A stretch of 64,000 nucleotides of DNA from Thermodesulfobacteriota bacterium (GTDB lineage: Bacteria; Desulfobacterota; Binatia; UBA9968; JAJDTQ01), in contig OZ220712.1 of the NCBI GenBank assembly GCA_965116735.1, positions 181,907 through 245,906 of the forward strand. Direction: 5' to 3'. The notes below the pieces were generated by a model, which searched no databases, had not been told where the DNA came from, and saw only the letters and a list, made by a program, of their open reading frames with translations. Numbering within the stretch: position 1 is the first letter of the stretch; each line of letters starts with the position of its first letter. The translations under genes were made by a program, and so were the position numbers. Positions 1 to 64,000 of this stretch are shown here, in pieces.

Positions 1-1905
1 ATCGTGGCGTTGCCCGTCTCCCGCGTCCTGGCCGTCATCGAGGAGGCGGCGGGCGCCGGCGTGCCGTCGGGCATCGTCGTGGCCGAGGGCTTCGCGGACG
101 GAGATACGGCGGCGGGGCGGCGCCGGCAGCAGGAGCTTCAGCGCCTGGCGGGCGCCGCCGGCATGGCCGTCACCGGCCCGTGCTGCATGGGGGTGGCGAG
201 CCTCCGTTACGGCTTCGCCAACTCCTATTTCTCGATCCCGGAGGACCTGACGCCCGGAGGCGTCTCGCTCGTCTCCCAGAGCGGCGGTCTGACCAACGCC
301 GTCACCGAGTTGGCCGCGAGCCGCAACACCGGCTTCAACTACATCATCTCCAGCGGCAACGAGGCCGTGGTGGAGATGGCCGACTATATCGAATACCTCG
401 CCGACGATCCCGAGACGCGGGTCATCGCCTGCATCATGGAAGGGGCCAAGGACGGCGCCAAGCTGCGCCGGGTGCTGGCCTCCACCGGCCGCAAGAAGCC
501 CGTGGTGGTGTTGAAGCTCGGCCGCACCGAATCAGGACAGAGGGCCACGGTGGCCCACACCGGCACCCTGGCGGGCCAGCGGGAAGCCTACGAGGCGTTG
601 TTTCGCGAAACCGGCGTTGCCCAGGTGGACAGCCTCGACGAGTTGGTGGAGACCGCGGGGCTGTTCCTCCACGCGCCCCTTCCGGCGGGAGAGAGGGTCG
701 TGTTCCTGACCATCTCCGGCGGCGCCACGGCCCTCATCAGCGACGTCAACGCCATCGCCGGCCTCCGGTGCCCGGCCTTGTCCGCGGCCACCAACGCGAA
801 GCTCGGGGAGATTCTCGGTGTCCAGGATCGTCCGTTCAACAACCCCATCGACACCGTGGGGATGCCGCGCATCGAACAGGGTAACAATCTCACGACGGTT
901 CTCGACACGCTGTTGAACGACGACGGCATCGATCTGGTGGGGTTGGCTCTCAGCACCAAACGGGTGCATGTGCCCACGCAAAAGAAGCTGCTGGACCAGG
1001 TGGCCGCCTGCGCCCGGACCACGACGAAGCCGCTGTTCGTGCTGTCCCTGGTGTCCAACGGTCTCACGGCAGACTGCCGCACGTTCTCCGCCGAGACCGC
1101 CGTGCCGATGCTGGAGGACGTGACCGGCGGGATGAAGGCCGTGCGCAAGCTCGTGGATCACGGGGTGTTCCGGCGCAGGCGGAAGCCGGTTCGGATGGCG
1201 GCGGACTCCGTGGAGTTTCATGCTCCGGAAGGCGTCGGCGCGTTGACCGAGCACGACAGCAAGCGCATCCTCGCCCGTGCGGGCATCACCGTGACCCGTG
1301 AAGGGCTCGCCGAGACGCCCGAGGAGGCGATGGAGAGAGCTGCCGACCTTGGTCGCCCGGTGGCTTTGAAGGTCCAGTCACCCGACGTGCCGCACAAGTC
1401 GGATGCCGGGGGCGTCCATCTTGGCGCCGCAACCGCCGAGGAGGTGGAGACCGCCTACCTCCGCATCACCAGGAACGTCAAGGCGGCGCACCCCGACGCC
1501 CGCATCGACGGCGTCCTGGTGCAGGAAATGGTCTCCGACGGGCTGGAAGTCATCGTCGGCATGGTGCACGATGCACAGTTCGGGCCGCTGGTGATGGTGG
1601 GGCTGGGCGGTATCTACGTCGAAGTGTTCAAGGACGCCGCCTTCCGCCTGCCGCCGCTGGACGAGGAAGACGTGCGCGAGATGCTGGCGGAACTGCGCGG
1701 AGGGGTGCTGCTGGACGGCCCGCGGGGAGGGAAGCCCCGTGACGTGGATGCGCTGGTGGATTGCGTGGTCCGTTTCGGCGACTTCGTCGCCCACAACGCC
1801 GGGCGCTTTACCGCGGTGGAGATGAACCCGGTGATGGTGCGTCCCCAAGGCCTCGGCGTAGCGGTGGCGGACGCCCTGATAACGGTGGCAGCGGAAACGG
1901 GCTAG
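1..1905 (+). CDS. acyl-CoA synthetase, ADP/NDP-forming (CoA-binding + ATP-grasp); 5' end outside window
   Basis: ORF 4..1905 is open to the window edge. Succinyl-CoA-ligase-like CoA-binding/flavodoxin part followed by an ATP-grasp part (..LKVQSPDVPHKSDAGGVHLG..), recognised by eye. Confidence 0.8.
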   Translation: MVALPVSRVLAVIEEAAGAGVPSGIVVAEGFADGDTAAGRRRQQELQRLAGAAGMAVTGPCCMGVASLRYGFANSYFSIPEDLTPGGVSLVSQSGGLTNAVTELAASRNTGFNYIISSGNEAVVEMADYIEYLADDPETRVIACIMEGAKDGAKLRRVLASTGRKKPVVVLKLGRTESGQRATVAHTGTLAGQREAYEALFRETGVAQVDSLDELVETAGLFLHAPLPAGERVVFLTISGGATALISDVNAIAGLRCPALSAATNAKLGEILGVQDRPFNNPIDTVGMPRIEQGNNLTTVLDTLLNDDGIDLVGLALSTKRVHVPTQKKLLDQVAACARTTTKPLFVLSLVSNGLTADCRTFSAETAVPMLEDVTGGMKAVRKLVDHGVFRRRRKPVRMAADSVEFHAPEGVGALTEHDSKRILARAGITVTREGLAETPEEAMERAADLGRPVALKVQSPDVPHKSDAGGVHLGAATAEEVETAYLRITRNVKAAHPDARIDGVLVQEMVSDGLEVIVGMVHDAQFGPLVMVGLGGIYVEVFKDAAFRLPPLDEEDVREMLAELRGGVLLDGPRGGKPRDVDALVDCVVRFGDFVAHNAGRFTAVEMNPVMVRPQGLGVAVADALITVAAETG

Positions 1906-2066
1906 TGTCGCGTCCCGTGAATTCCTGGCATAAGTTGCGCAGGATTTTTTGTTGTCGGCAAGGCGCGATGACGAGCAGTGGCGGGCACCACGCGGGGAAG
2001 AGCAACGCAGCCGACGGCGAAAAAGACCAGCAAATTATGCCAGGAAATTACGGGACACGACACTAG
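1902..2066. mobile_element. MITE copy 1 (165 bp, CTAG-flanked, ~30-bp terminal inverted repeats)
   Basis: ctagtgtcgcgtcccgtgaattcctggcataa ... ttatgccaggaaattacgggacacgacactag. Same core as the copies at 29968 and 32800. The left CTAG contains the stop codon of the upstream gene. Confidence 0.8.
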
Positions 2067-2116
2067 GCAGGGGCGACACGCGGTCACCCCTCTCGACCGA
2101 ACACGAGGGAGCTTCA

Positions 2117-2917
2117 ATGACCTACGAGAACATCCTGTACGACGTGGCCGACCACGTAGCCACCATCACCCTCAACCGTCCCGAATCCATGAACGCCATC
2201 AGCTACAAGGCCCGGGACGAGCTGCACGACGCCTGCGCCCAAGTGTCGGCCGATCCGGACGTGTGGGTGTGCATCATCACCGGGGCCGGGGAGCGGGCCT
2301 TCTCCACCGGGCTCGACCTGAAGGAGCGGGCGCGCGAGGTGGACGATTCGACATTCTTCGAGAAACGCCGGGTGCGCAACCGCGCGGGCATGCAAGGGCA
2401 GAACCTGCTGGTGGCCGCCATGGAAAAGCCCACCATCGCGGCGATTCGCGGCTACGCCGTGGGCGGCGGCCTGGAGCTGGCGCTGGCCTGCGACATCCGC
2501 GTTGCCGCGGAGGACGCCAAGCTCGGCATGTTCGAGGTGCGTCGCGGGCGCTTGGGCGGCGGCGGCGGCACGCAGCGCCTGCCGCGGCTCGTCGGCATGG
2601 CCAAGGCGCTGGAGCTGTCCCTCACCGGCGAGGCCGTGGACGCCCACGAGGCCCTGCGCATCGGGTTGGTCAACAAGGTCGCGCCGGTGGACCAGTACAT
2701 GGACGTGGCCCGGGAGATCGCGGCCAAGATCTGTCTGGGCGCTCCGTTGTCGGTCATCGCCATCAAGGAAGCCATCACCAAGGGGATCCAGCTCCCCCTG
2801 GAGCAGGGCCTGAAGCTTGAGAGCGACCTGGGCCTGGCGCTATCCACCACCGAGGACCAGAAGGAAGGCTCCCGCGCCTTCGCGGAGAAGCGCCCGGCCG
2901 TGTGGAAGGCCCGGTAG
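2117..2917 (+). CDS. enoyl-CoA hydratase/isomerase (crotonase family)
   Basis: MTYENILYDVADHVATITLNRPESMNA.. and GGGLELALACDIR motifs. GAGGGA RBS 7 nt upstream. The upstream part of ORF 1949.. lies inside the MITE. Confidence 0.9.
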   Translation: MTYENILYDVADHVATITLNRPESMNAISYKARDELHDACAQVSADPDVWVCIITGAGERAFSTGLDLKERAREVDDSTFFEKRRVRNRAGMQGQNLLVAAMEKPTIAAIRGYAVGGGLELALACDIRVAAEDAKLGMFEVRRGRLGGGGGTQRLPRLVGMAKALELSLTGEAVDAHEALRIGLVNKVAPVDQYMDVAREIAAKICLGAPLSVIAIKEAITKGIQLPLEQGLKLESDLGLALSTTEDQKEGSRAFAEKRPAVWKAR

Positions 2918-2966
2918 ACGTCCCATACCCGTCGCTGGTACGAAACGGCGTCAAGGCCCCGAACCC

Positions 2967-3018
2967 GTCATTCCGGCGAAAAGCCTGCCCCGTACTTGAT
3001 ACGGGGCCGGAATCCAGG
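2967..3018. repeat. REP-like palindrome, family E (gtcattccggcg...gccggaatcc) with a nested ccccgta/tacgggg hairpin
   Basis: Inverted repeat read directly. Related arms at 9131..9300 and 50422..50450. Confidence 0.7.
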
Positions 3019-3047
3019 GCGGGTAGGGCGGGGCCGCAGGAGGAACC

Positions 3048-4220
3048 ATGAGCACCAACCTGAACGGCAAATACGCCATCGTCGGCGTCGGCCAGAGCCC
3101 CCTCGGCAAGGTCCCGGAGATGGGCCCCATCGGGCTGTTCGCGGTGGCGGCCAAGAACGCCATCGAGGACGCGGGTCTGAGGAAGGAGGACGTGGACGGC
3201 CTCATCACCCGCGGCCCGGACGACGTCTACTGCCACCACCAGAGGGTGGGGGAGGCTCTCGGACTCAACGTGACATTCAGCACCTCCACCGCCAACGGCG
3301 GCGCCAGCCAGACCATGGCGGTTGCCATGGCGTGCATGGCCATCGAAGCCGGCGTCTGCAACACCGTGGTGGTGGGCTACGGCCGCGACACCTGGTCCCG
3401 CACCCACCGCACGGCCGAGGCCAAGCAGGCGGTGGCCTCGCGGCCCCGCACCTACTCGGAGTTCGGCTCCGAGTTCGGCCAGTTCGGCGCGCCGGTGAAC
3501 TACGCCATCGCGGCCCGCCGCCACATGGAGCGCTTCGGCACCACCAAGGCGCAGCTCGGCGCCATCGCGGTGGCGTTCCGGAACCATGCGCGCAAGAACC
3601 CCCACGCGTTCATGCAGAAACCCCTGGATCTGGACGAGTACCTGAGCGCCCGGCTGATCGTGGACCCGCTGTGCCTCTACGACTGCAGCGTGTTCATCGA
3701 CGGCGCCGGCGCGGTGGTGGTGACCACCGCCGAGCGCGCCCGCGACCTCAGGCAGCCGCCGGCCTACGTCCTGGGGTTCGGCTTCGGCAACCGTCTGAGC
3801 GGTTGGTTCACCGACGACAACATGATCACCACCGGCGCCAGGGAGGCCGGGGAGGCCGCCTACAAGATGGCGGGCATCGGCCCCAAGGACGTGGACACCG
3901 CCCAGATCTACGACTGCTTCACCCACATGGTGCTGCTGCAACTGGAGGACTACGGCTTCTGCGCCAAGGGCGAGGGCGGCCCGTTCGTCGGCTCCGGGGC
4001 GCTGGAGGCCGACGGGGTGCTACCCACCAACACCTCCGGCGGCCAGCTTTCCGAGGGTCACATCGAGGGCATGCTCCAGGTGCTGGAAGGCGCCCGCCAG
4101 GTGCGCCGCGAGCACACCCCCGACCGGCAGGTGAAGGACTGCAACATCGCCCTGGTCAGCGGCCACGGCGGCAACACCGTGTGCCAGTCGGCGCTGATCC
4201 TGGGGAGGGAAGCGGGATGA
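3048..4220 (+). CDS. thiolase-like protein (SCP-x / lipid-transfer-protein type)
   Basis: 390-aa ORF with AGGAGG RBS. Thiolase N and C domain features (..AMACMAIEAG.., ..NTSGGQLSEGH..). Confidence 0.85.
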   Translation: MSTNLNGKYAIVGVGQSPLGKVPEMGPIGLFAVAAKNAIEDAGLRKEDVDGLITRGPDDVYCHHQRVGEALGLNVTFSTSTANGGASQTMAVAMACMAIEAGVCNTVVVGYGRDTWSRTHRTAEAKQAVASRPRTYSEFGSEFGQFGAPVNYAIAARRHMERFGTTKAQLGAIAVAFRNHARKNPHAFMQKPLDLDEYLSARLIVDPLCLYDCSVFIDGAGAVVVTTAERARDLRQPPAYVLGFGFGNRLSGWFTDDNMITTGAREAGEAAYKMAGIGPKDVDTAQIYDCFTHMVLLQLEDYGFCAKGEGGPFVGSGALEADGVLPTNTSGGQLSEGHIEGMLQVLEGARQVRREHTPDRQVKDCNIALVSGHGGNTVCQSALILGREAG

Positions 4221-4633
4221 GCGAGTACCAAAAGCCGCTGCCGCCGCCGTCGGTGGAGTCGGAGCCCTTCTGGGACGGCTGCCGGCGCCACGAGCTGCTG
4301 GTGCCCCGTTGCGACGCCTGCTCGCACCACTGGTTCCCGGCCACCGCCACCTGCCCCGAGTGCTGGAGCACCGACTGGGCCTGGACCCGGGTGAGCGGCA
4401 AGGGAAAGATCTATTCCTTCGGCGTCTACCACCGGGCCTACCACAAGGGTTTCGCCGAGGATCTGCCCTATGCCCTGGTGGTGGTGGAGCTGGACGAGGG
4501 CCCCCGCCTCACCACCAATGTGGTGGGCTGCAACCCGGACGCGCTGAGCTGCGACATGCCCGTTGAGGTGGTGTTCGACGACGTCACCGACGACCGGACC
4601 CTGTACAAGTTCAAACCCGTCAACGATCGTTAA
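4217..4633 (+). CDS. DUF35 Zn-ribbon/OB-fold protein (thiolase partner)
   Basis: ATGA start/stop overlap with the thiolase gene. CDAC...CPEC zinc ribbon followed by an OB-fold-like tail. Only the 3' part of ORF 2996..4633 is used. Confidence 0.85.
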   Translation: MSEYQKPLPPPSVESEPFWDGCRRHELLVPRCDACSHHWFPATATCPECWSTDWAWTRVSGKGKIYSFGVYHRAYHKGFAEDLPYALVVVELDEGPRLTTNVVGCNPDALSCDMPVEVVFDDVTDDRTLYKFKPVNDR

Positions 4634-4646
4634 CGCCCCTACAACC

Positions 4647-4679
4647 CCCTCTCCCCTTGGGAGAGGGCCGGGGTGAGGG
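4647..4679. repeat. REP-like palindrome, family C (ccctctcccc-ttgg-gagaggg..ggggtgaggg)
   Basis: Hairpin read directly. Two more copies lie inside 9131..9300. Confidence 0.7.
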
Positions 4680-4730
4680 TGCACGGCCCACCGTCCAAGG
4701 AGGGGAAGGCGCCCAAGGAGGTAACCCGTC

Positions 4731-5900
4731 ATGCTGCACAGCACCGAACACATTCTCGTCACCCACACCGGCAGCCTGCCGCGCCCCCGCCAGCTCATCG
4801 AGTTGATGCTGGCGGAGAACGAGGGCAAAACCGTGGACCCGGGCGAGTACGAGGAGAAGCTCCGGAGCGCGGTGCACGACATCGTGCGTTTCCAGATGGA
4901 CCTTGGTGTCGACGTCGTCGACGACGGCGAGTTCAGCAAGCGCGGCTTCGCGGTCTACGCACACCAGCGCCTGGACGGGCTCACGCCCACCGGCCGGGTG
5001 CGGGTGTCGCCCTGGGCAGGCTCCCGGGAGTCGCAGGCGTTCCCCGAGTACTACGGCTACTACAGCCCGGTGCCGGGGACCAAGCCCAACCCCAGCAACA
5101 TGCAGATGGTCTGCACCGGCCCCATCGCGTACAAGGCCCAGGACAGGCTGGCGCAGGATCTGGCGAACCTGAAGGCCGCGGTGGGTGAAGCCGGAGCCGC
5201 GGAGGCCTTCGTGCCCGCCATCTCCCCCTGCGACGTGGCCGGCAACCAGGAGAACGAGTACTACAAGAGCGACGAGGAGTTCCTGTTCGCCATCGCCGAC
5301 GCCCTCCGGGTGGAGTACGAGGCCATCGTCGACGCCGGCTTCCTGCTCCAGATCGACGACCCGCTGCTGATCAACTACTACGTCAAGAATCCGGACCTGA
5401 GCGTCGCCCAGTGCCGCGCCTGGGCCGAGGGCCAGATCGAGGCCATCAACCACGCCCTGCGGGACATCCCCGAGGACCGGGTGCGCTACCACACCTGCTA
5501 CGGCATCAACATGGGACCGCGGGTCTACGACATGGAGATGAAGGACTACATCGACATCGTGCTCAAGATCCGCGCCGGCGCCTTCTCCTTCGAGGCCTCC
5601 AACCCGCGCCACGAGCACGAGTGGAAAGTATGGGAGGACGTGAAGCTGCCCGACGGCAAGCTCATCATCCCCGGCGTCATCACCCAGTCGTCGGTGCTGG
5701 TGGAGCACCCCGAGTTGATCGCCCAGCGCCTCGAGCGCTTCGCCGGCGTGGTGGGCCGCGAGAACGTCATCGCCGGAAGCGACTGCGGCTTCGGCACCCA
5801 GGCCCTGGAGGTCCCCGAGATCCATCCCGACATCGTCTGGGCCAAATTCCAGGCCATGTCCGAGGGAGCGAGGCTGGCGAGCGAGCGGCTGTGGGGGTGA
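4731..5900 (+). CDS. cobalamin-independent methionine synthase (MetE C-terminal domain)-like / UROD-superfamily protein
   Basis: 389-aa ORF with AGGAGG RBS. N-terminal ..HTGSLPRP..L motif typical of MetE-C-like proteins. Confidence 0.75.
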   Translation: MLHSTEHILVTHTGSLPRPRQLIELMLAENEGKTVDPGEYEEKLRSAVHDIVRFQMDLGVDVVDDGEFSKRGFAVYAHQRLDGLTPTGRVRVSPWAGSRESQAFPEYYGYYSPVPGTKPNPSNMQMVCTGPIAYKAQDRLAQDLANLKAAVGEAGAAEAFVPAISPCDVAGNQENEYYKSDEEFLFAIADALRVEYEAIVDAGFLLQIDDPLLINYYVKNPDLSVAQCRAWAEGQIEAINHALRDIPEDRVRYHTCYGINMGPRVYDMEMKDYIDIVLKIRAGAFSFEASNPRHEHEWKVWEDVKLPDGKLIIPGVITQSSVLVEHPELIAQRLERFAGVVGRENVIAGSDCGFGTQALEVPEIHPDIVWAKFQAMSEGARLASERLWG

Positions 5901-6034
5901 GGATGGCAGCTTAAGTATTGATCCGTCAAGAAACTGCACTCGTGATTTGAGCAAGTTCCATGCCATTCGTCGACCCGGGGGAATGACCAAGTACGGCGAA
6001 ACCCGACCAGAACACGACACATCTTTGAATAGTC

Positions 6035-6062
6035 TTGACCAAAATACGATGGTATGGATAAT
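6035..6062 (+). promoter_or_regulatory. possible sigma-70 promoter (TTGACC-16-GATAAT)
   Basis: Hexamers read directly in the AT-rich spacer. The -10 overlaps the first ATG of ORF 6054, which favours the ATG at 6072 as the start. Confidence 0.3.
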
Positions 6063-6071
6063 AGTCAAGCT

Positions 6072-7280
6072 ATGGACACGGAATCGCGCGTCTACGACGC
6101 CCTGCTGGCCGAGCACTTGTCCGCCAACCGGCAGATGGCGTTTGTCAGCGGTCCGCGGCAGGTAGGTAAGACCACGACTTGTCGGCGTCATGCCGACAAC
6201 TATTGCAACTGGGACAATCTCGATGACAGGGAGGCCGTGCTGGCGGGTCCGGCTAGCTTGGCCGCCGCCATGGGAGCGGATCGGCTCTCCACCACCGCTC
6301 CTGTAGCGCTCTTCGACGAACTTCACAAGTTCCCGAACTGGAAGCCCTTCCTGAAGGGTCTGTTCGACACATACGCTGACCGCCTTCGCATCATCGTCAC
6401 CGGCAGCAGCCGCCTGGACGTTTACCGCCGGGGCGGCGATAGCCTGATGGGTCGCTACTTCTCCTATCGGATGCATCCGTTTTCCGTGGCCGAAACGGTG
6501 AGCCGGGAACTTCCCGAAGCGGATAGGGTCGTCCGGTCGCCGGACAGGATCGAAGCTGACGATTTCGAAGCGTTGTGGAGTCACGGAGGGTATCCTGAGC
6601 CGTACCTTAGACGCGATAACCGGTTCAGCCGAAGGTGGCGGTCGCTACGCTACGCACAACTCGTCCGGGAAGACATACGCGACCTCACCCAGGTTCAGCA
6701 GATCGACCAGTTGGAGGTGCTCGTCCGCCGTTTGAGCCGCCAGTCGGGGCGTCAACTCGTGTATGGCAACCTCGCCAGGGAGGTGCGGGTGTCAGCGGAT
6801 ACCATCCGTCGGTGGGTGGCCGCTTTGTGCGATTTCCACCTGGGATTCCTGGTCAGGCCGTGGTTCCGGAACGTCTCGCGATCTCTGCGCAAGGAGCCCA
6901 AGTGGTACCTGAGGGACTGGGCGGACATCGAGGACGACGGAGAGAAGTCCGAGACCTTCGTCGCGTGTCACCTCCTCAAGGCGGTCGACGGCTGGAACGA
7001 CATGGGGCTCGGCCGGTTCGAGCTCGGCTACCTGCGCGACCGGCAAAAGCGGGAAGTCGATTTCGTGGTGGCCCGTGAAGGTCAGCCTTGGTTCCTGGTG
7101 GAGGTGAAACACCGGGATGAATCCATGAGTCGGTCTCTTAGGTACTTCCAGGATCAGGTTGACGCGCCGTTTGCGTTTCAGGTGGTCGTCGATGCCGACT
7201 TCGTTGACGCCGATTGCTTCGCGAAGCCGAGACCGCCGCTGGTAGTCCCGGCCCGAACCTTCTTGTCGCAGCTCTTATGA
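6072..7280 (+). CDS. AAA-family ATPase with DUF4143 domain (AAA_14/DUF4143 type)
   Basis: Walker A GPRQVGKTT and the usual architecture. Sits in a patch that is AT-richer than its neighbours. The start could also be 6054. Confidence 0.8.
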   Translation: MDTESRVYDALLAEHLSANRQMAFVSGPRQVGKTTTCRRHADNYCNWDNLDDREAVLAGPASLAAAMGADRLSTTAPVALFDELHKFPNWKPFLKGLFDTYADRLRIIVTGSSRLDVYRRGGDSLMGRYFSYRMHPFSVAETVSRELPEADRVVRSPDRIEADDFEALWSHGGYPEPYLRRDNRFSRRWRSLRYAQLVREDIRDLTQVQQIDQLEVLVRRLSRQSGRQLVYGNLAREVRVSADTIRRWVAALCDFHLGFLVRPWFRNVSRSLRKEPKWYLRDWADIEDDGEKSETFVACHLLKAVDGWNDMGLGRFELGYLRDRQKREVDFVVAREGQPWFLVEVKHRDESMSRSLRYFQDQVDAPFAFQVVVDADFVDADCFAKPRPPLVVPARTFLSQLL

Positions 7281-7360
7281 CGCTCGTCATGCCGTTGACA
7301 ACTTAAACTCCCCTTGGGTAAGGTCTCGCAGGTAAACCACGCAGTGTGATGGAGGGCTTT

Positions 7361-7954
7361 ATGGGAAAGCTTGAGATGCTGGATCCGAGGGCCGACGTTC
7401 TCCTGGAGAATCATCCGCCCGTCCCTGGGCTGGATGATCTGGCCGGGAAAGTCGTGGGTATCCTCGACAACGGTCAGGCCAACTCGAGCCCGATGTTCGA
7501 GGAGCTGGCGCGGTTGATCGAGGAGCAGACGGGCGCGGCGGAAGTGCTGCTGCGGAAGAAGCCCAGCCACATGAACGCGGCGCCGGGGGAAATGATCGAG
7601 GAGATGCTGAGCCGGTGCGACGCGGTCGTCACCGGCCTGGGCGCTTGAGGGTCGTGCACGTCGTGGAGTGTCCACGACGCCATCGAGATCCAGAAGCGCG
7701 GCACCCCCACGGTGACCCTTTGCCAGACCATCTTCATGGAACTGGGCCGGAAGGAAGCGACGTTCTTCGGCATGCCCAAGCTGCCGCTGGTGCAGATCCC
7801 GCACCACCCGAGCGGCGGCGCGCGGCCCGGCGAGCACGCCGAGGACGCAAGGATCGCCATCGGGCCGGTTCGCGAGAACCTGACGGACGCCGACACCGGC
7901 GAGCGGGCGGCGGGATCGGGCGCCGCTGTTGCCGAAGCGCAGGCCGCGAAGTAG
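7361..7954 (+). CDS. UGSC-type (seleno)protein, in-frame TGA (Sec) at 7646..7648
   Basis: ORFs 7346..7648 and 7712..7954 share one frame and are separated only by one TGA. Read-through gives ..VVTGLGA-U-GSCTSWSVHDAIEIQKRG... GGAGGG RBS lies before the ATG at 7361, and a hairpin starts 10 nt after the TGA. Confidence 0.7.
7659..7679 (+). promoter_or_regulatory. SECIS-like stem-loop (9-bp stem, GUG loop)
   Basis: cgtcgtgga-gtg-tccacgacg is perfectly complementary and begins 10 nt downstream of the in-frame TGA. Confidence 0.5.
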
Positions 7955-8002
7955 GGCGCCTCACGCAAGCGCACCGTACGGCACGCGCCTGAACCTTCGC
8001 CC

Positions 8003-9094
8003 ATGGCCACCGACCCGTCACAGGTGAAGCTCGTCTCCGACGTCATCGAGTTGGAGGACTCGCTGGAGGCGGCCAACGACTGGTTCCTGGAGCGCCAGTT
8101 GAGCGACGGCCTGCCCATCGTTCCCCCTACCCGCGAGCGGGCGGAGCGCATGCTCGCGGGCACCCACCGCGACCCCCAGGAGATCCTCGGCCAGGTACCG
8201 CCCAAGTGGGCGCCGGCCACCGTCGAGAAGATCGCCGTCAACTGCGTGATGGCGGGATGCCTGCCGGAATACCTGCCGGTGGTCCTGGCCGCCGTGGAAG
8301 GCATCATGGAGCCCCGCTTCAACCTCTACGGGGTCCAGGCCACCACCGGGTACGCGGGTCCGGCGCTGCTGGTGAACGGCCCGGTCCGGAACGAGATCGG
8401 AATCAACTGCGACGCCGGCGCGTTCGGCCCCGGCCACCGCGCCAATGCCACCATCGGCCGGGCCATCCGCCTGATCCTCATCACCATCGGCGGCGGCTAT
8501 CCCGGCGACACCGACCGCGCCACCTTCGGCTGGCCCGGCAAGTACAGCTTCTGCTTCGGCGAGAACGAGGAGAAGAGCCCCTGGGAGCCCTACCACGTGA
8601 GCCGCGGCTACAAGCCCGAGCAGAGCACCGTGACCGTGTGCGGCATCAACGGCTTCATCCCCATGCACACCGCCGGCAGCACCGGGCAGGAGGCGCTGTC
8701 GTCGCTGGCCGAGGTCATCGCCCTGCACCACGGCGGCAGCCACCTGGACGTGGGCAGCTTCGGCGGCGGCACGCCGCTGGTGGCCCTGTGCAGCGAGGAC
8801 GCCGAGATCCTCGCGCGGGACGGCATCACGCGGGCGGACGTCCGCGAGTACCTGTGGGAGCATTCCACCATCACCTTCGCCAGCATCCCGGACCGCCGCA
8901 AGGGGACCAAGAGCGATGAAGAGCTGCTGCGGGAGTCTCCCAACGTCACCGCGGACGGGATCGTGCACTTGGCCACCCGGCCCGACGACATCATGGTGAT
9001 CGTGACCGGCGGCAAGCACCGGCACTGCGTCCTGCTGCCCATGTGGACAGGGCGCAACACCCTGGCCGTGACCAAGCCGATACGGACGGCCTGA
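8003..9094 (+). CDS. conserved-looking hypothetical protein, Cys-rich (363 aa)
   Basis: Long ORF with normal codon character, 48 nt downstream of the UGSC gene. Motifs DGLPIVPPT, VNCVMAGC, GINCDAGAFGPGHRANATIGRA. I do not recognise a family. Confidence 0.65.
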   Translation: MATDPSQVKLVSDVIELEDSLEAANDWFLERQLSDGLPIVPPTRERAERMLAGTHRDPQEILGQVPPKWAPATVEKIAVNCVMAGCLPEYLPVVLAAVEGIMEPRFNLYGVQATTGYAGPALLVNGPVRNEIGINCDAGAFGPGHRANATIGRAIRLILITIGGGYPGDTDRATFGWPGKYSFCFGENEEKSPWEPYHVSRGYKPEQSTVTVCGINGFIPMHTAGSTGQEALSSLAEVIALHHGGSHLDVGSFGGGTPLVALCSEDAEILARDGITRADVREYLWEHSTITFASIPDRRKGTKSDEELLRESPNVTADGIVHLATRPDDIMVIVTGGKHRHCVLLPMWTGRNTLAVTKPIRTA

Positions 9095-9130
9095 GAATAT
9101 GCCCCCTCTCCCTCATTTCCGGTTCTCTTT

Positions 9131-9300
9131 CGTCATTCCCGCGAAACAGCCTGTGCCAAACCCACTCCCTCTCCCTCCGGGAGAGGGTCGGGGTGAGGGA
9201 GTTCGGAGGGACAGGGTTGCCGGGGAGCCCTCACCCGACCTTCGGCCACCCTCTCCCAGAGGGAGAGGGTTTTGACACAGGCTGTTTCGCCGGAATGACG
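9131..9300. repeat. composite nested palindromic element (~170 bp)
   Basis: Outer arms cgtcattcccgcgaaacagcctgtg / cacaggctgtttcgccggaatgacg enclose two inverted family-C units (9167..9199, 9228..9269). Confidence 0.75.
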
Positions 9301-9328
9301 GATCTGACTAAGTGACGAAGGAGTGTCG

Positions 9329-10543
9329 ATGGATTTCAACCTGCAAGAAGACTCACCCGAGATGACCGAGTTCCGCAAGGAGGTCCGGGCCTGGATGGAA
9401 GAGAACATGAAGGGCTCGGAGCACCTGCGGTGGTCGGCGTCCTGGTCCACCCGTGAGGACGAGGAGGAGTACGGCTTCCGCCGCGGCCTGGGCGAGAAGC
9501 TGGGGAAGAAGGGCTGGCTGTTCCCGATGTTCCCGGAGGAGTACGGCGGCGCCGGCCTCACCGTCGACCACCAGTTCGTGCTGGAGACCGAGCTTTCGCG
9601 CTACGGCCTGAACCTCACCCACATCTTCTACACCCTGGCGCGCATCGTCGCGCCGGTGCTGCTCCACTGGGGCAGCGAGGAGCAGAAGCGCGAGTTCCTG
9701 CCGCCCATCGCCCGCGGCGAGATCGTGGTGTGGCAGGTCTTGACCGAGCCCCAGAGCGGCAGCGACGTGGCCAACTGCCAAACCCGGGCCATCCGCGACG
9801 GCGACGACTACGTCGTCAACGGGCAAAAGGTGATGGTGGGCCACCACCTCGCGCCGGACGCCCTGTGGACGCTGGTGTGCACCGACCCCGACGGCAAGCG
9901 CCACGAGAACCTGAGCTGGCTGCATATCCCGGCCAACCTGCCGGGCGTCACCATCCAGCATATGCACTTGATGATGGGCATCAAGAACGCGGTGTTCTTC
10001 GACAACGTGCGGGTGCCCGCCAAGTACCTCGTCGGCGGCGAGAACAACGGTTGGAAGGTAGCCCACACCCACCTGGAACTGGAGCATGGGGGCGACGGCC
10101 GGGTGGGCACCGACCCGGTGGTGGACCGGGTGGTGGAGTACTGCCGCAACCACGACGTGGGCGGCAAGCCGCTCATCGACGACCCGCACGTGCGCGACAT
10201 CATCGCCGACATGATCCTGGAGATCAACACGGTCAACCGCATGAACCGGCGCATCTTCTGGCACCGTTTCGTCAAGCAGCCGCACGCCTACGGCGGCGCC
10301 CAGTTCCGCTATTACCAGCGCATGGTCCGGCTCCGGAACGGCGAGCGGCTGCAGAAGATCATGGGCGCGGACGCGCTGATTCCGGACCACGGCGTGCACG
10401 AGGTGCTGGACTTCGAGTACGTTATCCGCAGCGGCCCGGGCCAGCTCCACGGCGGCGGCACCCTCGACACCGACCGGCTCATCTTCGCGCGCCGCGCCGG
10501 CATCGGCCGGGCGACCAAGGAGCAGGCGCCGGATACGGTGTAG
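9329..10543 (+). CDS. acyl-CoA dehydrogenase family protein
   Basis: ACAD N/M/C architecture. GAAGGAG RBS 7 nt before the ATG at 9329. Confidence 0.9.
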   Translation: MDFNLQEDSPEMTEFRKEVRAWMEENMKGSEHLRWSASWSTREDEEEYGFRRGLGEKLGKKGWLFPMFPEEYGGAGLTVDHQFVLETELSRYGLNLTHIFYTLARIVAPVLLHWGSEEQKREFLPPIARGEIVVWQVLTEPQSGSDVANCQTRAIRDGDDYVVNGQKVMVGHHLAPDALWTLVCTDPDGKRHENLSWLHIPANLPGVTIQHMHLMMGIKNAVFFDNVRVPAKYLVGGENNGWKVAHTHLELEHGGDGRVGTDPVVDRVVEYCRNHDVGGKPLIDDPHVRDIIADMILEINTVNRMNRRIFWHRFVKQPHAYGGAQFRYYQRMVRLRNGERLQKIMGADALIPDHGVHEVLDFEYVIRSGPGQLHGGGTLDTDRLIFARRAGIGRATKEQAPDTV

Positions 10544-10572
10544 GGTCCGTTGCCGGACGCCCACGGTGAAAT

Positions 10573-10644
10573 GTAGGGGCGGGTTTCAAACCCGCCCGCG
10601 TTCGCATCGCACGGTTCACGGGCGGGTTTGAAACCCGCCCCTAC
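10573..10644. repeat. REP family A, inverted pair (gtaggggcgggtttcaaacccgccc ... gggcgggtttgaaacccgcccctac)
   Basis: Two inverted copies around a 22-nt spacer, between the two ACAD genes. Confidence 0.85.
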
Positions 10645-10653
10645 GGAGAAATC

Positions 10654-11775
10654 ATGGACCTGAGACTCAACGAAGACCAGGAGATGTTCAAGAAGGTGGC
10701 CGGGGACTTCGTCCAGGCGGAGGCGCCGACCACCATGCTGACCCAGCAGTTCCTCAAGAAGGAGACCTTCCTGCCGGACCTCTACGCCAAGATCGCCGGG
10801 CTGGGCTGGCTCGGCATGCTCGTGCCCGAGCAGTACGGCGGCGCGGGGCTGTCCTATCTGGACTGCGGCGTGGTGTTCGAGGAATTGGGGCGCGGCCCGG
10901 TGCCGGGGCCGGTGTTCTCATCTGGCGTGCTGGCGGCACAGATCGTCCTCGACGGCGGCTCCGACGCCCAGAAGCAGGAACTGCTGCCGGCCATCTGCGG
11001 CGGCGAGGCCATCGTCATCCCGGCCATCGGCGACCACGGCGCCCACTGGGGGCCGGAGACGGTGGCCACCACGTGCTCGCAATCAGGCGACACCCTGACC
11101 CTCCAGGGCACCAAGCGCCACGTCTACGACGCCGAGGGCGCCACCGCCTTCCTGTGCGCGGTGCGCGGGGGCGACGGCCGGGTCTCGGTGGTGCTGGTGG
11201 ACCGGAACGCGCCGGGGGTGACGGTGACGCCGCACACGGGCTACATGGTATCGGTGAGCGAGGTTTCCTTCGACGGCGTCGAGGTGCCGGCCGCCAACCT
11301 CATCGGCGCGGCGGGCGCAGGTTGGGACCTGTTGGACAAGGCCGCCGAGCGGGCCATCCCGCTGCTGTGCGCCTACAAGGTGGGGGCGTGCCAGGAGATC
11401 TACGAGTTCACCGTCGCGTACACCAACGAGCGCCGCGCCTTCGGCCAGCTCATCGGCCGGTTCCAGCGGGTGCAGGACCACTGCGTGGAGCTCTCGATCC
11501 ACATGGACCGGGCGCGCATGGCCACCTACGAGACCCTGTGGGAAGTCGACGAGGGGCTCCCGGCCGAGGCCGGCATCCACGAGTCGAAGGCCGCGGCCAG
11601 CGAGGGCTACCACCAGGCGTGCAGCTACTCGCACATGGTGCACGCGGGACCGGGCACGGACTACCTGCACCCGCTCATGGTGCACAGCGTGCTGGCGCAC
11701 ACGCTCTACCAGTACCTGGGCACGCCCGACTATCACAAGCGCCGGATGGTCGACGCGCTGTATCCGCGAACGTAG
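10654..11775 (+). CDS. acyl-CoA dehydrogenase family protein
   Basis: 373-aa ACAD-like ORF directly after the first ACAD. Confidence 0.9.
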   Translation: MDLRLNEDQEMFKKVAGDFVQAEAPTTMLTQQFLKKETFLPDLYAKIAGLGWLGMLVPEQYGGAGLSYLDCGVVFEELGRGPVPGPVFSSGVLAAQIVLDGGSDAQKQELLPAICGGEAIVIPAIGDHGAHWGPETVATTCSQSGDTLTLQGTKRHVYDAEGATAFLCAVRGGDGRVSVVLVDRNAPGVTVTPHTGYMVSVSEVSFDGVEVPAANLIGAAGAGWDLLDKAAERAIPLLCAYKVGACQEIYEFTVAYTNERRAFGQLIGRFQRVQDHCVELSIHMDRARMATYETLWEVDEGLPAEAGIHESKAAASEGYHQACSYSHMVHAGPGTDYLHPLMVHSVLAHTLYQYLGTPDYHKRRMVDALYPRT

Positions 11776-11807
11776 GAGGCCGGCCGAGAAATCAGACTGT
11801 CCCGAGG

Positions 11808-11835
11808 GTAGGGGCGACCGGCCGGTCGCCCCTGC
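11808..11835. repeat. REP family B (gtaggggcgaccggccggtcgcccctgc)
   Basis: GC hairpin read directly. Confidence 0.8.
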
Positions 11836-11966
11836 GGGAGTCCGTGATCGCGTGGGCTTCCAGGGAGTTTCGCAACGGGAAGAAGCGAGCAAATAAAGGG
11901 GTTTAGTGGCCTTTATTTCATGTAGCAGGCCACCATCCGTGAGACCCACGGAGAAAGGAATCCGCC

Positions 11967-13016
11967 ATGAGACACATGCGCTTTGCGGTCGCCGCTTTGT
12001 TCGTACTGTTCCTTGCCGGCAACGTTGCCGCGCAGGACGTCAACTTCAAGGGCAAGACCGTCAACCTCATCGTCGGCACCGGGGCCGGCGGCGGCTACGA
12101 CATCATCGCCCGCCTGTTCGCCAAGGTGGCCCCCAAGCACTTGCCGGGCAGTCCCCGGTTCATCGTACGCAACGTTCCCGGCGGCGCCGGCCTCAAGGGA
12201 ACTCAGTACATCAACCGCCGAAAGCCCGACGGCCTCACGGTGGGTCCGCATTTCACCAGCCTGGTCATGAAGGAGCTGGCAGGGGTGGACGTGCCGGGCT
12301 TCGACGTGAAGGAACTCATCATCCTGGGCGCGCCCACACTGGTGGACGACAACTACACCATCTGCGCCGACCGCAACAAGGTGAAGTCCTGGGAGGACAT
12401 GCTCAAGATGGGCCGGCCGCTGCGGATGGCGTCGCAAAGGCCCGGCATCGGCCGGGTTCCCATGGGCGGCGAGTTCGTGCAGCTCGTGGGCGGTCCCATG
12501 AAGCTCATCTACGGCTACAAGTCGACCGCGGAGGAGCTGGCCGCTTTCGCCCGCGGCGAGACCGAGGTCGTGACCTGCCTCGAGCGCCGGTTGCCGCGGA
12601 TGTACCCGGAGTTGATCGAGAAGAAGCGGTTGCTGCCGATCTTCTGGTGGAATGCGCCCCCCAGCGAAGGGTGGCTCGCGCGGATGGAAGCCAAGATGCC
12701 GCGCAACATTCTCAAGCTGCCCGGTCTCAAGATCAGCGATGCCCAGAAGTTGGCGTTCAACACGGCCGTGAACATTCACCAGTCCCTGCGCGCTTTCATG
12801 CTGCCGCCGAGGACGCCCCAACCCATCGTGGACGTCTGGCGCAAGGCGTTCAAGGCGACCATCGAGGACCCGGAGTTCGTGAAGATCGCCACCGTCGCCG
12901 GCTACGACGTGGGCTACGGTTCTCCGGAGCACTACGAGAAACAGCTCGCCACCATCAAGGACCTGCCCCCGGACGGCGCGCTGTTCTTCCAGAAGCTGAT
13001 GGGCGAGAAGCGCTAG
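11967..13016 (+). CDS. tctC: tripartite tricarboxylate transporter substrate-binding protein (Bug/TctC family)
   Basis: Signal peptide MRHMRFAVAALFVLFLAGNVAAQ, then ..GTGAGGGYD.. and ..NVPGGAG.. motifs. Confidence 0.9.
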   Translation: MRHMRFAVAALFVLFLAGNVAAQDVNFKGKTVNLIVGTGAGGGYDIIARLFAKVAPKHLPGSPRFIVRNVPGGAGLKGTQYINRRKPDGLTVGPHFTSLVMKELAGVDVPGFDVKELIILGAPTLVDDNYTICADRNKVKSWEDMLKMGRPLRMASQRPGIGRVPMGGEFVQLVGGPMKLIYGYKSTAEELAAFARGETEVVTCLERRLPRMYPELIEKKRLLPIFWWNAPPSEGWLARMEAKMPRNILKLPGLKISDAQKLAFNTAVNIHQSLRAFMLPPRTPQPIVDVWRKAFKATIEDPEFVKIATVAGYDVGYGSPEHYEKQLATIKDLPPDGALFFQKLMGEKR

Positions 13017-13047
13017 GCGTCCGTCCGGGTGACTCGCGTGAAATGAC

Positions 13048-13074
13048 GTAGGGGCGACCGGCGGTCGCCCTTGC
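13048..13074. repeat. REP family B
   Basis: gtaggggcgaccggcggtcgcccttgc. Confidence 0.8.
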
Positions 13075-13149
13075 AGGGTTCCACCGCAGCGTAGGCCGCC
13101 AGTGTTCCGGAACCGGGTTCCGGAACACTGGTTCGTCGCCGGGGCCTTC

Positions 13150-15249
13150 ATGCTCGAAGCTTCCATCGATGCCTTCTTCCACCTGTTCTCGCCGGGGCCG
13201 GTCCTGGCCATGCTCCTGGTGCTGCCGGTGGCGCTGTTCTCCGGGCTCATGCCCGGAGGCGGCCTGCCGGTGTCCGTGGTGGTCCTGAGCCTCGCGGTCC
13301 ACCTCGACCCCTGGGTCGCCATCACCATCGTGGTGTTCCACATGGCGGCCAGCGACATCACCGAGCCCATCCCCGCCATCCTGTTCGGCGTTCCCGGCGC
13401 CCGCTCCGCCCAGGCCACGGTGCTGGACGGCTATCCCATGGCCCAGAAGGGCCTGGCCGGGGTCGCCCTTGGCGCCAGCTACACCACCACCATCGTGGGC
13501 GGCGTCATCGGCGCCATCGCGCTGCTGCTGGCGCTGCCGGTGAGCCGCCAGCTCCTGGAATGGTTCGGCTCGGCGGAGTTCTTCCTGCTGACGCTCATGG
13601 GGGTGCTCGCCGTGGCCGTGGTGAGCGCCGGGGCGTTCGTCAAGGGTATCCTCACCGCGGCTTTCGGCATCGCCATCGCCATGGTGGGCTACGCCGACCT
13701 GGGCGGCAACGTACGCGCCGCCATGGGGTTCGACTTCTACCTCTGGGACGGCTTCACGCTGGTGCCGGTGGTGGTGGGGCTGTTCGCCCTGCCCGAGGCA
13801 ATCGCCTTGGTGGTGGGGGACACCACCATCGCCCGGGAACGGCTGGACACGCTGCTCCGGGAGGCCAAGTCCGACGTGTGGCGGGGCATGGTGGAGGCCT
13901 GGAGCCACAAGTGGCTGATGATCCGCTCGTCGCTCATCGGCGTGTTCGTCGGCATCATGCCCGGGGTGGGCGGCAGCGCCGCCCACTGGATCGCCTACGC
14001 CCAGGCGCGCCAGACCGAGCCGGGCGGCACCGAGACCTTCGGCAAGGGCGACGTGCGCGGGGTCATCGCCTCCGACGCCGCCAACAACTCGGTGGACGGC
14101 GGCGTCCTCATCCCCACCGTGGTGTTCGGCATCCCCGGCAGCGGCGGCATGGCCATCGTGCTGGCCATCCTCATCCTCACCGGGATCACGCCGGGGCCGC
14201 TCATGCTCACGCGGCACCTCGACCTCACCGTGAGCATGGTCTACACCATCGCCTTCGCCAACCTGGTCGTCGTGCCCATCATGCTGTACTTCGCCCCGAC
14301 CCTGTGCCGCATCTCGGTGGTCCCGCCCAACATCCTGGCGCCCATCGTGGTGGCCATCGTCTCGCTGGCGGCGCTGGCGGCCGCCGGCAACCTGGGCGAT
14401 CTGGGGGCGGTGCTGGCCTTCGGCCTGCTGGGCGTCTTCATGAAGCGCTACGGCTGGCCGCGTCCGCCGATCCTCATCGCCGTGGCGCTGGCCGACATCC
14501 TGGAGCGCTTCCTTTGGATCTCGGTCAGCAACTACGGCTGGGGCATGCTCCTGCGGCCCCAGTTCCTGGCCATCCTGGCATTCATGGTCGCGGTGACGCT
14601 CTTCAGCCTGCGCGCCCAGCGCGGCGCCCGGCAGGCGATGATGTCCATGACCGAGGATGAGGAGTCGGAGGCGGTGGAGGATGTGGTCGTGCGGGACACC
14701 GTGGCGGAAACACCGGCAGCCGCCGACAAGGCAGGGGAGAGTTCCCCCAGGCGCCGGTTCACTCTCGAAGTCGCCGGAGAAATCTTCCTTTTGGTGCTGG
14801 TGGGCGCGTTCTTCCTCTACATGTTCATCGATTCCTTCAGTTATCCGGAAGGCGCGGACCTGATGCCGAGGCTCGCGGTGCTGGTGGGGACGCCGTTCTG
14901 GCTCATCCGGGTGTGGACGCTGTTGCGAGGCACCCCGGAGAAGCGCATCGAGGAAGGCGACATCATGGACACCGGCTTCATCCTCGGCGACGATCCCAAG
15001 ACCGAAAGCCAGCGCTTCGTGCGCATCTTCGGCTTCACCGCGCTGATGTACGTGGCCATCTGGTTCATCGGCGTTCACGTGGCACTGCCGGGCATGCTCT
15101 TCCTCTATCTGATGTACTACGGCAAGGCCGGCTGGCTGGGCTCCGCCGGCGTCGCCCTGGCGTTCCTGGTGCTGATCGTGGGCTTCTACGACTTCAGCCT
15201 CCACATCGTCTGGCCCGAAGCCATCTTCCCCCTCTGGCCCACAGGGTAG
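13150..15249 (+). CDS. tctA: TTT permease, TctA fused to a C-terminal TctB-like 4-TM domain
   Basis: ~500-aa TctA body, an acidic linker (..MTEDEESEAVEDVV..) and a ~190-aa TctB-like hydrophobic tail in one uninterrupted frame. Confidence 0.85.
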   Translation: MLEASIDAFFHLFSPGPVLAMLLVLPVALFSGLMPGGGLPVSVVVLSLAVHLDPWVAITIVVFHMAASDITEPIPAILFGVPGARSAQATVLDGYPMAQKGLAGVALGASYTTTIVGGVIGAIALLLALPVSRQLLEWFGSAEFFLLTLMGVLAVAVVSAGAFVKGILTAAFGIAIAMVGYADLGGNVRAAMGFDFYLWDGFTLVPVVVGLFALPEAIALVVGDTTIARERLDTLLREAKSDVWRGMVEAWSHKWLMIRSSLIGVFVGIMPGVGGSAAHWIAYAQARQTEPGGTETFGKGDVRGVIASDAANNSVDGGVLIPTVVFGIPGSGGMAIVLAILILTGITPGPLMLTRHLDLTVSMVYTIAFANLVVVPIMLYFAPTLCRISVVPPNILAPIVVAIVSLAALAAAGNLGDLGAVLAFGLLGVFMKRYGWPRPPILIAVALADILERFLWISVSNYGWGMLLRPQFLAILAFMVAVTLFSLRAQRGARQAMMSMTEDEESEAVEDVVVRDTVAETPAAADKAGESSPRRRFTLEVAGEIFLLVLVGAFFLYMFIDSFSYPEGADLMPRLAVLVGTPFWLIRVWTLLRGTPEKRIEEGDIMDTGFILGDDPKTESQRFVRIFGFTALMYVAIWFIGVHVALPGMLFLYLMYYGKAGWLGSAGVALAFLVLIVGFYDFSLHIVWPEAIFPLWPTG

Positions 15250-15295
15250 CCCTTCGCCGCTAGAAGCCGGGGAGCGTCGCAGACCACCGCCGCCC

Positions 15296-15371
15296 CCGGA
15301 TAGCGGGGCCAGCCCCCGGGAAGCCGGAGGGCGGACCCAACGTCTTCCCGGGGGCTGGCCCCGCTATCCGG
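15296..15371. repeat. perfect 28-bp inverted repeat with 20-nt loop (possible bidirectional terminator or REP)
   Basis: ccggatagcggggccagcccccgggaag / cttcccgggggctggccccgctatccgg, between convergent genes. Confidence 0.8.
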
Positions 15372-15420
15372 CCCCCCTGCCTCTACAACTTCAACGGTAA
15401 CCCGACGCCCCCGTCCCAAT

Positions 15421-15450
15421 GTCGGACTACGCTTCGCCAATCCGACCTAC
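15421..15450. repeat. REP family F (gtcggactacgcttcgccaatccgacctac)
   Basis: Same unit as the inverted pair at 42260..42343. Confidence 0.75.
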
Positions 15451-15452
15451 AG

Positions 15453-16451
15453 CTACAGCTTCAACAGCCGCCGCGCATTCCCCTCCAGGATCGCCAGCTT
15501 CTCTTCGTCCGGGCAGTCCAGCGCCTCCACCTTCTCCACCGCGTTCCAGTCGCCCAGCGGATAGGGGTAGTCTGTCCCGACCATCAGGTGCTCCCACCCC
15601 AGCAGGCTCTTGAGATACTCCAGCGTGTCCACCCGGTACACCAGCGCGTCGGAGTACAGGTTCTTCAGGTAGGCGCTGGGCCTCTCTTGCGCCTCCGCGT
15701 CCGCCGCCCCTGGCCGCACCCCGAAGCCCTGGTCGAACCGCCCCAGGTGGTAGGGGAAGAAGCCGCCGCCGTGCAGTGTGCAGAGCTTCAGGTCGGGGAA
15801 CCGGTCGAACACGCCGCTGTAGGTCATGAACCCCAGCGACAGGGCCGTGTCCGCGGGGTTGCCGCAGATCAGGAACAGCCCGTAGGTGCCCATGCGCTCC
15901 AGCCCCGCGATATCCTCCGGGTGCATGACGATGAGCGCATCCAGTTCCTGCGCCTTGCCCCAGAAGGCATCGAACTCGTGGCTCCGGTAGTACTCGCCGT
16001 TGACGTTGGTGCCGATGTAGGCGCCAGCCAGCTTGTGCTCCAGAATCCCACGTTCCAGTACTCGGGCGGCCCGCTTGGGGTCCTGTAGCGGCACTGCCGC
16101 CAGCGCCGTGAAACGGTCCGGGTGCCGCGTCCGCAGCTCCATAAGCCCTTCGTTGTAGAGGTTGCACCAAGCTTCACCCTGCTCCGGGTTGAGCCGGTAG
16201 CCGAGGCAGGCCGTATGGGGCTCCAGCGTCGCCAGGGCGATCTTGCCCTTGTCCATGTTCTCCAGCCGCTTCTCCACGTCCATGAGCGGCGGCGGCACCA
16301 CGAAGCTCGGCCCGCCGCCGATGGTGAGGGTGTTGAGGCGCTCCGGGGTCCGGCCCACCTCCGTGCCGACGGCCTTGCCGTGAGCCTCCAACTCCTCGAT
16401 CAGGCCGGGGGGCATGTAGTGGTGGTGAATGTCGATGGCGCAGGTGTGCAT
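15453..16451 (-). CDS. amidohydrolase, Amidohydro_2 (ACMSD/decarboxylase-hydratase type)
   Basis: MHTCAIDIHHHY.. metal motif. Only the 3' 333 codons of ORF 15453..17501 are used. Confidence 0.85.
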   Translation of the reverse strand: MHTCAIDIHHHYMPPGLIEELEAHGKAVGTEVGRTPERLNTLTIGGGPSFVVPPPLMDVEKRLENMDKGKIALATLEPHTACLGYRLNPEQGEAWCNLYNEGLMELRTRHPDRFTALAAVPLQDPKRAARVLERGILEHKLAGAYIGTNVNGEYYRSHEFDAFWGKAQELDALIVMHPEDIAGLERMGTYGLFLICGNPADTALSLGFMTYSGVFDRFPDLKLCTLHGGGFFPYHLGRFDQGFGVRPGAADAEAQERPSAYLKNLYSDALVYRVDTLEYLKSLLGWEHLMVGTDYPYPLGDWNAVEKVEALDCPDEEKLAILEGNARRLLKL

Positions 16452-16556
16452 GCACAAGTCTCCTTCATTGGGCGCGAGTTGGTCCGGGAATTGTTCCATC
16501 ATCCGAGCCCGTATGCTAGTCTCCCCGAAGCATCCCATTCGGAGGTCTGAGTCATC

Positions 16557-17423
16557 ATGTCGCGCAAGATCAGAGTCACAAGTGAAGGAACCGTGTGGAC
16601 GTTGCCCTGGGACGTGGGCGTGGAAAAGGGCTTCATGGCCGCCGAAGGCATCGACGCCGAGGTGGTGACACCCGACTCCCAGCTCCAGCCCGCGGACGTG
16701 TTCGAGCGCCCCATCGCCTCTGACTACGAGTGCGGCGACCTGGAAGGCTACAACAAGTGCGAGTGGGGCGTGATCAAGCGCGCGGCCGACGGCGAGCGCG
16801 ACGGCTGGATCTTGGGGCGGCGCGAGAGCGTGGCCACCATGGCCATCATCGTGCGCGGCGACTCGTCCTACCACCGGCTCGACGACTTGGCGGACGTACC
16901 CATCTCCATCCAGGACCAGACCGGCTCCCACTACATGACCTACAAGATGCTGGAAGGCCACGTCGACAAGGACAGGGTTGAGTTGCGCCACGACGGCGGA
17001 CCGGGCATCCGCACCCGCTTGCTGCTGAACGGCGAGGTGGAGGCGGCGACCTTGATGGAACCGTTCATCAGCCTGGCCGAGAAACGCGGCTGCCGCGTGC
17101 TGGCCGAGTCCAAGTACTGGGGGCTGCTGTTCGTCAACAGCGACGACGCCGAGGACACCCGCGAAGCGATCTTCCGCGCGCTGCGGCGTTGCGTGGACGA
17201 GATCAACTCGGACCTCAAGAAGCACGCCAGGCTGCTGCTGCGCGACATCCCCGAAGACCTGATCGGCGATTTCAAGTTCGAGGACCTGAACCTCAACCGG
17301 CTCGACTACGTCTACCCCGAGGACTACACCGAAGAGGAGTTCAACCGCGCACGCAACTGGATGGCCGGCTACGGCCTCAGACCCGACTCCCAGGCCAGCT
17401 ACTCGGACCTGGTAAAGCTGTAG
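16557..17423 (+). CDS. PBP2-fold (NMT1/THI5 / NitT-TauT SBP-like) protein without signal peptide
   Basis: 288-aa ORF, divergent from the amidohydrolase. No N-terminal hydrophobic leader. Confidence 0.65.
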   Translation: MSRKIRVTSEGTVWTLPWDVGVEKGFMAAEGIDAEVVTPDSQLQPADVFERPIASDYECGDLEGYNKCEWGVIKRAADGERDGWILGRRESVATMAIIVRGDSSYHRLDDLADVPISIQDQTGSHYMTYKMLEGHVDKDRVELRHDGGPGIRTRLLLNGEVEAATLMEPFISLAEKRGCRVLAESKYWGLLFVNSDDAEDTREAIFRALRRCVDEINSDLKKHARLLLRDIPEDLIGDFKFEDLNLNRLDYVYPEDYTEEEFNRARNWMAGYGLRPDSQASYSDLVKL

Positions 17424-17446
17424 CCACCACGGCGTCAGAGAATGAA

Positions 17447-17479
17447 GAAAGCCCCTCCAACAAGGAGGGGCTTTCTTTT
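17447..17479 (+). terminator. rho-independent terminator (12-bp perfect stem, 5-nt loop, TTTT)
   Basis: gaaagcccctcc-aacaa-ggaggggctttc-tttt, 24 nt after the stop at 17423. Confidence 0.65.
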
Positions 17480-17482
17480 GCC

Positions 17483-18799
17483 ATGACCAACACCCTCGCA
17501 CGCATCGGCGAAAAGCTCCACGTCTTCCGCGTCCTCCGCTACCGCGGCTTCCGCCTCTACTGGTTCGGACACCTCATCGCCGTGGCGGGCCACCAGATGG
17601 TAATCCTCGCCCAAGACTGGCTGGCCTGGGAGCTGACGCGGTCCGAGTACGTGCTGGGCGCCCTCGGGCTCGTGGCGGCCGCGCCGGCGGTGGCGCTGAC
17701 GCTCTTCGGCGGCGCCGCCGCCGACAAGCTCGAGCTGCGCCGTTTCCTCATGCTGCTCCAGCACGTCACCGCGCTCCTGCTGTTCGCCATCGCGACGCTG
17801 GTGGTGACGGGATGGGTTCGGGTCTGGCATGTGTTCGCGGTCGCCTTCATCCACGGCGGCATACAGGCGTTCGACCACCCCGCCCGCCAGGCGCTGTTCC
17901 CCCACCTCCTGGATCGTTCGCACCTGATGAACGCCGTGAGCCTCAATTCCATGATCTGGCCCGGCACGCGCATCTTCGGCCCCGCCCTGGCGGGATTCAT
18001 CATCGGCTACGTGGCGTGGTACACGGGCGCGCCCCTGTCCGGTGCCGGAGCCGCCTACTACGTGGCCGCCGCCACCTACCTGGCGTTCGGCCTGTTGCTC
18101 CTTCCGGTGCGGGTGCCCGTCATCGAGCGCACCCGGGGCGGCAGCTTCCTCCGCACTCTCATGGGCGGGCTGTCGTTCGTCTGGACCCGCAAGCTGTTCC
18201 GTTCCCTCATCGGCCTGAACTACCTGGACATCTTCTTCCTGGCGTCCCACACCGCGTTGCTGCCGGTCTTCGCCGACGTGGTGTTCCGGGGCGGCGCCAC
18301 GACCCTGGGCAACCTGTACGTGGTCAGCGGCATCGGCGCCCTGATCGGCGCCTTGATCGGCGCCAACCTGGGCTACTTCCCGAGACGCGGCTGGCTGGTT
18401 CTCTCGGGCGCGGGAATCCACGCCTTCTTCCTGATGCTGTTCGGGTTCTCCGGCGTCTATCCGCTGGCATTGTGCCTGCTGCTGATGTCCGGCATCGGCC
18501 TCTCCATCTTCATGATAAGCACCCAGACCTCGGTGCAGACCCGCGTGCCCGACGATTACCGCGGCCGGGTCATGGCCATCTGGGGCATGAACTACAGCGT
18601 CGTCCTCCCCCTGGGACAACTGCAGATGGGCGCCGTCGCCGGCCTGTCCCGGGACCACCTGTCCCCGTTCCTCGGCGGCTTGGCCGGCGCGCCGTCGGCG
18701 GTGATCCTGGGCGGGGTCCTGATGCTAGCGGTGACGGCCGTTACCGCGGCGGCCAACCGCGGGGTGCGGGAGCTCACGCCGGAGGGGCCGCCGGAATAG
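17483..18799 (+). CDS. MFS transporter (EntS/MFS_3-like)
   Basis: 12-TM-like hydrophobic profile. N-terminal ..FRVLRYRGFRLYWFGHLIA.. The ATG lies 4 nt after the terminator T-tract. Confidence 0.85.
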   Translation: MTNTLARIGEKLHVFRVLRYRGFRLYWFGHLIAVAGHQMVILAQDWLAWELTRSEYVLGALGLVAAAPAVALTLFGGAAADKLELRRFLMLLQHVTALLLFAIATLVVTGWVRVWHVFAVAFIHGGIQAFDHPARQALFPHLLDRSHLMNAVSLNSMIWPGTRIFGPALAGFIIGYVAWYTGAPLSGAGAAYYVAAATYLAFGLLLLPVRVPVIERTRGGSFLRTLMGGLSFVWTRKLFRSLIGLNYLDIFFLASHTALLPVFADVVFRGGATTLGNLYVVSGIGALIGALIGANLGYFPRRGWLVLSGAGIHAFFLMLFGFSGVYPLALCLLLMSGIGLSIFMISTQTSVQTRVPDDYRGRVMAIWGMNYSVVLPLGQLQMGAVAGLSRDHLSPFLGGLAGAPSAVILGGVLMLAVTAVTAAANRGVRELTPEGPPE

Positions 18800-18893
18800 G
18801 GCAGGGTCGTTGCAGCTTCGAAATGGTTGCCTGTTAGCAAGCTCTATGGTATGAAATAACGACTTTCCAACTTTCATACATGGGGGACGCACG

Positions 18894-19187
18894 ATGCCGT
18901 TGGTCACCGTCAAGTCGAAGTTCCAGGTCACCATACCGGCCAAGCTGCGTAGAGGTATCCATCTGCGCGAGGGCGATGTCATGGAGGCCACTGTCATGGG
19001 AGATGGCATCCTCTTCCGTCCCATGGAGGTCGTGAATAGAAATGCCGCCGCCGATCGTGTCGCTGCCGGTCTTGCGGCCACGAGGCAGTCCTCCGAAGAT
19101 CTCGGCCGCACGGAGGACGAGATCATGGAGGATGCCATCGCCGACATCGCAGACTCTCGCCGAGAACGTCGCAACCGTAAGGCATGA
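18894..19187 (+). CDS. AbrB/MazE/SpoVT-family antitoxin
   Basis: MPLVTVKSKFQVTIPAKLRRGIHLREGD.. swapped-hairpin motif. Confidence 0.8.
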   Translation: MPLVTVKSKFQVTIPAKLRRGIHLREGDVMEATVMGDGILFRPMEVVNRNAAADRVAAGLAATRQSSEDLGRTEDEIMEDAIADIADSRRERRNRKA

Positions 19188-19576
19188 ACGTTGTCGTCGA
19201 CTGCAACGTCCTGGTGGCGGCGGCCCGCATAGACGGCGTCTGCAGGAGGGTTATCAGCAACGTAGTCCGGCGGCACAACATTGTCCTTTCGGAGCCAGTT
19301 CTTGCCGAGTACAGGTCCGTCGCTGAACGACCCAAACATGCGCCTTACCGTGACACACTACGAACCGTGATTGTGGAGTTTGAACGCGTGGCAGACTTTG
19401 TGGAACCGGCTGGAGTCGCCTTCGGTCTCAGAGACCCGGATGATGAAGTTTATCTGGCAACCGCAACCTCCGGCGACGCAATCTTGATAACTGGGAATCG
19501 CCGCGATTTCACCCAACTACGGTACGGATCCGTCGAGGTGTTTTCGCCACGCGCTTTTCTCGACGAAGTCCTGTGA
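19184..19576 (+). CDS. PIN-domain toxin (TIGR00305-like)
   Basis: ATGA overlap with the antitoxin gene. VVVDCNVLV.. and ..DPDDEVYLATA..ITGNRRDF.. acidic PIN residues. Confidence 0.8.
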   Translation: MNVVVDCNVLVAAARIDGVCRRVISNVVRRHNIVLSEPVLAEYRSVAERPKHAPYRDTLRTVIVEFERVADFVEPAGVAFGLRDPDDEVYLATATSGDAILITGNRRDFTQLRYGSVEVFSPRAFLDEVL

Positions 19577-19708
19577 CGGAAATTTAAGATCAACTCCATG
19601 CTCGAGGCTTGGCCGGTGCCCTGTCGGTGATGGTACACTGCTTGACGTCAGGATTCGACCGAGTTGGGGGCGCCTTTCCCGTAGACAACCGAGAACCGGA
19701 GCCCGTAA

Positions 19709-21817
19709 ATGGACTACATCATCGGCGTCGATATCGGCGGCACCTGCACGGACTGCGTCATCCTGGACGCCGACGGTAAGCTGACCATCGGGAAGGCGCT
19801 GTCGACGCCCCACGACTTTTCCCAGGGCGTCATCGATTCCCTCGCGGACGGAGCCGCGAATCTCGGGCTAGCCTCCGTGGACGACCTGCTCCGCTCGACC
19901 CGCCTCTTCTTCCATGCCTGCACCGTCGCCGACAACACTCTCATCACCCGCACCGGGGCGCGAACCGGGCTGGTGGCTACCGAGGGCTTCGCGGACAGCT
20001 TCCTGATGATGCGCGGCAATGTGACCCACGGCCTGACGGAGGCCGAGGCCTCGCACATCGCGGGCCTGGAAAAGCCGGAGCCGCTGGCGCCGCGGAGCCT
20101 GACCGGGGAGGTGCGGGGGCGCATCGACTACAAGGGATCGGTGCTGATCGAAGCCGACGAGGCGCAGATCGAGGAGGTGGTGGAGCGCCTCGCGGCCAAG
20201 GGGGTGGAGTCGGTGGCCGTGTGCCTGCTGTGGTCCATCGCCAACGACGCCCACGAGAAGGCGGTGGCCGAGGTGATCCGCCGCAAGCATCCCGAGATCC
20301 ATGTGAGCTGCTCGAGCGACGTTGCGCCGTTCCTGGGCGAGTACGAGCGCACCGCGACGACGATCTTCAACGCCTACATCGGCCCCCGGATCGCTTCGTA
20401 CCTGCGCAACCTTCAGCAAGGCCTCGCGGACCGGGGGCTTGCGAGCGATCCCCTGGTGATGCAGGCCTACGGCGGGATGCTGGGCATCGAAGCCGCCTCC
20501 CAACGGGCCATCGGCGCCCTGGAGTCCGGACCCGCAGCCGGGGTCGTGGGAAGCAGGTTCATCGGCGACCTCATCGACGAGCCCAACGTCCTGGCGGCGG
20601 ACATGGGCGGCACTACCTTCAAGGTCAGCCTGGTAAGGAACGGCGTCATCGAGCGGGACTACCAGCCGGTGTTCGAGCGCTACAGCATCCTGGCGCCCAA
20701 GATCTGGGTGGCCTCCATCGGCGCGGGTGGCGGCAGCATCGCCTGGATCGACCGCACTTCCGGCCTGCTCAAGGTCGGCCCCCAGGGGGCGGGCGCGGCC
20801 CCCGGCCCGGTGGCCTACGGCGTCGGCGGGAGCGAGCCGACGGTGTGCGACGCCGACGTGGCTCTCGGGTATCTGAACCCCGACTACTTTCTGGGGGGCC
20901 GTCTCGCACTCAGGAAGGAGGAGGCCGTGGCCGCCATCGAGGAGCGCATCGCCGGGCCGCTGGGGATGACCGTGACGGCGGCCGCCGGCGGCATCTTCCG
21001 GATTATCAACGCCCACATGAGCGATCTCATCCGCCGCTGCACGGTGGAGCGGGGGCAGGACCCGCGGGAGTTCACCATGGTGGCCATCGGCGGCTCCGCG
21101 CCCGCCCACGCCTCGCGCTGCGCACATCAGCTCGGCATGCGCAAGGTGGTCATTCCGCTGACGGCCTCGGTGCACGCGGCCACCGGTCTGATCTCCGCGG
21201 ACGTGACCTACGAGTACGGCATGTCCGACCACGTGGTGGCGCCGCTGGACCCGGTGCGGCTCAACGCCGGCTTCGACACGCTGCGCGCCCGCGCCGCCGC
21301 CGACCTCGCGAGCGCTGGTTTCCGGGACGGCGGCACCGAGATTCTGCGCAGCGTGGACATGCGCTACCGCTACCAGGTCAACGAGATCAACGTGCCGGTG
21401 CCGGGGCGGGAGCCGGTGGGGAGCGATGACCTGGAGCAGCTCTACGCCCGGTTCGACGATCTCTACGAGCAGTCCTACGGGAAGGGAGCCGGGTATCCGG
21501 AGGCGGGCAGGGAGATGCTGTCGTTGCGCGTCACGGCTGTCGGCAAGCTGGCCAGGCCGGCGGTCCACAGGAGCGAGGCCGGGCCGGGCGATGCCGCGTC
21601 GGCGCGCAAGGGAACGCGGGAGGCGTACTTCGAGGAACACGGAGACTTCGTCCCCACCGAGGTCTACGACTTCGAGGGCCTGTCCCCCGGCGCCGGGATC
21701 GCCGGCCCGGCCATCATCGAGACGCCGGTCACCACCATCGTCGTGAACCCCAACGACCGCGCGGAGATGGACGCGTTCCGCAACATCGTGATTTACGTAG
21801 GCCAAGGGTCGGGATAA
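19709..21817 (+). CDS. hydantoinase/oxoprolinase A-type subunit (acetone carboxylase beta-like)
   Basis: MDYIIGVDIGGTCTDCV.. 702 aa. Confidence 0.9.
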   Translation: MDYIIGVDIGGTCTDCVILDADGKLTIGKALSTPHDFSQGVIDSLADGAANLGLASVDDLLRSTRLFFHACTVADNTLITRTGARTGLVATEGFADSFLMMRGNVTHGLTEAEASHIAGLEKPEPLAPRSLTGEVRGRIDYKGSVLIEADEAQIEEVVERLAAKGVESVAVCLLWSIANDAHEKAVAEVIRRKHPEIHVSCSSDVAPFLGEYERTATTIFNAYIGPRIASYLRNLQQGLADRGLASDPLVMQAYGGMLGIEAASQRAIGALESGPAAGVVGSRFIGDLIDEPNVLAADMGGTTFKVSLVRNGVIERDYQPVFERYSILAPKIWVASIGAGGGSIAWIDRTSGLLKVGPQGAGAAPGPVAYGVGGSEPTVCDADVALGYLNPDYFLGGRLALRKEEAVAAIEERIAGPLGMTVTAAAGGIFRIINAHMSDLIRRCTVERGQDPREFTMVAIGGSAPAHASRCAHQLGMRKVVIPLTASVHAATGLISADVTYEYGMSDHVVAPLDPVRLNAGFDTLRARAAADLASAGFRDGGTEILRSVDMRYRYQVNEINVPVPGREPVGSDDLEQLYARFDDLYEQSYGKGAGYPEAGREMLSLRVTAVGKLARPAVHRSEAGPGDAASARKGTREAYFEEHGDFVPTEVYDFEGLSPGAGIAGPAIIETPVTTIVVNPNDRAEMDAFRNIVIYVGQGSG

Positions 21818-21818
21818 T

Positions 21819-21846
21819 GTAGGGGCGACCGGTGGTCGCCCCTGTC
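21819..21846. repeat. REP family B
   Basis: gtaggggcgaccggtggtcgcccctgtc, immediately after the stop at 21817. Confidence 0.8.
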
Positions 21847-21883
21847 GGGGTCCGCCGCGGTGCAGAGTCCCTCGGAGAACAGC

Positions 21884-23710
21884 ATGACCACCACCACCGG
21901 CAACGGCAGCGTCGACCCCATCACCCTGGAGATCCTGTCGCACAGGCTGTACCAGATCGCCCGGGAGATGGGGATCACCCTGGAGCGGGTCGGCGGCTCG
22001 GTGAACACAACGCAGCAGCACGACTACATGGCGTCGCTCTACACCGCGGACGGCGACGTGCTATCGGCCGGCGAGTCCCTGGGGCAACACGTGGCTTGCG
22101 CCGGCTTCGCGGTGAAGAAGATCATCGAGCGGTTCGAGGACGGCGAGGGCATCGACCCCGACGACGTCTTCCTGCTGAACGACCCGTACGTGGCGGCCAT
22201 CCACCAGTCGGACGTCTACGTCATCGCCCCGATTCACTACGAGGGCCGCCGCATCGCCTGGAGCGCCACCTTCGTCCACGTGATGGACATCGGCGCCATG
22301 TCGCCTGGCGGCAACTCGCCCGGGGCCACGGAGATTTGCCACGAGGGAGTGCGGGTGCCGGGTCTCAAGCTGGTGGAACGCGGCCAGCTTCGCCGGGACG
22401 TCTTCGACACGATCCTCAACATGACGCGGCAGCCCGTGATGGTGGGGCTGGACCTCAAGTGCGAGATCGCCGCCAACAACGTCGCCAAGGCGAGGATACA
22501 GGAAATCGCCGAGCAGTACGGCCCGGATCTCCTGGAGCGGGTGTCGGCGGAGATCATCCGTTACACGGAGTCGGTGCTGCGGCAACGGATCGGCGAGTTC
22601 GCCGACGGCTCCTGGAGCGGCACGGCCCTCATCCAGGGCGACCAGGCCTGGAAGATGCACCTCACCCTGAACAAGCGCGACGACCGCCTGATCTTCGACT
22701 TCGCCGGCAGCGATCCCCAGGCCACGACCGGCATCAACATGCCGTACCACGCCACCTTTGGGACCTGCTTCGCCGCGGTCGTCGAGACCCTCGGCTTCGA
22801 CATCCCCCGGAACCACGGCGCCTTCGGGCCCATCGAGGTCATCGCGCCGCCGGGCACGGTGGTCAATGCCCGGTACCCGGCTCCGGTGTCCCTCAACACC
22901 ACCTCGGGTGCGGCCACCTGCCGCTACCTGGCTCCCGCGGTGTTGATGCAGATGCTGGCCACCAGCGAGAGCTGGCGGAACGAGGTGATGGCTTCCAACG
23001 CCGGCCACCGTTTCGCCCGCCACGCCGGCGTCAACCAGCACGGCCGCTACTACGTGTCGAGCCTTTCCGAGGGGGCCATCGACGGCTACGGCGCCCGCGC
23101 CGACAAGGACGGGGTGGACTCCGGCGGCCGCGGCTGGCACTCGTGCCAGAACGTCGAGTGGGTGGAGCAGAACTTTCCCGTCCTCTACCTGTTCCGCCGC
23201 CACCTGAAGGACGGAGCCGGAGCGGGGCGCTACCGCGGCGGCGCCGGTGCGGAGACCGCGCTCACGGTGCACGACGCCCCGGAAGGCGGCATCAAGGGCG
23301 TGGCGCTGGGAGTAGCCGGGCTCAGGAACTCGGGACAGGGAGTTTTCGGCGGCCTGTCCGCCGCCCCCAGCCTGCTGGTCCTGAAGGAAGGGACCTCCGT
23401 CTGGGACACGATCCACGACAACCGCCACCCGGTGGACGCGGAGGCCATGGGCGGCACGTCGGACATGCTCCCGTATTGCGACTTCGACCTGCGCACCGAT
23501 GACGTCCTGTACATGCGCATGGCCAGCGGCGGAGGCTACGGCGATCCCCTGGACCGGGACCCCGAGGCGGTGCTGCGGGACGTGGTCAACGGCATCGTTT
23601 CGGCGGAGGCCGCCCGGGACATCTACGGCGTCGCCCTGGATCAACCGGCAATGCGGGTGGACGCGGCCGCCACCGAGGAGCTTCGCGCCCGGATTCGGGA
23701 ACGGCGGTAG
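21884..23710 (+). CDS. hydantoinase B/oxoprolinase-type subunit (acetone carboxylase alpha-like)
   Basis: ..DPITLEILSHRLYQIAREMG.. typical HyuB N-terminus. 608 aa. Confidence 0.9.
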   Translation: MTTTTGNGSVDPITLEILSHRLYQIAREMGITLERVGGSVNTTQQHDYMASLYTADGDVLSAGESLGQHVACAGFAVKKIIERFEDGEGIDPDDVFLLNDPYVAAIHQSDVYVIAPIHYEGRRIAWSATFVHVMDIGAMSPGGNSPGATEICHEGVRVPGLKLVERGQLRRDVFDTILNMTRQPVMVGLDLKCEIAANNVAKARIQEIAEQYGPDLLERVSAEIIRYTESVLRQRIGEFADGSWSGTALIQGDQAWKMHLTLNKRDDRLIFDFAGSDPQATTGINMPYHATFGTCFAAVVETLGFDIPRNHGAFGPIEVIAPPGTVVNARYPAPVSLNTTSGAATCRYLAPAVLMQMLATSESWRNEVMASNAGHRFARHAGVNQHGRYYVSSLSEGAIDGYGARADKDGVDSGGRGWHSCQNVEWVEQNFPVLYLFRRHLKDGAGAGRYRGGAGAETALTVHDAPEGGIKGVALGVAGLRNSGQGVFGGLSAAPSLLVLKEGTSVWDTIHDNRHPVDAEAMGGTSDMLPYCDFDLRTDDVLYMRMASGGGYGDPLDRDPEAVLRDVVNGIVSAEAARDIYGVALDQPAMRVDAAATEELRARIRERR

Positions 23711-23724
23711 GCAAGGTGGCAAGG

Positions 23725-23747
23725 GTAGGGGCGACCGGCGGTCGCCC
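23725..23747. repeat. REP family B
   Basis: gtaggggcgaccggcggtcgccc. Confidence 0.8.
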
Positions 23748-23788
23748 ACGGGTCTACCGCGTGGCCGGCGCCACAAGAGGATGCGAAC

Positions 23789-24040
23789 ATGAAGCGACCG
23801 TTCAGAGAGAACCTGGAGTTGGATACAAACGTGGACCCGCCCCAGGTCGTATGCGCCCGATGCGGCTTTTCGTTCGGCGGAGAAGCCGAATGGAAGGAAC
23901 GCAGCCACCGGAAGCTGTCGCCTCCCACAGCGGCCGGTCCCCTCATGACGGACCTGGAAGGCCAGTTCCTCCTTCAACAGCTCTTCTGCCCCTCCTGCAA
24001 GACGCTGCTCGATTCCGAGATCGTGGAAGCGGCCGGCTGA
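23789..24040 (+). CDS. acetone carboxylase gamma-subunit-like Zn-ribbon protein (83 aa)
   Basis: CARCG..F....EWK ... FCPSCKTLLDSE pattern, in the gene order A-type, B-type, gamma. AGAGGA RBS. Confidence 0.65.
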   Translation: MKRPFRENLELDTNVDPPQVVCARCGFSFGGEAEWKERSHRKLSPPTAAGPLMTDLEGQFLLQQLFCPSCKTLLDSEIVEAAG

Positions 24041-24042
24041 CG

Positions 24043-24768
24043 ATGAGAATTCTGCTCTTCGTGGTCGCGGTGATCGCGACTGGAAATCACGTTGCCTCCG
24101 CCGCCGACTACACTCCCGGGCGGAGCTTCGACTATTTCAGCAAGACGACCTACAAGGACAGGGACTGGAACGTCACGTTCTACGAGAACTGCGAGCTTCC
24201 CGAATACTCCTCGACGGAGTGGATCAGGGAGCAAGGCGAGAGGTTCCTGCGCTTCACCCTGAAGAACGGGCAGGTAGGGGGATGCCGCAGCGACAACCGC
24301 CGCAGGCACCGGGCGCCGTACTGGGAACGGGCGGAAATCAAGCAGACGACCACCCTGGAGAAGGACCACGACTATTCACTGACCTACAGGGTCAGGTTCC
24401 TGAAGGGATTCGACAACGATCGGGAGGACTTCCTGCAAGTGCACCAGTCGGTCAGCGGTTGCCGGGTCGGCCCTCTGGTCATGCTGAAATTCAGCAGCGG
24501 GCGCCTTCTGGGCGCCACGACGCCCCTTTCTGTGGGGAAAATTCTCGGGAAGTGGGTGAACGTCAGGTTCGACTTCAACGCTGCGAGATCCTACGACCTG
24601 TATGTCGACGGCAAGACGATCATTGACAACAAGATCATTCGCCGAAAAAACCCGTGCGGCGAGCCGCATCTGAAGATCGGGATCTATCGCCCGGGGGATT
24701 CCGAGGCAACCGGTGACAGGCTGTCCGTGATGGACGTCGACAAGTTGAGGCTGATCGACAGGAAGTAG
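24043..24768 (+). CDS. secreted concanavalin-like protein, possibly polysaccharide-lyase-like
   Basis: Signal peptide MRILLFVVAVIATGNHVASA. AT-richer than its neighbours. The family call is only a weak recollection (..RAPYWERAEI..). Confidence 0.5.
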   Translation: MRILLFVVAVIATGNHVASAADYTPGRSFDYFSKTTYKDRDWNVTFYENCELPEYSSTEWIREQGERFLRFTLKNGQVGGCRSDNRRRHRAPYWERAEIKQTTTLEKDHDYSLTYRVRFLKGFDNDREDFLQVHQSVSGCRVGPLVMLKFSSGRLLGATTPLSVGKILGKWVNVRFDFNAARSYDLYVDGKTIIDNKIIRRKNPCGEPHLKIGIYRPGDSEATGDRLSVMDVDKLRLIDRK

Positions 24769-24855
24769 GTTCGAAACGGTCGTCGAGGCTCGACCAGCGC
24801 GCTTCCGGATCCAGCCCGGGCTCGTTGCGAAGGCCGCGTTGGCCCTTCGCCGACG

Positions 24856-25899
24856 ATGGCTTATAGTGTTCCGATGATAGGCACACCGCTCTCCGTTCTT
24901 GACCTGTCGCCGATCGTCGAGGGCGGCGACGCTCGGCAGGCGTTGCTCAATACCATCGACCTGGCGCGCCATGCCGACGCATGGGGCTACACGCGCTACT
25001 GGCTGGCCGAGCATCACAACATGGCCGGTATCGCCAGTGCCGCGACGGCCGTGGTGGTCGGCCATGTCGCCCAGGCCACGGCATCCATCCGGGTCGGCGC
25101 CGGCGGCGTCATGCTGTCCAACCATGCCCCGCTCATCATCGCCGAACAGTTCGGCACCCTGGCGGCCCTTTATCCGGGCCGGATCGATCTGGGTATAGGG
25201 CGCGCACCCGGCACCGACCGGTACACCGAACGCGCCCTGCGCCGCACCCTCGCCGGCAACCTCGATGACTTCCCGCAAGACGTGCTGGAGTTGCAACACT
25301 ATTTCAAGGAACCGGCACCGAATCAGTTCGTGCACGCCGTGCCGGGTGCCGGCCTGAACGTGCCGCTGTGGATCCTGGGGTCCAGCCTCTACGGCGCCCA
25401 GCTCGCCGCCGCCCTTGGGCTCCCGTATGCCTTTGCCTCGCACTTCGCGCCGGCGGCCCTGATGCAGGCCATCGCCGTCTACCGCCAACGCTTCGAACCG
25501 TCGGCACAGCTCGACAAGCCCTATGTCATGGTAGGCATGACCGTCGTCGCCGCCGATACCGATGACGAAGCCCACTTCCTCAGAACCTCGATCCTGCGGT
25601 CCTTCGTCAACCGGCGCCGCGGCGGCATGCCGGGTAAGCTGCCTCCGCCCGCCGCCGACTTTGAAGATCAAGTGGCTCCGCACGAGCGTGCGATGATCGC
25701 GGAGGCCCTGTCCTGCTCCGCCGTCGGCGCGCCCGATACGGTCGAACGCGAGATTGCCGCCTTCGTTGAGCGCACCGGTGCCGACGAGGTCATGATCACC
25801 GCGAACATCCATGATCACGCCAAGCGGCTGCGGTCCTTCGAACTGGTGGCCGGGATGATGGGTGCCAACCCGGAGCTTCAGCGAAGCGCCGTGCGCTAG
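24856..25899 (+). CDS. LLM-class (luciferase-like) flavin-dependent oxidoreductase
   Basis: ..LSVLDLSPI.. and ..[18 protein letters not shown].. motifs. The start could also be 24874. Confidence 0.9.
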
Positions 25900-25933
25900 T
25901 CGCAGGCGCCGTGGCGACGGTGTCCAGTCTAAC

Positions 25934-26953
25934 CTATCCGCTCTCTTCCCGATCCAGCCCCGTCATCTCCAGCATCGGCCGGTCGGTCACCGAGAACAGG
26001 ATCGCGGGCTCGTTCTCCGAGGCGTTCCGGAAGTGGTGCCAGCGCCACGGCGGCAGGGTGAAGGCGTCGTTGATCTCCCATTCCAACTCGATGGGCTCGT
26101 CCCGGTCGACAACGGTGGCGCCCTGTCCCTGCACCACGTGGTAGTGGGTGGTGCCCATGTGGCGGTGGGGCACGGTGGCCCGGCCCGGCAGCAGCATCTG
26201 GATGTGGCAGGTCATGGTGAGGAAGGTATGGCCGCCGGTGACCGGGTTCTTGTATTCCAGCAGCACGCCGTCGTGGGGGTCGCCGCCGCCTGCCCCCGCG
26301 ACCTCCTGCAGCGCCTCCAAGGTCTCGTCCCACTTGTAGTGGTAGGGGACGCCGGCCCCTTCGAACCGCACCTCCCGCTCGCGTATCGGGCCGTAGAGGC
26401 GGCGCGAGGCGCCGGACTTCCGGGTCAGTGGCTGCTGCATGCCCTCCGACCACTCTTCCCGGAATTGCGATGCGCCGAGGAAGTTCACCACCCCGACGTC
26501 GAGGGCGTCGATCCAGATGATGGGTTCCTTGGAATCGTTGACGTGGTCGTGCCACACCCAGTTGGGCTGGATCAGCAGGTCGCCGGGCTGCATGGTCATG
26601 GGCTCGCCGTTGGAGGTGGTGTAGGCGCCGCCGCCTTGGACCACGAAGCGTAGCGCCGTGTTGGTGTGCCGGTGCGCCGGCGCGGCCTCTCCCGGCATCA
26701 CGATCTGGTAACCCATGATGATGGTGCGGCTCGCGGTCTCCAGGCCGACGTTCCGGCGGAAGGCCTCCGGCCCGATGCTGATCACGTCCGCCGCCTGCAT
26801 CAGCGCCGGGTAGACCTCATCCCAGCGCCACAGCCGGGGCTCGACCGTGTGGTGCTCGCGCTGGCGCTGCCAGTAGCCCACCAGCCCGAGGCCGGCGAAT
26901 TTCTCGTGCAGTTCGTCACGCCTTTTCTGATGATCCGTTGCCCCTTTGGCCAT
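25934..26953 (-). CDS. gentisate 1,2-dioxygenase-like bicupin dioxygenase (paralogue 1)
   Basis: Two cupin domains, each with HRH...WH.H motifs. AGAGGA RBS before MAKGATD. Confidence 0.85.
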   Translation of the reverse strand: MAKGATDHQKRRDELHEKFAGLGLVGYWQRQREHHTVEPRLWRWDEVYPALMQAADVISIGPEAFRRNVGLETASRTIIMGYQIVMPGEAAPAHRHTNTALRFVVQGGGAYTTSNGEPMTMQPGDLLIQPNWVWHDHVNDSKEPIIWIDALDVGVVNFLGASQFREEWSEGMQQPLTRKSGASRRLYGPIREREVRFEGAGVPYHYKWDETLEALQEVAGAGGGDPHDGVLLEYKNPVTGGHTFLTMTCHIQMLLPGRATVPHRHMGTTHYHVVQGQGATVVDRDEPIELEWEINDAFTLPPWRWHHFRNASENEPAILFSVTDRPMLEMTGLDREESG

Positions 26954-27002
26954 GTTCGTGTTCCTCTTTGTAACCGGCCCGACCTGCGTGCCGGCGCGCA
27001 AC

Positions 27003-27028
27003 AGGGGCGGGTTCGAAACCCGCCCTAC
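27003..27028. repeat. REP family A
   Basis: aggggcgggttcgaaacccgccctac. Confidence 0.8.
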
Positions 27029-27059
27029 GTGTTGACGCCCGAAACGAACCCGCCGCGCG

Positions 27060-28010
27060 TTACGCCGCGGCTTCCTCCGGCAGCGGATAGTTCTCGCACA
27101 GCTTGCGCCACCGTTGCGCGATGGCCTTGGCCTCGGCCCGGGTCTCGTCGGTGGTCACCCGGAAAGGCGGCCTGCCGGGCCCGGCGTAGCAGTAGCCCGC
27201 CTCGTTGATGGCGATCTTGCTCTCCACCGGGTCGGTCTCGCTCGGGTCACGCCCGCCGACCCGCGCCATGGCCATGCAGATCTCCTTGACCTCGTCCCAC
27301 CGTCCGTCGCGCCCGGCCCGGTAGGCCCGCACCACCGGCGACGGCCCCATCCACGCGTTGATGGACCAGCACCCGGCGGCCCCTAACATCATGTACGGGT
27401 ACATCTGGTTCTGGTTGGTCATGACGCTGATCCGCCCCCGGACGATGTCCATGAGCTGCATGAACTGCATGGGGGTCCGGTGGCTGTCCTTCATGCCGAC
27501 GATGTTGGGGCTCGTGACGAGCTCCTTGAACGCCGACACCGGGATGTGGATGTGGTGGTTGCGCGGGTTGTGGTAGATGAAGATGCCCAGCTCGGGGTGC
27601 TCGTCGGCAAGGTCGAAGTAGAACTGTACGGCGTTGGCGACGCTAGACTTGAAGTAGAACGGAACCCCCACCAGTACTGCGTCGGCGCCGGCCTTGGCGG
27701 CATACTCCATCTTCAGCAGCACCTCCCGCGTGTGCAGGCTGGTGCAGCCGATGACCACCGGTATGCGCCTGTCCACCGTGGCGACGGTGGCGTCCGCCAG
27801 GGTCGTGAACTCCTCCCACAACAGGGTATGACACTCGCCGAACGTGCCGGTGGTGGCGATGACGCCGATGCCGTCGCGCACCGCCTGGTCCACGCTGCGC
27901 TCGAGCTCTGGAACGTTGACCGTGTTCGTGGCGCGCGGAGAGTTGGCGTCCTCGGTTGCGAAGGACGGCATCATGGCCATCACGCCGCGGATGTCACTGG
28001 CTTGGATCAT
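27060..28010 (-). CDS. DapA/NAL-superfamily class I aldolase, atypical long type (possible hydratase-aldolase)
   Basis: ..GTFGECHTLLWEEF.. and ..NIVGMKDSH.. (putative Schiff-base Lys). Close paralogue of 34456..35415. Confidence 0.8.
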   Translation of the reverse strand: MIQASDIRGVMAMMPSFATEDANSPRATNTVNVPELERSVDQAVRDGIGVIATTGTFGECHTLLWEEFTTLADATVATVDRRIPVVIGCTSLHTREVLLKMEYAAKAGADAVLVGVPFYFKSSVANAVQFYFDLADEHPELGIFIYHNPRNHHIHIPVSAFKELVTSPNIVGMKDSHRTPMQFMQLMDIVRGRISVMTNQNQMYPYMMLGAAGCWSINAWMGPSPVVRAYRAGRDGRWDEVKEICMAMARVGGRDPSETDPVESKIAINEAGYCYAGPGRPPFRVTTDETRAEAKAIAQRWRKLCENYPLPEEAAA

Positions 28011-28259
28011 GGCTTCTTCCTCTCTTCGGACGGTGGGCTTCGGACGGCTTGGGGTTGGCGTTCGCTCGTGTGGAAAGGCGCGGCCGTCCTGATCGCGCGC
28101 CACGCTATCAAGTCGCCATACGGGTGTCAATGCACTTGTCGGCCAGGGCCCGGCCGACTCGCCCCGGAGCCGCGTTGACAGGTCTTCCGGAGCCGATGTA
28201 TAGGCCGGGTGTGTGAACTTCGCCGGCGGGAAAACATCGCGAGCCGGGAGGCGGATGTT

Positions 28260-29594
28260 ATGCGCAAGTTCCTGAGATGCGGATACCTGTTCGACGGCTT
28301 GAGCGACGACCTCAACGCCGATCAGACCGTCGTCGTCGAGGACGGCTTGATCGGCTACGTGGGACCGACGGCGGAGGCGCCGCCGGCCCGCGACGGCGAT
28401 GCGGTCATGGACCATTCCGGGGCGTGGGTGCTTCCCGGCCTGATCGATATCCACGTCCACCTGAGCTACGGGAACGCCCAGGCCAACGAGGACGTGGACA
28501 TGTTCGCGCCGGCCGAATACCGTGCGTTGCGCGGCATGCACGCGGCGAGACAGGTCCTCAATGCCGGCTACACGTCGCTGGCCGATCCCGCCTCCACCTA
28601 CCGGGTAGCGGCGGCGGTGCGCGACGCCATCCATGCCGGGATGTTCCAGGGGCCGCGGATCACCTGCGCGGGGCGCCAGGTGACGGCGCGGCAGGGGCTG
28701 GGCGATTGGTACCCCACGTGGATAGGCGTGCCCGAGAGCTCCGTCGGCGTGCTGGTGCGAAGCCTCGACGAGGCCGTCGAGGAGATACGCTCCCAGGTCA
28801 AGGACCGCATGGACATCGTCAAGTTCGCCGTGGACGGGCTACAGCGGAACGGCTCCGGCGAGCTGATGTCAGGTTTCAACCAGGCGGAGATGAGCGCCAT
28901 GGTGGAGGAGTGCCACCGCCTCGGCGTCAAGACCATTGCCCACGCGCGCGGACGCGAAGCGGTGCTCTACTCGGCCCGGGCCGGCGTCGACGTCATCTTC
29001 CACGCCTTCGAGATGGACGACGAGGGCCTGGAGGAAGTCGTCAGGAACGGCTGCGTGCTCTCGCCCGCCCTGACCTTCCTGGTCAACACCGTCGAGTTTA
29101 CCCGCCCGGGCGACCCCTGCTACAAGTGGCGCCCCAACATGAACCGCAAGGACGTCGAGACCGCCGCCCGGATGCTGGTGAAGGCCAGGGAGGCGGGCGT
29201 TCCCTTCATGGTCGGGACCGACAGCGGATTCGCGGTCACGCCCTACGGTGAATGGCACGCGCGCGAGCTTGAGATCATGGTCGAGCACCTCGGCTTCACG
29301 CCGGCGGAAGCGCTCAAAGCGACAACCAGCGGCAACTCGGGACTGTTGCGGGAAGGCGATGCCGTCGGCCGTGTGGTCCCGGGCGCGCTGGCGGACCTGA
29401 CCGTGGTCGCCGAGAACCCGTTGGAGGACATCTCCTGCCTCCTGCGTTCAGAGAACATCACGCACGTCTATCTCGGCGGGGAGCCCGTCGACCTCGCTCC
29501 GATCCCGGAAGCCAAGCCGTACAGTTGGGAACAGTCGTTCCGCCAGTGGGGCGAGGTCTACACCCGCGAGCGGGTGGCGGAACTGGCACGCTGA
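28260..29594 (+). CDS. metal-dependent amidohydrolase (Amidohydro_1)
   Basis: ..LPGLIDIHVHL.. motif. GGGAGG RBS. Confidence 0.85.
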   Translation: MRKFLRCGYLFDGLSDDLNADQTVVVEDGLIGYVGPTAEAPPARDGDAVMDHSGAWVLPGLIDIHVHLSYGNAQANEDVDMFAPAEYRALRGMHAARQVLNAGYTSLADPASTYRVAAAVRDAIHAGMFQGPRITCAGRQVTARQGLGDWYPTWIGVPESSVGVLVRSLDEAVEEIRSQVKDRMDIVKFAVDGLQRNGSGELMSGFNQAEMSAMVEECHRLGVKTIAHARGREAVLYSARAGVDVIFHAFEMDDEGLEEVVRNGCVLSPALTFLVNTVEFTRPGDPCYKWRPNMNRKDVETAARMLVKAREAGVPFMVGTDSGFAVTPYGEWHARELEIMVEHLGFTPAEALKATTSGNSGLLREGDAVGRVVPGALADLTVVAENPLEDISCLLRSENITHVYLGGEPVDLAPIPEAKPYSWEQSFRQWGEVYTRERVAELAR

Positions 29595-29602
29595 AGCAGG
29601 CC

Positions 29603-29935
29603 CTAGCCGGCCGGCCTTGTTGCCATGCGCTCGACGTCGGCGATGGTGGCGCCGTCCAGCCGGAAAGCCCGGTGCGGGTTCCACTCCAGGACTTCCATCG
29701 TTCGAATACCTTTCGCGTGGTGCGGGTCCTGGGCGGCGATAGTCTCCGCTTCGTCCAGGCTAGACGCCAGCATGACATAGATACCGTAGTCACGATCCGA
29801 GGTCGGCCCGGAAAAGAGCAGCCTTCCAGCCCGGTGCTGGTCGTCCAGCCACACCCGGTGGTCCTCGTAGTTGAGTCGCTTCGCCTCTTCCATTTCGGGC
29901 AGGGAGTGAGAGAGCACGAGATACCACATGGTCAT
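29603..29935 (-). CDS. YciI-family protein
   Basis: 110 aa, ..HRVWLDDQHRAGRLLFSGP.. and ..DP..KG.. pattern. Confidence 0.75.
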   Translation of the reverse strand: MTMWYLVLSHSLPEMEEAKRLNYEDHRVWLDDQHRAGRLLFSGPTSDRDYGIYVMLASSLDEAETIAAQDPHHAKGIRTMEVLEWNPHRAFRLDGATIADVERMATRPAG

Positions 29936-29967
29936 GTCTCCTTCACGGATGTCTGTTTCGATGGTCG

Positions 29968-30153
29968 CTAGTGTCGTGTCCCGTAATTTCCTGGCATAAG
30001 TTGCGCAGGATGTTTTGTCGTCGGCAAGGCGCGATGACGAGTGGGGGCGACCGTAGGTCGCCCCAGGGCGGGCACCACGCGAGGAAGAGCAACGCAGCCG
30101 ACGGCGAAAAAGACCAGCAAATTATGCCAGGAAATTACGGGACACGACACTAG
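29968..30153. mobile_element. MITE copy 2 (186 bp; carries a nested REP-B hairpin)
   Basis: Perfect 32-bp termini ctagtgtcgtgtcccgtaatttcctggcataa. The right CTAG supplies the TAG stop of the minus-strand gene 30150..30992. Confidence 0.85.
30043..30064. repeat. REP family B unit nested inside MITE copy 2
   Basis: gggggcgaccgtaggtcgcccc is present only in this MITE copy and accounts for its extra length. Confidence 0.75.
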
Positions 30154-30992
30154 CTCGAACGCAGGGTGTAGGTCACTTGCAGGCGCTCCGCACCGTAGTA
30201 CTCGCTCAGGAACTCTGCCTGGCTCTCATAGCCGCGGTTCGGAACCAGCCGCCCCTGGAATGACACCGGCAACGGATCGACATCGAAGGGGTAGGGTGTG
30301 ACCACGGCGTTCCATTCGTCCCGTATTGCGAACGACAGCACTGCGTCCTCGCGGCCGGGACGCACCGGCGCGGCGATGCCGCTCAGCGTGGGGCTCGGTC
30401 CGTTCTTTCGGTGGGTGGCGTTGAACGGATAGCGGTTGCAGATGAACTGGCCCATCTGGTCGTAGATCTCCATCAGCTTGAAATTCGTCCATAGCTGTTT
30501 GTCCGACACGCAGTCGCGATACTCCGACGACTCCTTCAGCCCCGCCATCAGCCCTTCGCGGTAGCCCTCCTGCTCCCGCAGGAACTCGCGGACCTCGGGA
30601 TGGACCGTATAGTCGGGCATGTAGGAGAGCAGTCCCTTCCCCTGGCTCAACAGGGCCTCGGCGTGCAGCGAGACGATATAACCCGCGTAGGCGTCCTGCT
30701 CCGCCAGCCGCGTGATGCCGTTCCGGTAGAATTCCAGCCATACGCCCATTCCCAGGTGCCGGATGCTGCCGATGTAGTCGGGCGGCAACCCCTCGTCGTT
30801 GAGCTGCGGCTTGATCTCCCAGTCCCACCACCCCGTATCGTGTTCCTGTGCCGCCAGCACCATCGCTGCGTAAGGCGAAGGCCGCGCGAACTCGTCGTTG
30901 CCCCAGTGCGCGGCCAGCCATCCGGTCACACGGGAGTGGTCCACCTGAAGAATCAGCAACAGGCGCTCGTCGTCATAGGGGCAAACCATCAT
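30150..30992 (-). CDS. DUF3891-family protein
   Basis: ..LQVDHSRVTGWLAAHWGNDEF.. N-terminal signature. Start taken at the MM at 30992. Confidence 0.7.
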   Translation of the reverse strand: MMVCPYDDERLLLILQVDHSRVTGWLAAHWGNDEFARPSPYAAMVLAAQEHDTGWWDWEIKPQLNDEGLPPDYIGSIRHLGMGVWLEFYRNGITRLAEQDAYAGYIVSLHAEALLSQGKGLLSYMPDYTVHPEVREFLREQEGYREGLMAGLKESSEYRDCVSDKQLWTNFKLMEIYDQMGQFICNRYPFNATHRKNGPSPTLSGIAAPVRPGREDAVLSFAIRDEWNAVVTPYPFDVDPLPVSFQGRLVPNRGYESQAEFLSEYYGAERLQVTYTLRSS

Positions 30993-31133
30993 GGCCGTAT
31001 CTCCTTCCTGGCTGCGGTCGGGCCTCCGTTCCGCCACCGCAAAGGCTGGGTCCAGATTGAAGAAATCTCCGTTGTCTTGTACCTTCGATGGAGGTCCACT
31101 ATCAACCTGCGGCATGGCGGCACAGAGGGATAC

Positions 31134-32030
31134 ATGGCCTTCATCGTAAGCGAGAAACTGTCAGCCTATGATCCAGACATCCAACTCGCCGAGTCGATGA
31201 TACTCCTCGGGGACGCCCAACATGTCCTCTCCCGTTTGCCTCGCGAATCTGTCCAGTGTGTGGTGACGTCGCCGCCCTACTGGGGTCTAAGGGACTACGA
31301 TATCAAGGATCAGATCGGACTGGAGCCGACGCTTCCACAGTTCGTCAACCGCCTCATCGCCGTTTTTCAAGAAGTCAAACGAGTTCTGAAACCGGGCGGG
31401 ACCTTCTGGTTGAACGTGGGGGATGGCTATACGAGCGGGAACCGGACTTGGCGTGCTCCTGACAAGAAGAACCGCGCCCGCGCAATGTCTGTGCGCCCTG
31501 AGACACCGGACGGTCTCAAGCCAAAGGATCTGATAGGGGTTCCATGGCGTCTCGCGCTGGCACTTCAGGAAGATGGCTGGTACCTGCGTAGTGACATCGT
31601 CTGGCACAAGCCCAACGCCATGCCCGAAAGCGTGAAGGATCGTCCGACACGAGCCCACGAGTACATTTTTCTATTCACCAGAAGCGAGCGCTACTACTAC
31701 GACCACGACGCAATCAAGGAGCCCGGTGGCAATGGCGCGCGCAAGCGCAATCGCCGGTCGGTATGGGATGTGAACACAGAGCCGACCAAGGATGCCCACT
31801 TCGCGACGTTTCCACCTAAACTGATCGAACCTTGTATCCTCGCGGGGAGCCGTCCCGGCGACTACGTGTTGGACCCATTCTTCGGTACCGGTACGGTGGG
31901 TCTTGTCTGCCAGAAGACCGGCAGGAAATACATCGGAATCGAGCTGCATCCGGAATACGTCGAACTGGCGGCGGGCCGTTTGTCGAAGCACGAACGGCAA
32001 CTTGAGCTCAACCTGAGAAGTCCGCGATGA
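31134..32030 (+). CDS. DNA methyltransferase, beta class (N4-cytosine or N6-adenine; the SPPY motif favours m4C)
   Basis: Motif IV TSPPYW comes before motif I DPFFGTGT. AGAGGGA RBS. Confidence 0.9.
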   Translation: MAFIVSEKLSAYDPDIQLAESMILLGDAQHVLSRLPRESVQCVVTSPPYWGLRDYDIKDQIGLEPTLPQFVNRLIAVFQEVKRVLKPGGTFWLNVGDGYTSGNRTWRAPDKKNRARAMSVRPETPDGLKPKDLIGVPWRLALALQEDGWYLRSDIVWHKPNAMPESVKDRPTRAHEYIFLFTRSERYYYDHDAIKEPGGNGARKRNRRSVWDVNTEPTKDAHFATFPPKLIEPCILAGSRPGDYVLDPFFGTGTVGLVCQKTGRKYIGIELHPEYVELAAGRLSKHERQLELNLRSPR

Positions 32031-33148
32031 TCAACCTACCCGGTCCCCAACTTCAGATCGATTTCTCCAGGTCACTGAAAACAATCCGAAACCAGATGTT
32101 GCAGCAGGCGCTCCTGGCAACCGTCCGGGATGCCTCTCTTGAAGAGATTGACGCGGAACTTCGCGAGTATGCGACCGAGGAGGATCTCAAGCGCCTTGCC
32201 GCGCATGGCCTCAGGGGCGAGCTTTCCGGTTCCTTGTCTGCTCCGCCGAAACCCCCGGCTTCTGGGCTACTACAGGCTGCTGCTCGGTTTCAGCCAGAAG
32301 GCATTCTACGGCAGCGGCGGTGGTGCGGGTCCATTCAAGAGCATGGAGGACAGCGGTACGTTGTCCACTCACCAGGACGAGTCCCTGCACGATCTCTGCG
32401 GGGCGATGGTTGGTTGTGCATCGCTGCTGCTGGAGGCGTTCGACGAGGGAGATATCGAGCCTCAATTCCTCGATGACCTGACGCTGCTGACCCTGGGACC
32501 GCAACTGCGAGGCGGGGCGAACGTCAGAAAGGGCAGCGCGGGGATCGTGGTGGTCTTCGACGCTATCCGGGAAGTGGTCAAGGGGAACATACGAAAACAG
32601 AGCAGCAGACGCCTCGACATAAACAACGCTTCAGGCCGGAAGGTGACGATACAGTTCGCCGCTGATCCCGACATCGTCATCATGGAGCAAATGACTCCCG
32701 AGGTGCACCGAAACGTCATTGCCATAGAGGTCAAATCAGGTACGGACTTCTCCAACATCCACAACCGGATCGGCGAGGCCGAGAAGAGTCACCAGAAGGC
32801 TAGTGTCCTGTCTCACGTAATTCTTTACTAAGATGCGCAGGATTTTTTGTTGTCGGCAAGGCGCGATGACGAGCAGTGGCGGGCACCACGCGAGGAAGAG
32901 CAACGCAGCCGACGACAAAAAAGACCAGCAGATTAGTAAAGAATTACGTGGGACAGGACACTAGACAGGCGGGCTTCGTCGAATGTTGGACCATCGTCAA
33001 TGTCGACAAGATCGACCTGGAGATGGCGCGTCAGGAGTCCCCGTCTACCAATCGCTTCTACCGTATCTCCGAACTCAAGCGAGGCGAAGGCGACGAGTTT
33101 CGCGACTTTCGTTCCCGCGTACTCTCGCTGGTGGGAATTCCGGGCTGA
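32027..33148 (+). pseudogene. type II restriction endonuclease (PD-(D/E)XK; possibly XcyI/Cfr9I-like), inactivated by a frameshift and a MITE insertion
   Basis: ATGA-coupled start at 32027 and a frame change near 32215..32226. ..DPDIVIM..IAIEVKSG.. catalytic motif. The ORF runs into MITE copy 3, and deleting MITE + one CTAG joins it in frame to the tail ending at 33148. Confidence 0.65.
32800..32964. mobile_element. MITE copy 3 (165 bp; variant termini)
   Basis: ctagtgtcctgtctcacgtaattctttactaa ... ttagtaaagaattacgtgggacaggacactag. The core is near-identical to copies 1 and 2. Confidence 0.85.
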
Positions 33149-33159
33149 TCCGGAGCCGA

Positions 33160-34443
33160 TCACAGATCCGCCTGGCGGATCTCCCTCCTGAACGTCAACA
33201 GACCCAGCGTCGTGGCGACGCAGATGGCGGCGCCGGCGACGAGGGTCAGGGGGGCGCCGATCAATGCGGCGACGAAACCGGACTGCGCCTCTCCCAGGCT
33301 CGTGCCGCCCACTCCCAGCATCCGCTGGAAGCTCAGGACCCGTCCTCTCAGGTTGTCGGGAGTGTTGCTCTGGATGACGACGTTGCTGAGCAGCATCGGA
33401 AGGGTCTCGAAGAGGCCCAGCAGGAACACCGCCGCCATCGATAGCAGGAACCAGCCGGAATAAGCCAGCACGACCAGCGCAACGGCATAGGCGAAGATGC
33501 CGAACGCCGCCCAAAGCCCCTTGTAGCGAAGGTCGTTCACGGACAACACCATGGCGATGCCCAGGCTGGAGCCGGCGGCCGCGCCGGACAGCAGCAGGCC
33601 GAGGCCTTCGGCGCCGACGCCGAGGACGGCCACGAAGATGGGCAGAAGGGCCCGGTGGCTCCCGAAGTACACGGTCAGGACCTCGACGGATAGGAAGGCC
33701 CACACCTTGGACTCCCGGCGAACGAACGCGATGCCTTCCATCAGGCTTCGGAAGGGCGAGCCGGGCTCCTTGGATACCTTCGAAGTGTAGTGGACCGCTA
33801 TCACGAACAAGGCAGCCGACAGGAACACGGCGCCGTTCAGGGCGTAGGTGAGTCCGGAGCCGAGCCAGACGATGAGGAAGCCCGTCAGGACCGGGCCCCC
33901 GAGCTGCGACAGCTTCCGGGCCATGGCCGCGAGGGAGACGGCGTTGAGGAGCATCTCGCGCGGCACCAGTCCCGGCACCATGGCGTTGCGGGCGGGCGCG
34001 CCGAGGGCGTTCAACGCCGCGTTCATGAAGCCCCCGACATAGATGTGCCAGACCTCGATCAGGCCCGTGACCGCCAGGAACGCGAGGGTCGCATTCACGA
34101 CGCCGTTGCAGGTCTGCACCAGAATCACGAACCGGCGGCGGTCGATGCGGTCGGCCAGGACCCCGCCGATAGGCGAGAGCACGAAGACGGGAATCGCGCG
34201 CACCAGTCCGGTGAGCCCCAGGTGGAAGGCGGAGCCCGTCAACTCGTAGATGAGCCACAGCTCCAGGGTTCGCTGGATGTAGAAACCGAAGGACGTGGCC
34301 AGGATGGCCAGACACAACAGGCGGAAACCACGATGGACCAGTGCGCCGCGGGATGGCTTCAGTCTCGTGATCCTCCGTTTGCCTGTTTCGTTGTGACGGC
34401 GAGGGTTGCCGGAGCGGCCCGCGGGCCGCCCCGGCATTTGCAA
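33160..34443 (-). CDS. MFS transporter (EntS/MFS_3-like)
   Basis: Hydrophobic 12-TM-like ORF, paralogous to 17483..18799. Start uncertain. Confidence 0.8.
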   Translation of the reverse strand: MQMPGRPAGRSGNPRRHNETGKRRITRLKPSRGALVHRGFRLLCLAILATSFGFYIQRTLELWLIYELTGSAFHLGLTGLVRAIPVFVLSPIGGVLADRIDRRRFVILVQTCNGVVNATLAFLAVTGLIEVWHIYVGGFMNAALNALGAPARNAMVPGLVPREMLLNAVSLAAMARKLSQLGGPVLTGFLIVWLGSGLTYALNGAVFLSAALFVIAVHYTSKVSKEPGSPFRSLMEGIAFVRRESKVWAFLSVEVLTVYFGSHRALLPIFVAVLGVGAEGLGLLLSGAAAGSSLGIAMVLSVNDLRYKGLWAAFGIFAYAVALVVLAYSGWFLLSMAAVFLLGLFETLPMLLSNVVIQSNTPDNLRGRVLSFQRMLGVGGTSLGEAQSGFVAALIGAPLTLVAGAAICVATTLGLLTFRREIRQADL

Positions 34444-34455
34444 GGCAAGGGTCGG

Positions 34456-35415
34456 TTATGCGGCGGTGCGGCCGTTCTCGGCTTCCACCAGCGGGCGGTA
34501 ACGCTCGTTCATCTCCTGCCAGTGGGCCGCGCGCTTCCTGGCGCGGTCGATCTGGTTGTCCGGGAAATTGAGGAACGGCACCCGGGTGGGTCCCACCTTG
34601 CAGTAGTCCGAGTACTCCGCGGGCCGCTTGAAGCCTTCGCCCGGCACCGGCTTGCCTTGGCTGGCGACGTTGATGTCGGCGATGACCTCGGCGGCCTTGT
34701 CGTTCTCGCCGCGCCGCGCCAGGTTCCGCAGGTGCAGGATCGGCCACGGACCCATCCACACCTCGGTGGACCAGCAGCCGGCCGCGCCCATGCCGTAGTA
34801 GGGGTAGAGCTGGGTCTGGTTCACGAAGACGCTGATGCGGCCCTGGGTGATGCGCTGCAGGTTCATGAACGCGCTTGTCGTCCGGTGGCTGTCCTTCATG
34901 CCGATGATGCTGGGCTTCTTCACGAGTTCCTTGAACGCGCCCACCGGCAGCGTGAACTTGTGGTTGCCGGGGTTGTGGTAGACCATGATGTTGAGCGTCG
35001 GGAACAGGTCGGCGATGTCATGGTAGAAACGGATGGCGTCGTCCACCGGCAGGGTCTCGTAGTAGGGCACGCCCAGCAGCACCCCGTCCGCGGCCGTGTC
35101 CTTGACGAAGTTCATCTTCTGCACGACTTCCCGCGGGTTCGGGCTGGTGACGCCGATGAACAGCGGCACGCGCTTCTTGACCGTGTCCACGGCGGCGGTG
35201 GTGATGGTCCGGAACTCTTCCCACAAGAGGTTGTAGCACTCGCCGTAGGTCCCGGTGGTGGATATCACGTCGATGCCGTCCTTGATGATCCGGTCCACTC
35301 CCTCGGCCAGGTTGTCCACGGCGACGGTCTGGGTCGCGTTGATGTCGGTTGCGTCGTCGGTGGCGAAAGCGGGCATCATGCCCATGACTCCGCCCAGGTC
35401 CTTTGCGGTCAACAT
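34456..35415 (-). CDS. DapA/NAL-superfamily aldolase, atypical long type (paralogue of 27060..28010)
   Basis: ..GTYGECYNLLWEEF.. and ..IIGMKDSH.. Confidence 0.8.
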   Translation of the reverse strand: MLTAKDLGGVMGMMPAFATDDATDINATQTVAVDNLAEGVDRIIKDGIDVISTTGTYGECYNLLWEEFRTITTAAVDTVKKRVPLFIGVTSPNPREVVQKMNFVKDTAADGVLLGVPYYETLPVDDAIRFYHDIADLFPTLNIMVYHNPGNHKFTLPVGAFKELVKKPSIIGMKDSHRTTSAFMNLQRITQGRISVFVNQTQLYPYYGMGAAGCWSTEVWMGPWPILHLRNLARRGENDKAAEVIADINVASQGKPVPGEGFKRPAEYSDYCKVGPTRVPFLNFPDNQIDRARKRAAHWQEMNERYRPLVEAENGRTAA

Positions 35416-35522
35416 GAGATACCTCCTTGACTGAAACTGGATGCGGTGAATCCTGCTTTGGTGGAACTATACTCCCAAGAAAGCCCGTCTATCAATCGCG
35501 TGACGCCTGCGGAATCGGGCGC

Positions 35523-35547
35523 GGGCGGGTTTGAAACCCGCCCCTAC
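35523..35547. repeat. REP family A (supplies the TAG stop of 35544..36710)
   Basis: gggcgggtttgaaacccgcccctac. cta at 35544..35546 is the stop on the minus strand. Confidence 0.85.
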
Positions 35548-36710
35548 ACGTCATCGCGGCCCGTTGGCGCCGACCCCGCGGCGTCGATGCCGTAAAGCCC
35601 GGCGGCGGTGTTCCACAGGATCTTTTCCCGCGCGCCGTCGGCCACGCCCTTGAAGCAGCGCTCCACGGTCTCGCGCGTGCGCGGCCAGGTGGAGGTGGTC
35701 AGGGGCAGGTTGGTCGACCACAGGATGTGGTCTTCCCCAAGATAGCCCACGAACGGCGCGATCTCGTCGAACCACGCGGTCAGGTAGCATTGGCGCTGAA
35801 ACATCTCCGAGGGCTTGAGATCGTAGCCTTCGCGCGCAAGGCCGTCGTGCTCGAACTGGTGGTCGGCCCATTCCAGGTACAGCATGGCCCAGCTCAGGGC
35901 GCTCTCCGCGAACACCAGCCGCAGGCGCGGATGGCGCAGCAGCACCCGGGAGAACGACAGCAGCGAGAGCACGTAGACGCTGGACATGGGCCGCGTCACC
36001 GCGTCCACCGCCTCGGACAGGGCCGGGGCGAGACCGGAGTACGCCGGGTACATTAGCTCCGTCGAGGCCCCGGCGTGCAGCGCCACCGGCACCCCCATCT
36101 CCTCGCACGCGCTCCACACCGGATCGTACTCCGGATCGCTCACGTGGGGCACGTCCCGGAGGTGCATGGGCAGGGCCGGGAAGACGATGCCCCGGTGCCC
36201 CGCGGCCACGGCCCGCTGCATCTCTTCGGCCGCCGTCTCCGGCGGCCAGATGGGCGCGATGCACTGGGGGACGAACCGCGGGCTGGCGGAAGCCCACTCC
36301 TCCAGCAGCCAGTCGTTGTAGGCCCGGATGCATGCGATCTCCAGCTCCGGGTCGTCGAGCCGTGCGAAGGCTTCTCCGGCCATGCCGGCGACGGTGGGAA
36401 AGAGCACGGAAAAGGCGATGCCGGCGGCGTCCATGGCCTTGAGCCGCTCCGCGGGCGACCAGGCCGCGGCGGGCACCTCTTCCCAGCACCGGGGCTCGCG
36501 GTTGCGGTCGGGCATGAGCGCCCCGGCCGACGCCACCTTGCCGCCGAGGAGCGGCCGGCCGTCCACCACCCAGCGTTCGGCGCCGTCCGCGTCGCGTTCG
36601 AGACGCGGCACGCGTTCGCCGAACCGGCTCCGGGAGAGCCGGCTGGTCCACAGGTCGGGCGGCTCCTGGACGTGGTCGTCGACGCTGACGAAATCGCGGC
36701 CCGGGCTCAT
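35544..36710 (-). CDS. amidohydrolase, Amidohydro_2 family
   Basis: MSPGRDFVSVDDHVQEP.. 4-nt overlap with the upstream paralogue. Confidence 0.85.
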   Translation of the reverse strand: MSPGRDFVSVDDHVQEPPDLWTSRLSRSRFGERVPRLERDADGAERWVVDGRPLLGGKVASAGALMPDRNREPRCWEEVPAAAWSPAERLKAMDAAGIAFSVLFPTVAGMAGEAFARLDDPELEIACIRAYNDWLLEEWASASPRFVPQCIAPIWPPETAAEEMQRAVAAGHRGIVFPALPMHLRDVPHVSDPEYDPVWSACEEMGVPVALHAGASTELMYPAYSGLAPALSEAVDAVTRPMSSVYVLSLLSFSRVLLRHPRLRLVFAESALSWAMLYLEWADHQFEHDGLAREGYDLKPSEMFQRQCYLTAWFDEIAPFVGYLGEDHILWSTNLPLTTSTWPRTRETVERCFKGVADGAREKILWNTAAGLYGIDAAGSAPTGRDDV

Positions 36711-37891
36711 GGGCGCGCTTCCGCGGGGTCCGCGCCGCGTTCCGCCTCGCGCACCACCGCGTCCATGCGGTAGACGCGCACGGCGTTCTCGTAGAGGAGC
36801 TTGCGGCGGTCTTCCGCGGAGACGCCCGCGAGCACGTCCTCCACCGCCTCCCAGGAACGCGGGTAGAAGGCGGTCACGTGGGGGAAGTCCGATTCCCACA
36901 TGAGGTTGTCGATGCCGATGTCGTGGCGCAGCTTGATTCCCTCGTTCTCGAACCAGAAGTTCGTGAACATCTGTCGCCGCACCGCCTCGCTCGGACGCGT
37001 GCTCAACCCCTCGGTCCAGAGGTGGCGCGTTTCCCACTCGTGGTCGCACGCGGCCAGCACGTAGTTGAGGCCGCCGATGCCCGCCTCGGCGAACACGAAC
37101 TTGAGGCGCGGAAAGCGCTCGGTGATGCCGCTGAAGACCAGGTGCGGAATGATCTGCGCGGGCGTGGTCGCGGAGGTGGCGGTCATGGCCGAGTGGCCTT
37201 GGCGCGGCGAGTAGCCGTGCCAGAAGCGGGTGGACCGGCCCGCGGAGAGGCCGCAGGAACCGTGGAAATGCACCGGCACGTCCAGGCTCTGGCACGCGTC
37301 CCACACCGGATCCCAGTAGGGATCGGTGAGGTGGGGCAGCGGGGCGGGGGTCTCGCCCTGGAGGTTGATGCCACGGTGCCCGGCGTCGGCGGCGCGCTCG
37401 ATCTCGCCCCGGATGGTCGACGGGTCGCTCAGGTACGGGATGATGGACACCGGGTAGTAGCGGTCGCTGACCCGGGTCCATTCAGCCAGGGCATCGTTGT
37501 AGGCGCGCACCACGTCCAGTTCGAACGCGGCTTCGTCGAGCTCGTAGAATGTGCCGCCCGGGGGATTGGGGAACAGCACCTCGGCATCGATGCCGTCGGC
37601 GTCCAGCGCCTTGAGCCGCTGTGCCGGGTCGTATCCCAGCGCCGGCACCTCGTCCCAGTGCTGCGGGAAGGTGGGGAAGGGGTCGCCCATGAGCGCGGGG
37701 CAGTTGCCCACGTTGTCGCCCCGTGGCTTGCCGTAGACACACCAGCGGTCCACCTTCCGGCCTTTCTCCTCCACCTCCTTCACCTGCGGGATACGCTCGC
37801 CCCACTTGGCCGCGGACATGCGCGAGGTGAAGGCGTCGCGGTCGAAGCCGCAGTGGGAATCCGCGCTGATCAGTCCGAACTTGATCTCCAT
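36707..37891 (-). CDS. amidohydrolase, Amidohydro_2 family
   Basis: MEIKFGLISADSHCGF.. 394 aa. Confidence 0.85.
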   Translation of the reverse strand: MEIKFGLISADSHCGFDRDAFTSRMSAAKWGERIPQVKEVEEKGRKVDRWCVYGKPRGDNVGNCPALMGDPFPTFPQHWDEVPALGYDPAQRLKALDADGIDAEVLFPNPPGGTFYELDEAAFELDVVRAYNDALAEWTRVSDRYYPVSIIPYLSDPSTIRGEIERAADAGHRGINLQGETPAPLPHLTDPYWDPVWDACQSLDVPVHFHGSCGLSAGRSTRFWHGYSPRQGHSAMTATSATTPAQIIPHLVFSGITERFPRLKFVFAEAGIGGLNYVLAACDHEWETRHLWTEGLSTRPSEAVRRQMFTNFWFENEGIKLRHDIGIDNLMWESDFPHVTAFYPRSWEAVEDVLAGVSAEDRRKLLYENAVRVYRMDAVVREAERGADPAEARP

Positions 37892-37963
37892 GGGTTTGCT
37901 CCGTCTGCGTCGAGGCGATTGAACGTCATGCGTGCCAACGCTGCGCTCTGGTGGCGCGGACGC

Positions 37964-37988
37964 GGGCGGGTTTGAAACCCGCCCCTAC
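37964..37988. repeat. REP family A (supplies the TAG stop of tctC 37985..38974)
   Basis: gggcgggtttgaaacccgcccctac. Confidence 0.85.
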
Positions 37989-38974
37989 TTCAACTTGCCG
38001 ACGTACTTGCGCTCGATGACGTGCTTGAGCTGCTTGGTGGTCTCGGCATTGAGGTCCAGGAACGGCTTCAGGGTTTTCTTGAGCTCATCCGGACCCGTCC
38101 ATTCCACCACGAGCTTCATCTTGGCGGCTTCCTTCTGCGCCTTCTCCAGCCCGGTGATCTTCTTGAGCGCGCCGCTCAGGTACTTCTGCCTCGCCTCGGG
38201 CACGCCGGGCGAAGTGACCACCGTGCCGAAGATGTCGGAGAACGACAGGATGTAGCTGCGCCACGGCTCCTTGGCGCCCAGCTCCGCCAGCGACGGCACG
38301 TCGGGCGCGCGCTTGTCCTTGACGAAGGCAAACGCGATGTTGACCCGGTCCTTGAACCTCAGGCCGGTGGAAATGGAGGCGGTGGTGGCGTCCAGCTCTC
38401 CGCGCGCGATCGCCGCCATGCGTTCCGAGGAGCCGCCGTAGCCCGGGACGATGGTGATGGGCAGGCCGAGCATCTCGGCGATCAATCCCTCGTTGAAGGG
38501 CGAGGAGGCGCCGATGCGGATGCGCTTGAGCTTGCGCAGCCCCTCGATGTCCGTCGGCAGATCCTTGCGCACCAGTATTGCGGTGTTGGTGCGGATGACC
38601 CGCCCGAGGTAGCCGAACTTCTCGTAGTCGTACTTCACGCCCTTACGGCCGAACATGTCGAAGGCCACCAGCTTCGTGTGCGCCGTGAGCAGCGACAGGC
38701 CGTCCGGCGGGAGCCGGAACAGCCGGTTGTAGCCCGCGACCCCGCCGCCGCCCGGCAGGTTCCGCACGATGGCCTTGGCGCCGGTGACCGCGGGCAGGTG
38801 CCGCGCCATCCAGCGGGCGCGGATGTCGAAGGTGCCGCCGGGCGAGTACTGCACCAGCATCGTCATGCGCTTGCCCTTGAAGAAGTCCGCGGCGTTCTCC
38901 GCGGCGCTTGCCGAGCCGGCGAAGAGCATGACGCAGGCCAAAGCCAGCCATGTCCAGGGCGTACTTGTTTTCAT
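37985..38974 (-). CDS. tctC: TTT substrate-binding protein (TctC/Bug)
   Basis: Signal peptide MKTSTPWTWLALACVMLFAGSASA. AGGAGG RBS before this ATG. Confidence 0.85.
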   Translation of the reverse strand: MKTSTPWTWLALACVMLFAGSASAAENAADFFKGKRMTMLVQYSPGGTFDIRARWMARHLPAVTGAKAIVRNLPGGGGVAGYNRLFRLPPDGLSLLTAHTKLVAFDMFGRKGVKYDYEKFGYLGRVIRTNTAILVRKDLPTDIEGLRKLKRIRIGASSPFNEGLIAEMLGLPITIVPGYGGSSERMAAIARGELDATTASISTGLRFKDRVNIAFAFVKDKRAPDVPSLAELGAKEPWRSYILSFSDIFGTVVTSPGVPEARQKYLSGALKKITGLEKAQKEAAKMKLVVEWTGPDELKKTLKPFLDLNAETTKQLKHVIERKYVGKLK

Positions 38975-39096
38975 GGGAACCCTCCTGGTTCGTACGGTCG
39001 TCGGTACGATTTGTGTCACAATCCGTTTCTCCTATACGCGTGTCCCCGAGAAGATGTCAACGAAGCGCCCGGGAACGGTGGCCAATTGCCACCATC

Positions 39097-39600
39097 TCAT
39101 ATCGTCCGTCGCCCCATGATATGGCCGAGCAGGTTGTCCGGCCATCCCACGTGGAGGATAGCGTCGAACAAACCGAGCACCAGCCCCGTTAAAAGTCCCG
39201 TCAGAATCAGTGTCACAACCCACCCCGCCCGGCTGAAACGCCTGAAATAAAACACCATGAACACGGGTACGGATAGCTTGAAGCCGATGAGCAGGATGGA
39301 GGCGAGAAACCCGAGCGCGCACAGGTAGAAGGTTCCCGCCCGCCGCACCACAAGGTGCGTGGGCACGGAGCGGTCCACCTCGATGTCGCGGATGCGTTCG
39401 CGAGGCTCGTCGCTGTCGTCCGTGGCACCCTTGAAGAACGCGTCCCTGACCAACTGTGCGGCGGCCACCACCAGCACCGGGATGGCGATGGTCAGCGGAA
39501 AGAGCCCGGTGGCGAAGGGCCACTGCCATGCCGTGGCCACTGCGCCGGCGAGCAGCACCAGGAAGAAGGCGTCGAACAGCAGGGAGATGGCCTTTTGCAT
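39097..39600 (-). CDS. tctB: TTT small membrane subunit (TctB)
   Basis: 167-aa, 4-TM protein directly after tctA. Confidence 0.8.
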   Translation of the reverse strand: MQKAISLLFDAFFLVLLAGAVATAWQWPFATGLFPLTIAIPVLVVAAAQLVRDAFFKGATDDSDEPRERIRDIEVDRSVPTHLVVRRAGTFYLCALGFLASILLIGFKLSVPVFMVFYFRRFSRAGWVVTLILTGLLTGLVLGLFDAILHVGWPDNLLGHIMGRRTI

Positions 39601-39604
39601 GGTG

Positions 39605-41092
39605 TCAGGGGTTCGCGGCCGCGGCGGTCCGGTTGCGGTATTGCTGGATCGCCGGCCCGGCCAGGGCGGCCACGATCAGGAGCGCCAGCACGATGACCCA
39701 GGGGCGCGACATCCAGGCCCACCCGTAGGTCAGGATCGAGATGTAGAGGTACTTCTCCACGGTGGAGCCGAGCACGAAGCCGATGATGAGGGGCGGCCGC
39801 GGCCAGCCCTGCCGCTTCATGGTCCAGCCCAGCAGCCCGAAGAAGAGGAACAGGACGATGTCGGCGATGTGGCGTCGCGCCATGAACGCGCCCAGGAACA
39901 TGATCACCAGCAGCACCGGCGCCAGCAGTTGGGCGCGGATGGTGGCGATGCGCGCCAGGTGGTTGGTGAACAGGAAGCAGGTGCCGGTGCCGATGATGTT
40001 GGCCAGGGCCAGGCTCCAGGCGATGGTGAAGATGACGTCGAGGTTCTGGTTGAGCATCTCGGGGCCGGGGGTCAGCCCCTGGATCTCCATGGCGCCGAGG
40101 AACAGCGCCATGCTGGTGCTGCCGGGGATGCCGAAGGCCAGGGTGGGGATGAGTCCGCCGCCGTCCTTGGCGTTGTTGGCGCTCTCCGGTGCGATGACGC
40201 CGCGCACGTCGCCCTTGCCGAAGTTGTCGGCGTTCTTCTCGGTGTGCAGGGCGTGGCCGTAGGCGAACCAGTCCACCACCAGAGTGCCCAGGCCCGGGAT
40301 GATGCCGATCCACACCCCCAGGGTGGCGGATCGGATCACCAGCCACCAGTGTCGAAAGGCGTCGCGCACGCCTTCCCAGCGGCCTTTGAGGCGGCCCAAA
40401 GCGCCCGAGTCGATGCTCTTGCCCGACACCAGCAGGTCGGTGATCTCGGCCAGGCCGAACAGGCCGAGGGAGATGGGCACCACGTGGAAGCCGTCCCACA
40501 GGTAGACCTGGTCGAAGGTCCAGCGTTCCACGCTCAGGATGGGGTCGGTGCCCACGGTGGCGAGCAGGAGGCCGGAGCCGCCGGCGATGACGCCCTTCAT
40601 CAGCGCCGAGCCGCTGAGGCTGGCCACCATGCACACGCCCAGCACCGCCATCATGAAGAACTCGGGGGAGCCGAAGGTGAGTACCAGCGGGCTGAGAATC
40701 GGGATCGACAGGGTCAGCACCAAGGCGCCGAAGATGCCGCCCATGGCGGACACGGTGAAGGCGGCGCCAAAGGCGCGGCCGGCCTCGCCGCGCTTGGCCA
40801 TGGCGTGGCCGTCGATGATGGTGGCCTGGGAGCCCACGGTGCCGGGTACGGCGAACAGCACCGAGGGGATGGTGTCGGAGGTGGTGGTCACCGCCAGCAT
40901 GCCGATGATGAAGGCGAAGGCGGAGACCGCGTCCATGTCGAAGGTGAAGGGGAGCAGCAGCGCCAGCCCGGTGACGCCGCCGATGCCGGGGATGACCCCG
41001 AGCATGAGTCCGAGGAAGGTCCCGGCGAACAGCATGAAGAGGTGCACCGGATACAGGATCTGGATGCTGGCCTGGCCTATGGCGTCAAGCAT
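39605..41092 (-). CDS. tctA: TTT large permease (TctA)
   Basis: 495 aa. ..GVIPGIGGVTG.. and ..FGIPGS.. motifs. Confidence 0.9.
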   Translation of the reverse strand: MLDAIGQASIQILYPVHLFMLFAGTFLGLMLGVIPGIGGVTGLALLLPFTFDMDAVSAFAFIIGMLAVTTTSDTIPSVLFAVPGTVGSQATIIDGHAMAKRGEAGRAFGAAFTVSAMGGIFGALVLTLSIPILSPLVLTFGSPEFFMMAVLGVCMVASLSGSALMKGVIAGGSGLLLATVGTDPILSVERWTFDQVYLWDGFHVVPISLGLFGLAEITDLLVSGKSIDSGALGRLKGRWEGVRDAFRHWWLVIRSATLGVWIGIIPGLGTLVVDWFAYGHALHTEKNADNFGKGDVRGVIAPESANNAKDGGGLIPTLAFGIPGSTSMALFLGAMEIQGLTPGPEMLNQNLDVIFTIAWSLALANIIGTGTCFLFTNHLARIATIRAQLLAPVLLVIMFLGAFMARRHIADIVLFLFFGLLGWTMKRQGWPRPPLIIGFVLGSTVEKYLYISILTYGWAWMSRPWVIVLALLIVAALAGPAIQQYRNRTAAAANP

Positions 41093-41170
41093 GGCGGGTC
41101 CGTGCCGTGCGCGCAGGTCGTGCCGGTCCCGCGCTGCTCTCTCCGCGCCGGTGATGTGCGTCGCGGCACG

Positions 41171-42232
41171 TCAGGAAGCGTCTTCCTCGCTGTAGAGGTT
41201 CAGGCTTTCCAGCACCGGGCGGTCCGTCACGGAGAACAGGATCGCGGGCTCGGTTCGGGATTCGTTCCGGAAGTGGTGCCAGTGCCATGACGGGATCACG
41301 AAGCAGTCCTGCTCGGTCCAGGCCATGGGGTTGCCGTTGTCCTTGTCCTTGCTTGCCACCGTCGTGCCGGCGCCTTGCATGACGTGGTAGATGGTGCTGC
41401 TGGTGTGGCGGTGGGGGCGGGTCGATTCGCCCGGACGGAGCCATTGCACGCGGCAGTCGATGGTGGGCATGGTGGGGCCGCCGGTGACCGGGTTGGCGTA
41501 TTGCAGAAGGATGCCGTCGTGGGGATCGCCGTCGGCGGATTCCGCCAGTTGCTCCAGCACGGGAAGGGTGTCGCGCCACTTGTAGGTGTAGGGAAGGGCA
41601 CGGGTCCCCGGGCTCTCGGTGAGGGGGCGCACGGCGCCGAGGCGGTGGCGGCTGTAGCCTTCGGACTTGGTGACGGGCTGGGCGGGTCCCTCGCCGTAGT
41701 TCTCGTGGAAGTTGGCGTCGAGCTGGTTCATCAGGTGCACGTCCAGGACGTCCAGCCACACGATGTTGCTCTTCCCCTGGTTGTAGTGGTCGTGCCAGGT
41801 CCAGCTCGGCGTCAGCACCAGGTCGCCGGGCTCCATGTGCATTTCCTCGCCTTCCACCGTGGTGTAGCCGGTGCCGTCGCCCTCCACCACGAAGCGCAGG
41901 GCCGCGGCGGTGTGGCGGTGGCACTCGGCCCGCTCGCCGGGCTTCACGAGCTGGATGGACATCTGGATCGTGCGGGTGGTGGATTTGAAGGCGGTGAGGC
42001 CGGGGTTCACCAGTTGCACCGTACGGCGCTTGGCGGCCTCGTCGATGTGCCCGAGCTTCACCACCTCGCCGGACTCCATCAGGCAGGAGTAGATCACCGG
42101 CCAGCGCCACAGGTGCGGTTTCAGCTCCGCCATGGGTTGGCGCGGCTGCCAGTGCCCCGCCAGGGAGTTCTCCGCCATGATGCGGTGCAGCTCATCGAGC
42201 CGCGGATCGTCGGTGTTGACGGCTTCACTCAT
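41171..42232 (-). CDS. gentisate 1,2-dioxygenase-like bicupin (paralogue 2)
   Basis: HRH..WHDH in both cupin halves. AGGAGA RBS. Confidence 0.85.
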   Translation of the reverse strand: MSEAVNTDDPRLDELHRIMAENSLAGHWQPRQPMAELKPHLWRWPVIYSCLMESGEVVKLGHIDEAAKRRTVQLVNPGLTAFKSTTRTIQMSIQLVKPGERAECHRHTAAALRFVVEGDGTGYTTVEGEEMHMEPGDLVLTPSWTWHDHYNQGKSNIVWLDVLDVHLMNQLDANFHENYGEGPAQPVTKSEGYSRHRLGAVRPLTESPGTRALPYTYKWRDTLPVLEQLAESADGDPHDGILLQYANPVTGGPTMPTIDCRVQWLRPGESTRPHRHTSSTIYHVMQGAGTTVASKDKDNGNPMAWTEQDCFVIPSWHWHHFRNESRTEPAILFSVTDRPVLESLNLYSEEDAS

Positions 42233-42259
42233 GATTGTCTCCTGTGTGTTGGCAAGGTT

Positions 42260-42343
42260 GTCGGATTACGCTTCGCTAATCCGACCTACGGGATCTACGG
42301 GCCAAAGGTGGGCGCAGGTCGGATTAGCGAAGCGTAATCCGAC
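42260..42343. repeat. REP family F, inverted pair
   Basis: gtcggattacgcttcgctaatccgacctac ... gcaggtcggattagcgaagcgtaatccgac. Confidence 0.8.
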
Positions 42344-42349
42344 ACTCCC

Positions 42350-43306
42350 CTAAACCCCCTCCAGCGCCGCGGCCTCCGGATGAAAGAAGTCCTCGTAGTC
42401 TAGCCTTACCGGTGTCAGCCCAAACTCGTGCGCGAACGTCATCATGGCTTCCAGCGAGGTGACGTTGTCCTGGATGTTGTAGGACCAGTAGTTCTCCCCC
42501 ATGACCGCCCGCTGCTCGTCGATGGCGGCCGCCACCCATGAAGTAATGAGAATCTCGGGATCGGAGCCGTACAGGCGGTCCATGGCCACGTCGCGCGCTT
42601 GGCGGTACGCCTTCAGCAGCGCCACCGGGGCTTCCGGATGCTTGTCCACGAAGTCCTGCTTGAGGGTCACCATGTGGCTGATGGGGAAGATGCCGGTAGC
42701 CTTGTAGTAGTTCAGCTCCTCGTTCTTGTAGTCGTGGAACAGGCGCCGCACCCGCGGGTCGCGGCGGCTGATGGACGGCAGCACGTTGGGTTCGATGACG
42801 GCGTCGACTTCCCCGCCGAGCAGCAGTTCGTCCAGGGGCTCGCCGGGCTGCGGCCCGAGGATGTGGGGCAGCGCCTCCACCTCGACGTCCGCTCCCCAGC
42901 TTGCCGCCTCCGGCCCGGGCATGCACCAGCGGATGCGCGTCAGGTCCACGCCGTAGTGGCTCTGGAGCGCACCCCGCGCCCATACCCCGGCGGTGCTGCT
43001 CACGAAGACGCGCTTCCCCTCCAGGTCCTTGGGGCTCTCGATGCCGGAGGCGTTGTTCACGAAGATATAGGCCAGCCGGAACTTTCGGTTGGGGTAGGCC
43101 GGGATCGAGACGTAGGGGTGATCGCCCTTGCCCTTGGTGCGCATGAGGCCGCCGAAGCTCGCGTCCCAGGCGTCGATGGTCTCGGGGCCGTGAAAGTCGC
43201 TCGTTTCGACATCGAAGCCCTCCACCTGGACGGTGCCGTCGAGCAGGGGCCGGTTGGTATCGACCTCGGGCTCCCGGAAGCCGAGCCGGAGCTTGGGGTT
43301 CGCCAT
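42350..43306 (-). CDS. PBP2-fold protein, 4,5-dihydroxyphthalate-decarboxylase-like, no signal peptide
   Basis: MANPKLRLGF..DTNRPLLDG.V.VEG.. pattern. GGGAGA RBS. The start could also be 43327. Confidence 0.7.
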   Translation of the reverse strand: MANPKLRLGFREPEVDTNRPLLDGTVQVEGFDVETSDFHGPETIDAWDASFGGLMRTKGKGDHPYVSIPAYPNRKFRLAYIFVNNASGIESPKDLEGKRVFVSSTAGVWARGALQSHYGVDLTRIRWCMPGPEAASWGADVEVEALPHILGPQPGEPLDELLLGGEVDAVIEPNVLPSISRRDPRVRRLFHDYKNEELNYYKATGIFPISHMVTLKQDFVDKHPEAPVALLKAYRQARDVAMDRLYGSDPEILITSWVAAAIDEQRAVMGENYWSYNIQDNVTSLEAMMTFAHEFGLTPVRLDYEDFFHPEAAALEGV

Positions 43307-43340
43307 GGATCCGTCTCCCTTCGGCAACGGCGAGGACCTG

Positions 43341-44375
43341 CTAGCCGTCCTGGCGGTCCGCCGTCGCGGTTTCCTTCATGTAGAAGCCGAGCTTGGTCTG
43401 CGCCGGCCAGTCGTCGATGGAGAACAGGATCGACTCGCCCTCGTGGCCGTTCTCGTGATGGTGCCACGTCCAAGCGGGCACGGCGAAGATGTCCCCCTGG
43501 CGCCACTCGAGCCGCTCGCCCTCGATGACCACGGCGCCGGCGCCCTCGAACGCGTGGTAGAAGGTGTTGCTGTTGTGCCGGTGGCTCAGGGTGGTCTGTC
43601 CGCCGCGCAGCAGTTGCGCGTGCCAGGCGATGGTGGGGAGCGTGGAGCCGCCGTCCACCGGGCTCGTCAGCATCAGGTGCGCGCCTTCGCACGGGTCTTC
43701 CTCGCCGGCCTCCTGCAGCGCCCGCAGCCCCGCCAGGGTCTCGGCCCACGGATAGCGCATGGGCGGCAGCGGAAAAGGGCGGCCTTCGGTCATCGGCCGC
43801 GCGAGGCCGCGGGTGCGCACGCCGTAGCCGTCGGGCTTGCGGATCTCCTGGTAGGGGAGGTCGTCCGGGAGCCTCTCGTTCAGGTTCACCCCGCCGTTGT
43901 GGCCGTTGTCGTAGCCGTCGACGTACAGTGCCGGCGCCGTCCCCTGGTTCCAGTGGTCGTGGTAGGTCCATGACGGGCTGATGATGACGTCCCCCCGTTC
44001 CATGGGGAAGGCCTCGAACTCGCACACGAACGCGGCCTCCCGGGGCGCTTGGCACACCAGCCGCGTCTCGTTCCGCAGGTTGCGGTGTCCCTGGGTGCGC
44101 TCGCCGGGCATGAGTATCTGCACGTTCATCCAGATGGGGAAGCGGGTCGCCTCGATGCCGGTGACCGAGCGCATGCCGGTCATGCCGCCGGGCCCGACGG
44201 TGACGATCTCGCCCGAGCGCATGAGCCCGTTGTAGATGCCGTCCCAGCGCCAGTGGGCGCCGGCGGGCCCGGTGCGCGGCGGCGCCATGCCCTCGCGCCG
44301 CAGCCCGGCCCCCACCAGGTGGTGGGCGGCCAGGTAGTTCTCGAGGTCTTCGTGGGTGGTGCCGACGTCTGTCAC
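43341..44375 (-). CDS. gentisate 1,2-dioxygenase-like bicupin (paralogue 3, degenerate N-terminal metal motif)
   Basis: GTG start with GGAGG RBS. The N-terminal cupin reads HRN instead of HRH, and the C-terminal cupin keeps HRH..WHHH. Confidence 0.8.
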   Translation of the reverse strand: MTDVGTTHEDLENYLAAHHLVGAGLRREGMAPPRTGPAGAHWRWDGIYNGLMRSGEIVTVGPGGMTGMRSVTGIEATRFPIWMNVQILMPGERTQGHRNLRNETRLVCQAPREAAFVCEFEAFPMERGDVIISPSWTYHDHWNQGTAPALYVDGYDNGHNGGVNLNERLPDDLPYQEIRKPDGYGVRTRGLARPMTEGRPFPLPPMRYPWAETLAGLRALQEAGEEDPCEGAHLMLTSPVDGGSTLPTIAWHAQLLRGGQTTLSHRHNSNTFYHAFEGAGAVVIEGERLEWRQGDIFAVPAWTWHHHENGHEGESILFSIDDWPAQTKLGFYMKETATADRQDG

Positions 44376-44388
44376 GGCAAGCCTCCGC

Positions 44389-45543
44389 TCACGCGTCCAG
44401 ACCGAAGTACTTCACGCAGTTGTCCACCAGCATGGCGCGCTTCTCGTCGGCGGGCACGCCCTCGAAGTCCCGCTCCATGATCGGGATGGAGTTGGGGTAT
44501 TCGCTGGCCGCGTGGGCGAAGTCCGTGCCCCACATGAGCTTGTCGTAGCCGATGCATTCGCGCCGCCTGATGCCGACAGGGTCGTGCAGGAAGCCCCAGT
44601 AGTTGTTCTCCCGCAGATACTCGCTGGGCTTCCGGTCCAGGTAGTGAAGGCCCCAGAACTCGTGGATCATGGGCATGTAGCGCTGGTAGTGGTCGTCGAG
44701 CTGCCACAGACCGTATTCGAACCATCCGATCATGGTTTCGGCCCAGTACATCTTGAGCGTCGGGAAGCGGTCCCACACCCCGGCGAAGGCCATCTGCACG
44801 GCGCCCACCATGGCGGGGTTGGTGAAGCGGAAGAAGTAGTTCATGGGCTCCTTCACGTGCACGTCGGGACCGGGCCGGCGCTCGTAGGTGAAGGCGGGCT
44901 CGTCCTTGCCCGACCCCATGTTGCCGGTGTTGTGGTTGGTGAGGGCGACGCCCAGGTCCAGGGCCGCGGCCCAGAAGCGGTCGTCCTCGGCCGTGGGATA
45001 ACCGCGGCCGCTCGGGAACCTGTCGAGCTTGATCCCCTTCAGGCCCAGGCGGGCGCAGTGCTCCAGCTCGTGTGCCGCGTCGTCGACGCCGCTGACGGGT
45101 ATGACTCCTATGGGGATGATGCGGTCCGGGGCCGGCGCCATGTATTCCTCGGCCAGGAACTCGTTGTAGGCGCGCACCAGCTCGCAATAGAGCTCGCGGT
45201 CCTTGGCCTGCTCCAGCACGAAGGATATCTGGGAGAACACCACCTCGGCGTCGATGCCGTCCCTGTCCTGTTCCTCGAGCCGCTGCTCGGGCGGCCCGGT
45301 GCCGGCGCAGGTCTCGAAGGTGGGCACCTGCTTGGCCATGTCTTCCTTGTTCACGCGGACGCTCCGGGTGACGCCGATGGTGTTGGGCTCGCCCCCGTCC
45401 ACCACCACCGCGTCCGACCCGTTGGGCATCTTGACCCGCTTGGGCGCGCGCTCGCGCATGGACGCGGCCACCCGGCCGCGCCAGATGTCCGGGTTCAGGT
45501 CGATATGGCCGTCGGCCGATATGACGTTGTATTCACGTCCCAT
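44389..45543 (-). CDS. amidohydrolase, Amidohydro_2 family
   Basis: MGREYNVISADGHIDL.. Only the 3' 385 codons of ORF 44389..45771 are used. Confidence 0.85.
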   Translation of the reverse strand: MGREYNVISADGHIDLNPDIWRGRVAASMRERAPKRVKMPNGSDAVVVDGGEPNTIGVTRSVRVNKEDMAKQVPTFETCAGTGPPEQRLEEQDRDGIDAEVVFSQISFVLEQAKDRELYCELVRAYNEFLAEEYMAPAPDRIIPIGVIPVSGVDDAAHELEHCARLGLKGIKLDRFPSGRGYPTAEDDRFWAAALDLGVALTNHNTGNMGSGKDEPAFTYERRPGPDVHVKEPMNYFFRFTNPAMVGAVQMAFAGVWDRFPTLKMYWAETMIGWFEYGLWQLDDHYQRYMPMIHEFWGLHYLDRKPSEYLRENNYWGFLHDPVGIRRRECIGYDKLMWGTDFAHAASEYPNSIPIMERDFEGVPADEKRAMLVDNCVKYFGLDA

Positions 45544-45617
45544 GGATGGCTCCTTCCAGTGCCCGGTGCCACGCGCCAGGATGGGCCGGGGTTCCTTGTC
45601 GTCGTCGCCGTCTCCGG

Positions 45618-45640
45618 GTAGGGGCGACCGGCGGTCGCCC
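45618..45640. repeat. REP family B
   Basis: gtaggggcgaccggcggtcgccc. Confidence 0.8.
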
Positions 45641-45808
45641 TCCGCGGCCATGGCACCGAATCCTGACCGGAAAGCTATCCAATAGCCCGCGTTCATGTCA
45701 ATGCACACCGGCCGGCGCGAACCATCGCCCCGCCGGTCGATATTGTTGAACGGTCCTGGGGCTGTTACCATTCAACTAAGGATAGAGGCAGTTCGCGGGA
45801 GGTGCACG

Positions 45809-46648
45809 ATGACTGGAGTCCAGGCGGTCGAGGCCGCGCCCGATGCAGTGGAAGCCGTGCTCAACTATGCGGTGGACACGGGCGAGAAGCCGATCACGCA
45901 CACGGCCGAGCTGAACAGCACGCCGGTGCTGCGCACCGGCAAGCACGAGCAGCGGCGCGCCACCATCCACAACGGGAGGCTGACAGCGCCCGAGCTCTCG
46001 CTGGAGCGCGAGGGGTTCGTGCTGGTGCGGCACGAGACCCGGGTCAAGGACTTCGATGACGAGGACGAGCTCCGGTCCGTCTACTACCCGGAGATCGAGG
46101 CGCTGGTGAAGCGCGAGAGCGGCGCTTCCCGGGTTGTCATCTTCGATCACACCCTGCGGGCCCAGGACGAAGGCATCCGGGCCGAGCGGAAGGTCAGGGA
46201 GCCCAACCGCTCGGTGCACAACGACTACACCGAATGGTCCGGGCCCAAGCGGGTGCGGGACATCCTGCCGGCGGACGAGGCGGAGCGGGTGCTCCAGGGA
46301 CGCTTCGCCGTCATCCAGGTGTGGCAGCCCACCCGCAACCCCGTGCGCACCAACCCGCTGGCCATCGCCGATGCCCGCACACTGCGGACCGACGAGCTGA
46401 TCGCGTCCCAGCGCAGCTACCCCGGCCGCATCGGCGAAACCTACCAGATCAAGTACAGCCCGGAGCACCGCTGGTTCTACTTCCCGGCCATGACCCGGGA
46501 CGAGGCCGTCGTCTTCAAGACCTTCGACTCGGCCACGGACGGAAGGGCGAGGTGGACCGCCCACACCTCCTTCGACGACCCCACGAGCCCTCCCGACGCG
46601 CCGGGCCGGGAGAGCATCGAGATGCGGACGCTGGCGTTCTTCGAGTAG
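45809..46648 (+). CDS. CmcJ/NvfI-family oxidoreductase-like protein
   Basis: ..VIFDHTLR.. ..SVHNDYTE.. ..RFAVIQVWQP.. pattern. GGGAGG RBS. Confidence 0.7.
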   Translation: MTGVQAVEAAPDAVEAVLNYAVDTGEKPITHTAELNSTPVLRTGKHEQRRATIHNGRLTAPELSLEREGFVLVRHETRVKDFDDEDELRSVYYPEIEALVKRESGASRVVIFDHTLRAQDEGIRAERKVREPNRSVHNDYTEWSGPKRVRDILPADEAERVLQGRFAVIQVWQPTRNPVRTNPLAIADARTLRTDELIASQRSYPGRIGETYQIKYSPEHRWFYFPAMTRDEAVVFKTFDSATDGRARWTAHTSFDDPTSPPDAPGRESIEMRTLAFFE

Positions 46649-46687
46649 GACACCGCTGTCACCGGCGCCGGCAAAGGGAGGCGCGCC

Positions 46688-47419
46688 ATGCGCATGAAGA
46701 CTTTCGACTGGCTCGGCCGCGAATTCGTCGCGGTCTCGTGCGAGGGCGCCTCGGACAATTCTGTCGACACGGGCATCCTCGACTACATCGACGCGGTCGC
46801 CGGCAGCCCTTCCTACCGTCCCGCCGATGAGGGCATGGACGACATCCTCCACCGCATCGAGGAAGCCATCAACATCCTGGACTTCTCCCTTGACGACACC
46901 GTACGGACGCGCTTGTGGGCGCGTGATCGCGAGAGCCGAAACCTCGGCAGCCAGATCCGATCCAAACGCATGGTCGAGGGCGCGCGCTCTTCGAGCTCGA
47001 GCTACATCGCGCCCGCGCACCTCGACTCCGACGCCAGCGTCGCGTTGGACTTCCTCGCCATGCGCAACAGCGGCGCGAAGAAGCTGGTGGAGTACGATCC
47101 ACCCATCGTGCCGCTACGCTATCTCGATCTCGAAGGACTGGTATTCCTCTCCGGCGTCACCTCCACCACCGGCAACCTCGCCGAGCAGGTGACCGAGGTC
47201 TGCGGCCTCATCGGCGAGTCCCTGGAGCACGCCGGGGTCTCCTGGGAGCAGGCCGTGCTGGTGTCGTTCTTCTTGCACGAGGCGGAGGACCCGGCGGCGC
47301 TGAAGGAGGCCTTCGGGCGCGCCGTGGCGCCTCGTCCGGCGTGCACGGAGTGGTCGTTCGTGGAAGGCTATTCCGCCCACGGTAAGCTCATCGAGATCGA
47401 GGTCACCGCGCAGCGCTAG
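46688..47419 (+). CDS. tandem RidA/YjgF-like (Rid family) protein
   Basis: The C-terminal half ..LVFLSGVTS..L.EQ....IGESLEHAGVSWEQAV.. ..IEIEVTA is RidA-like. The N-terminal half is a weaker repeat. Confidence 0.55.
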   Translation: MRMKTFDWLGREFVAVSCEGASDNSVDTGILDYIDAVAGSPSYRPADEGMDDILHRIEEAINILDFSLDDTVRTRLWARDRESRNLGSQIRSKRMVEGARSSSSSYIAPAHLDSDASVALDFLAMRNSGAKKLVEYDPPIVPLRYLDLEGLVFLSGVTSTTGNLAEQVTEVCGLIGESLEHAGVSWEQAVLVSFFLHEAEDPAALKEAFGRAVAPRPACTEWSFVEGYSAHGKLIEIEVTAQR

Positions 47420-47442
47420 GAGTCTGTCCGAGTAGTCGAATT

Positions 47443-47519
47443 GTAGGGCCGCCGCCGGTCGTCCCTACACATACTCCGGATGAACCTCATGTAGGGGGCC
47501 ACCGGCGGTCGCCCCCTAG
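47443..47519. repeat. REP family B, one degenerate + one intact unit
   Basis: gtagggccgccgccggtcgtccctac ... gtagggggccaccggcggtcgccccctag. Confidence 0.75.
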
Positions 47520-47540
47520 GCCGTTGGCTGCGCCGTTCCG

Positions 47541-47569
47541 TTGACAGTCTTTCGGCATTCCCCTATTAC
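47541..47569 (+). promoter_or_regulatory. possible sigma-70 promoter TTGACA-17-TATTAC
   Basis: Hexamers read directly, 75 nt upstream of the tctC ATG at 47644. Confidence 0.35.
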
Positions 47570-47643
47570 CGGGTCTAGTGGTTCACCGCCCGCGCGCGAT
47601 CGTTGCCCGCCGGCAACGGGACCACGGGACGGAAGGGGGTCCG

Positions 47644-48672
47644 ATGATGAAGCGCTCCACGCTTGGAACGGTGCTTTTGGTCCTCGCCTTTGTGATGGCG
47701 GCATCGACCGCCGCCGCCGACTTCTACAAGGACAAGACCGTCCGTATCGTGGTTTCGTCTTCCCCGGGGGGCGGCTACGACACCTACGCGCGGTACATCG
47801 CCCGCCATCTGTACAGACATCTGCCCGGAGAACCGCGGATGATCGTGGAGAACCGGCCCGGCGCCGGCGGTCTGCGCGCGGGGAACTACATCTACCATTC
47901 CTCGCGACAGGACGGCACCGAGATACTGCACATCGGCGGCTCGTCGGTGATCAAGCAATTGACGGGCATGAAGCAGGTCAGGTTCGACGCCCGGCAGTTT
48001 CAGTACATCGGCGCGCCCTACGCCGAAGCCACCGTGCTGGTGGTGACGAGGAACTCCGGTATCACGAGCTTGGAGCAGGTCATCGGTCCCAAGGCCAAGG
48101 AGGTGGCGCTCGGCGGCATCAGCGTGGGATCGCCCAATGACGTGGCGGCGATTCTTTTGCGGGACGTGCTCGGGGCGAAGATCCGCCTGGTGACAGGATA
48201 CAAGGGCACCTCGCGGATCAGGCTGGCCATGGACTCGGACGAGCTCGACGGCATGTTCAATGGCTGGGCGTCGTTGAACGCCACGAGCTACGACAAGCTC
48301 CAGAGCGGCGAGTACAAGGTCTTGATACAGGTGAGCCCGGAGCCCATCAAGGAGTTGGGCGGTATCCCGTCCATCGCGCAGCTCGCCAAGACCGACGAGC
48401 AAAAGAGGCTGGTTCGTCTCACCACGACCGTGCCGTACCAGTACGCGCGGTCGTTCCTGGTTGGGCCGAAGGTGCCGCGGGAGCGGGTGGCGGAGATCCG
48501 CAACGCCTTCGGCAAGACCATGACCGATCCGAAGTTCCTGGCGGACGCGAAGAAGGGACGCCTCAAGATCAGCCCCATCAAAGGCACCGACCTGCAGTCG
48601 TACGTGCGGGAGTTTCTGGGAATGCCGGCGGACGAGAAGGCCAAGGTGCTGGGCGTCGTCGCCGGCAAGTGA
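47644..48672 (+). CDS. tctC: TTT substrate-binding protein (orphan TctC/Bug)
   Basis: Signal peptide MMKRSTLGTVLLVLAFVMAASTAAA. ..SSPGGGYD.. and ..NRPGAGG.. motifs. Confidence 0.85.
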   Translation: MMKRSTLGTVLLVLAFVMAASTAAADFYKDKTVRIVVSSSPGGGYDTYARYIARHLYRHLPGEPRMIVENRPGAGGLRAGNYIYHSSRQDGTEILHIGGSSVIKQLTGMKQVRFDARQFQYIGAPYAEATVLVVTRNSGITSLEQVIGPKAKEVALGGISVGSPNDVAAILLRDVLGAKIRLVTGYKGTSRIRLAMDSDELDGMFNGWASLNATSYDKLQSGEYKVLIQVSPEPIKELGGIPSIAQLAKTDEQKRLVRLTTTVPYQYARSFLVGPKVPRERVAEIRNAFGKTMTDPKFLADAKKGRLKISPIKGTDLQSYVREFLGMPADEKAKVLGVVAGK

Positions 48673-48735
48673 CGGCCGCGCGGGGGTGCACTGCACAGCG
48701 CGAGATTTCGCACATTCCCGGGAAGGAGTGATTCA

Positions 48736-49629
48736 ATGGAACGTTTGAAAGGCATGTACATCCCCCTGCCGACACCGTTCACCGATACCGGCGCGGTGGA
48801 CGAGAACGCGGTGCTGGCGCTCACGGACTTCTACGTGGAAGCGGGCGTGCACGGCCTGTTCGTGCTGGGCACCTTCGGCCAGGGCCCGGCGCTGACGCCG
48901 GACGAGCGCAAGCGCACGGCCAAGGTCGTCATCGACCGGGTGGGTGGGCGCATTCCGGTGGTGATCCACGCGGGCACCGCCGACACCCCCACCACCATCG
49001 ACCTGGCCAAGGACGCCAGGGACCAGGGCGCCGACGTCGTGGGCGTGGTGCCGCCGTACTACTTCGACCATCTCGACGACGAGGTGCTGGCGCACTACGT
49101 CAAAGTGTACGAGGCCATCCAATACCCGATGTTCATCTACAACAACGCGGTGAACAGCGGCTATCGCATGACCGCGCCGTGGACCGCGAAGCTGGTGGCG
49201 GAGGTCCCGGAGGCCTGCGGCATCAAGATGTCGTTCATCCCGCTGGAGCAGCAGCTTGCCTTCGTGCGGGCGCTGCCGGCGAGCTGTGCGGTCTTCTCCG
49301 GCTCGGCTACGTTGATCATGCCGGGCGTGCTGTGGGGGCTGGCCGGATCGATTCATCCGTTAACGGTGGCCATTCCCGAGCTGCTGGTGAACCTTTGGAA
49401 CGCCACCACCACGGGCAAGCTGGAGGAGGCGGTGGAGCTTCAGCGGCGGGTGATCGAATTCACCGCGGTCATCGGCGACCTCCAGAGGACGGCGGGACGA
49501 TCGGTGTTGCGCGAGTCGCTCAAGCTGCGGGACCTCCCGGTGGTGGACTTCCCGCGCTGGCCTACCAAGGACCTGAGCGCCGAACAAGCCGGTCGGCTGA
49601 AGAACGCGCTGGCGGCGGCTCGGGACTGA
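48736..49629 (+). CDS. DapA-family aldolase (canonical length)
   Basis: ..MYIPLPTPFTD.. ..GLFVLGTFGQG.. 297 aa. AGGAG RBS. Confidence 0.85.
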   Translation: MERLKGMYIPLPTPFTDTGAVDENAVLALTDFYVEAGVHGLFVLGTFGQGPALTPDERKRTAKVVIDRVGGRIPVVIHAGTADTPTTIDLAKDARDQGADVVGVVPPYYFDHLDDEVLAHYVKVYEAIQYPMFIYNNAVNSGYRMTAPWTAKLVAEVPEACGIKMSFIPLEQQLAFVRALPASCAVFSGSATLIMPGVLWGLAGSIHPLTVAIPELLVNLWNATTTGKLEEAVELQRRVIEFTAVIGDLQRTAGRSVLRESLKLRDLPVVDFPRWPTKDLSAEQAGRLKNALAAARD

Positions 49630-49678
49630 GCCCTTTTTCGGAGCACTATCGGCAGGGACGGACGCAAGGAGAAGAGTC

Positions 49679-50386
49679 ATGAACGCGAAGGAATGGCGCA
49701 ACGAGCTTGGTGAGATCGTCAGGGACTTCTTCCGCTCCCCGGAGATGGGGCAGTTCTACGAAACCCCCATCACGCTGGAGCGCGCGCGACTCTACCTGTC
49801 GCAGCTCGGCATCTACGTCCGCCAGCGGCGCCACTACTGGCCCCAGGTGGCGGCCAACTGCCCCGTGCACCTGGTGAAGCAGCGTATCCTGTCCCACGAG
49901 TACGAGGAGCTGGTGGAGGACGATTATTCCGACAAGGGACACCTGGACCTGATCTTCCGGCAGGGCCGGGAGGTGGGGCTCAGCGAGGAGCAGGTGCTGG
50001 ACGCGGAGCCGCTCCCCACCACCCGGGCGGCCATCTACGGCTGGTGGTGGATTGCCCGCAACAAGCCGTGGCAAGAGGCCCTGGCCGCCTCCACCATCGC
50101 CGAGTGGACCAACGACGACCGCCTGCTGGGAGACCTGGGCGGCGGCAACTGCGGCCGGTTGTACGAGCGCTGGAGCCGGGACCTCAACTTCACCGACGAG
50201 CAGATGCCCAACTTCACCGCGCATCGGGCCGCGGACGAGAAGCACTCCGAGATGTTCCTGGACATCTTCGAGCGGTTGGTGCCGGAGGGCGCCGAGGAAG
50301 GCGTGCTGAGCACCGCCAGGGAGTCCATGGACATCCACCGGGCGTACTTCGGCGGCATGGCCGCGGCCATGGCGCGGCTGTCGTAG
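49679..50386 (+). CDS. heme-oxygenase-like fold protein (TenA/PqqC / iron-containing redox enzyme family)
   Basis: 235-aa helical protein with E..H / E..E-type motifs (..LSHEYEELVED.., ..ADEKHSEMF..). AGGAGA RBS. Confidence 0.65.
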   Translation: MNAKEWRNELGEIVRDFFRSPEMGQFYETPITLERARLYLSQLGIYVRQRRHYWPQVAANCPVHLVKQRILSHEYEELVEDDYSDKGHLDLIFRQGREVGLSEEQVLDAEPLPTTRAAIYGWWWIARNKPWQEALAASTIAEWTNDDRLLGDLGGGNCGRLYERWSRDLNFTDEQMPNFTAHRAADEKHSEMFLDIFERLVPEGAEEGVLSTARESMDIHRAYFGGMAAAMARLS

Positions 50387-50421
50387 GTGCCGGATACGAA
50401 ACCGTCATTGCCCGGCCCCTC

Positions 50422-50450
50422 CGTCATTCCCGCGCAAGCGGGAATCCAGG
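50422..50450. repeat. REP family E (cgtcattcccgcgcaagcgggaatccagg)
   Basis: Hairpin read directly. Confidence 0.75.
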
Positions 50451-50498
50451 GGTGGGGCGAGGCGCGGCGTCCGATTCTGACCAGCACAGGTGTTTCGT

Positions 50499-51518
50499 AT
50501 GAAGATGGAACTCAAAGACCTCAACGACTCGCTGGCCGAGCACGACCTCTCGGGTTTCTGGAACACCCGCACGCCCGAGCACCAGGACGAGGCGCCGTAC
50601 CTGTGGAAGTGGCGCGAGGTGTACCCGTGCCTGATGGATGCCAGGGAGTCCGTGGGGCTGGAGCTGGCGGAGCGCCGGGCCATCCGGCTCGTGAACCCGC
50701 AGAACCCCACCCGCGCGACCTCCCGGACGCTGCTCTTCACTTTCTCGGTGGTGAACTCCGGCGAGATCGCGCGGCCCCACCGCCACAACATGGCGGCCAT
50801 CCGTTTCGTGGTGAAGGGGAGCGGCGCCTTTACGCTGGTCGAGGGCGAACGCTTTCCCATGCACGAGGGAGACCTGATCCTCACCCCTAACTGGACCTGG
50901 CACGAGCACCACAATGAATCCGACGAGCCCATTGTGTGGCTCGACGGCCTTGACGGCCCGCTCATCAACGCGCTCAACGTGCTGTTCTTCGAGAACTACG
51001 ACAAGGACACCCAAGGGGTGAGCCGCGCCGACGGCGACGCGCAGATGCGCTTCGGCTTCGCCCGCCCGCCGGCCAAAGCGGAATCGCCGGGGCGGGGGCT
51101 GCCGTTCCGTTACCGCTGGGAGGACACCGACGCGTCGCTTCACAACATCGCCGACGCCGAGGCGGACCCCTTCGACGGCCACTTGGTGCGCTACATCAAC
51201 CCGGTGACCGGCGGCTACACCATGGCGACCCTGTCCTGCGAGGCGCAGATGTTCAAGCCGGGCTGGGTCACCGGCACCCACCGGCACACCAGCACATCGC
51301 TGTACCACGTGTTCCGCGGCCGCGGCCGGACCGCGGTGGGGGAGGGGTTCCTGGAGTGGGAGAAGGGCGACTCGTTCATGATCCCCAACTGGCAGTGGCA
51401 CCGCCACGAGAACCCTTTCGAAGAGGAAGCGGTGCTCTTCACCATGAACGACCGGCCGGTGCTGGAGGCGTTGGATCTCTACCGGGAAGAGCAGCGTCCC
51501 GGCGGCAACGGCTCCTGA
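50499..51518 (+). CDS. gentisate 1,2-dioxygenase-like bicupin (paralogue 4)
   Basis: HRH..WHEH and HRH..WHRH in the two cupin halves. Confidence 0.85.
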   Translation: MKMELKDLNDSLAEHDLSGFWNTRTPEHQDEAPYLWKWREVYPCLMDARESVGLELAERRAIRLVNPQNPTRATSRTLLFTFSVVNSGEIARPHRHNMAAIRFVVKGSGAFTLVEGERFPMHEGDLILTPNWTWHEHHNESDEPIVWLDGLDGPLINALNVLFFENYDKDTQGVSRADGDAQMRFGFARPPAKAESPGRGLPFRYRWEDTDASLHNIADAEADPFDGHLVRYINPVTGGYTMATLSCEAQMFKPGWVTGTHRHTSTSLYHVFRGRGRTAVGEGFLEWEKGDSFMIPNWQWHRHENPFEEEAVLFTMNDRPVLEALDLYREEQRPGGNGS

Positions 51519-51563
51519 CCGAACGCGCGAACGCCGCATCCAATCACGAACGCGATTCCGACC

Positions 51564-53168
51564 ATGTCCTATCCCGACCTTCAAGAGCACCTGTCCAACC
51601 TGGAGTCCGCCGGACTCCTGTTGCGCATCCGCCACCCCATCAACAAGGACACGGAGATGCACCCGCTGGTGCGCTGGCAGTTCCGCGGCGGCCTTCCCGA
51701 GGCGGAACGCAAGGCCTTCCTGTTCGAGAACGTGGTGGACAGCCACGGGCGCACCTACGACATGCCGGTGGCGGTGGCCGCGCTGGCGGCGTCGCCGCAG
51801 GTGTACTCGGTCGGGCTGCAACGTCCGGTGGACGAGATCCCCGAGCTTTGGGCCCATGCCTTGGCGAATCCCATCGAGCCGGCCATCGTTGATTCGGGGC
51901 CCGTCCACGACGTCGTGCTACAAGGCGCCGACCTGGATATCGAGGGCGGCGGGCTGCTGCAGCTCCCGGTGCCCATATCCACGCCGGGGTTCGACAACGC
52001 TCCCTACACCACCTGCTCGCACTGGTTCACCAAGGACCCCGATACCGGCATCCGGAACCAGGGCAACTACCGCGGGCAGATCAAGAGCCAGAAGCGCGTG
52101 GGCATGTACGCCGGCATGCACCAGCACATCTTCCCGCACTGGGACAAGCGCCGCGAGCGGGGCGAGCCGCTGCACGCCGCGCTGGTGGTGGGGGCGCCGC
52201 CGGTGGTCTCCTACGGCACCGTGCAGAAGGTTCCGCCGGGGGTGGACGAAATGGGCATCGCCGGCGGGCTGGCCGGAGAGCCCGTCCGGCTGGTGCGCTG
52301 CAAGACCGTGGACATCGAGGTCCCCGACAACGCGGAGATCGTCGTCGAGGGGCTGATCAACACCGACTTCGTGGAGCCCGAGGGCCCCTTCGGCGAGTCC
52401 CACGGCTACCTGCACCCGCGCACGGTGTCGCCGTTCATGGAAGTGACCGCCATCACCATGAAGCGCAAGCCCGTGCTGTGCTCGTTCATCAGCCAGGTGA
52501 CCCCCAGCGAGTCCAGCGTCATCAAGAAGGTGGGCTACGAGCCGCTCCTGCGCCGCTACCTGCGCGACACCGTGGGCATCAAGAGCGTCACCCAGGTGGC
52601 CATGCACGAGCCCCTCACCAACCTGCGCAAGCTCGTCATCGTGCAGATGAGCAAGCCCGCGGAAGGGGACGTCTGGCGCGCCCTGAACAGCATCGCCAAC
52701 TACCAGCACGGCGTCGGCAAGATCGCTATCGCCGTGGACGACGACATCGACCCTCATAACCTGGACGCGGTGTGGTGGGCCATCTGCTATCGCTCCAAGC
52801 CTCACCAGGACGTGGTGATCCTGCCGGGCCGGGTCAAGGGCCACTCGCCGCCGTTCGAGGACGAGGGCCACCTGGTCACGGCCAAGGAGATGTTCTACCA
52901 GCCGGCCACCGACTCCGGGATGCTCATCAACGCCATCCTCAAGGAGCCGTTCCCGCCCATCTCGCTGCCCAAGCGCGAGTTCATGGAGCATGCCCTGGAA
53001 CTGTGGAACCGGCTGGAGCTGCCGCCCCTGAAACCCCAGGCGCCGTGGTACGGCTATTCGCTGGGCCAGTGGGACGACGAGTGGGAGGAGGAGGCGCAGC
53101 TCGCGGTGAAGAGCGACTATCTCCAGACCGGCGCCAAGCTGGCCAAGCGCCGGGTGAAGCCGGGCTGA
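51564..53168 (+). CDS. UbiD-family (prFMN-dependent) decarboxylase
   Basis: MSYPDLQEHLSNLESAGLL.RI....KDTE.HPLVRWQF.. typical UbiD N-terminus. 534 aa. Confidence 0.9.
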   Translation: MSYPDLQEHLSNLESAGLLLRIRHPINKDTEMHPLVRWQFRGGLPEAERKAFLFENVVDSHGRTYDMPVAVAALAASPQVYSVGLQRPVDEIPELWAHALANPIEPAIVDSGPVHDVVLQGADLDIEGGGLLQLPVPISTPGFDNAPYTTCSHWFTKDPDTGIRNQGNYRGQIKSQKRVGMYAGMHQHIFPHWDKRRERGEPLHAALVVGAPPVVSYGTVQKVPPGVDEMGIAGGLAGEPVRLVRCKTVDIEVPDNAEIVVEGLINTDFVEPEGPFGESHGYLHPRTVSPFMEVTAITMKRKPVLCSFISQVTPSESSVIKKVGYEPLLRRYLRDTVGIKSVTQVAMHEPLTNLRKLVIVQMSKPAEGDVWRALNSIANYQHGVGKIAIAVDDDIDPHNLDAVWWAICYRSKPHQDVVILPGRVKGHSPPFEDEGHLVTAKEMFYQPATDSGMLINAILKEPFPPISLPKREFMEHALELWNRLELPPLKPQAPWYGYSLGQWDDEWEEEAQLAVKSDYLQTGAKLAKRRVKPG

Positions 53169-53185
53169 TGGTCCGCGTCGCAACA

Positions 53186-53225
53186 GCGTCCTTCGACTCC
53201 GCTTTGCTACGCTCAGGACGAACGG
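53186..53225. repeat. REP family D unit
   Basis: gcgtccttcgactccgctttgctacgctcaggacgaacgg is the reverse complement of part of 55835..55951. Confidence 0.75.
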
Positions 53226-53231
53226 GTTCCC

Positions 53232-54239
53232 ATGCCTGATTCCTGCCGCCTCCGCTTGGCCTGCCGCAACTACGACGGCACCAATGCCATCCTCCGGGGC
53301 GTCCTCGATGCTCCGGGAATCGAGCTGGAGCCCGTGGAGCAGGTGAGCGTGCAGGGCATGTTCGCGGCGATGTACCGGGGCGAGTTCGACGTCTCGGAGA
53401 TGTCCCTGGCCGAGCTGATCTACTACACGTCGCGCAACCAGAACGATTTCATCGGAGTTCCGGTGTTTCCGTCCCGGATGTTCCGGCACGGTTTCATCGT
53501 GGTGCGGCGCGACGCCGGTATCGACACGCCCCAGGACCTCGTGGGCAAGCGCCTGGGCTTCCTGCGCTGGGTGCAGACCGCCGCGGTGTGGATCCGCGGC
53601 ATGCTGACGGACGAGTACGGCGTGACGCCGAAGAACTCCCAGTGGCACGCGGGCTCGCTGCACCATTGGGACGACGGCGCCACCGAGACCTCGGTGAAGC
53701 TTCCGGGCGGCGCCGCCATCGAGGTGCTGCAGGGGGAGGGGAGCGCCGCCGAGCGGGCCATGCGCGCGCTGCGCGAGGGACGGCTGGACATGCTCGGGGT
53801 GACCGAAACGCAACTGCCGCCGCTGCTGGCAGACCCGGCGCTGAAGCGGCTGTTCGAGGACTATCGGCAGGTCGAGGCGGACTACTTCAGAAAGACCCGG
53901 ATCCTCCCGATCATGCACGTGCTGGCGGTCAAGAAATCGGTAGTGGAGCAGTATCCGGATACTCCCGCCGCCCTCTTCGAGCTGTTCAGCCGGGGCAAGC
54001 GGCAGGCACGCCAGTGGTTCGCCGATATGCCGAGCCAGGTGATGGCGTGGCGCCAGCACGCCCTGGAGCAGGAACACGAGGTGTTCGGCGGCGACCCGTG
54101 CCCCTACGGGCTCGACGCCAACCGCGACGTCCTCAACACCTTCATCGAGTACTGCGAGGCCCAGGGCATCTGCGAGCGCAACCTGTCGCCCGAGGAACTG
54201 TTCGCGCCAGCGACCTGGGACTTGGCGGAGCCGGTGTAG
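53232..54239 (+). CDS. 4,5-dihydroxyphthalate-decarboxylase-like PBP2-fold protein, no signal peptide
   Basis: ..LRLACRNYDGTNAILRG.... ..EFDVSEMSLAELIY.. pattern. Confidence 0.75.
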   Translation: MPDSCRLRLACRNYDGTNAILRGVLDAPGIELEPVEQVSVQGMFAAMYRGEFDVSEMSLAELIYYTSRNQNDFIGVPVFPSRMFRHGFIVVRRDAGIDTPQDLVGKRLGFLRWVQTAAVWIRGMLTDEYGVTPKNSQWHAGSLHHWDDGATETSVKLPGGAAIEVLQGEGSAAERAMRALREGRLDMLGVTETQLPPLLADPALKRLFEDYRQVEADYFRKTRILPIMHVLAVKKSVVEQYPDTPAALFELFSRGKRQARQWFADMPSQVMAWRQHALEQEHEVFGGDPCPYGLDANRDVLNTFIEYCEAQGICERNLSPEELFAPATWDLAEPV

Positions 54240-54260
54240 GGGCGGGTTTCAAACCCGCCC
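54236..54260. repeat. REP family A (supplies the TAG stop of 53232..54239)
   Basis: gtaggggcgggtttcaaacccgccc. Confidence 0.85.
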
Positions 54261-54329
54261 GCGGTCGGACCGCCGCGGCGGCCGGGGATGGGAAACAACA
54301 ACAGTATCGAAGCCATAGAGAGGTGACCC

Positions 54330-55811
54330 ATGGCCAGACCGCAACGGATACACGACGCCGAGCTGACCCCCTTCGACGACCTTCGCGTGTGGCTCGCGCA
54401 GGTGGAGGAGAAGGGCCAGTTGGAGCGCATATCCGGCGCCCACTGGGACCTGGAGGTGGGCGCGCTGAACGAGATCATCTGCGAGCGCACGCCGACCCCG
54501 CCCGCGCTGCTGTTCGAGGACGTCGTGGGGCACGAAGGTAAGGGTCGGGTGCTGGCCAACATGATGGAGACCATGGAGCGCACCGCGCTCGCCCTGAACC
54601 TGCCTCCGGATCTCAGCACCCTCGAGGTCATCGACCGGCTGCGCACGCGTCTAGCCTCCTTGGAGCCGGTGGAGCCGCGGGTGCTGGCGACCGGGCCGGT
54701 CATGGAAAACCGTCATACCGGCGACGACATCAACATCCTCGACATCCCCGTTCCGCGCTGGCACTCGGGCGACGGCGGCCGTTACCTGGGCACCGCGCAC
54801 CTGGTGGTCACGCGGGATCCGGAGACGGGCGACGAGAACGTGGGCTGCTACCGGGTCATGGTGCACGAGCGCGACAAGCTCGCGCTCTACATCTCGCCGG
54901 GCAAGCACGGTCGCATGCACATGGAAAAGACGCTCCGCGCCGGTAAGCCCATGCAGGTGGCCATGGCCTTCGGCCAGCACCCGCTGATCTTCATGGCCGC
55001 GACCCAGGCGGTGCCCCCGGGCGTGAGCGAGTACGCCTGGGCCGGCGGCCTGGTGGAACAGCCCCTGAGCGTCATCGAGGCGCCCATCACCGGGCTCCGC
55101 GTGCCCGCCGCCGCGGAGATCGTAGTGGAAGGGGAGATCATCCCCGGCGACACCCGCCCCGAGGGCCCCTTCGGCGAGTGGACCGGCTACTACGCCAGCG
55201 CCCGCCGGGCCGAGCCGGTCGTGCAGTTGAAGGCCGTTTACCACCGGGACAATCCGATCCTCACCGGCGCGCCGCCGTTCCGTCCCACCATCCACGGCAT
55301 GTACCGCTCCATGCTGCGTTCGGCGATGATCTGGAACGGTGTGGAGAGGGGCGGGGTGCCGGACGTGGTGGGTGTGTACGTGCCGCCGCCGGCCCAGCGT
55401 TTCATGATCGTCGTCTCCATTCGGCAGCGTTACCCGGGCCATGCCAAGCAGGCGGCGATGATGGCCGCCCAGTGCCACGCCGGCGCCTACCTCGGCCGCT
55501 ACGTGGTGGTGGTGGTGGACGACGACGTGGACATCACCAACCTGAACGAGGTGGTGTGGGCCATGTGCACGCGCTCCAACCCCGAGGAGTCCATCGACAT
55601 CATCCGCCGCACCTGGAGCGGGCCGCTGGACCCCATCATCCCGCGCGACAAGAAGGGCCTCAACTCCCGCGCCATCATCGACGCCACCCGGCCCTTCGAG
55701 TGGAAGGACCAGTTCCCGGCGGTGAGCCAGATCGACAAGGAGACACACGACGCCGTGTCCGGCAAGTGGCAGGACGAGTTGGACCGGGTGGTGCGGGGGC
55801 ACCGGCAATAG
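54330..55811 (+). CDS. UbiD-family decarboxylase
   Basis: 493 aa. ..FDDLRVWLAQVEEKGQLERI.. AGAGAGG RBS. Confidence 0.9.
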   Translation: MARPQRIHDAELTPFDDLRVWLAQVEEKGQLERISGAHWDLEVGALNEIICERTPTPPALLFEDVVGHEGKGRVLANMMETMERTALALNLPPDLSTLEVIDRLRTRLASLEPVEPRVLATGPVMENRHTGDDINILDIPVPRWHSGDGGRYLGTAHLVVTRDPETGDENVGCYRVMVHERDKLALYISPGKHGRMHMEKTLRAGKPMQVAMAFGQHPLIFMAATQAVPPGVSEYAWAGGLVEQPLSVIEAPITGLRVPAAAEIVVEGEIIPGDTRPEGPFGEWTGYYASARRAEPVVQLKAVYHRDNPILTGAPPFRPTIHGMYRSMLRSAMIWNGVERGGVPDVVGVYVPPPAQRFMIVVSIRQRYPGHAKQAAMMAAQCHAGAYLGRYVVVVVDDDVDITNLNEVVWAMCTRSNPEESIDIIRRTWSGPLDPIIPRDKKGLNSRAIIDATRPFEWKDQFPAVSQIDKETHDAVSGKWQDELDRVVRGHRQ

Positions 55812-55834
55812 GCGCCTCGCTACGCCTGTCCCAA

Positions 55835-55951
55835 GCCCTTCGACAAGCCTGTCCTGAGCTTGTCGAAGGGCTCAGGACAGGCTTGAAGAAGGGCTCGGGA
55901 CGAACGGGATTCCCGTTCGTCCTGAGCGTAGCGAAGCGAAGTCGAAGGACG
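55835..55951. repeat. REP family D cluster (several interlocking hairpins)
   Basis: gcccttcgacaagcctgtcctgagcttgtcgaagggctcaggacaggc... cgaacgggattcccgttcgtcctgagcgtagcgaagcgaagtcgaaggacg. Confidence 0.75.
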
Positions 55952-55972
55952 TTGGACCGAGAGGAGCACGAC

Positions 55973-56584
55973 ATGAGCGATGCCATCAAACTTTACGATT
56001 TCAAGACCTCGCCCAACTGCCAGCGGGTGAAGGTGGTGCTGGAAGAGAAGGGGCTGGACTACGAGACGGTCCCCATCGACCTGCGCAAGCAAGAGCAGAA
56101 GGCGCCGGAATACCTCGCCATGAACCCCTACGGCAAGGTGCCGGTGCTGGTGGACGGCGACACCGTGCTCTACGAGTCCTGCATCATCAACGAGTACCTG
56201 GAGGACAGGTACCCCGATCCGCCGCTGCTGCCAGCCGACCCCTCGGCACGGGCCCGCATCCGCATCCTCATCGACTACGGCATCAACCACACCAACGACA
56301 GCCACCAGGCGGTCCGCGCGGAGATGATGAAGGCCGAGGGCGAGCGCGACGCCGGCGCCCTGGCCGCGGCCAAGGCACGGTTCCTCGAGGAGTTGCAGCC
56401 CCTGGAGCGCGAGCTGGAAGGCCGCGACTACATGGCCGGCGACTTCTCGCTGCTCGACGCCGCTCACCTGCCGCGGGTCATGCGCCACGTCGAGTGGGGC
56501 ATCCTGCCGGATCCGAGCGTACCGTTGCTGAATGCGTGGTACGAGCGCATGACCGCGCGCGCGTCCGTCCGTGCCCTTGCCTGA
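55973..56584 (+). CDS. glutathione S-transferase
   Basis: ..LYDFKTSPNCQRVKVVLEEKGLDYE.. Trx-like N domain plus helical C domain. Confidence 0.9.
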   Translation: MSDAIKLYDFKTSPNCQRVKVVLEEKGLDYETVPIDLRKQEQKAPEYLAMNPYGKVPVLVDGDTVLYESCIINEYLEDRYPDPPLLPADPSARARIRILIDYGINHTNDSHQAVRAEMMKAEGERDAGALAAAKARFLEELQPLERELEGRDYMAGDFSLLDAAHLPRVMRHVEWGILPDPSVPLLNAWYERMTARASVRALA

Positions 56585-57713
56585 GTCCCCGCGGATCGTC
56601 CTTCTCGGCATCGGCCACACCAACGCTCACGTCCTCGACATGTGGCGTCGGGAACCCATTCCCGGCGCCCGCCTCGTGTGCGTGTCGAGCTTCGCCGCCG
56701 CCACCTACTCCGGCATGCTGCCCGGCACGTTGTCCGGCCAGTACCCGCCCGGCACCCTGGAAATCGACCTCCGGAGCCTCGCGAACGCGGCCAGGGCCGA
56801 GCTCGTGGTGGCGCCGGCGCTTGCCGTGGACATGGAAACGCGGACCGTGCGGTTCGAGGACCGCGAGCCGGTTCCCTTCGACGTCCTATCGGTCGGCGTC
56901 GGCTCGGTGCCCAACCGCGCCGGCATCGATGCGCCCGCCGGCGCCTGGGTTCCCATCAAGCCCATGCAGACCTTCCTCATGCGCCTCTACGAGTGTCTCC
57001 AGGAGTTGAAGTGGCAAGGCAGGGAGGCCATCCGGACATTGATCATCGGCGGCGGCGTGGGCGGCATCGAGATCAGCCTGTGCCTGCCCGCATACCTGAA
57101 CCGGTTGTCCGGCGGGTTGCGCTACGCCATCACCATCGCCGATGCCGGCGAGCGCATCGGCGGCGGCCTGTCTCCCCGGGCGTTGCGCCGCGCGGAGGCG
57201 CTGCTGGCGGTCCGGGGCGTCGAAGTGCTCACGGGCACCCGGATCACGCGCGTCGAGGAACGGGAAGCCGTGTACGCGGACGGCCGCCGCACTCGCGCGG
57301 ATCTGGTCATCCTCGCCGCCGGGGCGGCTCCGCCGCCAGTAGTGGAAAACATGGACCTGCCGAAGGACTCGAGAGGGTTCCTGCTCACCCGGGACACCCT
57401 CCAGTCCACCGGCCCGGCCAACGTCTTTGCGGTAGGAGACAGCGGCACCCTGGAAGGCGCCGCCACACCCAAGGCCGGCGTCTACGCCGTCCGCCAGGGA
57501 CCGGTTCTATGGAACAACATCGGCGCCCTCGTACGCGGCGAACCGCTGTCCCCCTACGAACCCCAGCACGACTTCCTGCGCCTCCTCAACACCGGCGACG
57601 GCAAAGCGCTCATGGACTACAAGGGCTGGTCCGCCCACGCCCGCTGGTGCTGGTGGTTCAAGGACTACCTCGACAGCCGCTTCATGGCGCGGTTCCGGGT
57701 TGTCCGGGGCTGA
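56571..57713 (+). CDS. FAD-dependent pyridine-nucleotide-disulfide-type oxidoreductase (NDH-2/SQR-like)
   Basis: ..IVLLGIGHTNAH.. ..YSGMLPG.. ..IIGGGVGGIE.. GTG start overlapping the GST end by 14 nt. Confidence 0.75.
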   Translation: MPLPESPRIVLLGIGHTNAHVLDMWRREPIPGARLVCVSSFAAATYSGMLPGTLSGQYPPGTLEIDLRSLANAARAELVVAPALAVDMETRTVRFEDREPVPFDVLSVGVGSVPNRAGIDAPAGAWVPIKPMQTFLMRLYECLQELKWQGREAIRTLIIGGGVGGIEISLCLPAYLNRLSGGLRYAITIADAGERIGGGLSPRALRRAEALLAVRGVEVLTGTRITRVEEREAVYADGRRTRADLVILAAGAAPPPVVENMDLPKDSRGFLLTRDTLQSTGPANVFAVGDSGTLEGAATPKAGVYAVRQGPVLWNNIGALVRGEPLSPYEPQHDFLRLLNTGDGKALMDYKGWSAHARWCWWFKDYLDSRFMARFRVVRG

Positions 57714-57767
57714 TGGCGGAGCAACACAGAAGTCGGAACCGCCGTTTTGTCCACCCTCGTCAACGCA

Positions 57768-57796
57768 AACGGGGCTGCGCCCGACGCAGCCCCGTT
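57768..57796. terminator. 12-bp perfect GC-rich hairpin, possible bidirectional terminator
   Basis: aacggggctgcg-cccga-cgcagccccgtt, between the convergent ends 57713 (+) and 57873 (-). On the minus strand it is followed by tttgcgtt. Confidence 0.45.
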
Positions 57797-57872
57797 CATT
57801 AAGATCCTTGCGTGCCAGTGGGACACAAGGGAAGATAAACAACAGGAAAGATATCGATCTGTTGACGACTCG

Positions 57873-58286
57873 TCAAGGCACATCGCGCCATTTGGCGAGC
57901 GCGGCCAACTCTGTAGCATGTTGTTTCTGCCTGTCCCTCCGTTGGTCGTCGTACGGTAGATTCAGGAAGATGTCGGCGTGGTACACATTGTCTTCCTTGG
58001 GGGTCGCCCTTACGGACCGTCCGCTGGAAGCAGCTTCGACTACCTCCAGGGTTGCCCAACCGTAGAAGTCCCGGGGAGGAGTCCTTTGACGCCCCGTATT
58101 CTCTGACAATGCGGCTAGGTCGGTCGGGGAGGCGTGGTCCATCCGATCCACCGAGATCGAGTCGGCTCCCAGGCTCTCAAGAAAAACGTCAGGAACGACG
58201 ATTCCCCTTCTGCCTCGCTTCGCCAAGCGGCTTGAGAATACGCTCCTGCCTATGGTTTCGGAATCGTGAAGTTCTGGAAGAGTCAC
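57873..58286 (-). CDS. hypothetical protein C of the orphan 3-gene operon (137 aa)
   Basis: GTG start 2 nt after the stop of gene B. AT-rich patch. No family recognised. ..GWATLEVVEAASSGRSV..NVYHADIFLNLP.. then RRDRQKQH. Confidence 0.55.
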   Translation of the reverse strand: MTLPELHDSETIGRSVFSSRLAKRGRRGIVVPDVFLESLGADSISVDRMDHASPTDLAALSENTGRQRTPPRDFYGWATLEVVEAASSGRSVRATPKEDNVYHADIFLNLPYDDQRRDRQKQHATELAALAKWRDVP

Positions 58287-58288
58287 GC

Positions 58289-58870
58289 TCAGGTGTCTGC
58301 GAGTCGCTGTAGCTGTTCTCTCACGAAGCCATCGGGGAGTTCGGAAGCATCGTCATACCGGGCGCGACGATTTTTCCCGTTGACGTATGAGAAACACGCA
58401 CCCTCTCCGTCGTTTCCGACCAAAATCAAGACGGCAGACTTGGCCGCGATTGGCTTGAAATAGAGAGCGATCTCGCCGTCTTCGGTAGGATACACGGTCG
58501 GAGCGATTGATTGGGTCGCTAGTGCGGAGAGAATTCGCCTCGCCTGGTCCTTTGTGCTGGGAAAGATCTCTGGCAAGGACTCGCCCACCGCTTCTTGGTC
58601 TACGTCGTTCAATTCCGCCAGCGCGGTGTCGAGCCAGTCCTTGCGTTGCGTGATTTCTTGAGTTCCGTGAAACAATACCCAAGGATCGGCTGATCGGCCG
58701 TCAAGGGCATGAGTCCGCAACGACAACGGTGGCAGCGACGAGTTGTAGGGTAGGGACGTCGACTGCGTTTCTAGGGCCGTTCCTTGCCTTTTGCGTAAGT
58801 ATTCCCTTGTCGCCCGCGCCTTTTCGAACGTAGTGACGTCGCGGGCGAGGCTGCCAGCCTGCGGGGTCAT
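58289..58870 (-). CDS. hypothetical protein B of the orphan 3-gene operon (193 aa)
   Basis: ATGA overlap with gene A. No family recognised. Confidence 0.6.
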   Translation of the reverse strand: MTPQAGSLARDVTTFEKARATREYLRKRQGTALETQSTSLPYNSSLPPLSLRTHALDGRSADPWVLFHGTQEITQRKDWLDTALAELNDVDQEAVGESLPEIFPSTKDQARRILSALATQSIAPTVYPTEDGEIALYFKPIAAKSAVLILVGNDGEGACFSYVNGKNRRARYDDASELPDGFVREQLQRLADT

Positions 58871-59577
58871 TGCGGGTTCTCTCCAAGGTATGTCAATCCC
58901 ATGGCTTCATCCCCCAATCTGTCGATTCGAACCCAAAGTTCCCGTTGTTCATCAAATGACGTCAACTGTTGCGAGCCAATAAGTATCATCGTAGTGACGA
59001 AAACGCCGTTCGCCAGAAAGGCGGACTTTTCGAGTGTGCGGTGTAGAGACCAGCGGCCTTGTTTGTCCGAGAGTGTGATCTTTGCGGCTGGACTATACTC
59101 GATCTGCATGTCGGCCGCCGCGATGTCGATCGGCTCCTTCCAAGCGAATTGAGCCAGATACGTGTCCACAGCACCGTCGTTCACCGCAGGGGCGTGTTCG
59201 CTCGAGTTGATGGATACTTGATCTCTTCCATAGCACCCGAGATCTCGCGACAGAATATCCGTTGACTGGCGGATGATTTCGTTGACGGTGGGATAGTCGT
59301 TTTCGGTCAAACTACCGAAGTTCAACTGCAGAGTCCCCGGGCTGAGCACGATGGTGCTCGCTCCACCAAATATCCGATATGTGCACCGGGATTCTCCGAG
59401 CTCCGAAGAGTCGTTGGAGTGGAAGTCGTGCGGCCGAACCGAGAGCAGGTCCCCGAGTTCGCGGACAATCGCGGCCATGAAGGTTGTCTCCGCCGCGCCC
59501 CACGCAGTGATGAAGGGAGACAACTCGAAGGTTATCGAGAGGTTCTGCCTCTCTGCTTTCCGTAGCTGGATCTTCAT
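58867..59577 (-). CDS. hypothetical protein A of the orphan 3-gene operon (236 aa)
   Basis: First gene of the operon. A perfect TATAAT lies 12 nt upstream of the ATG. No family recognised. Confidence 0.6.
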   Translation of the reverse strand: MKIQLRKAERQNLSITFELSPFITAWGAAETTFMAAIVRELGDLLSVRPHDFHSNDSSELGESRCTYRIFGGASTIVLSPGTLQLNFGSLTENDYPTVNEIIRQSTDILSRDLGCYGRDQVSINSSEHAPAVNDGAVDTYLAQFAWKEPIDIAAADMQIEYSPAAKITLSDKQGRWSLHRTLEKSAFLANGVFVTTMILIGSQQLTSFDEQRELWVRIDRLGDEAMGLTYLGENPQ

Positions 59578-59589
59578 CGGTCCGAGTCA

Positions 59590-59595
59590 ATTATA
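59590..59595 (-). promoter_or_regulatory. possible -10 box (TATAAT) of the 3-gene operon
   Basis: Minus strand reads ..ttgtagaggcagttttcgtgaTATAATtgactcggaccgATG. Confidence 0.3.
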
Positions 59596-59643
59596 TCACG
59601 AAAACTGCCTCTACAACGGATCACACCCCTCCCCATCTTGGCA

Positions 59644-59802
59644 TCACTCACATGCCCCTACGGTTTCTCGTACTGTTTCGCCCCGTACATGGTCGCCCTT
59701 GCGGATGTCGATGGGGTGGATGCGGTATTCCAGCTCCAGCTCCTCCAGCGCAATGTGCAGCTTGCGGCCGTTGCTGGTCCGCCACGAGTATGCCTCGATC
59801 AT
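59644..59802 (-). pseudogene. glutathione S-transferase N-terminal remnant
   Basis: MIEAYSWRTSNGRKLHIALEELELEYRIHPIDIRKGD.. is a GST (YfcG/YghU-like) N-terminus. Similarity is lost after ~36 codons and the frame stops at codon 53. Confidence 0.55.
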
Positions 59803-59809
59803 GGTGACA

Positions 59810-60202
59810 CTAATCCCTTTCTCCGGTCCGCAGCCTTCGCTCCCAGTCGTACTCGCGGTTGGTGACCATGTTCTCCATGCGTTGGATGCGACGGTCGAGT
59901 TGACCGAAGGTGCGGCGCAGGCGATTCAGCGCAGCCGTACGCGAGTGCGCGTAGCTGTTGTAGAAGTCCTGTTCTCCTTCCGTCTGCAAGGGCAGCACGG
60001 GCTCCGGCTTCAGGACCAGGGCGGCGAGCAGATAGAGGCCGGCAAACGGCCAGAATCCGGTGCTGATCAACAGGACGACGGCGATCACGCGGATCCACAA
60101 CACCCGCACGTCCAGGTGTTCCGCGAGACCGCGACACACGCCCAGAATGACGCCGCGACGCGAGCGATAGATGCGGGCAGTCCTCGAATAGCCTCGAATC
60201 AT
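59810..60202 (-). CDS. pspC: envelope stress response membrane protein PspC
   Basis: ..IYRSRRGVILGVCRGLAEHLDV.. PspC domain plus TM. 4-nt overlap with pspB. Confidence 0.85.
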   Translation of the reverse strand: MIRGYSRTARIYRSRRGVILGVCRGLAEHLDVRVLWIRVIAVVLLISTGFWPFAGLYLLAALVLKPEPVLPLQTEGEQDFYNSYAHSRTAALNRLRRTFGQLDRRIQRMENMVTNREYDWERRLRTGERD

Positions 60203-60432
60203 GGGTTTCGGTCCTTTCTGTCGAGTAGAATGGTCTCCAGGGATTCCACACGGTCTTCGAGCCGGGTCAGCCCCTGGTAAAGCTCCTGCATCAGCTTGGC
60301 CTCTTCGCCACCGGCTCCGTTGCCGCGGAGCGACTTGATCGCCCACACCACCATGACTATCAATGCCGCACCCAGGATCAAGAGGACCCCGAGCACGCCC
60401 AACACTATTCCCACGATGCTTTCCGGTGTCAT
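60199..60432 (-). CDS. pspB: envelope stress response membrane protein PspB
   Basis: 77 aa, single N-terminal TM plus coiled tail, located between pspA and pspC. Confidence 0.85.
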   Translation of the reverse strand: MTPESIVGIVLGVLGVLLILGAALIVMVVWAIKSLRGNGAGGEEAKLMQELYQGLTRLEDRVESLETILLDRKDRNP

Positions 60433-60477
60433 CCTCGCTCACTCATGCGCATCAGCCGGACAGGCCGTCGCCGTGTC

Positions 60478-61146
60478 TCAGGTATCGGACCGCCGGGCGG
60501 CATCCTTGAGCGCCCGCAGTTCGGCTTCGATTTCTTCGTCCTGTCCGAGGCGGACGAACTCTTCGTCGAGATCCGGTTTCCGCGCAAAGTTCACCAGTTC
60601 GGCCTCGGCCTCCATGCGCTCGATACGGTTTTCGAACTGCTCGAAACGCAGCATCGTGTCCGCGCTGCCCATCTTGCGGATCCCGGTCTGGGCGCGCTTC
60701 CGCTCGTGCGCCTGAATGTGGCGCTGCACCAGGATGCGTTGCTTCTCCTTCGCTTTCGCCAGCTTGTCTTCCAACTGGGCCATGTCGGACTGGTATTGTT
60801 CAATGATGGCGGAGCACTGGATCGCCTCGTTCTCCAGCGTCTCCGAGCGTTCCCGATAGCGCCGCTTTTCCATCAGCGCCTCCCGCGCCAGGTCTTCACG
60901 TCCCTTGTCCACCGCGAGGGTGGCCTTGTCCCCCCACTGGTCGTGGCGCCGTCGCGCTTCGTCGAGCTCGCGCTCGACCTTCTTGTGCGTCGCCATCGCC
61001 TGGGCGCAAGCCACCTTGATCTCGACCAGTGTGTCCTCCATCTCCTGTATCATCAGCCGGATGAGCTTTTCCGGATCCTCTGCCTTGTCCAGCATCGAGT
61101 TGATGTTCGAGCTGATGATGTCGCTCAAGCGTGTAAAGATTCCCAT
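60478..61146 (-). CDS. pspA: phage shock protein A
   Basis: MGIFTRLSDIISSNINSMLDKAEDPEKLIRLMIQEMEDTL.. canonical PspA. GGGAGGAAG RBS. Confidence 0.95.
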   Translation of the reverse strand: MGIFTRLSDIISSNINSMLDKAEDPEKLIRLMIQEMEDTLVEIKVACAQAMATHKKVERELDEARRRHDQWGDKATLAVDKGREDLAREALMEKRRYRERSETLENEAIQCSAIIEQYQSDMAQLEDKLAKAKEKQRILVQRHIQAHERKRAQTGIRKMGSADTMLRFEQFENRIERMEAEAELVNFARKPDLDEEFVRLGQDEEIEAELRALKDAARRSDT

Positions 61147-61206
61147 TTCGACTTCCTCCCTCGGGGTTTAGCGGAGCACGTGTCCGTGCCGCTGTGTTCT
61201 GGAGAA

Positions 61207-61222
61207 AGCATAAAGGGTGCCA
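61207..61222 (-). promoter_or_regulatory. sigma-54 promoter (-24 TGGCAC / -12 aTGC) for pspA
   Basis: Minus strand reads TGGCAC-CCTTT-ATGCT with GG and GC at the correct spacing, ~60 nt upstream of the pspA ATG. Confidence 0.65.
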
Positions 61223-61359
61223 ACTGCTGCCACATTTCCAACATCCTGTTTTCTCTAAGTTTTCATGTTTACGGACATGCCACACCAGTTAGTCAAATAC
61301 ACCGAATAATAGTGAATCTGATTAATATATGGTATATTCTGCTATCCGCAGGGAGGTCC

Positions 61360-62385
61360 ATGCCTGAATCCTACACGGAGCCGCTGGGACAGTCCAACGC
61401 CTTTCTGGACTTTCAGGAAACGCTGTCCCGCGCCGCCGGTGTCGATCGTCCGATCCTGCTGATCGGTGAACGCGGCACGGGCAAGGAACTGGCCGCGGCC
61501 AAGCTCCACTATCTGTCACGGCGTTGGCGGGGGCCGCTGGTGGCCCTCAACTGCGCGTCGTTGGCGCCGACGCTGCTGGAGTCGGAGCTGTTCGGCCACG
61601 AGGAGGGCGCTTTCACCGGCGCGCATCAACGGCGCACCGGACGGTTCGAAGCGGCCACGGACGGGACCCTCTTCCTGGACGAGATCGCCCAGATCCCCTT
61701 GGAGGTCCAGGAGAAGATCCTCCGGGTCGTGGAGTACGGCAGTTTCGAAAGGGTGGGATCTTCCCGGTCCGTTCAAGTGGACGCGAGAATCATCGGCGCC
61801 ACCAATGCAGACCTGCCCGCGCTGGCCGGCCAGGGCCGTTTCAAGCGCGACCTGCTCGACCGGCTGTCGTTCGACGTCCTGTTCGTTCCACCCCTGCGGG
61901 CTCGCGGAGAGGACATCCTGTTGCTGGCCAATCACTTTGCCGCGCGAATGGCGCACGAGTTGGGTTGGGAATCCCTCCCCGAGTTCAGCCGCCGCGTCGT
62001 CGTACAAATGGAAAGCTACCCCTGGCCCGGCAACGTTCGCGAGCTCAGGAACGTGGTGGAGCGTGCGGTGTACCGATCCGACACGCCCAGCATTGACGAT
62101 CTCGTCTTCGACCCTTTCGTCCCGTCTTTCGGCGCGGGCGCGAGTGCGAGCGCCGGAGCCGAGGCCCCGGCGCCGAATCCTTCTCCTCCGGTCCCTGCCC
62201 CTGACGGACCGGACAGCTCCCTCGAGGAGGCGGTGAGAGAGCTGGAGGTGAGAATGATTCGCGAGAGCCTCGCGGAGGCGAGGTACAACCAGCGCCAGGC
62301 GGCAAAGGCGCTCGGTCTGACCTATCACCAGTTCCGCGGCCGGTGGCGAAAGTACCGGGAGGAGTTGGCCGCCGAGGATGAATGA
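61360..62385 (+). CDS. pspF: sigma-54-dependent transcriptional activator PspF
   Basis: AAA+ core without a receiver domain (GERGTGKE, GAFTGA, ..ESELFGHE..) plus a C-terminal HTH. Divergent from pspA. GGGAGG RBS. Confidence 0.9.
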   Translation: MPESYTEPLGQSNAFLDFQETLSRAAGVDRPILLIGERGTGKELAAAKLHYLSRRWRGPLVALNCASLAPTLLESELFGHEEGAFTGAHQRRTGRFEAATDGTLFLDEIAQIPLEVQEKILRVVEYGSFERVGSSRSVQVDARIIGATNADLPALAGQGRFKRDLLDRLSFDVLFVPPLRARGEDILLLANHFAARMAHELGWESLPEFSRRVVVQMESYPWPGNVRELRNVVERAVYRSDTPSIDDLVFDPFVPSFGAGASASAGAEAPAPNPSPPVPAPDGPDSSLEEAVRELEVRMIRESLAEARYNQRQAAKALGLTYHQFRGRWRKYREELAAEDE

Positions 62386-62476
62386 AGAGCTGCCGGGAGT
62401 ATGCGTCGATCAGGGACGCTGCATGAGGCCCGGCAGGCGCCGACGGACTTCTTCAACGGTTGATTAAGCCGCCGGC

Positions 62477-63766
62477 TCAGGTCGTGACCCTGGCGGCCCG
62501 TGGAATCAGCGGCCCTCCGGGCGGGCGGATGCCCAGGCAGGCGGCGGCGCCGGCGAAGGCCATCAGCAGACACGCCACGAACATTCCCGAGTAGGACCCG
62601 GTGGCGTCGTGCACCATCCCTCCCAGCAGGGCACCCAGCGCGCCGCCGGTGTGGTGCACCCAGAGGATCGCGCCGGTGATCAGGCCGATGTGGCGGACGC
62701 CGAAGTAGTCACCGGACATGGCGGCGGCCAGGGGCGCGGTGGCCATCAACGTGAAACCCATCAGCAGGGCGGCCGTGAATATGGCCGGCTCCGCGGACGA
62801 GAACACGAGCAGCCCGAAACAGACGATCCGCAGGACGAACATGAAGGAGAGGGGAATCCCGTGCCCGGCCTTCTCGGTCACCGCCGGGAAGGCCAGGACG
62901 CCCGCCAGGCTGGCGAGTCCTGCGAGCCCCTGGATGTTCGACGCGCGTTGGCCGGTGAGGCCGCTGTCGGTGGCGAAAGGAATGTACTGGGTGATGAAGA
63001 AGAAGTCCTGAAAGCCGCAGAGGAAATATGCGACGGCGATGAACAGGAAGCTCCGCGAGAGAAACGTCTCCCGCGGCGAGAAGTCCGGGGGCGGGGCGGT
63101 GCGCCATGTCGGGGCCGCCTTGTCGCCGGTCTCGTACGGCGAGAGCCCCATGTCCGCGGGTTCCTTTTTCATCACCACGAGCGCTACCGGGATCACCACC
63201 ACGGAGACAAGGACGCCCAGGCCGGCCCACGAGCCGCGCCATCCGAAGCGTTCGAGGGTATAGGCCAGCACCGGGATGATGGCGAAGTGTCCGAAGGACG
63301 TGCCGGTGACGGCGATGCCGCCGATCAGGCCGCGCAGGCTTCGGAACCATCGCGAGACGGTGGACGACACGACGCCGATGGTGACCCCGGACACGCCGAT
63401 GGCGGTGACGACGCCGTAGTAGAGATACAGCTCGGGGATGGAGCTCGTCCGAGAGGTCAGGAAGAGGCCGGCGGAAGCTACGAGCGCGGAAACCGAGAAC
63501 AGCAGCCGCGGCCCGAAGCGGTCCAGCAGCCGGCCGGCCATCATCTGCGCGAAGCCGAACACCAGCATGTTCAGGGTGTAGGCGAACGTGATGGCGCCGC
63601 GGTCCCATCCGAACTCCGCGGCCAGGGGCTTCACCAGGACGCCGAAGGAAAAGCGCACGCCGCCGTCCACGACGAGGATCAGGAAGCCGCCGAGCAGGAT
63701 GATCCAGCCGTAGAAGAAGGTGGAAGGCGACCCCGTCGATGGTTGGTGGGAAGGGGTGTTCTGCAC
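62477..63766 (-). CDS. MFS transporter (oxalate/formate-antiporter-like)
   Basis: 12-TM-like ORF. The GTG start at 63766 was chosen because the upstream part overlaps the MOSC gene. Start uncertain. Confidence 0.75.
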   Translation of the reverse strand: MQNTPSHQPSTGSPSTFFYGWIILLGGFLILVVDGGVRFSFGVLVKPLAAEFGWDRGAITFAYTLNMLVFGFAQMMAGRLLDRFGPRLLFSVSALVASAGLFLTSRTSSIPELYLYYGVVTAIGVSGVTIGVVSSTVSRWFRSLRGLIGGIAVTGTSFGHFAIIPVLAYTLERFGWRGSWAGLGVLVSVVVIPVALVVMKKEPADMGLSPYETGDKAAPTWRTAPPPDFSPRETFLSRSFLFIAVAYFLCGFQDFFFITQYIPFATDSGLTGQRASNIQGLAGLASLAGVLAFPAVTEKAGHGIPLSFMFVLRIVCFGLLVFSSAEPAIFTAALLMGFTLMATAPLAAAMSGDYFGVRHIGLITGAILWVHHTGGALGALLGGMVHDATGSYSGMFVACLLMAFAGAAACLGIRPPGGPLIPRAARVTT

Positions 63767-63774
63767 GGCCGTGT

Positions 63775-64000
63775 TCAGAGCACGGCGATCTCGTCGCCGG
63801 GCCGGATGACGCCGCCCTTGACCACCAGCGCGCAGATGCCGCTCTTGCCGGCCAGGGCCCGGGTCATGCCCGGTTCGGTGATGGATTGGATATAGGCGCA
63901 CGGAGGCCGCGGCCGGTCGAAGGCCAGCACGGCGTCGCCGGCGCGGAAGGCGTGGCCCACCAACTCGTCGAGCCGGACGCCGCGGGTGACGATGTTGCGC
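63775..64000 (-). CDS. MOSC-domain protein, C-terminal part (5' end outside window)
   Basis: ..NIVTRGVRLDELVGHAFRAGDAVLAFDRPRPPCAY..GGVIRPGDEI.. Open to the window edge. Confidence 0.7.
   Translation of the reverse strand, partial: RNIVTRGVRLDELVGHAFRAGDAVLAFDRPRPPCAYIQSITEPGMTRALAGKSGICALVVKGGVIRPGDEIAVL

Follow-up and report, generated by a model that had tools for sequence, protein, structure and literature searches.

The UGSC proteins are a catalogued selenoprotein family, and a 2026 review still places them among selenoproteins with largely uncharacterised functions (PMC13188914). The GOS survey found them to be less common in marine samples than in non-marine ones (PMC2398784). Two kinds of described system lie close by. 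The bacterial SECIS is a hairpin just 3′ of a selenocysteine (Sec) codon, for which the published bSECIS model gives a loop of 3–9 nt with G in the first two loop positions, a stem of 4–16 bp, a UGA distance of 16–37 nt and a minimum free energy (MFE) of at most −7.5 kcal/mol (PMC13188914). The 'protein B' selenoproteins, GrdB and PrdB among them, carry Sec in a UxxC motif and work with a second subunit.

The DNA analysed here, a 64-kb stretch (the window) from a Candidatus Binatia relative, carries a UGSC gene that is a further member of this catalogued family and no new kind of gene. We regard it as very likely that the locus holds one UGSC gene with SECIS-directed Sec at codon 96 (Sec96), whose product has a predicted flavodoxin-like fold and would form a two-component enzyme with the protein encoded at 8003..9094. 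An earlier note on this DNA had presented UGSC as a reported selenoprotein family of marine surveys with uncharacterised biochemistry. The family's status stands, but the marine emphasis is at odds with the GOS survey; similarly, its biochemistry is still described as uncharacterised, but the family is less obscure than was implied, having both Pfam and NCBIfam models.

Gene model and family membership

The ORF caller split the locus into 7346..7648 and 7712..7954 (+ strand, as are all features below). As the earlier note observed, these ORFs share a frame: translation of 7346..7954 contains one internal stop, the TGA at 7646–7648, which does fall in a redox-type motif, with the context ..CDAVVTGLGA-*-GSCTSWSVHDAIEIQKRGTPTVTLCQTIF... 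The codons TGA-GGG-TCG-TGC (7646–7657) encode U-G-S-C; the in-frame TGA (7646..7648) is, on comparative grounds, the predicted Sec codon U96, and TGC (7655..7657) specifies Cys99, the likely resolving Cys of U-x-x-C. G97, S98 and C99 are invariant in alignment A4, and C99 is Cys in 93/93 genomic copies. The start taken from the ORF caller, GTG 7346, gives way to ATG 7361, most likely the true start judging from a putative ribosome-binding site, GGAGG (7351..7355), 5 nt upstream and from homologues that begin MA(K/T)LKMLDPR. The gene so defined (7361..7954) runs over 197 codons to a TAG stop and has Sec as codon 96; GTG 7346 is kept as an alternative upstream start.

Read across the TGA, the translation matches the Pfam UGSC family PF24696 over profile positions 1–171 of 172 (E 1.2e-43; 149.6 bits, the cut-off being 25). 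The match to NCBIfam NF041046 (profile 2–146 of 147, E 9.9e-33) reaches 113.2 bits against an equivalog cut-off of 125, and P0001, the closest clade member, is likewise under this cut-off at 100.6 bits. The NF041046 cut-off serves to name a single sub-clade: a score below it restricts use of the 'equivalog' label and leaves membership of the Pfam family untouched.

With the close-clade alignment A2 we collected 80 related genomic loci from species-level genomes, containing 93 distinct copies. TGA occupies the homologous codon in all of them (80/80 loci, 93 distinct copies), spanning Binatia, Burkholderiales, Chloroflexi, Rokubacteria and Tectomicrobia; its recurrence at exactly the same codon argues that it is no sequencing or assembly error. 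Homologues without TGA have Cys at the Sec position, never Trp, and include haloarchaeal, Acidimicrobiia and other distant homologues. As the earlier note had envisaged, such CGSC homologues line up exactly over the TGA, full-length Cys-type proteins included. The 'W' shown at this position by the JGI protein P0001 corresponds to TGA in its DNA.

Across 29 sequences, the 63 codons after the TGA differ at codon positions 1/2/3 in 184/118/661 instances. This coding-like pattern agrees with the earlier claim that the stretch is coding, but the 'next ATG' named there is in fact a GTG: the restart codon, with 21 codons between it and the TGA, is GTG 7712, and the first in-frame ATG lies at 7736. 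GTG 7712 specifies a residue within a conserved strand (..TPTVTL..). Within the window, TGA 7646 is the sole non-boundary TGA with a strong same-frame coding signal (GC3 > 0.8) on both sides.

These data bear on the alternative that the TGA is a true stop, whether in a pseudogene, between two genes (one with a product of 95 aa, the other starting at GTG 7712 and giving 80 aa) or through sequencing or assembly error. Gene callers do split the locus, many database entries are cut off at ..TGLGA or start after the TGA, and Sec machinery genes are missing from the window (see below), as a true stop would lead one to expect. Such a stop would, however, have to recur at one codon in 80/80 species-level genomes, be followed by coding-like substitutions, leave a second gene starting inside a conserved strand, and interrupt what Pfam matches as one domain and what Cys-type homologues carry at full length. 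We hold this alternative to be extremely improbable. Comparative evidence shows 7346..7648 and 7712..7954 to be a single gene, of a predicted UGSC-family selenoprotein, and the split ORFs should be merged as one selenoprotein gene in annotation. Public gene callers routinely split or truncate members of this family, or translate the TGA as Trp.

The downstream hairpin and decoding of the UGA

The hairpin described in the earlier note, CGTCGTGGA / GTG / TCCACGACG (7659–7679), lies 10 nt after the TGA and has the perfect 9-bp stem reported for it. Folding, consensus structure and frozen synonymous sites point to a bacterial SECIS-type element. Its energy in isolation is −13.5 kcal/mol, and its 3-nt apical loop GUG (7668–7670), with G and U at positions 1–2, starts 19 nt after the UGA. 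With these values and its 9-bp stem, the hairpin agrees with the published bSECIS model on all four criteria (PMC13188914), and synonymous-site conservation adds to this. A 7-bp core (7661–7667 paired with 7671–7677, UCGUGGA-GUG-UCCACGA) is conserved, and the RNAalifold consensus contains 8 pairs and the GUG loop. RNAfold also extended the lower stem; we do not count this extension as part of the element, as it is absent from the consensus and the folded alignment was shorter than the whole lower stem.

Synonymous sites within the hairpin are frozen: TCG (Ser+5) and AGT (Ser+7) are each used in 93/93 copies, GTC in 87/93 and CAC in 89/93. Two codons upstream of the hairpin vary freely in the same 93 copies, Gly+1 appearing in all four of its codons and Ser+2 in four. 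The third positions of Thr+4 and Asp+10 covary (GC 15, AU 4, GU 3), and a divergent paralogue, in which C-G replaces a G-C pair, keeps the stem. The loop U is gone (AGC for AGT) from the gene of a Cys-type protein in which the peptide is the same (CGSCTSWSVHD). The 64-kb window has about 20 sites with a perfect hairpin of 9 bp or more and a 3–9-nt loop, compared with 6.75 in shuffles, so that the chance of finding one in the roughly 20 nt after a given TGA is well below 1%. Neither an Rfam search at gathering thresholds nor a permissive one over 7300–8000 returned a SECIS or other meaningful RNA family.

The hairpin lies in the codons for T-S-W-S-V-H-D, from where it would direct Sec insertion at codon 96, and we infer from the comparative data that the UGA is decoded as selenocysteine in this organism. 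A Pfam search of about 40 ORFs, together with tblastn using E. coli proteins, found no selA, selB or selD in the 64-kb window, and no tRNA-Sec was found there either. In a Limnohabitans MAG (L077), selA and selB lie some 2 kb away from the UGSC gene and its partner gene (see below), a tRNA-Sec gene separates the two groups, and a Pyr_redox_2 gene stands between selB and tRNA-Sec.

The UGA could instead be read as Trp or Cys by near-cognate decoding, or through an alternative code, with the hairpin as a mere read-through stimulator. The JGI gene caller did give Trp for the homologous TGA on short contigs, and the window's want of Sec machinery genes would fit. Of 41 other genes in the window, however, 17 end in TGA as an ordinary stop, which argues against a general sense reading of TGA in this genome. 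Nor would decoding without Sec sit well with the alignment of Cys, and never Trp, in homologues that lack the TGA, with a G-U apical loop and spacing typical of a SelB-binding SECIS, or with selA, selB and tRNA-Sec beside the Limnohabitans pair. We judge it very improbable and retain selenocysteine as the predicted residue at codon 96. Of the checks suggested in the earlier note, every one that was run favoured its reading.

Predicted fold, conserved partner and possible function

An AlphaFold2 model of UGSC was built on P0001, which is 66–68% identical to the window protein and has W at the Sec position. The model (pLDDT 87.7) contains five consecutive β–α units. Foldseek returned flavodoxin-like matches at a TM of about 0.45–0.53; the 50 matches listed include flavodoxin-like, lumazine-synthase, FtsZ N-domain and similar folds, and none of these 50 is described as thioredoxin. 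No PDB sequence matched the UGSC profile at E below 0.2. The predicted fold is a flavodoxin-like α/β and not a thioredoxin-like one; in the model the U-G-S-C motif would sit between strand 3 and the N-terminus of helix 3, a local architecture predicted to be the same as that of the GrdB/PrdB Sec site. Sequence comparison points in the same direction at low scores. The GrdB model TIGR01917 was matched by 19/32 UGSC members, all sub-threshold (best E 2e-5), and hhalign of UGSC with PrdB-like sequences gave a probability of 76% (E 2.3e-5) and placed the two Sec columns in register; at E up to 1, PF07355 had no match among the 32 members. On these sub-threshold scores UGSC is at most a remote relative of GrdB/PrdB 'protein B', and not a member.

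Directly downstream lies a conserved gene for a 363-aa protein (8003..9094), of an uncharacterised family of about 350 residues that is tied to UGSC by adjacency and fusion. No Pfam or NCBIfam model matches it, and its family falls into at least 7,558 clusters when grouped at 50% identity. This partner follows UGSC in 74/80 loci and also adjoins Cys-type UGSC genes, both in bacteria and in Salinigranum (Archaea). In-frame fusions of Sec-type UGSC to the partner account for 16 gene copies, and full-length Cys-type fusions exist. A database search for UGSC–partner fusions also gave post-TGA fragments of about 420 aa. Elsewhere the partner is fused to an AhpC-TSA/Redoxin CxxC domain (P0412, P0424) or, in P0372, to a thioredoxin-reductase-like Pyr_redox_2 domain with a CAVC motif. 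The domain that the 2008 GOS paper called 'Unknown_1' (PMC2398784) is probably this family, and the 363-aa protein is probably the enzymatic partner of UGSC.

The partner's AlphaFold2 model (pLDDT 91.4) found no convincing match in a Foldseek search of PDB folds, only low TM values, and PDB sequence searches with the protein and with its profile gave nothing below E 0.2. Three candidate assignments were set aside: a class I fumarate hydratase alpha subunit fold, which reached E 2e-4 but a TM of only 0.24–0.28, and a Toblerone-fold amide hydrolase and MmgE/PrpD, both low-TM Foldseek matches.

Taken as a stand-alone thioredoxin-like thiol oxidoreductase, UGSC would have no functional tie to the 363-aa gene. 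This is close to the GOS paper's proposal of a thioredoxin-like fold and general redox role (PMC2398784), and the wider gene context does vary. It leaves unexplained, however, an adjacency kept in 74/80 loci across phyla and also in Archaea, the recurrence of in-frame fusions, and a flavodoxin-like predicted fold with no thioredoxin among the 50 Foldseek matches listed. We consider it improbable.

UGSC and its partner most likely constitute a two-component selenol/thiol oxidoreductase. UGSC would be the redox-active subunit of a two-component, sometimes single-chain, enzyme, with the 8003..9094 protein as the catalytic part. Sec96 and Cys99 would cycle between selenol/thiol and selenenylsulfide, either reducing a group on the partner, for which the conserved Cys86 is a candidate, or attacking a partner-bound substrate; a thioredoxin-reductase-type system would then re-reduce the Se–S bond. 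Partner Cys86 is kept in 104/105 copies, with Ala instead in one fusion, and the UGSC-like domain of three fusions (P0341, P0370 and P0396) has neither redox residue. From these exceptions it follows that a redox relay cannot be universal in the family.

UGSC might, on the other hand, be a catalytic subunit of the PrdB/GrdB type and not an electron-donating redoxin. Sec96 would then attack a substrate held by the partner, as PrdA holds D-proline, in a reductive C–N, C–S or C–O cleavage, and Cys99 would resolve the selenoether to Se–S. The remote homology to GrdB, GrdF, GrdH and PrdB, which centres on the Sec site and includes a shared UxxC, is in keeping with such a role, as are the obligate pairing with one specific larger subunit and the expansion of paralogues in catabolic gene clusters. 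But the partner resembles neither PrdA, GrdE nor any Pfam family, some fusions are without both redox residues, and a generic AhpC-TSA/Redoxin CxxC domain replaces the UGSC domain in some proteins, which is more in keeping with an interchangeable electron donor than with a substrate-specific nucleophile. We rate this catalytic role as unlikely, with a real chance nonetheless.

As to the substrate, neighbouring genes hint, loosely, at catabolism of carboxylic acids or acyl-CoA esters; past the partner the gene neighbourhood varies, one locus having surroundings with no relation to catabolism. In its widest form, the pair may be a very widespread two-component selenoenzyme of aerobic or facultative bacteria and haloarchaea, with a GrdB/PrdB-like Sec subunit, thioredoxin-reductase-type recycling, a reductive step on a carboxylic-acid-type substrate and a partner of new catalytic fold, a proposal to which we give a little less than an even chance. 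Near-obligatory pairing or fusion with a Pfam-less partner makes the function directly testable, as do the partner's redoxin and thioredoxin-reductase-like fusions and the remote GrdB/PrdB link.

Comparison with known systems

Like the SECIS of the E. coli fdhF type, the UGSC hairpin lies in the coding region immediately 3′ of the UGA, carries G-U in a small apical loop and has a spacing inside the 16–37-nt range. It differs in a loop of only 3 nt and in that no bulged U is seen. The hairpin sequence is family-specific and near-invariant across phyla, whereas bacterial SECIS usually vary between genes (PMC13188914).

With Trx, TlpA/Redoxin and AhpC-TSA proteins, UGSC shares a two-residue redox motif at a helix N-terminus. 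A Redoxin domain stands at the UGSC domain's position in some partner fusions (P0412, P0424), and a link to thioredoxin-reductase-like flavoproteins (P0372, L077) is a further likeness. The Trx fold differs from the predicted UGSC topology of five β–α units, and HMMs of the Trx family gave no match to UGSC.

Resemblance to GrdB, GrdF, GrdH and PrdB (PF07355, TIGR01917/TIGR01918) lies in a UxxC placed after a β-strand at a helix N-terminus, followed by ..G.PTV.. and a second strand, in weak but recurrent sequence similarity centred on Sec, and in teaming with a second, larger, substrate-specific subunit, which for UGSC is presumed from the pairing. These proteins are longer, at 240–430 aa against about 180 aa for UGSC, and the pyruvoyl proenzymes PrdA and GrdE are unrelated to the UGSC partner. 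UGSC also differs from GrdB/PrdB in its hosts, which are haloarchaea and aerobic or facultative lineages and not Stickland fermenters.

The closest system is the UGSC family itself (PF24696, NF041046, PMC2398784), from which nothing essential sets this copy apart other than its Candidatus Binatia lineage and its score of 113 against 125 bits; the fold predicted here is flavodoxin-like, against the Trx-like fold assumed in 2008 (PMC2398784). The likeness comprises a full-length domain match with U-G-S-C at the same position, TGA where homologues have Cys, a SECIS hairpin directly after it, and fusion to or pairing with the domain named 'Unknown_1' in 2008 (PMC2398784).

One gene across an in-frame TGA

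Read in one frame, 7346..7954 (+) holds a sole internal stop, the TGA at 7646-7648 (..SRCDAVVTGLGA-*-GSCTSWSVHDAIEIQKRGTPTVTLCQTIF..), and this codon is the only interruption between the two ORFs into which the ORF list cuts the locus (7346..7648 and 7712..7954), as the earlier note had it. The restart at a 'next ATG' that it placed there is mistaken: 7712 is a GTG, and the first in-frame ATG lies at 7736. On sequence grounds the real start is most likely the ATG at 7361 (+), which follows a GGAGG (7351-7355) and matches the MA(K/T)LKMLDPR start of homologues, giving 197 codons with predicted Sec96 and Cys99. Comparison of the window with 29 clade members over the 63 codons past the TGA gives 184/118/661 differences at codon positions 1/2/3 (376/239/716 over the 60 codons ahead of it), a pattern that clearly marks purifying selection on a protein. 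A TGA-sense genetic code is ruled out, since 17 of the 41 confident window genes end in TGA as their normal stop.

The 197-aa product, searched with Cys in place of U, aligns with positions 1-171 of 172 of PF24696 'UGSC family' (149.6 bits, E 1.2e-43); against NF041046 'UGSC family (seleno)protein' it scores 113.2 bits, under the NCBI equivalog cut-off of 125. Protein homologues form three groups: close relatives whose sequence stops at ..TGLGA; close JGI relatives with a 'W' at the Sec position, where the DNA of one (P0001) reads TGA; and distant homologues with CGSC, among them Salinigranum rubrum and an Acidimicrobiia MAG whose protein is called 'UGSC family (seleno)protein' by NCBI itself. 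The last group supplies the Cys homologues that the earlier note had proposed to seek by a U-to-C search. The Trp rendering, found in JGI gene calls on short contigs (P0001-P0004; L103:396-398), probably stems from a TGA=Trp code picked for the contig, and such entries mask selenoproteins as seemingly full-length proteins.

Scanning one genome per GTDB species revealed at least 579 relatives, of which the best 80 loci were retained. All 80 have TGA at the homologous codon, including four with the variant motifs UGSCAS, UGACTS or UGGCTS. The closest ten (88-97% identity) share the window gene order and, except for L002 (labelled uncultured Syntrophobacterales), are Candidatus Binatia MAGs, which places the window in that lineage. 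Together, the end-to-end PF24696 match, the TGA in 80/80 loci and the conserved hairpin described below support what was first proposed as a candidate: a single gene, split by the ORF caller, for a selenoprotein that belongs to the known UGSC family. The Binatia gene is thus a further member of a kind of gene already known.

The hairpin downstream of the TGA

The inverted repeat CGTCGTGGA/TCCACGACG (7659-7667/7671-7679, +) begins 10 nt past the TGA and forms the perfect 9-bp stem with a 3-nt GUG loop that the earlier note described. All four constraints of a published bacterial SECIS model (PMC13188914) hold for it, in keeping with the suggested SECIS role: a 3-nt apical loop, G then U first in the loop, a UGA–loop distance of 19 nt and −13.5 kcal/mol. 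No matching Rfam family was found for the hairpin. Chance is an unlikely explanation: some 20 places in the 64 kb carry a perfect hairpin of 9 bp or more, versus 6.75 hits in shuffles, and no other TGA of the window has strong coding signal in its own frame on both sides (gene–gene boundaries excepted).

Within the hairpin, 93 distinct genomic copies spanning several phyla show nearly fixed codon usage. Ser +5 is TCG and Ser +7, the source of the loop U, is AGT in 93/93 copies; Val +8 is GTC in 87/93, and His +9 is CAC in 89 and CAT in 3, the latter still permitting a G-U pair. Immediately 5' of the hairpin, all four Gly codons occur at +1, and Ser +2 is TCG in 49, TCC in 27, TCA in 7 and TCT in 6. 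The RNAalifold consensus of 28 diverse copies has 8 bp capped by a GUG loop; its outermost pair, between the third bases of the Thr +4 and Asp +10 codons, covaries (GC 15, AU 4, GU 3, broken 6). In one divergent paralogue (L071:9333, GSCSSGSVLD) the stem is preserved by a swap from G-C to C-G and by a G-U pair. The Cys-type gene of an Acidimicrobiia MAG (L081:5286-5327) encodes the same peptide, CGSCTSWSVHD, and keeps most of the stem, with AGC replacing AGT and a GCG loop versus GUG. This looks like a fossil SECIS remaining after a Sec-to-Cys change; since the loop U is gone from a gene with an identical peptide, nucleotide conservation in the hairpin reflects a constraint on the RNA that goes with the TGA.

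The partner protein and its surroundings

The ORF at 8003..9094 (+) encodes a 363-aa partner protein with no Pfam match above threshold (below it only DUF7387, E 0.003) and no NCBIfam match. A homologue adjoins UGSC in 74 of the 80 loci (the best of at least 579), nearly always directly downstream, across Binatia, Burkholderiales, Chloroflexi, Rokubacteria and Tectomicrobia; every other neighbour reaches at most 17/80. Cys-type UGSC also adjoins a partner homologue (34-45% identity) in an Acidimicrobiia MAG (two copies), Salinigranum rubrum and one metagenomic lineage. For 16 gene copies at 14 loci the frame past the TGA continues for 435-465 codons. These are natural Sec-containing UGSC–partner fusions, present in protein databases only as ~420-aa post-TGA fragments, and a 'UGSC/Unknown_1 fusion' mentioned in the GOS selenoproteome paper (PMC2398784) is very probably the same arrangement. 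A Chloroflexi MAG (L041:4202-9400, JACPQD010000044.1) has three Sec-type fusion genes in tandem, with TGAs at 4202, 6271 and 7965, and several other genomes have two to three paralogous pairs (L015, L018, L019, L025, L029, L056, L069, L071). The partner family is large, with no fewer than 6,470 clusters when grouped at 90% identity and at least 7,558 at 50% identity (E ≤0.001). Together, UGSC and the partner may form an uncharacterised, very widespread selenoenzyme.

The AlphaFold2 model of the partner (pLDDT 91.4, pTM 0.92) has no convincing PDB neighbour by Foldseek, the best match being a class I fumarate hydratase alpha subunit (E 2e-4, TM 0.24-0.28), with Toblerone-fold amide hydrolases and MmgE/PrpD next; PDB sequence and profile searches gave no match. 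Its conserved residues (D35, T43, N80, C86 in 104/105, N125, N148, R153, C184 in 98/105, E187 and W194) look enzyme-type from the alignment.

Flanking the window pair are an ADP-forming acyl-CoA synthetase, an enoyl-CoA hydratase, a thiolase-like protein, a MetE-like protein, two acyl-CoA dehydrogenases and TctC and TctA transporter components. The AAA_14/DUF4143 ATPase gene directly upstream of UGSC (6054-7280, +) is inserted variably into a region whose synteny is otherwise kept: among close Binatia relatives, L003 and L005-L008 have it and L001, L002 and L004 lack it. Neighbours at other loci include CoA-transferase III, MaoC dehydratases, MmgE/PrpD, HpcH/HpaI aldolase, many TctC genes and Amidohydro_2 with a TPP enzyme; one locus has neighbours unrelated to these. 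The context hints that carboxylic acids or CoA esters are catabolised. Elsewhere in the window, catabolic genes are dense at 19709-29594 and 34456-55811 (hydantoinase/oxoprolinase A and B, a luciferase-like monooxygenase, four bicupin proteins, three DHDPS-like proteins, several amidohydrolases, two UbiD-family decarboxylases, several TctC/TctA genes), and an N6_N4 DNA methylase gene (30600-32030, +) followed by an XcyI-family restriction endonuclease gene (32130-32831, +) looks like a type II restriction-modification pair.

No tRNA gene lies within the 64-kb window, Pfam scans of ~40 ORFs found no selA, selB or selD, and E. coli SelA, SelB and SelD as tblastn queries had no match there. A Limnohabitans sp. 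MAG (L077:1-7207, DAISKH010000090.1) has the order selA, selB, thioredoxin-reductase-like Pyr_redox_2, tRNA-Sec, TctC, UGSC (TGA at 5904), partner, and thus clusters Sec-insertion genes with the pair.

Predicted fold, proposed redox role and distant kin

The AlphaFold2 model of the JGI homologue P0001 (pLDDT 87.7, pTM 0.84) has five consecutive beta-alpha units, with the Sec position between strand 88-92 and helix 97-112. Its listed Foldseek PDB matches are generic flavodoxin-like domains only (TM ~0.45-0.53), with no thioredoxin by description among the 50 listed; the 'Trx-like fold' proposed in 2008 (PMC2398784) is thus not supported by the model.

Partner-family representatives include full-length Cys-type UGSC–partner fusions (P0308, P0317, P0321, P0322, P0351, P0379, P0395, P0411), proteins with an AhpC-TSA/Redoxin domain in place of UGSC (P0412, motif CATC; P0424), a fusion with a thioredoxin-reductase-like Pyr_redox_2 flavoprotein domain (P0372, CAVC) and ~710-aa proteins with two tandem partner domains (P0284 and similar). 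The partner fusions and the thioredoxin-reductase-like gene of L077 support a thiol/selenol redox relay feeding the partner. The model is limited by some fusions whose UGSC-like domain has neither redox residue (P0341, P0370, P0396) and by one in which residue 86 of the partner is Ala. Most likely, given gene adjacency, fusions and remote homology, a Sec96/Cys99 selenenylsulfide cycle would serve the adjacent partner enzyme.

Still within the UGSC–partner picture, the main rival gives UGSC a PrdB-like role: Sec would attack the substrate directly. When 32 family members were scanned against NCBIfam, the only recurrent foreign matches were to the selenoprotein B family: TIGR01917 (GrdB) in 19/32 (best E 2e-5), GrdF in 8, TIGR01918 in 8, GrdH in 3 and PrdB in 1. 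None of the 32 reached PF07355. Profile–profile alignment of UGSC with PrdB-like sequences from the GOS supplement (probability 76%, E 2.3e-5, 119 columns) superposes the Sec/Cys columns and the subsequent ..RG.PTV.. strand. We read these similarities as remote homology of UGSC to the selenoprotein B family rather than membership of it.

Follow-up and report, generated by a model that had tools for sequence, protein, structure and literature searches.

A doubly broken XcyI-family restriction endonuclease gene beside an intact methyltransferase gene in sponge-associated Binatia

Introduction

The described systems closest to the locus analysed here are those of XcyI, Cfr9I and XmaI, which are of type IIP and act at C^CCGGG. 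In restriction-modification systems generally, loss of the endonuclease has no immediate cost, whereas loss of the methylase first would be lethal. Solitary ('orphan') methyltransferases are said to arise from restriction-modification decay, as Seshasayee et al. reportedly set out in NAR in 2012. In the XcyI/Cfr9I group, M.XcyI and M.Cfr9I are classed as cytosine-N4 methyltransferases (PMC8557920), and XmaI and Cfr9I are isoschizomers that share a common origin (PMC4081073).

In this work we describe a locus of this kind in a window of 64,000 nucleotides (the whole stretch of DNA that was analysed) from the genome of a member of the Binatia. We hold with high confidence that a system of the XcyI/Cfr9I/XmaI kind is degrading in a sponge-associated Binatia lineage, where the endonuclease gene has been hit twice and the methylase survives as a solitary enzyme.

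Results

The coding parts of the locus and its two lesions are the following, with positions counted from the first nucleotide of the window.

31134 to 32030, plus strand: DNA methyltransferase gene, intact; 298 aa, beta-class N4-cytosine/N6-adenine type, motifs TSPPYW and DPFFGTGT
32027 to 32222, plus strand: endonuclease pseudogene segment 1; frame 2, codons 1-65 plus one base, aligning with orthologue residues 1-65
32222 to 32223, plus strand: lesion 1, where 5 nt were lost from an ancestral GAGC-TTCTA-TTTCC, so that 'LL' is removed and the frame shifted
32223 to 32802, plus strand: endonuclease pseudogene segment 2; frame 0, no stops, with the conserved LLGYYRLLLG block and a putative PD...EVK (DPDIVI...IAIEVK)
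32803 to 32961, unstranded: lesion 2, MITE copy 3; 159 nt, IS630-derived, with near-perfect terminal inverted repeats and carrying the stop TAA 32829-32831
32964 to 33148, plus strand: endonuclease pseudogene segment 3; frame 2, C-terminal 61 aa RQAGFVECWT...LVGIPG*, unreachable by translation

The endonuclease ATG at 32027 overlaps the methylase stop TGA (32028-32030) in an ATGA, the coupling that an earlier, sequence-only reading of this DNA had pointed out. Frame 2 is free of stops up to 32222 (MINLPGPQ...AAHGLRGE) and loses its coding character after that position; the coding sequence goes on in frame 0, where segment 2 reads FPVPCLLRRNPRLLGYYRLLLGFSQKAFY...DPDIVIM...IAIEVKSGTD...HQKA. Past HQKA, frame 0 enters MITE copy 3 at 32800 and stops nine codons on (SVLSHVILY*, TAA at 32829-32831), and excision of 161 nt (32804..32964) fuses HQKA in frame with RQAGFVECWT...LVGIPG*, ending at 33148; both had been predicted by the same reading and both hold. 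Translation and orthologue alignment show that, apart from the two lesions, the three segments contain neither stops nor gaps. As it stands the locus has no uninterrupted open reading frame, being broken by the 5-nt deletion at 32222/32223 and by the MITE at 32803..32961.

The conceptually repaired product (319-321 aa) matches the Pfam family RE_XcyI (PF09571) over positions 3 to 305 of a 305-position profile (E=1.4e-110; 369.8 bits against a cut-off of 25), so that the XcyI/Cfr9I kinship proposed in the sequence-only reading is borne out by a profile search. A search of a protein collection returned about 3800 homologues at E<=0.001, with PF09571 present in all 120 of those listed; the repaired frame thus has the endonuclease homologues that its assignment called for. 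Among the matches listed, the 19 nearest homologues of full length have 320-322 aa and identities of 69-87%, and intact orthologues of 320-322 aa, with 84-87% identity, lie in the same neighbourhood in related sponge-associated Binatia genomes. The stretch 32027..33148 is thereby confirmed as an XcyI-family type II restriction endonuclease pseudogene, that is, a presumably non-working member of the family.

In a 14-sequence alignment, P214, D215, E234 and K236 (P214-D215 and E234-V-K236) are invariant, as are QIDF, GLRGE and other N-terminal positions among the orthologues and, in the part that corresponds to segment 3, the C-terminal ECWT, ESPST and DF. By motif conservation, P214-D215/E234-V-K236 would be the catalytic PD-(D/E)XK site. 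An AlphaFold2 model built from this alignment, of mediocre quality (pLDDT 71.9, pTM 0.46), places the predicted PD and EVK residues on consecutive beta strands. Foldseek found no match to this model in the PDB at E<=0.001, no relative of solved structure came up when the endonuclease sequence was compared with the PDB, and an NCBIfam search gave no relative.

The neighbouring methylase matches N6_N4_Mtase (Pfam PF01555) at profile positions 1-219 of 221 (E=6.6e-58) and has the marks of the beta class, namely a complete domain, S-P-P-Y as motif IV and FxGxG as motif I. An SPPY motif goes with N4-cytosine methylation and DPPY with N6-adenine methylation. The closest solved relatives include N4-cytosine enzymes (1boo, M.PvuII; 8s9m/n), together with CcrM. 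The claim that the partner methylases of this family make m4C agrees with the cytosine-N4 activity of M.XcyI and M.Cfr9I (PMC8557920), and the neighbour found here, a complete N6_N4_Mtase with SPPY, fits it. The gene at 31134..32030 is presumed to be the partner of the broken endonuclease and to be solitary now; it probably still modifies the genome, putatively as m4C at CCCGGG, where both the m4C product and the CCCGGG specificity are extrapolated from characterised family members. Compared with the allele of run X3, the methylase of the window differs by 7 SNPs (6 synonymous, 1 non-synonymous) and by no indels. The metatranscriptome X4 has contigs that agree with parts of the methylase gene at every base, and the empty-site allele of the endonuclease is present there too; these contigs fit transcription of the methylase, with carry-over of DNA possible. 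CCCGGG showed no depletion, either in the window (48 observed against 58.7 expected) or in related loci (719 against 725), so that site avoidance gives no guide to the specificity. As a separate observation, CAGCTG is almost absent throughout the clade.

Is this system a recent arrival? Four of the five orthologous loci read share the order Amidohydrolase-DUF3891-MTase-REase-MFS, and the fifth, L002, shares MTase-REase-MFS only. The top homologues sit in long contigs and in complete MAG chromosomes, and the window sequence turns up in runs that come from sponge metagenomes or from projects on coded host organisms. From the synteny in the loci read and the sponge-associated runs it follows that the restriction-modification system is a long-resident, chromosomal one in the sponge-associated Binatia clade. 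Its G+C content of 58%, against 65-67% in the neighbouring genes, suggests that it was once acquired horizontally.

Lesion 1 separates the 65 N-terminal residues from the rest of the endonuclease. Orthologues read GLRGELLFPVPC (GLRGELLFPV) at this place, where the window has GAGC|TTTCC and the protein falls apart into GLRGE / FPVPC. Behind 32222, contigs of runs X3 and X5 carry TTCTA, and those of X8, a more distant relative (about 89% identity, 30x), carry TCCTG; either insertion gives back GAG CTN CTN TTT, that is ELLF. The breakpoint has a 2-nt TT microhomology. A frameshift had been placed near 32215..32226, with a homopolymer or other indel error in mind: the switch from frame 2 to frame 0 stands, and the homopolymer gives way to a net deletion of 5 nt at 32222/32223. 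A homopolymer slip or a phase-variable tract at 32222 was considered and rejected, the lesion being a 5-nt deletion in non-repetitive sequence.

Lesion 2 is the insertion of MITE copy 3 at codon 259, whose stop removes 62 C-terminal residues, ECWT, ESPST and DF included. The element is short and non-coding and has terminal inverted repeats, as a MITE should; the first 29 positions of the repeats agree at 28 and the first 35 at 31, and the predicted fold of the whole is a long hairpin (-52.7 kcal/mol, z=-12). On either side of the element stands one copy of a duplicated TA (32801-32802 and 32962-32963), within a CTAG target. The empty site, in which 32800 is joined to 32963, is found in contigs of five runs (X3, X4, X6, X8 and X13) and reads ...CAGAAGGCC AGACAGG..., with GCC AGA coding for Ala-Arg; the lineage of the window must have had GCT AGA before the insertion, which made the CTAG target. 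With intact syntenic orthologues, and with both the empty site and the undeleted sequence present in sister populations, the earlier proposal that the MITE entered a once-intact gene is upheld.

Besides the copy at 32803-32961, the window holds two more copies of this MITE, at 1905-2063 and 29971-30150.

1905 to 2063, unstranded: MITE copy 1; 159 nt
29971 to 30150, unstranded: MITE copy 2; 180 nt, a variant with an extra GC-rich hairpin module

Copy 2 occupies a CTAG in which the DUF3891 gene has part of its stop codon, and in orthologues without it CCCTAGCTCGAA is continuous at that place; together with the empty site of copy 3 in five runs, this amounts to a polymorphism of filled and empty sites. 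A 30-nt core pattern of the MITE matched more than 105 stretches, in MAGs labelled Binatia, 'Deltaproteobacteria', Thermodesulfobacteriota or Syntrophobacterales, and in run X1 the core has a depth of about 460 times the single-copy depth. Recognisable ends were present in 87 copies, 39 of them 159 nt and 30 of them 183 nt long. The family appears to be specific to sponge-associated Binatia and related MAGs, and no paper describing it was found in the literature searched.

IS630 elements duplicate a TA and prefer CTAG as target. CTAG lies on both flanks in 75 of the 87 MITE copies; the remaining 12 have a left tetranucleotide unlike the right one, at the outer base only, and the search pattern had fixed the inner bases (TAG.../...CTA), so that variation there was invisible to it. 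Because of these 12 copies, a duplication of TA within CTAG is more likely than one of the 4-bp CTAG. The sequence-only reading had spoken of a MITE plus a CTAG duplication: its arithmetic of 161 nt is unchanged, and it is the division that shifts, towards an element of 159 nt and a duplicated TA. A full-length element, L048:5165-6349, starts and ends with TA-GTGTGGTGTCTCACAAATA (TA-GTGTGGTGTCTCAC...), as the MITE does, and its product is an IS630-type transposase of 372 aa with DDE_3 and HTH_32 domains. The MITE would thus be mobilised in trans by an IS630-type transposase. Could it be instead of an IS5-type family, with all four base pairs of CTAG duplicated? The 75 copies flanked by CTAG on both sides are compatible with either type, but left and right flanks differ in 12 of the 12 remaining copies (at the outer base, the inner ones being fixed by the pattern), and the full-length element with MITE termini encodes a DDE_3 + HTH transposase of the IS630 type, which leaves the IS5 assignment improbable. 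On the IS630 assignment, which we keep, an IS630-derived MITE family is active, or was so recently, in sponge-associated Binatia.

The doubly broken allele is also found outside the assembly of the window. Logan contigs of runs X1 (about 69x) and X2 (3.9x) carry it with no difference to the window; they span the deletion and run into the left MITE junction, and both runs have further contigs over the right junction. X1 and X2 come from different coded organisms and different studies. The window itself may have been assembled from X1 or X2, so that perhaps only one of the two is truly independent; locus L001 (ERR14375724) probably derives from X2, since both have a 2721-nt contig over this stretch. 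In the one run examined as raw reads (X21, Hi-C, sampled at 1%), 0 reads fell on the locus. A minority intact allele may be present in the same host, since contigs drop rare variants. The alternative alleles carry linked SNPs of their own and are for this reason taken as different strains, not as corrected versions.

It could be argued that the assembly is at fault for at least one of the lesions, through an indel error at 32222 or a misplaced repeat at 32800, and that the gene is intact, given that the source is a metagenome-assembled genome and that a MITE present in hundreds of copies could mislead an assembler; we regard this as very improbable, in view of the separate contigs of two runs that match the deletion and the left MITE junction without a mismatch, with contigs over the right junction as well, of the linked SNPs that assign the alternative alleles to other strains, and of the loss of 5 nt outside a homopolymer, which is atypical of sequencing errors. 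Equally small is the chance that the endonuclease still works, whether through a programmed frameshift or phase variation or because a truncated or split form is active, such as the product of the 233-aa frame 32130..32831, for even though frame 0 retains the PD...EVK region and an internal ATG at 32130, and the source annotation calls a product of 208 aa (P0020), the deletion does not lie in a repeat tract able to slip back, the frameshift and the MITE stop strip invariant N-terminal and C-terminal positions, and all 19 close full-length homologues among the matches listed are 320-322 aa long.

We come back then to a gene that is broken twice, and ask when this happened. That the ancestral states persist in sister populations dates both lesions as recent. 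The endonuclease sequences of the window and of X3 are separated by 12 substitutions, of which 8 are synonymous and 4 non-synonymous; small as these numbers are, they suggest that purifying selection acted on the gene through most of the period after the alleles diverged, and purifying selection until recently would likewise make the lesions recent. The sister alleles have peculiarities of their own. In the X3 contig (8.8x) one nucleotide is missing at 32528 (AA in place of AAA), which would shift the frame of an otherwise intact ORF of 321 aa, and in the X6 contig (5.5x) 32293 is joined to 32771, an in-frame loss of 477 nt (32294..32770) that would remove the catalytic region. The X3 and X6 lesions, each on a single contig, are provisional because a low-depth contig, that of X13 (2.1x), shows several indels. 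If they are confirmed, three different inactivating routes would coexist in near-identical populations, which we offer as a lead. That the same endonuclease has been knocked out repeatedly and independently in related symbiont populations, with the methylase kept under purifying selection, is a tentative idea that we consider rather unlikely; were it true, restriction would seem to be selected against in this lineage, or a solitary m4C methylase to be favoured, with neutral decay as the alternative.

Discussion

We propose that the ancestral state was a chromosomal type II system in which the endonuclease gene followed the methylase gene and was translationally coupled to it, and that the endonuclease then received two independent and recent hits. 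One would be a microhomology deletion of 5 nt that shifted the frame at codon 66, and the other the cut-and-paste insertion of an IS630-type MITE into a CTAG at codon 259, by which TA was duplicated and a stop added. Because either lesion alone removes invariant parts of the protein, no active endonuclease would be made, and the methylase, left untouched, would persist as a solitary enzyme. This asymmetry is the one that the biology of these systems predicts: the endonuclease can be lost safely and the methylase cannot be lost first, therefore a solitary methylase is what is left. For annotation we advise the label of an XcyI-family pseudogene together with a methylase that is probably active. 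The known view of restriction-modification systems and of MITEs is unchanged by this locus, which is a fresh example of a known decay with a modest population-genetic twist.

How does the locus compare with what has been described? The MITE resembles other IS630-derived bacterial MITEs in its length of 159-183 nt, its long inverted repeats, the lack of an ORF, the TA duplication, the preference for CTAG, the many copies and the termini of an IS630-type element. The RUP of Streptococcus pneumoniae is such an IS630-derived MITE, presumed to be mobilised by IS630-Spn1. Unlike the others, the sponge-Binatia family has a sequence that appears to be specific to this clade and related MAGs, and it includes a subclass of 183 nt in which a further hairpin module is present.

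With XcyI, Cfr9I and XmaI the system shares an end-to-end match to PF09571 and a beta-class partner with SPPY. It differs from them in that the endonuclease is a doubly broken pseudogene, that its specificity is putative and CCCGGG is not avoided in the clade, and that the host is an uncultured sponge-associated member of the Binatia and not a proteobacterium. As in other orphan methyltransferases, an intact methylase stands beside a dead endonuclease, and the substitutions in the methylase are mostly synonymous. In contrast to typical orphans, the decay is here at an early stage: the remnant is complete but for two lesions, and versions without these lesions exist in sister populations, which makes this locus a well-resolved snapshot of a restriction-modification system becoming a solitary methylase.

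Endonuclease and methylase alleles in the sub-lineage

The endonuclease alleles on contigs of the sequencing runs X3 and X6, which represent sister populations, have neither the 5-nt deletion nor the MITE found in the window. These populations appear to bear endonuclease lesions of their own: the X3 allele has lost one A of an AAA at 32528, seen on one low-depth contig only (8.8x), and the X6 allele has a 477-nt in-frame deletion (32294-32770), again seen on one low-depth contig only (5.5x).

The methylase gene of the window differs from its orthologues by one additional base near its 3' end (32010-32030), as a result of which its reading frame closes after 298 aa, with the stop overlapping the endonuclease start as ATGA, whereas the orthologous methylases are 308 aa long and their genes overlap the endonuclease gene by 35 nt. 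The extra base does not affect the catalytic domain. Since no indel separates the window from the X3 sister allele at this 3' end, the extra-base state is common to the sub-lineage.

The MITE family and other repeats of the window

A full-length IS630-family element coding for a 372-aa transposase (L048:5165-6420, a locus from another assembly) directly adjoins a MITE copy with identical termini; the Binatia MAG that holds this element has an intact XcyI-family endonuclease. MITE copy 2 of the window (29971-30152) is inserted exactly at a CTAG overlapping the stop codon of the neighbouring gene:

30150..31115, minus strand, DUF3891 gene, its TAG stop overlapped by the CTAG that holds MITE copy 2

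At the same place the orthologues have an unbroken CCCTAGCTCGAA and lack this copy. The stop is rebuilt by the duplicated TA together with the terminal base of the element, so the DUF3891 ORF is unaffected.

The MITEs fall into two size classes, of 159 and 183 nt, the longer with an additional GC-rich hairpin module of ~24 nt (GGGGCGACCGTAGGTCGCCCC in copy 2, at 30030-30060). This module may be a small element nested inside the MITE, because it resembles REP-like hairpins dispersed in the window (10561-10600, 13043-13094, 21814-21865 and 35520-35559).

Another family of palindromic repeats (..GTCCTTCGACTYCGCT..GCTCAGGACGAACGG..) is present at 53184-53226 and 55912-55954, and also fills the amidohydrolase/DUF3891 intergenic region in orthologous loci (L003:1790-1930). 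The window further contains a 249-nt direct repeat (71% identity), whose second copy lies within the following gene:

34456..35415, minus strand, DHDPS-like gene, containing the repeat copy at 34798-35046

The first copy (27393-27641) is for this reason probably a paralogous gene.

Origin of the gene pair and possible restriction pressure in the clade

The two restriction-modification genes (31134-33148) have a G+C content of 58%, against 65-67% in the flanking genes, which suggests that the pair is an old horizontal acquisition, despite the conservation of its synteny in the clade.

Site counts in the window and the related loci revealed no depletion of CCCGGG. CTAG (25 observed vs 87 expected) and CGATCG (9 vs 24.8) are more strongly depleted in the window than in the related loci L007-L107, where both are reduced ~2-fold. 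The 64-kb window does not contain a single PvuII site, CAGCTG (0 vs 20.4 expected), and the 826 kb of DNA that these related sponge-Binatia loci comprise show a ~20-fold depletion of it (11 vs 212 expected). This near-absence suggests a long-standing restriction pressure on CAGCTG in the clade.

Follow-up and report, generated by a model that had tools for sequence, protein, structure and literature searches.

A conserved gene pair with a replaceable upstream partner: a candidate toxin-antitoxin-like module in Binatia

The window analysed here, by which the whole stretch of 64,000 nucleotides is meant, carries a compact cassette of three genes, A, B and C. The conserved unit of this cassette is the pair formed by B and C, with A as a third gene that can be replaced. 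With moderate confidence we regard the locus as a new module of the type II toxin-antitoxin-like or abortive-defence kind that moves horizontally, and we infer within it toxicity of C, neutralisation of C by B, and contact between A and B. The features of the locus are as follows.

57768..57796, no strand assigned: hairpin rich in G+C that separates C from the convergent FAD oxidoreductase gene
57873..58286, minus strand: gene C, 137 aa, GTG start; family unnamed, putative effector or toxin
58289..58870, minus strand: gene B, 193 aa, ATG start
58289..58636, minus strand: conserved C-terminal domain of B, residues 79-193 and the stop codon, pI 4.4 (acidic)
58637..58870, minus strand: N-terminal extension of B, residues 1-78, pI 9.8 (basic), poorly conserved
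58867..59577, minus strand: gene A, 236 aa, ATG start, pI 4.8 (acidic); accessory upstream partner, family unnamed
59590..59598, minus strand: extended -10 promoter element TGATATAAT, 12 nt upstream of the ATG of A, read from sequence
59644..59802, minus strand: remnant of a GST gene, first ~36-40 codons, 52-aa open reading frame; context, outside the system

The initial annotation had described a self-contained operon of three same-strand genes with unnamed proteins; the open reading frames have identical coordinates, and family searches bear out the rest. A and B share 4 nt (ATGA), and the TGA stop of B lies 2 nt from the GTG start of C. The resemblance of this geometry to that of toxin-antitoxin genes extends to relatives, which keep 4-nt overlaps or 2-nt gaps; the B/C junction is a 2-nt gap in L010, as in the window, and a 4-nt overlap in L001, L002 and L008. 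B and C form an adjacent, co-directional operon of small genes, an arrangement that belongs to the definition of type II toxin-antitoxin systems. The cassette is AT-rich, as had been estimated from two short lines of letters, with a G+C content of 56.7% (0.567) compared to 65.9% (0.659) for the whole window. The fraction is 0.54-0.60 across 57650-59900, 0.65-0.73 on the left side (50000-57650) and 0.61-0.64 in the psp genes on the right side. Other low-GC islets within the same window hold a VapBC-type pair and a DNA methyltransferase.

Long spurious reading frames are common in a high-G+C window, the adjoining GST gene is broken and C starts with GTG; on these grounds the three frames could be taken for non-functional or decaying remnants within spacer DNA that an old insertion left behind. 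We find this hardly credible. A, B and C are regarded as real genes because homologues exist for all three and because dN/dS against syntenic relatives is 0.12-0.32 across them (0.12-0.17 for A), which points to purifying selection; the degradation of the frames that had been raised as a concern is not the case. Hundreds of homologue clusters with conserved lengths and motifs, confident structure models and a conserved promoter also argue against decay.

The strongest regularity among relatives is the pairing of B with C. In all but one of the 57 genome loci that were found with the C profile (56 loci), C is immediately preceded by B; the sole exception is a locus with only a fragment of C, and no intact C without B was seen among these 57 loci. 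The synteny of all three genes, which had been proposed as a check, is conserved in part: the B-C pair is kept in 56 of the 57 loci, and A is directly upstream of B in about 31 of the 57. Two-gene B-C forms are common, for example in Dehalococcoidia. In decaying modules (L047, L063 and L036) C is damaged and B is intact. Sequence identities for the B domain, C and A are 86, 90 and 65% in L008 and 70, 67 and 81% in L002, so that B tracks C and A does not. The pairwise-identity correlations of A with C, of A with the B domain and of the B domain with C are all 0.91-0.93; among close pairs the coupling of B with C is 0.82 compared to 0.70-0.74, a modest excess.

That no family could be recognised for A, B or C had been stated at the outset, and searches of Pfam, NCBIfam, PHROGs and PDB sequences agree: none of the three has a significant match, to housekeeping families or otherwise. 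Names given to the cluster members in their sources do not go beyond "hypothetical protein". The suggested PADLOC search was mostly empty, with no match for A or C and a single weak, partial match for B (PDC-M32A), and the suggested Foldseek comparison of the A and C models returned no convincing match in the PDB.

C has 39 close homologue clusters and belongs to a family of at least 645 clusters at E <= 1e-3 in a representative library of 1.84 billion proteins clustered at 50% identity. The best 150 of the 645 clusters are all stand-alone proteins of 80-184 aa. Residues F35, S45, R48, G76, W77, N100, H103 and A104 are invariant, and R14, V46, G89, P96, D105 and I106 are nearly so, with ISVDR and NPYHADI as the recurring motifs. 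The structure model (pLDDT 95, pTM 0.88) is an alpha/beta fold of six strands and four helices, and the protein is near neutral (pI 6.1). When C and 26 diverse relatives were compared with Pfam, NCBIfam, PHROGs and PADLOC, no matches were obtained and no recognised toxin superfamily emerged; sequence and profile searches of the PDB with C were likewise without a match. Foldseek comparison of the C model with the PDB gave no match (best E 0.54, TM 0.3 or less), and comparison with BFVD gave a single borderline, unnamed match (E 5e-3, TM 0.48). The string RRDRQKQH in the window copy of C can be read as the Rx4-6H pattern of HEPN toxins, and the initial annotation was right not to make that call. 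H123 is replaced by tyrosine or phenylalanine and the arginines of RRD are lost in divergent members, the invariant motifs lie elsewhere (ISVDR, GW, NPYHADI), no HEPN family was matched, and the model is mixed alpha/beta and not an all-alpha-helical bundle.

B consists of two parts. The extension of residues 1-78 is probably disordered, and the domain of residues 79-193 is conserved, with E93, P128, G155, C159, R168, R169, A170, Y172, P179, D180 and F182 invariant across 41 representatives. Searches of Pfam, NCBIfam, PHROGs and PDB sequences and profiles with B gave nothing significant; a match to DUF7155 (16.1 bits, E 0.013) is below the 27-bit gathering threshold, and weak matches to it occur in just 4 of the 41 relatives. 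Family-library scans of these 41 relatives were otherwise empty, apart from weak PDC-M32A matches and the RHH fusions described below. Residues 77-192 of B align to positions 259-375 of the 375 in the PADLOC model PDC-M32A (E 1.8e-5, 21.7 bits, a weak score), which points to a C-terminal domain in common. One homologue, P0117, matches the same model at E 1e-5, and divergent B homologues do not match it. P0117 and P0119, two of the 41 representatives, carry an N-terminal FitA-like RHH domain (PF22513, E 1.9e-18) that replaces the extension, and in L003, where A is absent, C comes after such an RHH-B. The window B and most family members have no RHH or other DNA-binding domain. Known type II systems have their DNA-binding domain on the antitoxin, and the fusion on some B homologues can be regarded as an antitoxin-like hallmark. 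Residues 79-193 are the candidate region for neutralising or partnering C.

The polarity of the pair might also be reversed or different, with the B domain (or A) as the toxic or active part and C as its antidote or regulator, or with B and C as subunits of one enzyme. The B domain is rich in invariant polar residues (E93, C159, R168, R169, Y172 and D180), shows a degree of conservation that would be unusual in an antitoxin and may be catalytic in its own right; its C-terminal RRARY is an Arg/Tyr cluster which we take to be of the sort found in RelE-type RNases. B-domain proteins also occur without C, directly downstream of another small partner, DUF4926, in L005 and L007, or alone beside SNF2/NOV_C helicases, which they follow, in the defence islands of L069-L071, and C itself has a near-neutral pI and resembles no known toxin fold. 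However, RHH domains are found on B and never on C, B persists without C whereas intact C never occurs without B, the broken gene in decaying modules is C, and B precedes C in the operon, as antitoxins more commonly do. We therefore consider a reversed or different polarity decidedly unlikely and retain C as the putative effector and B as its putative neutralising partner.

The place upstream of the pair is variable. A has homologues in 24 clusters, and its AlphaFold model (pLDDT 86.6) contains two tandem beta-alpha-beta(3-4)-alpha units. Searches of Pfam, NCBIfam, PHROGs, PADLOC and PDB sequences and profiles with A gave no significant match, and Foldseek comparison of the model with the PDB gave nothing convincing (TM 0.15-0.27); the matches with low E values, namely KICSTOR, YwmB and Bet v1/START/lipocalin folds, have TM values of at most 0.27 and rmsd above 13 A and are not meaningful. 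In other loci the slot is filled by A8-like, A9-like or A10-like proteins of ~230 aa or by DUF6941 (138 aa), families that are apparently unrelated to one another. Between A and the A8-like group there is a weak collinear match (hhalign E 0.008 over 152 columns), and between A and the A9-like group no similarity was seen. The length of the B extension follows the presence of an upstream partner, counted as A, one of the A8-, A9- or A10-like families, or DUF6941: the extension is at least 59 aa long in 43 of 43 loci with such a gene and can be no longer than 31 aa in 11 of 14 loci without one. This correlation, together with the complementary charge of the basic arm and acidic A, suggests that residues 1-78 of B may be a docking arm for A.

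Several observations bear on mobility. In 58 of 60 loci the G+C content of the cassette is below that of the flanks, with a mean difference of 6.8 points, and the cassette occupies 38 flanking contexts across 61 loci in about ten phyla, with two copies per genome in two genomes. L065 is an empty site, with psp and the oxidoreductase kept and the cassette absent, and L066 has at the same hotspot HigB, HigA and ParE (PDB E 9e-24, 9e-14 and 6e-7), a toxin-antitoxin island. The company kept elsewhere also speaks for a toxin-antitoxin-like module: L041 has a neighbouring VapBC-like pair (PIN and RHH), judged from its sequence only. Synonymous divergence is 0.8-1.6 in the cassette compared to 0.14-0.64 in the flanks, and the alleles at this fixed locus are divergent and mosaic. 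On these comparisons the cassette is best described as horizontally mobile and, in the present lineage, as ancestral to a Binatia clade with exchange of alleles. The earlier suggestion of acquired cargo can be kept for its AT-richness, its many contexts and its patchiness in close relatives (L065, L066), but not in the sense of a recent insert here. Direct repeats flanking the cassette were not found in the window; they do flank it in L001. No relatives of B or C were found in IMG/VR viral contigs, PLSDB plasmids or INPHARED phages. The family occurs almost only in metagenome-assembled genomes of sponge-associated lineages, as judged by record titles, and the carriers appear to be mostly uncultured, sponge-associated bacteria. 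Binatota are documented from sponges (PMC9999580).

A related possibility is that the cassette is a dedicated anti-phage abortive infection system, in which A-type proteins would be interchangeable phage sensors that free C from B; it overlaps our preferred explanation and places the selective value in defence and not in selfish addiction. The succession of apparently unrelated families upstream of a constant B-C pair would suit such sensors, as would the highly divergent, mosaic alleles at a fixed locus. Defence genes are found near L001, L069-L073 and some C loci: a DUF4145/HEPN-like gene adjoins the cassette in L001, and in L072 and L073 an A9-like/B/C triad lies between HsdM and MntA/HepT. 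A location in defence islands had been named as something to look for, but most C loci lie amid housekeeping genes, and restriction-modification, helicase and transposase genes are a minority of the neighbours. Two-gene forms without a candidate sensor are also common. The domain that B shares with the defence candidate PDC-M32A speaks for a defence role, although the match extends over one third of the model, and PDC-M32 is an unvalidated computational candidate that is listed without a described mechanism (PMC12429752). We consider a dedicated anti-phage function rather unlikely.

The signals around the operon are consistent with independent transcription. The extended -10 element lies so close to the ATG of A that the leader would be very short, and a simple promoter scan missed it for lack of a -35 hexamer at 16-18 nt. 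The motif TG[AG]TATAAT is at an identical distance from the ATG in the window, L009 and L010, and within 0-2 nt of that distance in L002 and L008, in a spacer that has otherwise diverged among these five loci; elements of the TGnTATAnn type are also found at loci of Nitrospirales, other Binatia and Gammaproteobacteria. At the other end, the strong hairpin noticed earlier behind the FAD oxidoreductase gene is real, with a folding energy of -32.4 kcal/mol for a 71-nt stretch (z = -3.8; none of 200 shuffles folded as well). It is probably a bidirectional terminator, which the terminator scan did not call because no T-run follows the hairpin.

Compared to FitAB, VapBC and ParDE, the cassette has the same two small overlapping or abutting genes with the putative antitoxin first, and, as in FitAB-type systems, some B homologues have an N-terminal FitA-like RHH domain followed by a partner-binding part. 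As with type II systems in general, it is patchy, AT-rich, present in many contexts and sometimes in several copies, and shares a hotspot with HigBA and ParDE. It differs from FitAB, VapBC and ParDE in that C belongs to no known toxin superfamily by sequence or fold, the presumed neutralising part of B is a conserved folded domain of ~115 aa and not a short disordered tail, the window B has no DNA-binding domain, and a third gene is usual. Three co-transcribed genes are also found in tripartite systems (TAC, which is HigBA, MqsRA or HicAB with a SecB-like protein, PaaR-PaaA-ParE and omega-epsilon-zeta), and the order of accessory gene, antitoxin and toxin is that of PaaR-PaaA-ParE and omega-epsilon-zeta. 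Antitoxins of TAC systems carry a chaperone-addiction extension, which the partner-dependent extension of B resembles; however, the latter is N-terminal and not C-terminal, and the accessory slot is held by several apparently unrelated families. In contrast to TAC and to operons with a regulator, A is acidic and resembles neither SecB nor the HTH/RHH regulators; no SecB-like match for A was found in Pfam, NCBIfam or the 50 best Foldseek results. The C-terminal domain of B resembles the last third of PDC-M32A (~22 bits), but no full-length match to that model was obtained, and A and C have no PADLOC match at E <= 1, PDC-M32B included.

In the mechanism that we favour, the B-C pair would be the conserved core and C would be a growth-arresting effector, its invariant cluster of Arg, Ser, Trp, Asn, His and Asp being enzyme-like and its substrate most plausibly nucleic acid or a nucleotide. 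B would bind C directly through its acidic C-terminal domain (79-193) and so neutralise it, and its basic arm (1-78) would dock the protein encoded upstream, which in this window is A. A might then stabilise B or gate the neutralisation, for example on stress or phage infection. Transcription would start at the extended -10 promoter that belongs to the operon, and translation would be coupled from A to B to C. A bolder version, tentative and rather improbable in its entirety, would make the B-C pair the chassis of modular three-component sensors: C would have a fold absent from the PDB and a new toxic chemistry at NPYHADI/ISVDR, B would be a two-part adaptor, and the upstream families would be interchangeable sensors that dock on its arm and release C on a phage or other trigger, with exchange across phyla in the sponge holobiont. 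If C is toxic, Pfam, NCBIfam and PADLOC lack a large toxin family (at least 645 clusters) with a confidently predicted fold unmatched in the PDB. The domain of B would likewise be new, an antitoxin or adaptor domain capable of partner switching, which pairs with C, adjoins DUF4926 or helicases, can be fused to RHH and has several upstream partners. The locus would offer a tractable system for the wiring of three-component toxin-antitoxin and defence modules, for spread between phyla within one habitat, and for allelic exchange at a fixed chromosomal hotspot. As the finding illustrates, small low-GC islets in these uncultured high-GC genomes are a good hunting ground for unannotated conflict systems.

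The position of the cassette next to the psp operon allows for a different, non-toxic role, either in stress or small-molecule handling coupled to psp, GST and the oxidoreductase, or as a factor for life in sponges. Members of this Binatia clade that carry the cassette invariably have it flanked by the psp operon/GST on one side and the FAD oxidoreductase on the other, the weak Foldseek matches of A include ligand-binding folds (Bet v1, START, lipocalin), and the family is nearly confined to sponge-associated genomes by record titles. Against this, psp adjacency is one of the 38 flanking contexts, L065 has psp and the oxidoreductase with no cassette, the cassette is served by a promoter and a terminator of its own, and the Foldseek matches of A are too poor to be meaningful. 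RHH fusion, the company of toxin-antitoxin islands and a multi-copy, patchy spread would be unexpected for a metabolic operon. Such an accessory role is very unlikely. The functional link to pspABC that the initial annotation had left open is also unlikely, because the adjacency is confined to one clade, a GST gene intervenes in relatives, and the cassette is preceded by a conserved extended -10 promoter of its own.

The GST gene at the border, which had been read as truncated and as one edge of an insertion, is indeed truncated but is not an insertion scar. The 52-aa frame aligns with no more of GST_N than its first ~40 positions (E 0.004, which falls short of the Pfam cut-off), and its identity as GST was confirmed by tblastn with the intact gene of L002. 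L002, L008, L009 and L010 have the cassette beside GST sequence that is missing here; the truncation is a separate deletion, since the window GST has lost ~530 nt of its interior (7348-7880 in L002) that these cassette-bearing relatives retain. A full GST of 228 aa is present in L002 and L066.

The cassette under study consists of three minus-strand genes, A, B and C, and the ORF listing agrees exactly with the initial annotation, which had described three co-directional ORFs here. The genes and their transcription signals are:

58867..59577, minus strand: A, 236 aa, ATG start
58289..58870, minus strand: B, 193 aa, ATG start
57873..58286, minus strand: C, 137 aa, GTG start
59590-59598, minus strand: perfect extended -10 element TGATATAAT, 12 nt upstream of the A ATG
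about 57768-57796: hairpin between C and the convergent FAD oxidoreductase gene (-32.4 kcal/mol, z -3.8)

The A stop and the B start share ATGA, and the B TGA is followed after 2 nt by the C GTG; among the compared loci (L numbers), this second junction is a 2-nt gap in L010 and a 4-nt overlap in L001, L002 and L008. The cassette is AT-rich, as had been estimated by hand, with a G+C content of 0.567 vs 0.659 for the whole window; values are 0.54-0.60 across about 57650-59900, 0.65-0.73 on the left and 0.61-0.64 in the psp genes at the right. Dead ORFs are barely credible as an explanation, since dN/dS values of 0.12-0.32 against four syntenic relatives indicate purifying selection and the three genes are thus not chance ORFs of a high-GC genome.

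With its own extended -10 element and a hairpin after C, the cassette is an autonomous transcription unit. The motif TG[AG]TATAAT is kept in L002, L008, L009 and L010 at the same distance from the ATG within 0-2 nt; the spacer around it has otherwise diverged, and similar elements are found in other phyla. The strong hairpin proposed as a border next to the FAD oxidoreductase is borne out by its folding energy. A functional link to pspABC, which had been considered, is unlikely in view of these transcription signals and of the flanking contexts, only 1 of 38 of which includes psp; the cassette is not a continuation of the psp operon.

The cassette is built from three unnamed families, as had been suspected when no family was recognised. 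Pfam, NCBIfam and PHROGs contain no significant match for any of these proteins, searching the PDB by sequence and by profile gave nothing, and the sources name the homologues only as "hypothetical protein". AlphaFold models are confident (C pLDDT 95, pTM 0.88; A pLDDT 86.6). Foldseek found no match for the C model in the PDB (best E 0.54, TM 0.3 or less), only low-TM, high-rmsd PDB alignments for A, and one borderline match of C to an unnamed protein among viral models. The C family has 39 close clusters. When 1.84 billion representative proteins were scanned exhaustively with HMMER, 645 clusters reached E <= 1e-3; the top 150 of them are without exception stand-alone proteins of 80-184 aa. 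Among 26 diverse members F35, S45, R48, G76, W77, N100, H103 and A104 are invariant and R14, V46, G89, P96, D105 and I106 nearly so, giving the motifs LGR, ISV(D/N)R, GW and NPYHADI on a beta-alpha-beta-alpha-beta-alpha-beta-beta-alpha-beta model. This pattern resembles an active site in which Arg, His and Asp are accompanied by a stacking Trp, and would fit an enzyme acting on a phosphate-bearing substrate. C was also considered as a HEPN protein and rejected, because its RRDRQKQH segment is not conserved across the family and the model is not helical; the caution of the initial annotation on this point was justified.

Conservation of gene order was surveyed by scanning with a C profile, one genome per species, and mapping A, B and C profiles onto the resulting 57 loci. 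In 56 of the 57, B immediately precedes C, the exception carrying a C fragment only, and in about 31 A immediately precedes B. The synteny of the cassette thus extends to other genomes as a conserved B-C unit with a replaceable A slot. The remaining loci include bare B-C pairs (e.g. in Dehalococcoidia), and in some a different gene of ~230 aa precedes B: an "A8-like" group aligns with A weakly but collinearly (hhalign E 0.008), and no similarity to A was detected for the "A9-like" and "A10-like" groups. DUF6941 fills the slot at one further locus. B itself has two parts, a variable basic N-terminal arm (residues 1-78, pI 9.8) and a conserved acidic C-terminal domain (residues 79-193, pI 4.4) with invariant E93, P128, G155, C159, R168, R169, A170, Y172, P179, D180 and F182. 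The arm is at least 59 aa long in all 43 loci with an upstream partner gene; of the 14 loci lacking one, 11 allow no more than 31 aa. A is acidic (pI 4.8). In two B representatives a FitA-like ribbon-helix-helix (RHH) antitoxin domain (PF22513, E 1.9e-18) replaces the arm, and L003 has an RHH-B and C pair. We infer that the arm is the docking site for A-type partners, and the domain the binding site for C. Identities to the window for B domain, C and A, respectively, are 86, 90 and 65% in L008, 79, 82 and 67% in L066, and 70, 67 and 81% in L002; B domain identity follows that of C and A does not, in line with binding of C by the domain, a signal that is modest because all three correlate similarly over all pairs.

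The B domain also occurs without C: in L005/L007 (4674-5405) a DUF4926 gene is followed directly by one for a 134-aa B-domain protein, and in L069-L071 (about 3001-3400) B-domain proteins of 126-132 aa are encoded about 100 nt 3' of SNF2/NOV_C helicases, the latter sites being clear defence islands with TIR, AAA_15/21, DUF1156 and ThiF genes. The gene found broken is C: in L063 (3538-4783), where a DDE (IS5-like) transposase gene splits the A8-like upstream gene, C lacks its N-terminal third and B is intact. In L064 (2143-5919), a 1258-aa ORF with no Pfam match precedes a divergent C and has segments resembling B close to its C-terminus; it may be a B domain fused to a large protein.

On balance, the cassette is somewhat more probably than otherwise a new module of the type II toxin-antitoxin (TA) or abortive-defence kind. 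C would be the effector, B the neutraliser and adaptor that docks C via its domain, and A a replaceable accessory partner docking on the B arm, with toxicity, neutralisation and A-B contact all inferred. The reading is supported by the strict B-C linkage and order, by the asymmetry in which intact C never occurs without B, B occurs without C and C breaks, by the RHH fusions on B, and by mobility and TA and defence company. Reversed polarity or a two-subunit enzyme is unlikely given that asymmetry. New TA families are found regularly. The module would work like RHH-type type II TA modules and the tripartite systems TAC and PaaR-PaaA-ParE; by homology, however, it belongs to no known toxin superfamily and lacks a SecB-like or HTH partner, it scores under the DUF7155 threshold, and its only PADLOC match, weak and partial, aligns B 77-192 with the last third of candidate PDC-M32A (E 1.8e-5, 21.7 bits), PDC-M32B not being found. 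Its interest lies in a large effector family, a fold with no structural match, a modular adaptor, and spread across phyla within apparently one habitat.

Hosts of C loci are Binatia, Nitrospirales, several Gammaproteobacteria, Vicinamibacterales, Bryobacterales, Dehalococcoidia/SAR202, Latescibacterota, Rhodobacterales, Spirochaetia and Thermodesulfobacteriota. The 57 loci all come from MAGs, and many record titles (Poriferihabitaceae, Porisulfidus "lac_sponge", APA/SB/ROBB bins, Langseth; L008-L064, L072-L073) suggest sponge-associated carriers. Binatota have been documented in sponges (PMC9999580), and the cassette family may circulate mainly in this habitat. In 58 of 60 loci the cassette has a lower G+C content than its flanks, the mean difference being 6.8 points and host G+C running from about 44% to 74%; 38 unrelated flanking contexts occur among 61 loci, and two genomes have two copies each; no relatives were found in IMG/VR, PLSDB or INPHARED.

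The window and L002/L045, L008, L009 and L010 form a Binatia group with the order pspF-pspABC-GST-A-B-C-FAD oxidoreductase-GST-UbiD. Two more relatives of this site came from scanning metagenomes with the oxidoreductase. In L065 (Ga0209022_1002339, 1976-2015) 39 nt separate the FAD oxidoreductase from the pspC that follows it, and the cassette is absent; GST lies elsewhere, beyond pspF, so this region is rearranged too. In L066 (Ga0209544_1000898), A-B-C is accompanied by a 2.4-kb TA island in the gap between A and GST:

9903-12318: TA island
10059-10370: HigA, confirmed against the PDB
10370-10675: HigB, confirmed against the PDB
10835-11080: putative IS3 orfA fragment
11090-11386: putative RelE-like ORF
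11525-11809: putative ParD-like ORF
11806-12144: ParE, confirmed against the PDB

The site is therefore a hotspot for addiction-type modules. Proteins of the flanks are 80-95% identical among members of the clade and A, B and C 53-90% and mosaic. Synonymous divergence is 0.8-1.6 in the cassette vs 0.14-0.64 in the flanks, except for C vs L008 (0.17). This pattern indicates allelic exchange with breakpoints within the cassette. The truncated GST had been taken as a border of the acquired insert:

59644..59802, minus strand: GST N-terminal stub, 52-aa ORF, start of GST

An insertion scar was rejected, because L002, L008, L009 and L010 retain the missing sequence beside the same cassette (full 228-aa GST in L002 and L066). 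The truncation is a later deletion, independent of the cassette, of about 530 nt (vs L002 7348-7880 and L008, L009 and L010); the two BLAST alignments either side share 9 nt at window 59690-59698.

The genes immediately next to C loci mostly have ordinary roles in metabolism or transport, and a smaller share encode transposases, methyltransferases, a restriction enzyme and DpdF-like helicases, as is usual for solitary TA modules and not for defence-island residents. A non-toxic accessory function is quite improbable. An A9-like/B/C triad on sponge metagenome contigs (L072/L073) has a type I methylase gene on one side and a PSK_trans_fac gene and MntA/HepT on the other, and the pair next to L041 reads as VapBC-like. 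A dedicated anti-phage system with A-type sensors, which overlaps with the TA reading, is possible, if on the unlikely side. In L001, on a 2.5-Mb contig whose flanks match Nitrospirales L014/L019, direct-repeat blocks bracket A-B-C and a neighbouring DUF4145/HEPN-like gene (5871-6381 upstream, about 510 nt; 9496-9795 downstream, 300 nt; longest pair 187 nt, 94% identical). They contain several copies of the hairpin-forming unit GGCCGCATCTAATGCGGCC and may be REP-like elements or cassette boundaries.

Two other low-GC islets in the window carry the following:

18894-19576, plus strand: VapBC-type pair in a low-GC islet, by tblastn
18894-19187, plus strand: AbrB/SpoVT-like antitoxin, 97 aa, sharing ATGA with the next ORF
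19184-19576, plus strand: PIN-family toxin, 130 aa (tblastn "toxin-antitoxin system toxin component, PIN family")
about 31131-32030, plus strand: site-specific DNA methyltransferase, SPPY motif
32130-32831, plus strand: 233-aa unidentified ORF, 3' of the methyltransferase

The methyltransferase is 68-70% identical to plasmid-borne ones, lies in a low-GC islet of 2.3 kb (30901-33200), and probably forms a restriction-modification pair with the 233-aa ORF. Separately, the spacer that divides the UbiD-like gene from the second GST contains nested inverted repeats of 25-32 nt (91-92% complementary) at 55824-55901. A translated repeat of the same "FVLSVAKRSRRT" type recurs elsewhere in the window, which suggests a genome-wide REP-like element.
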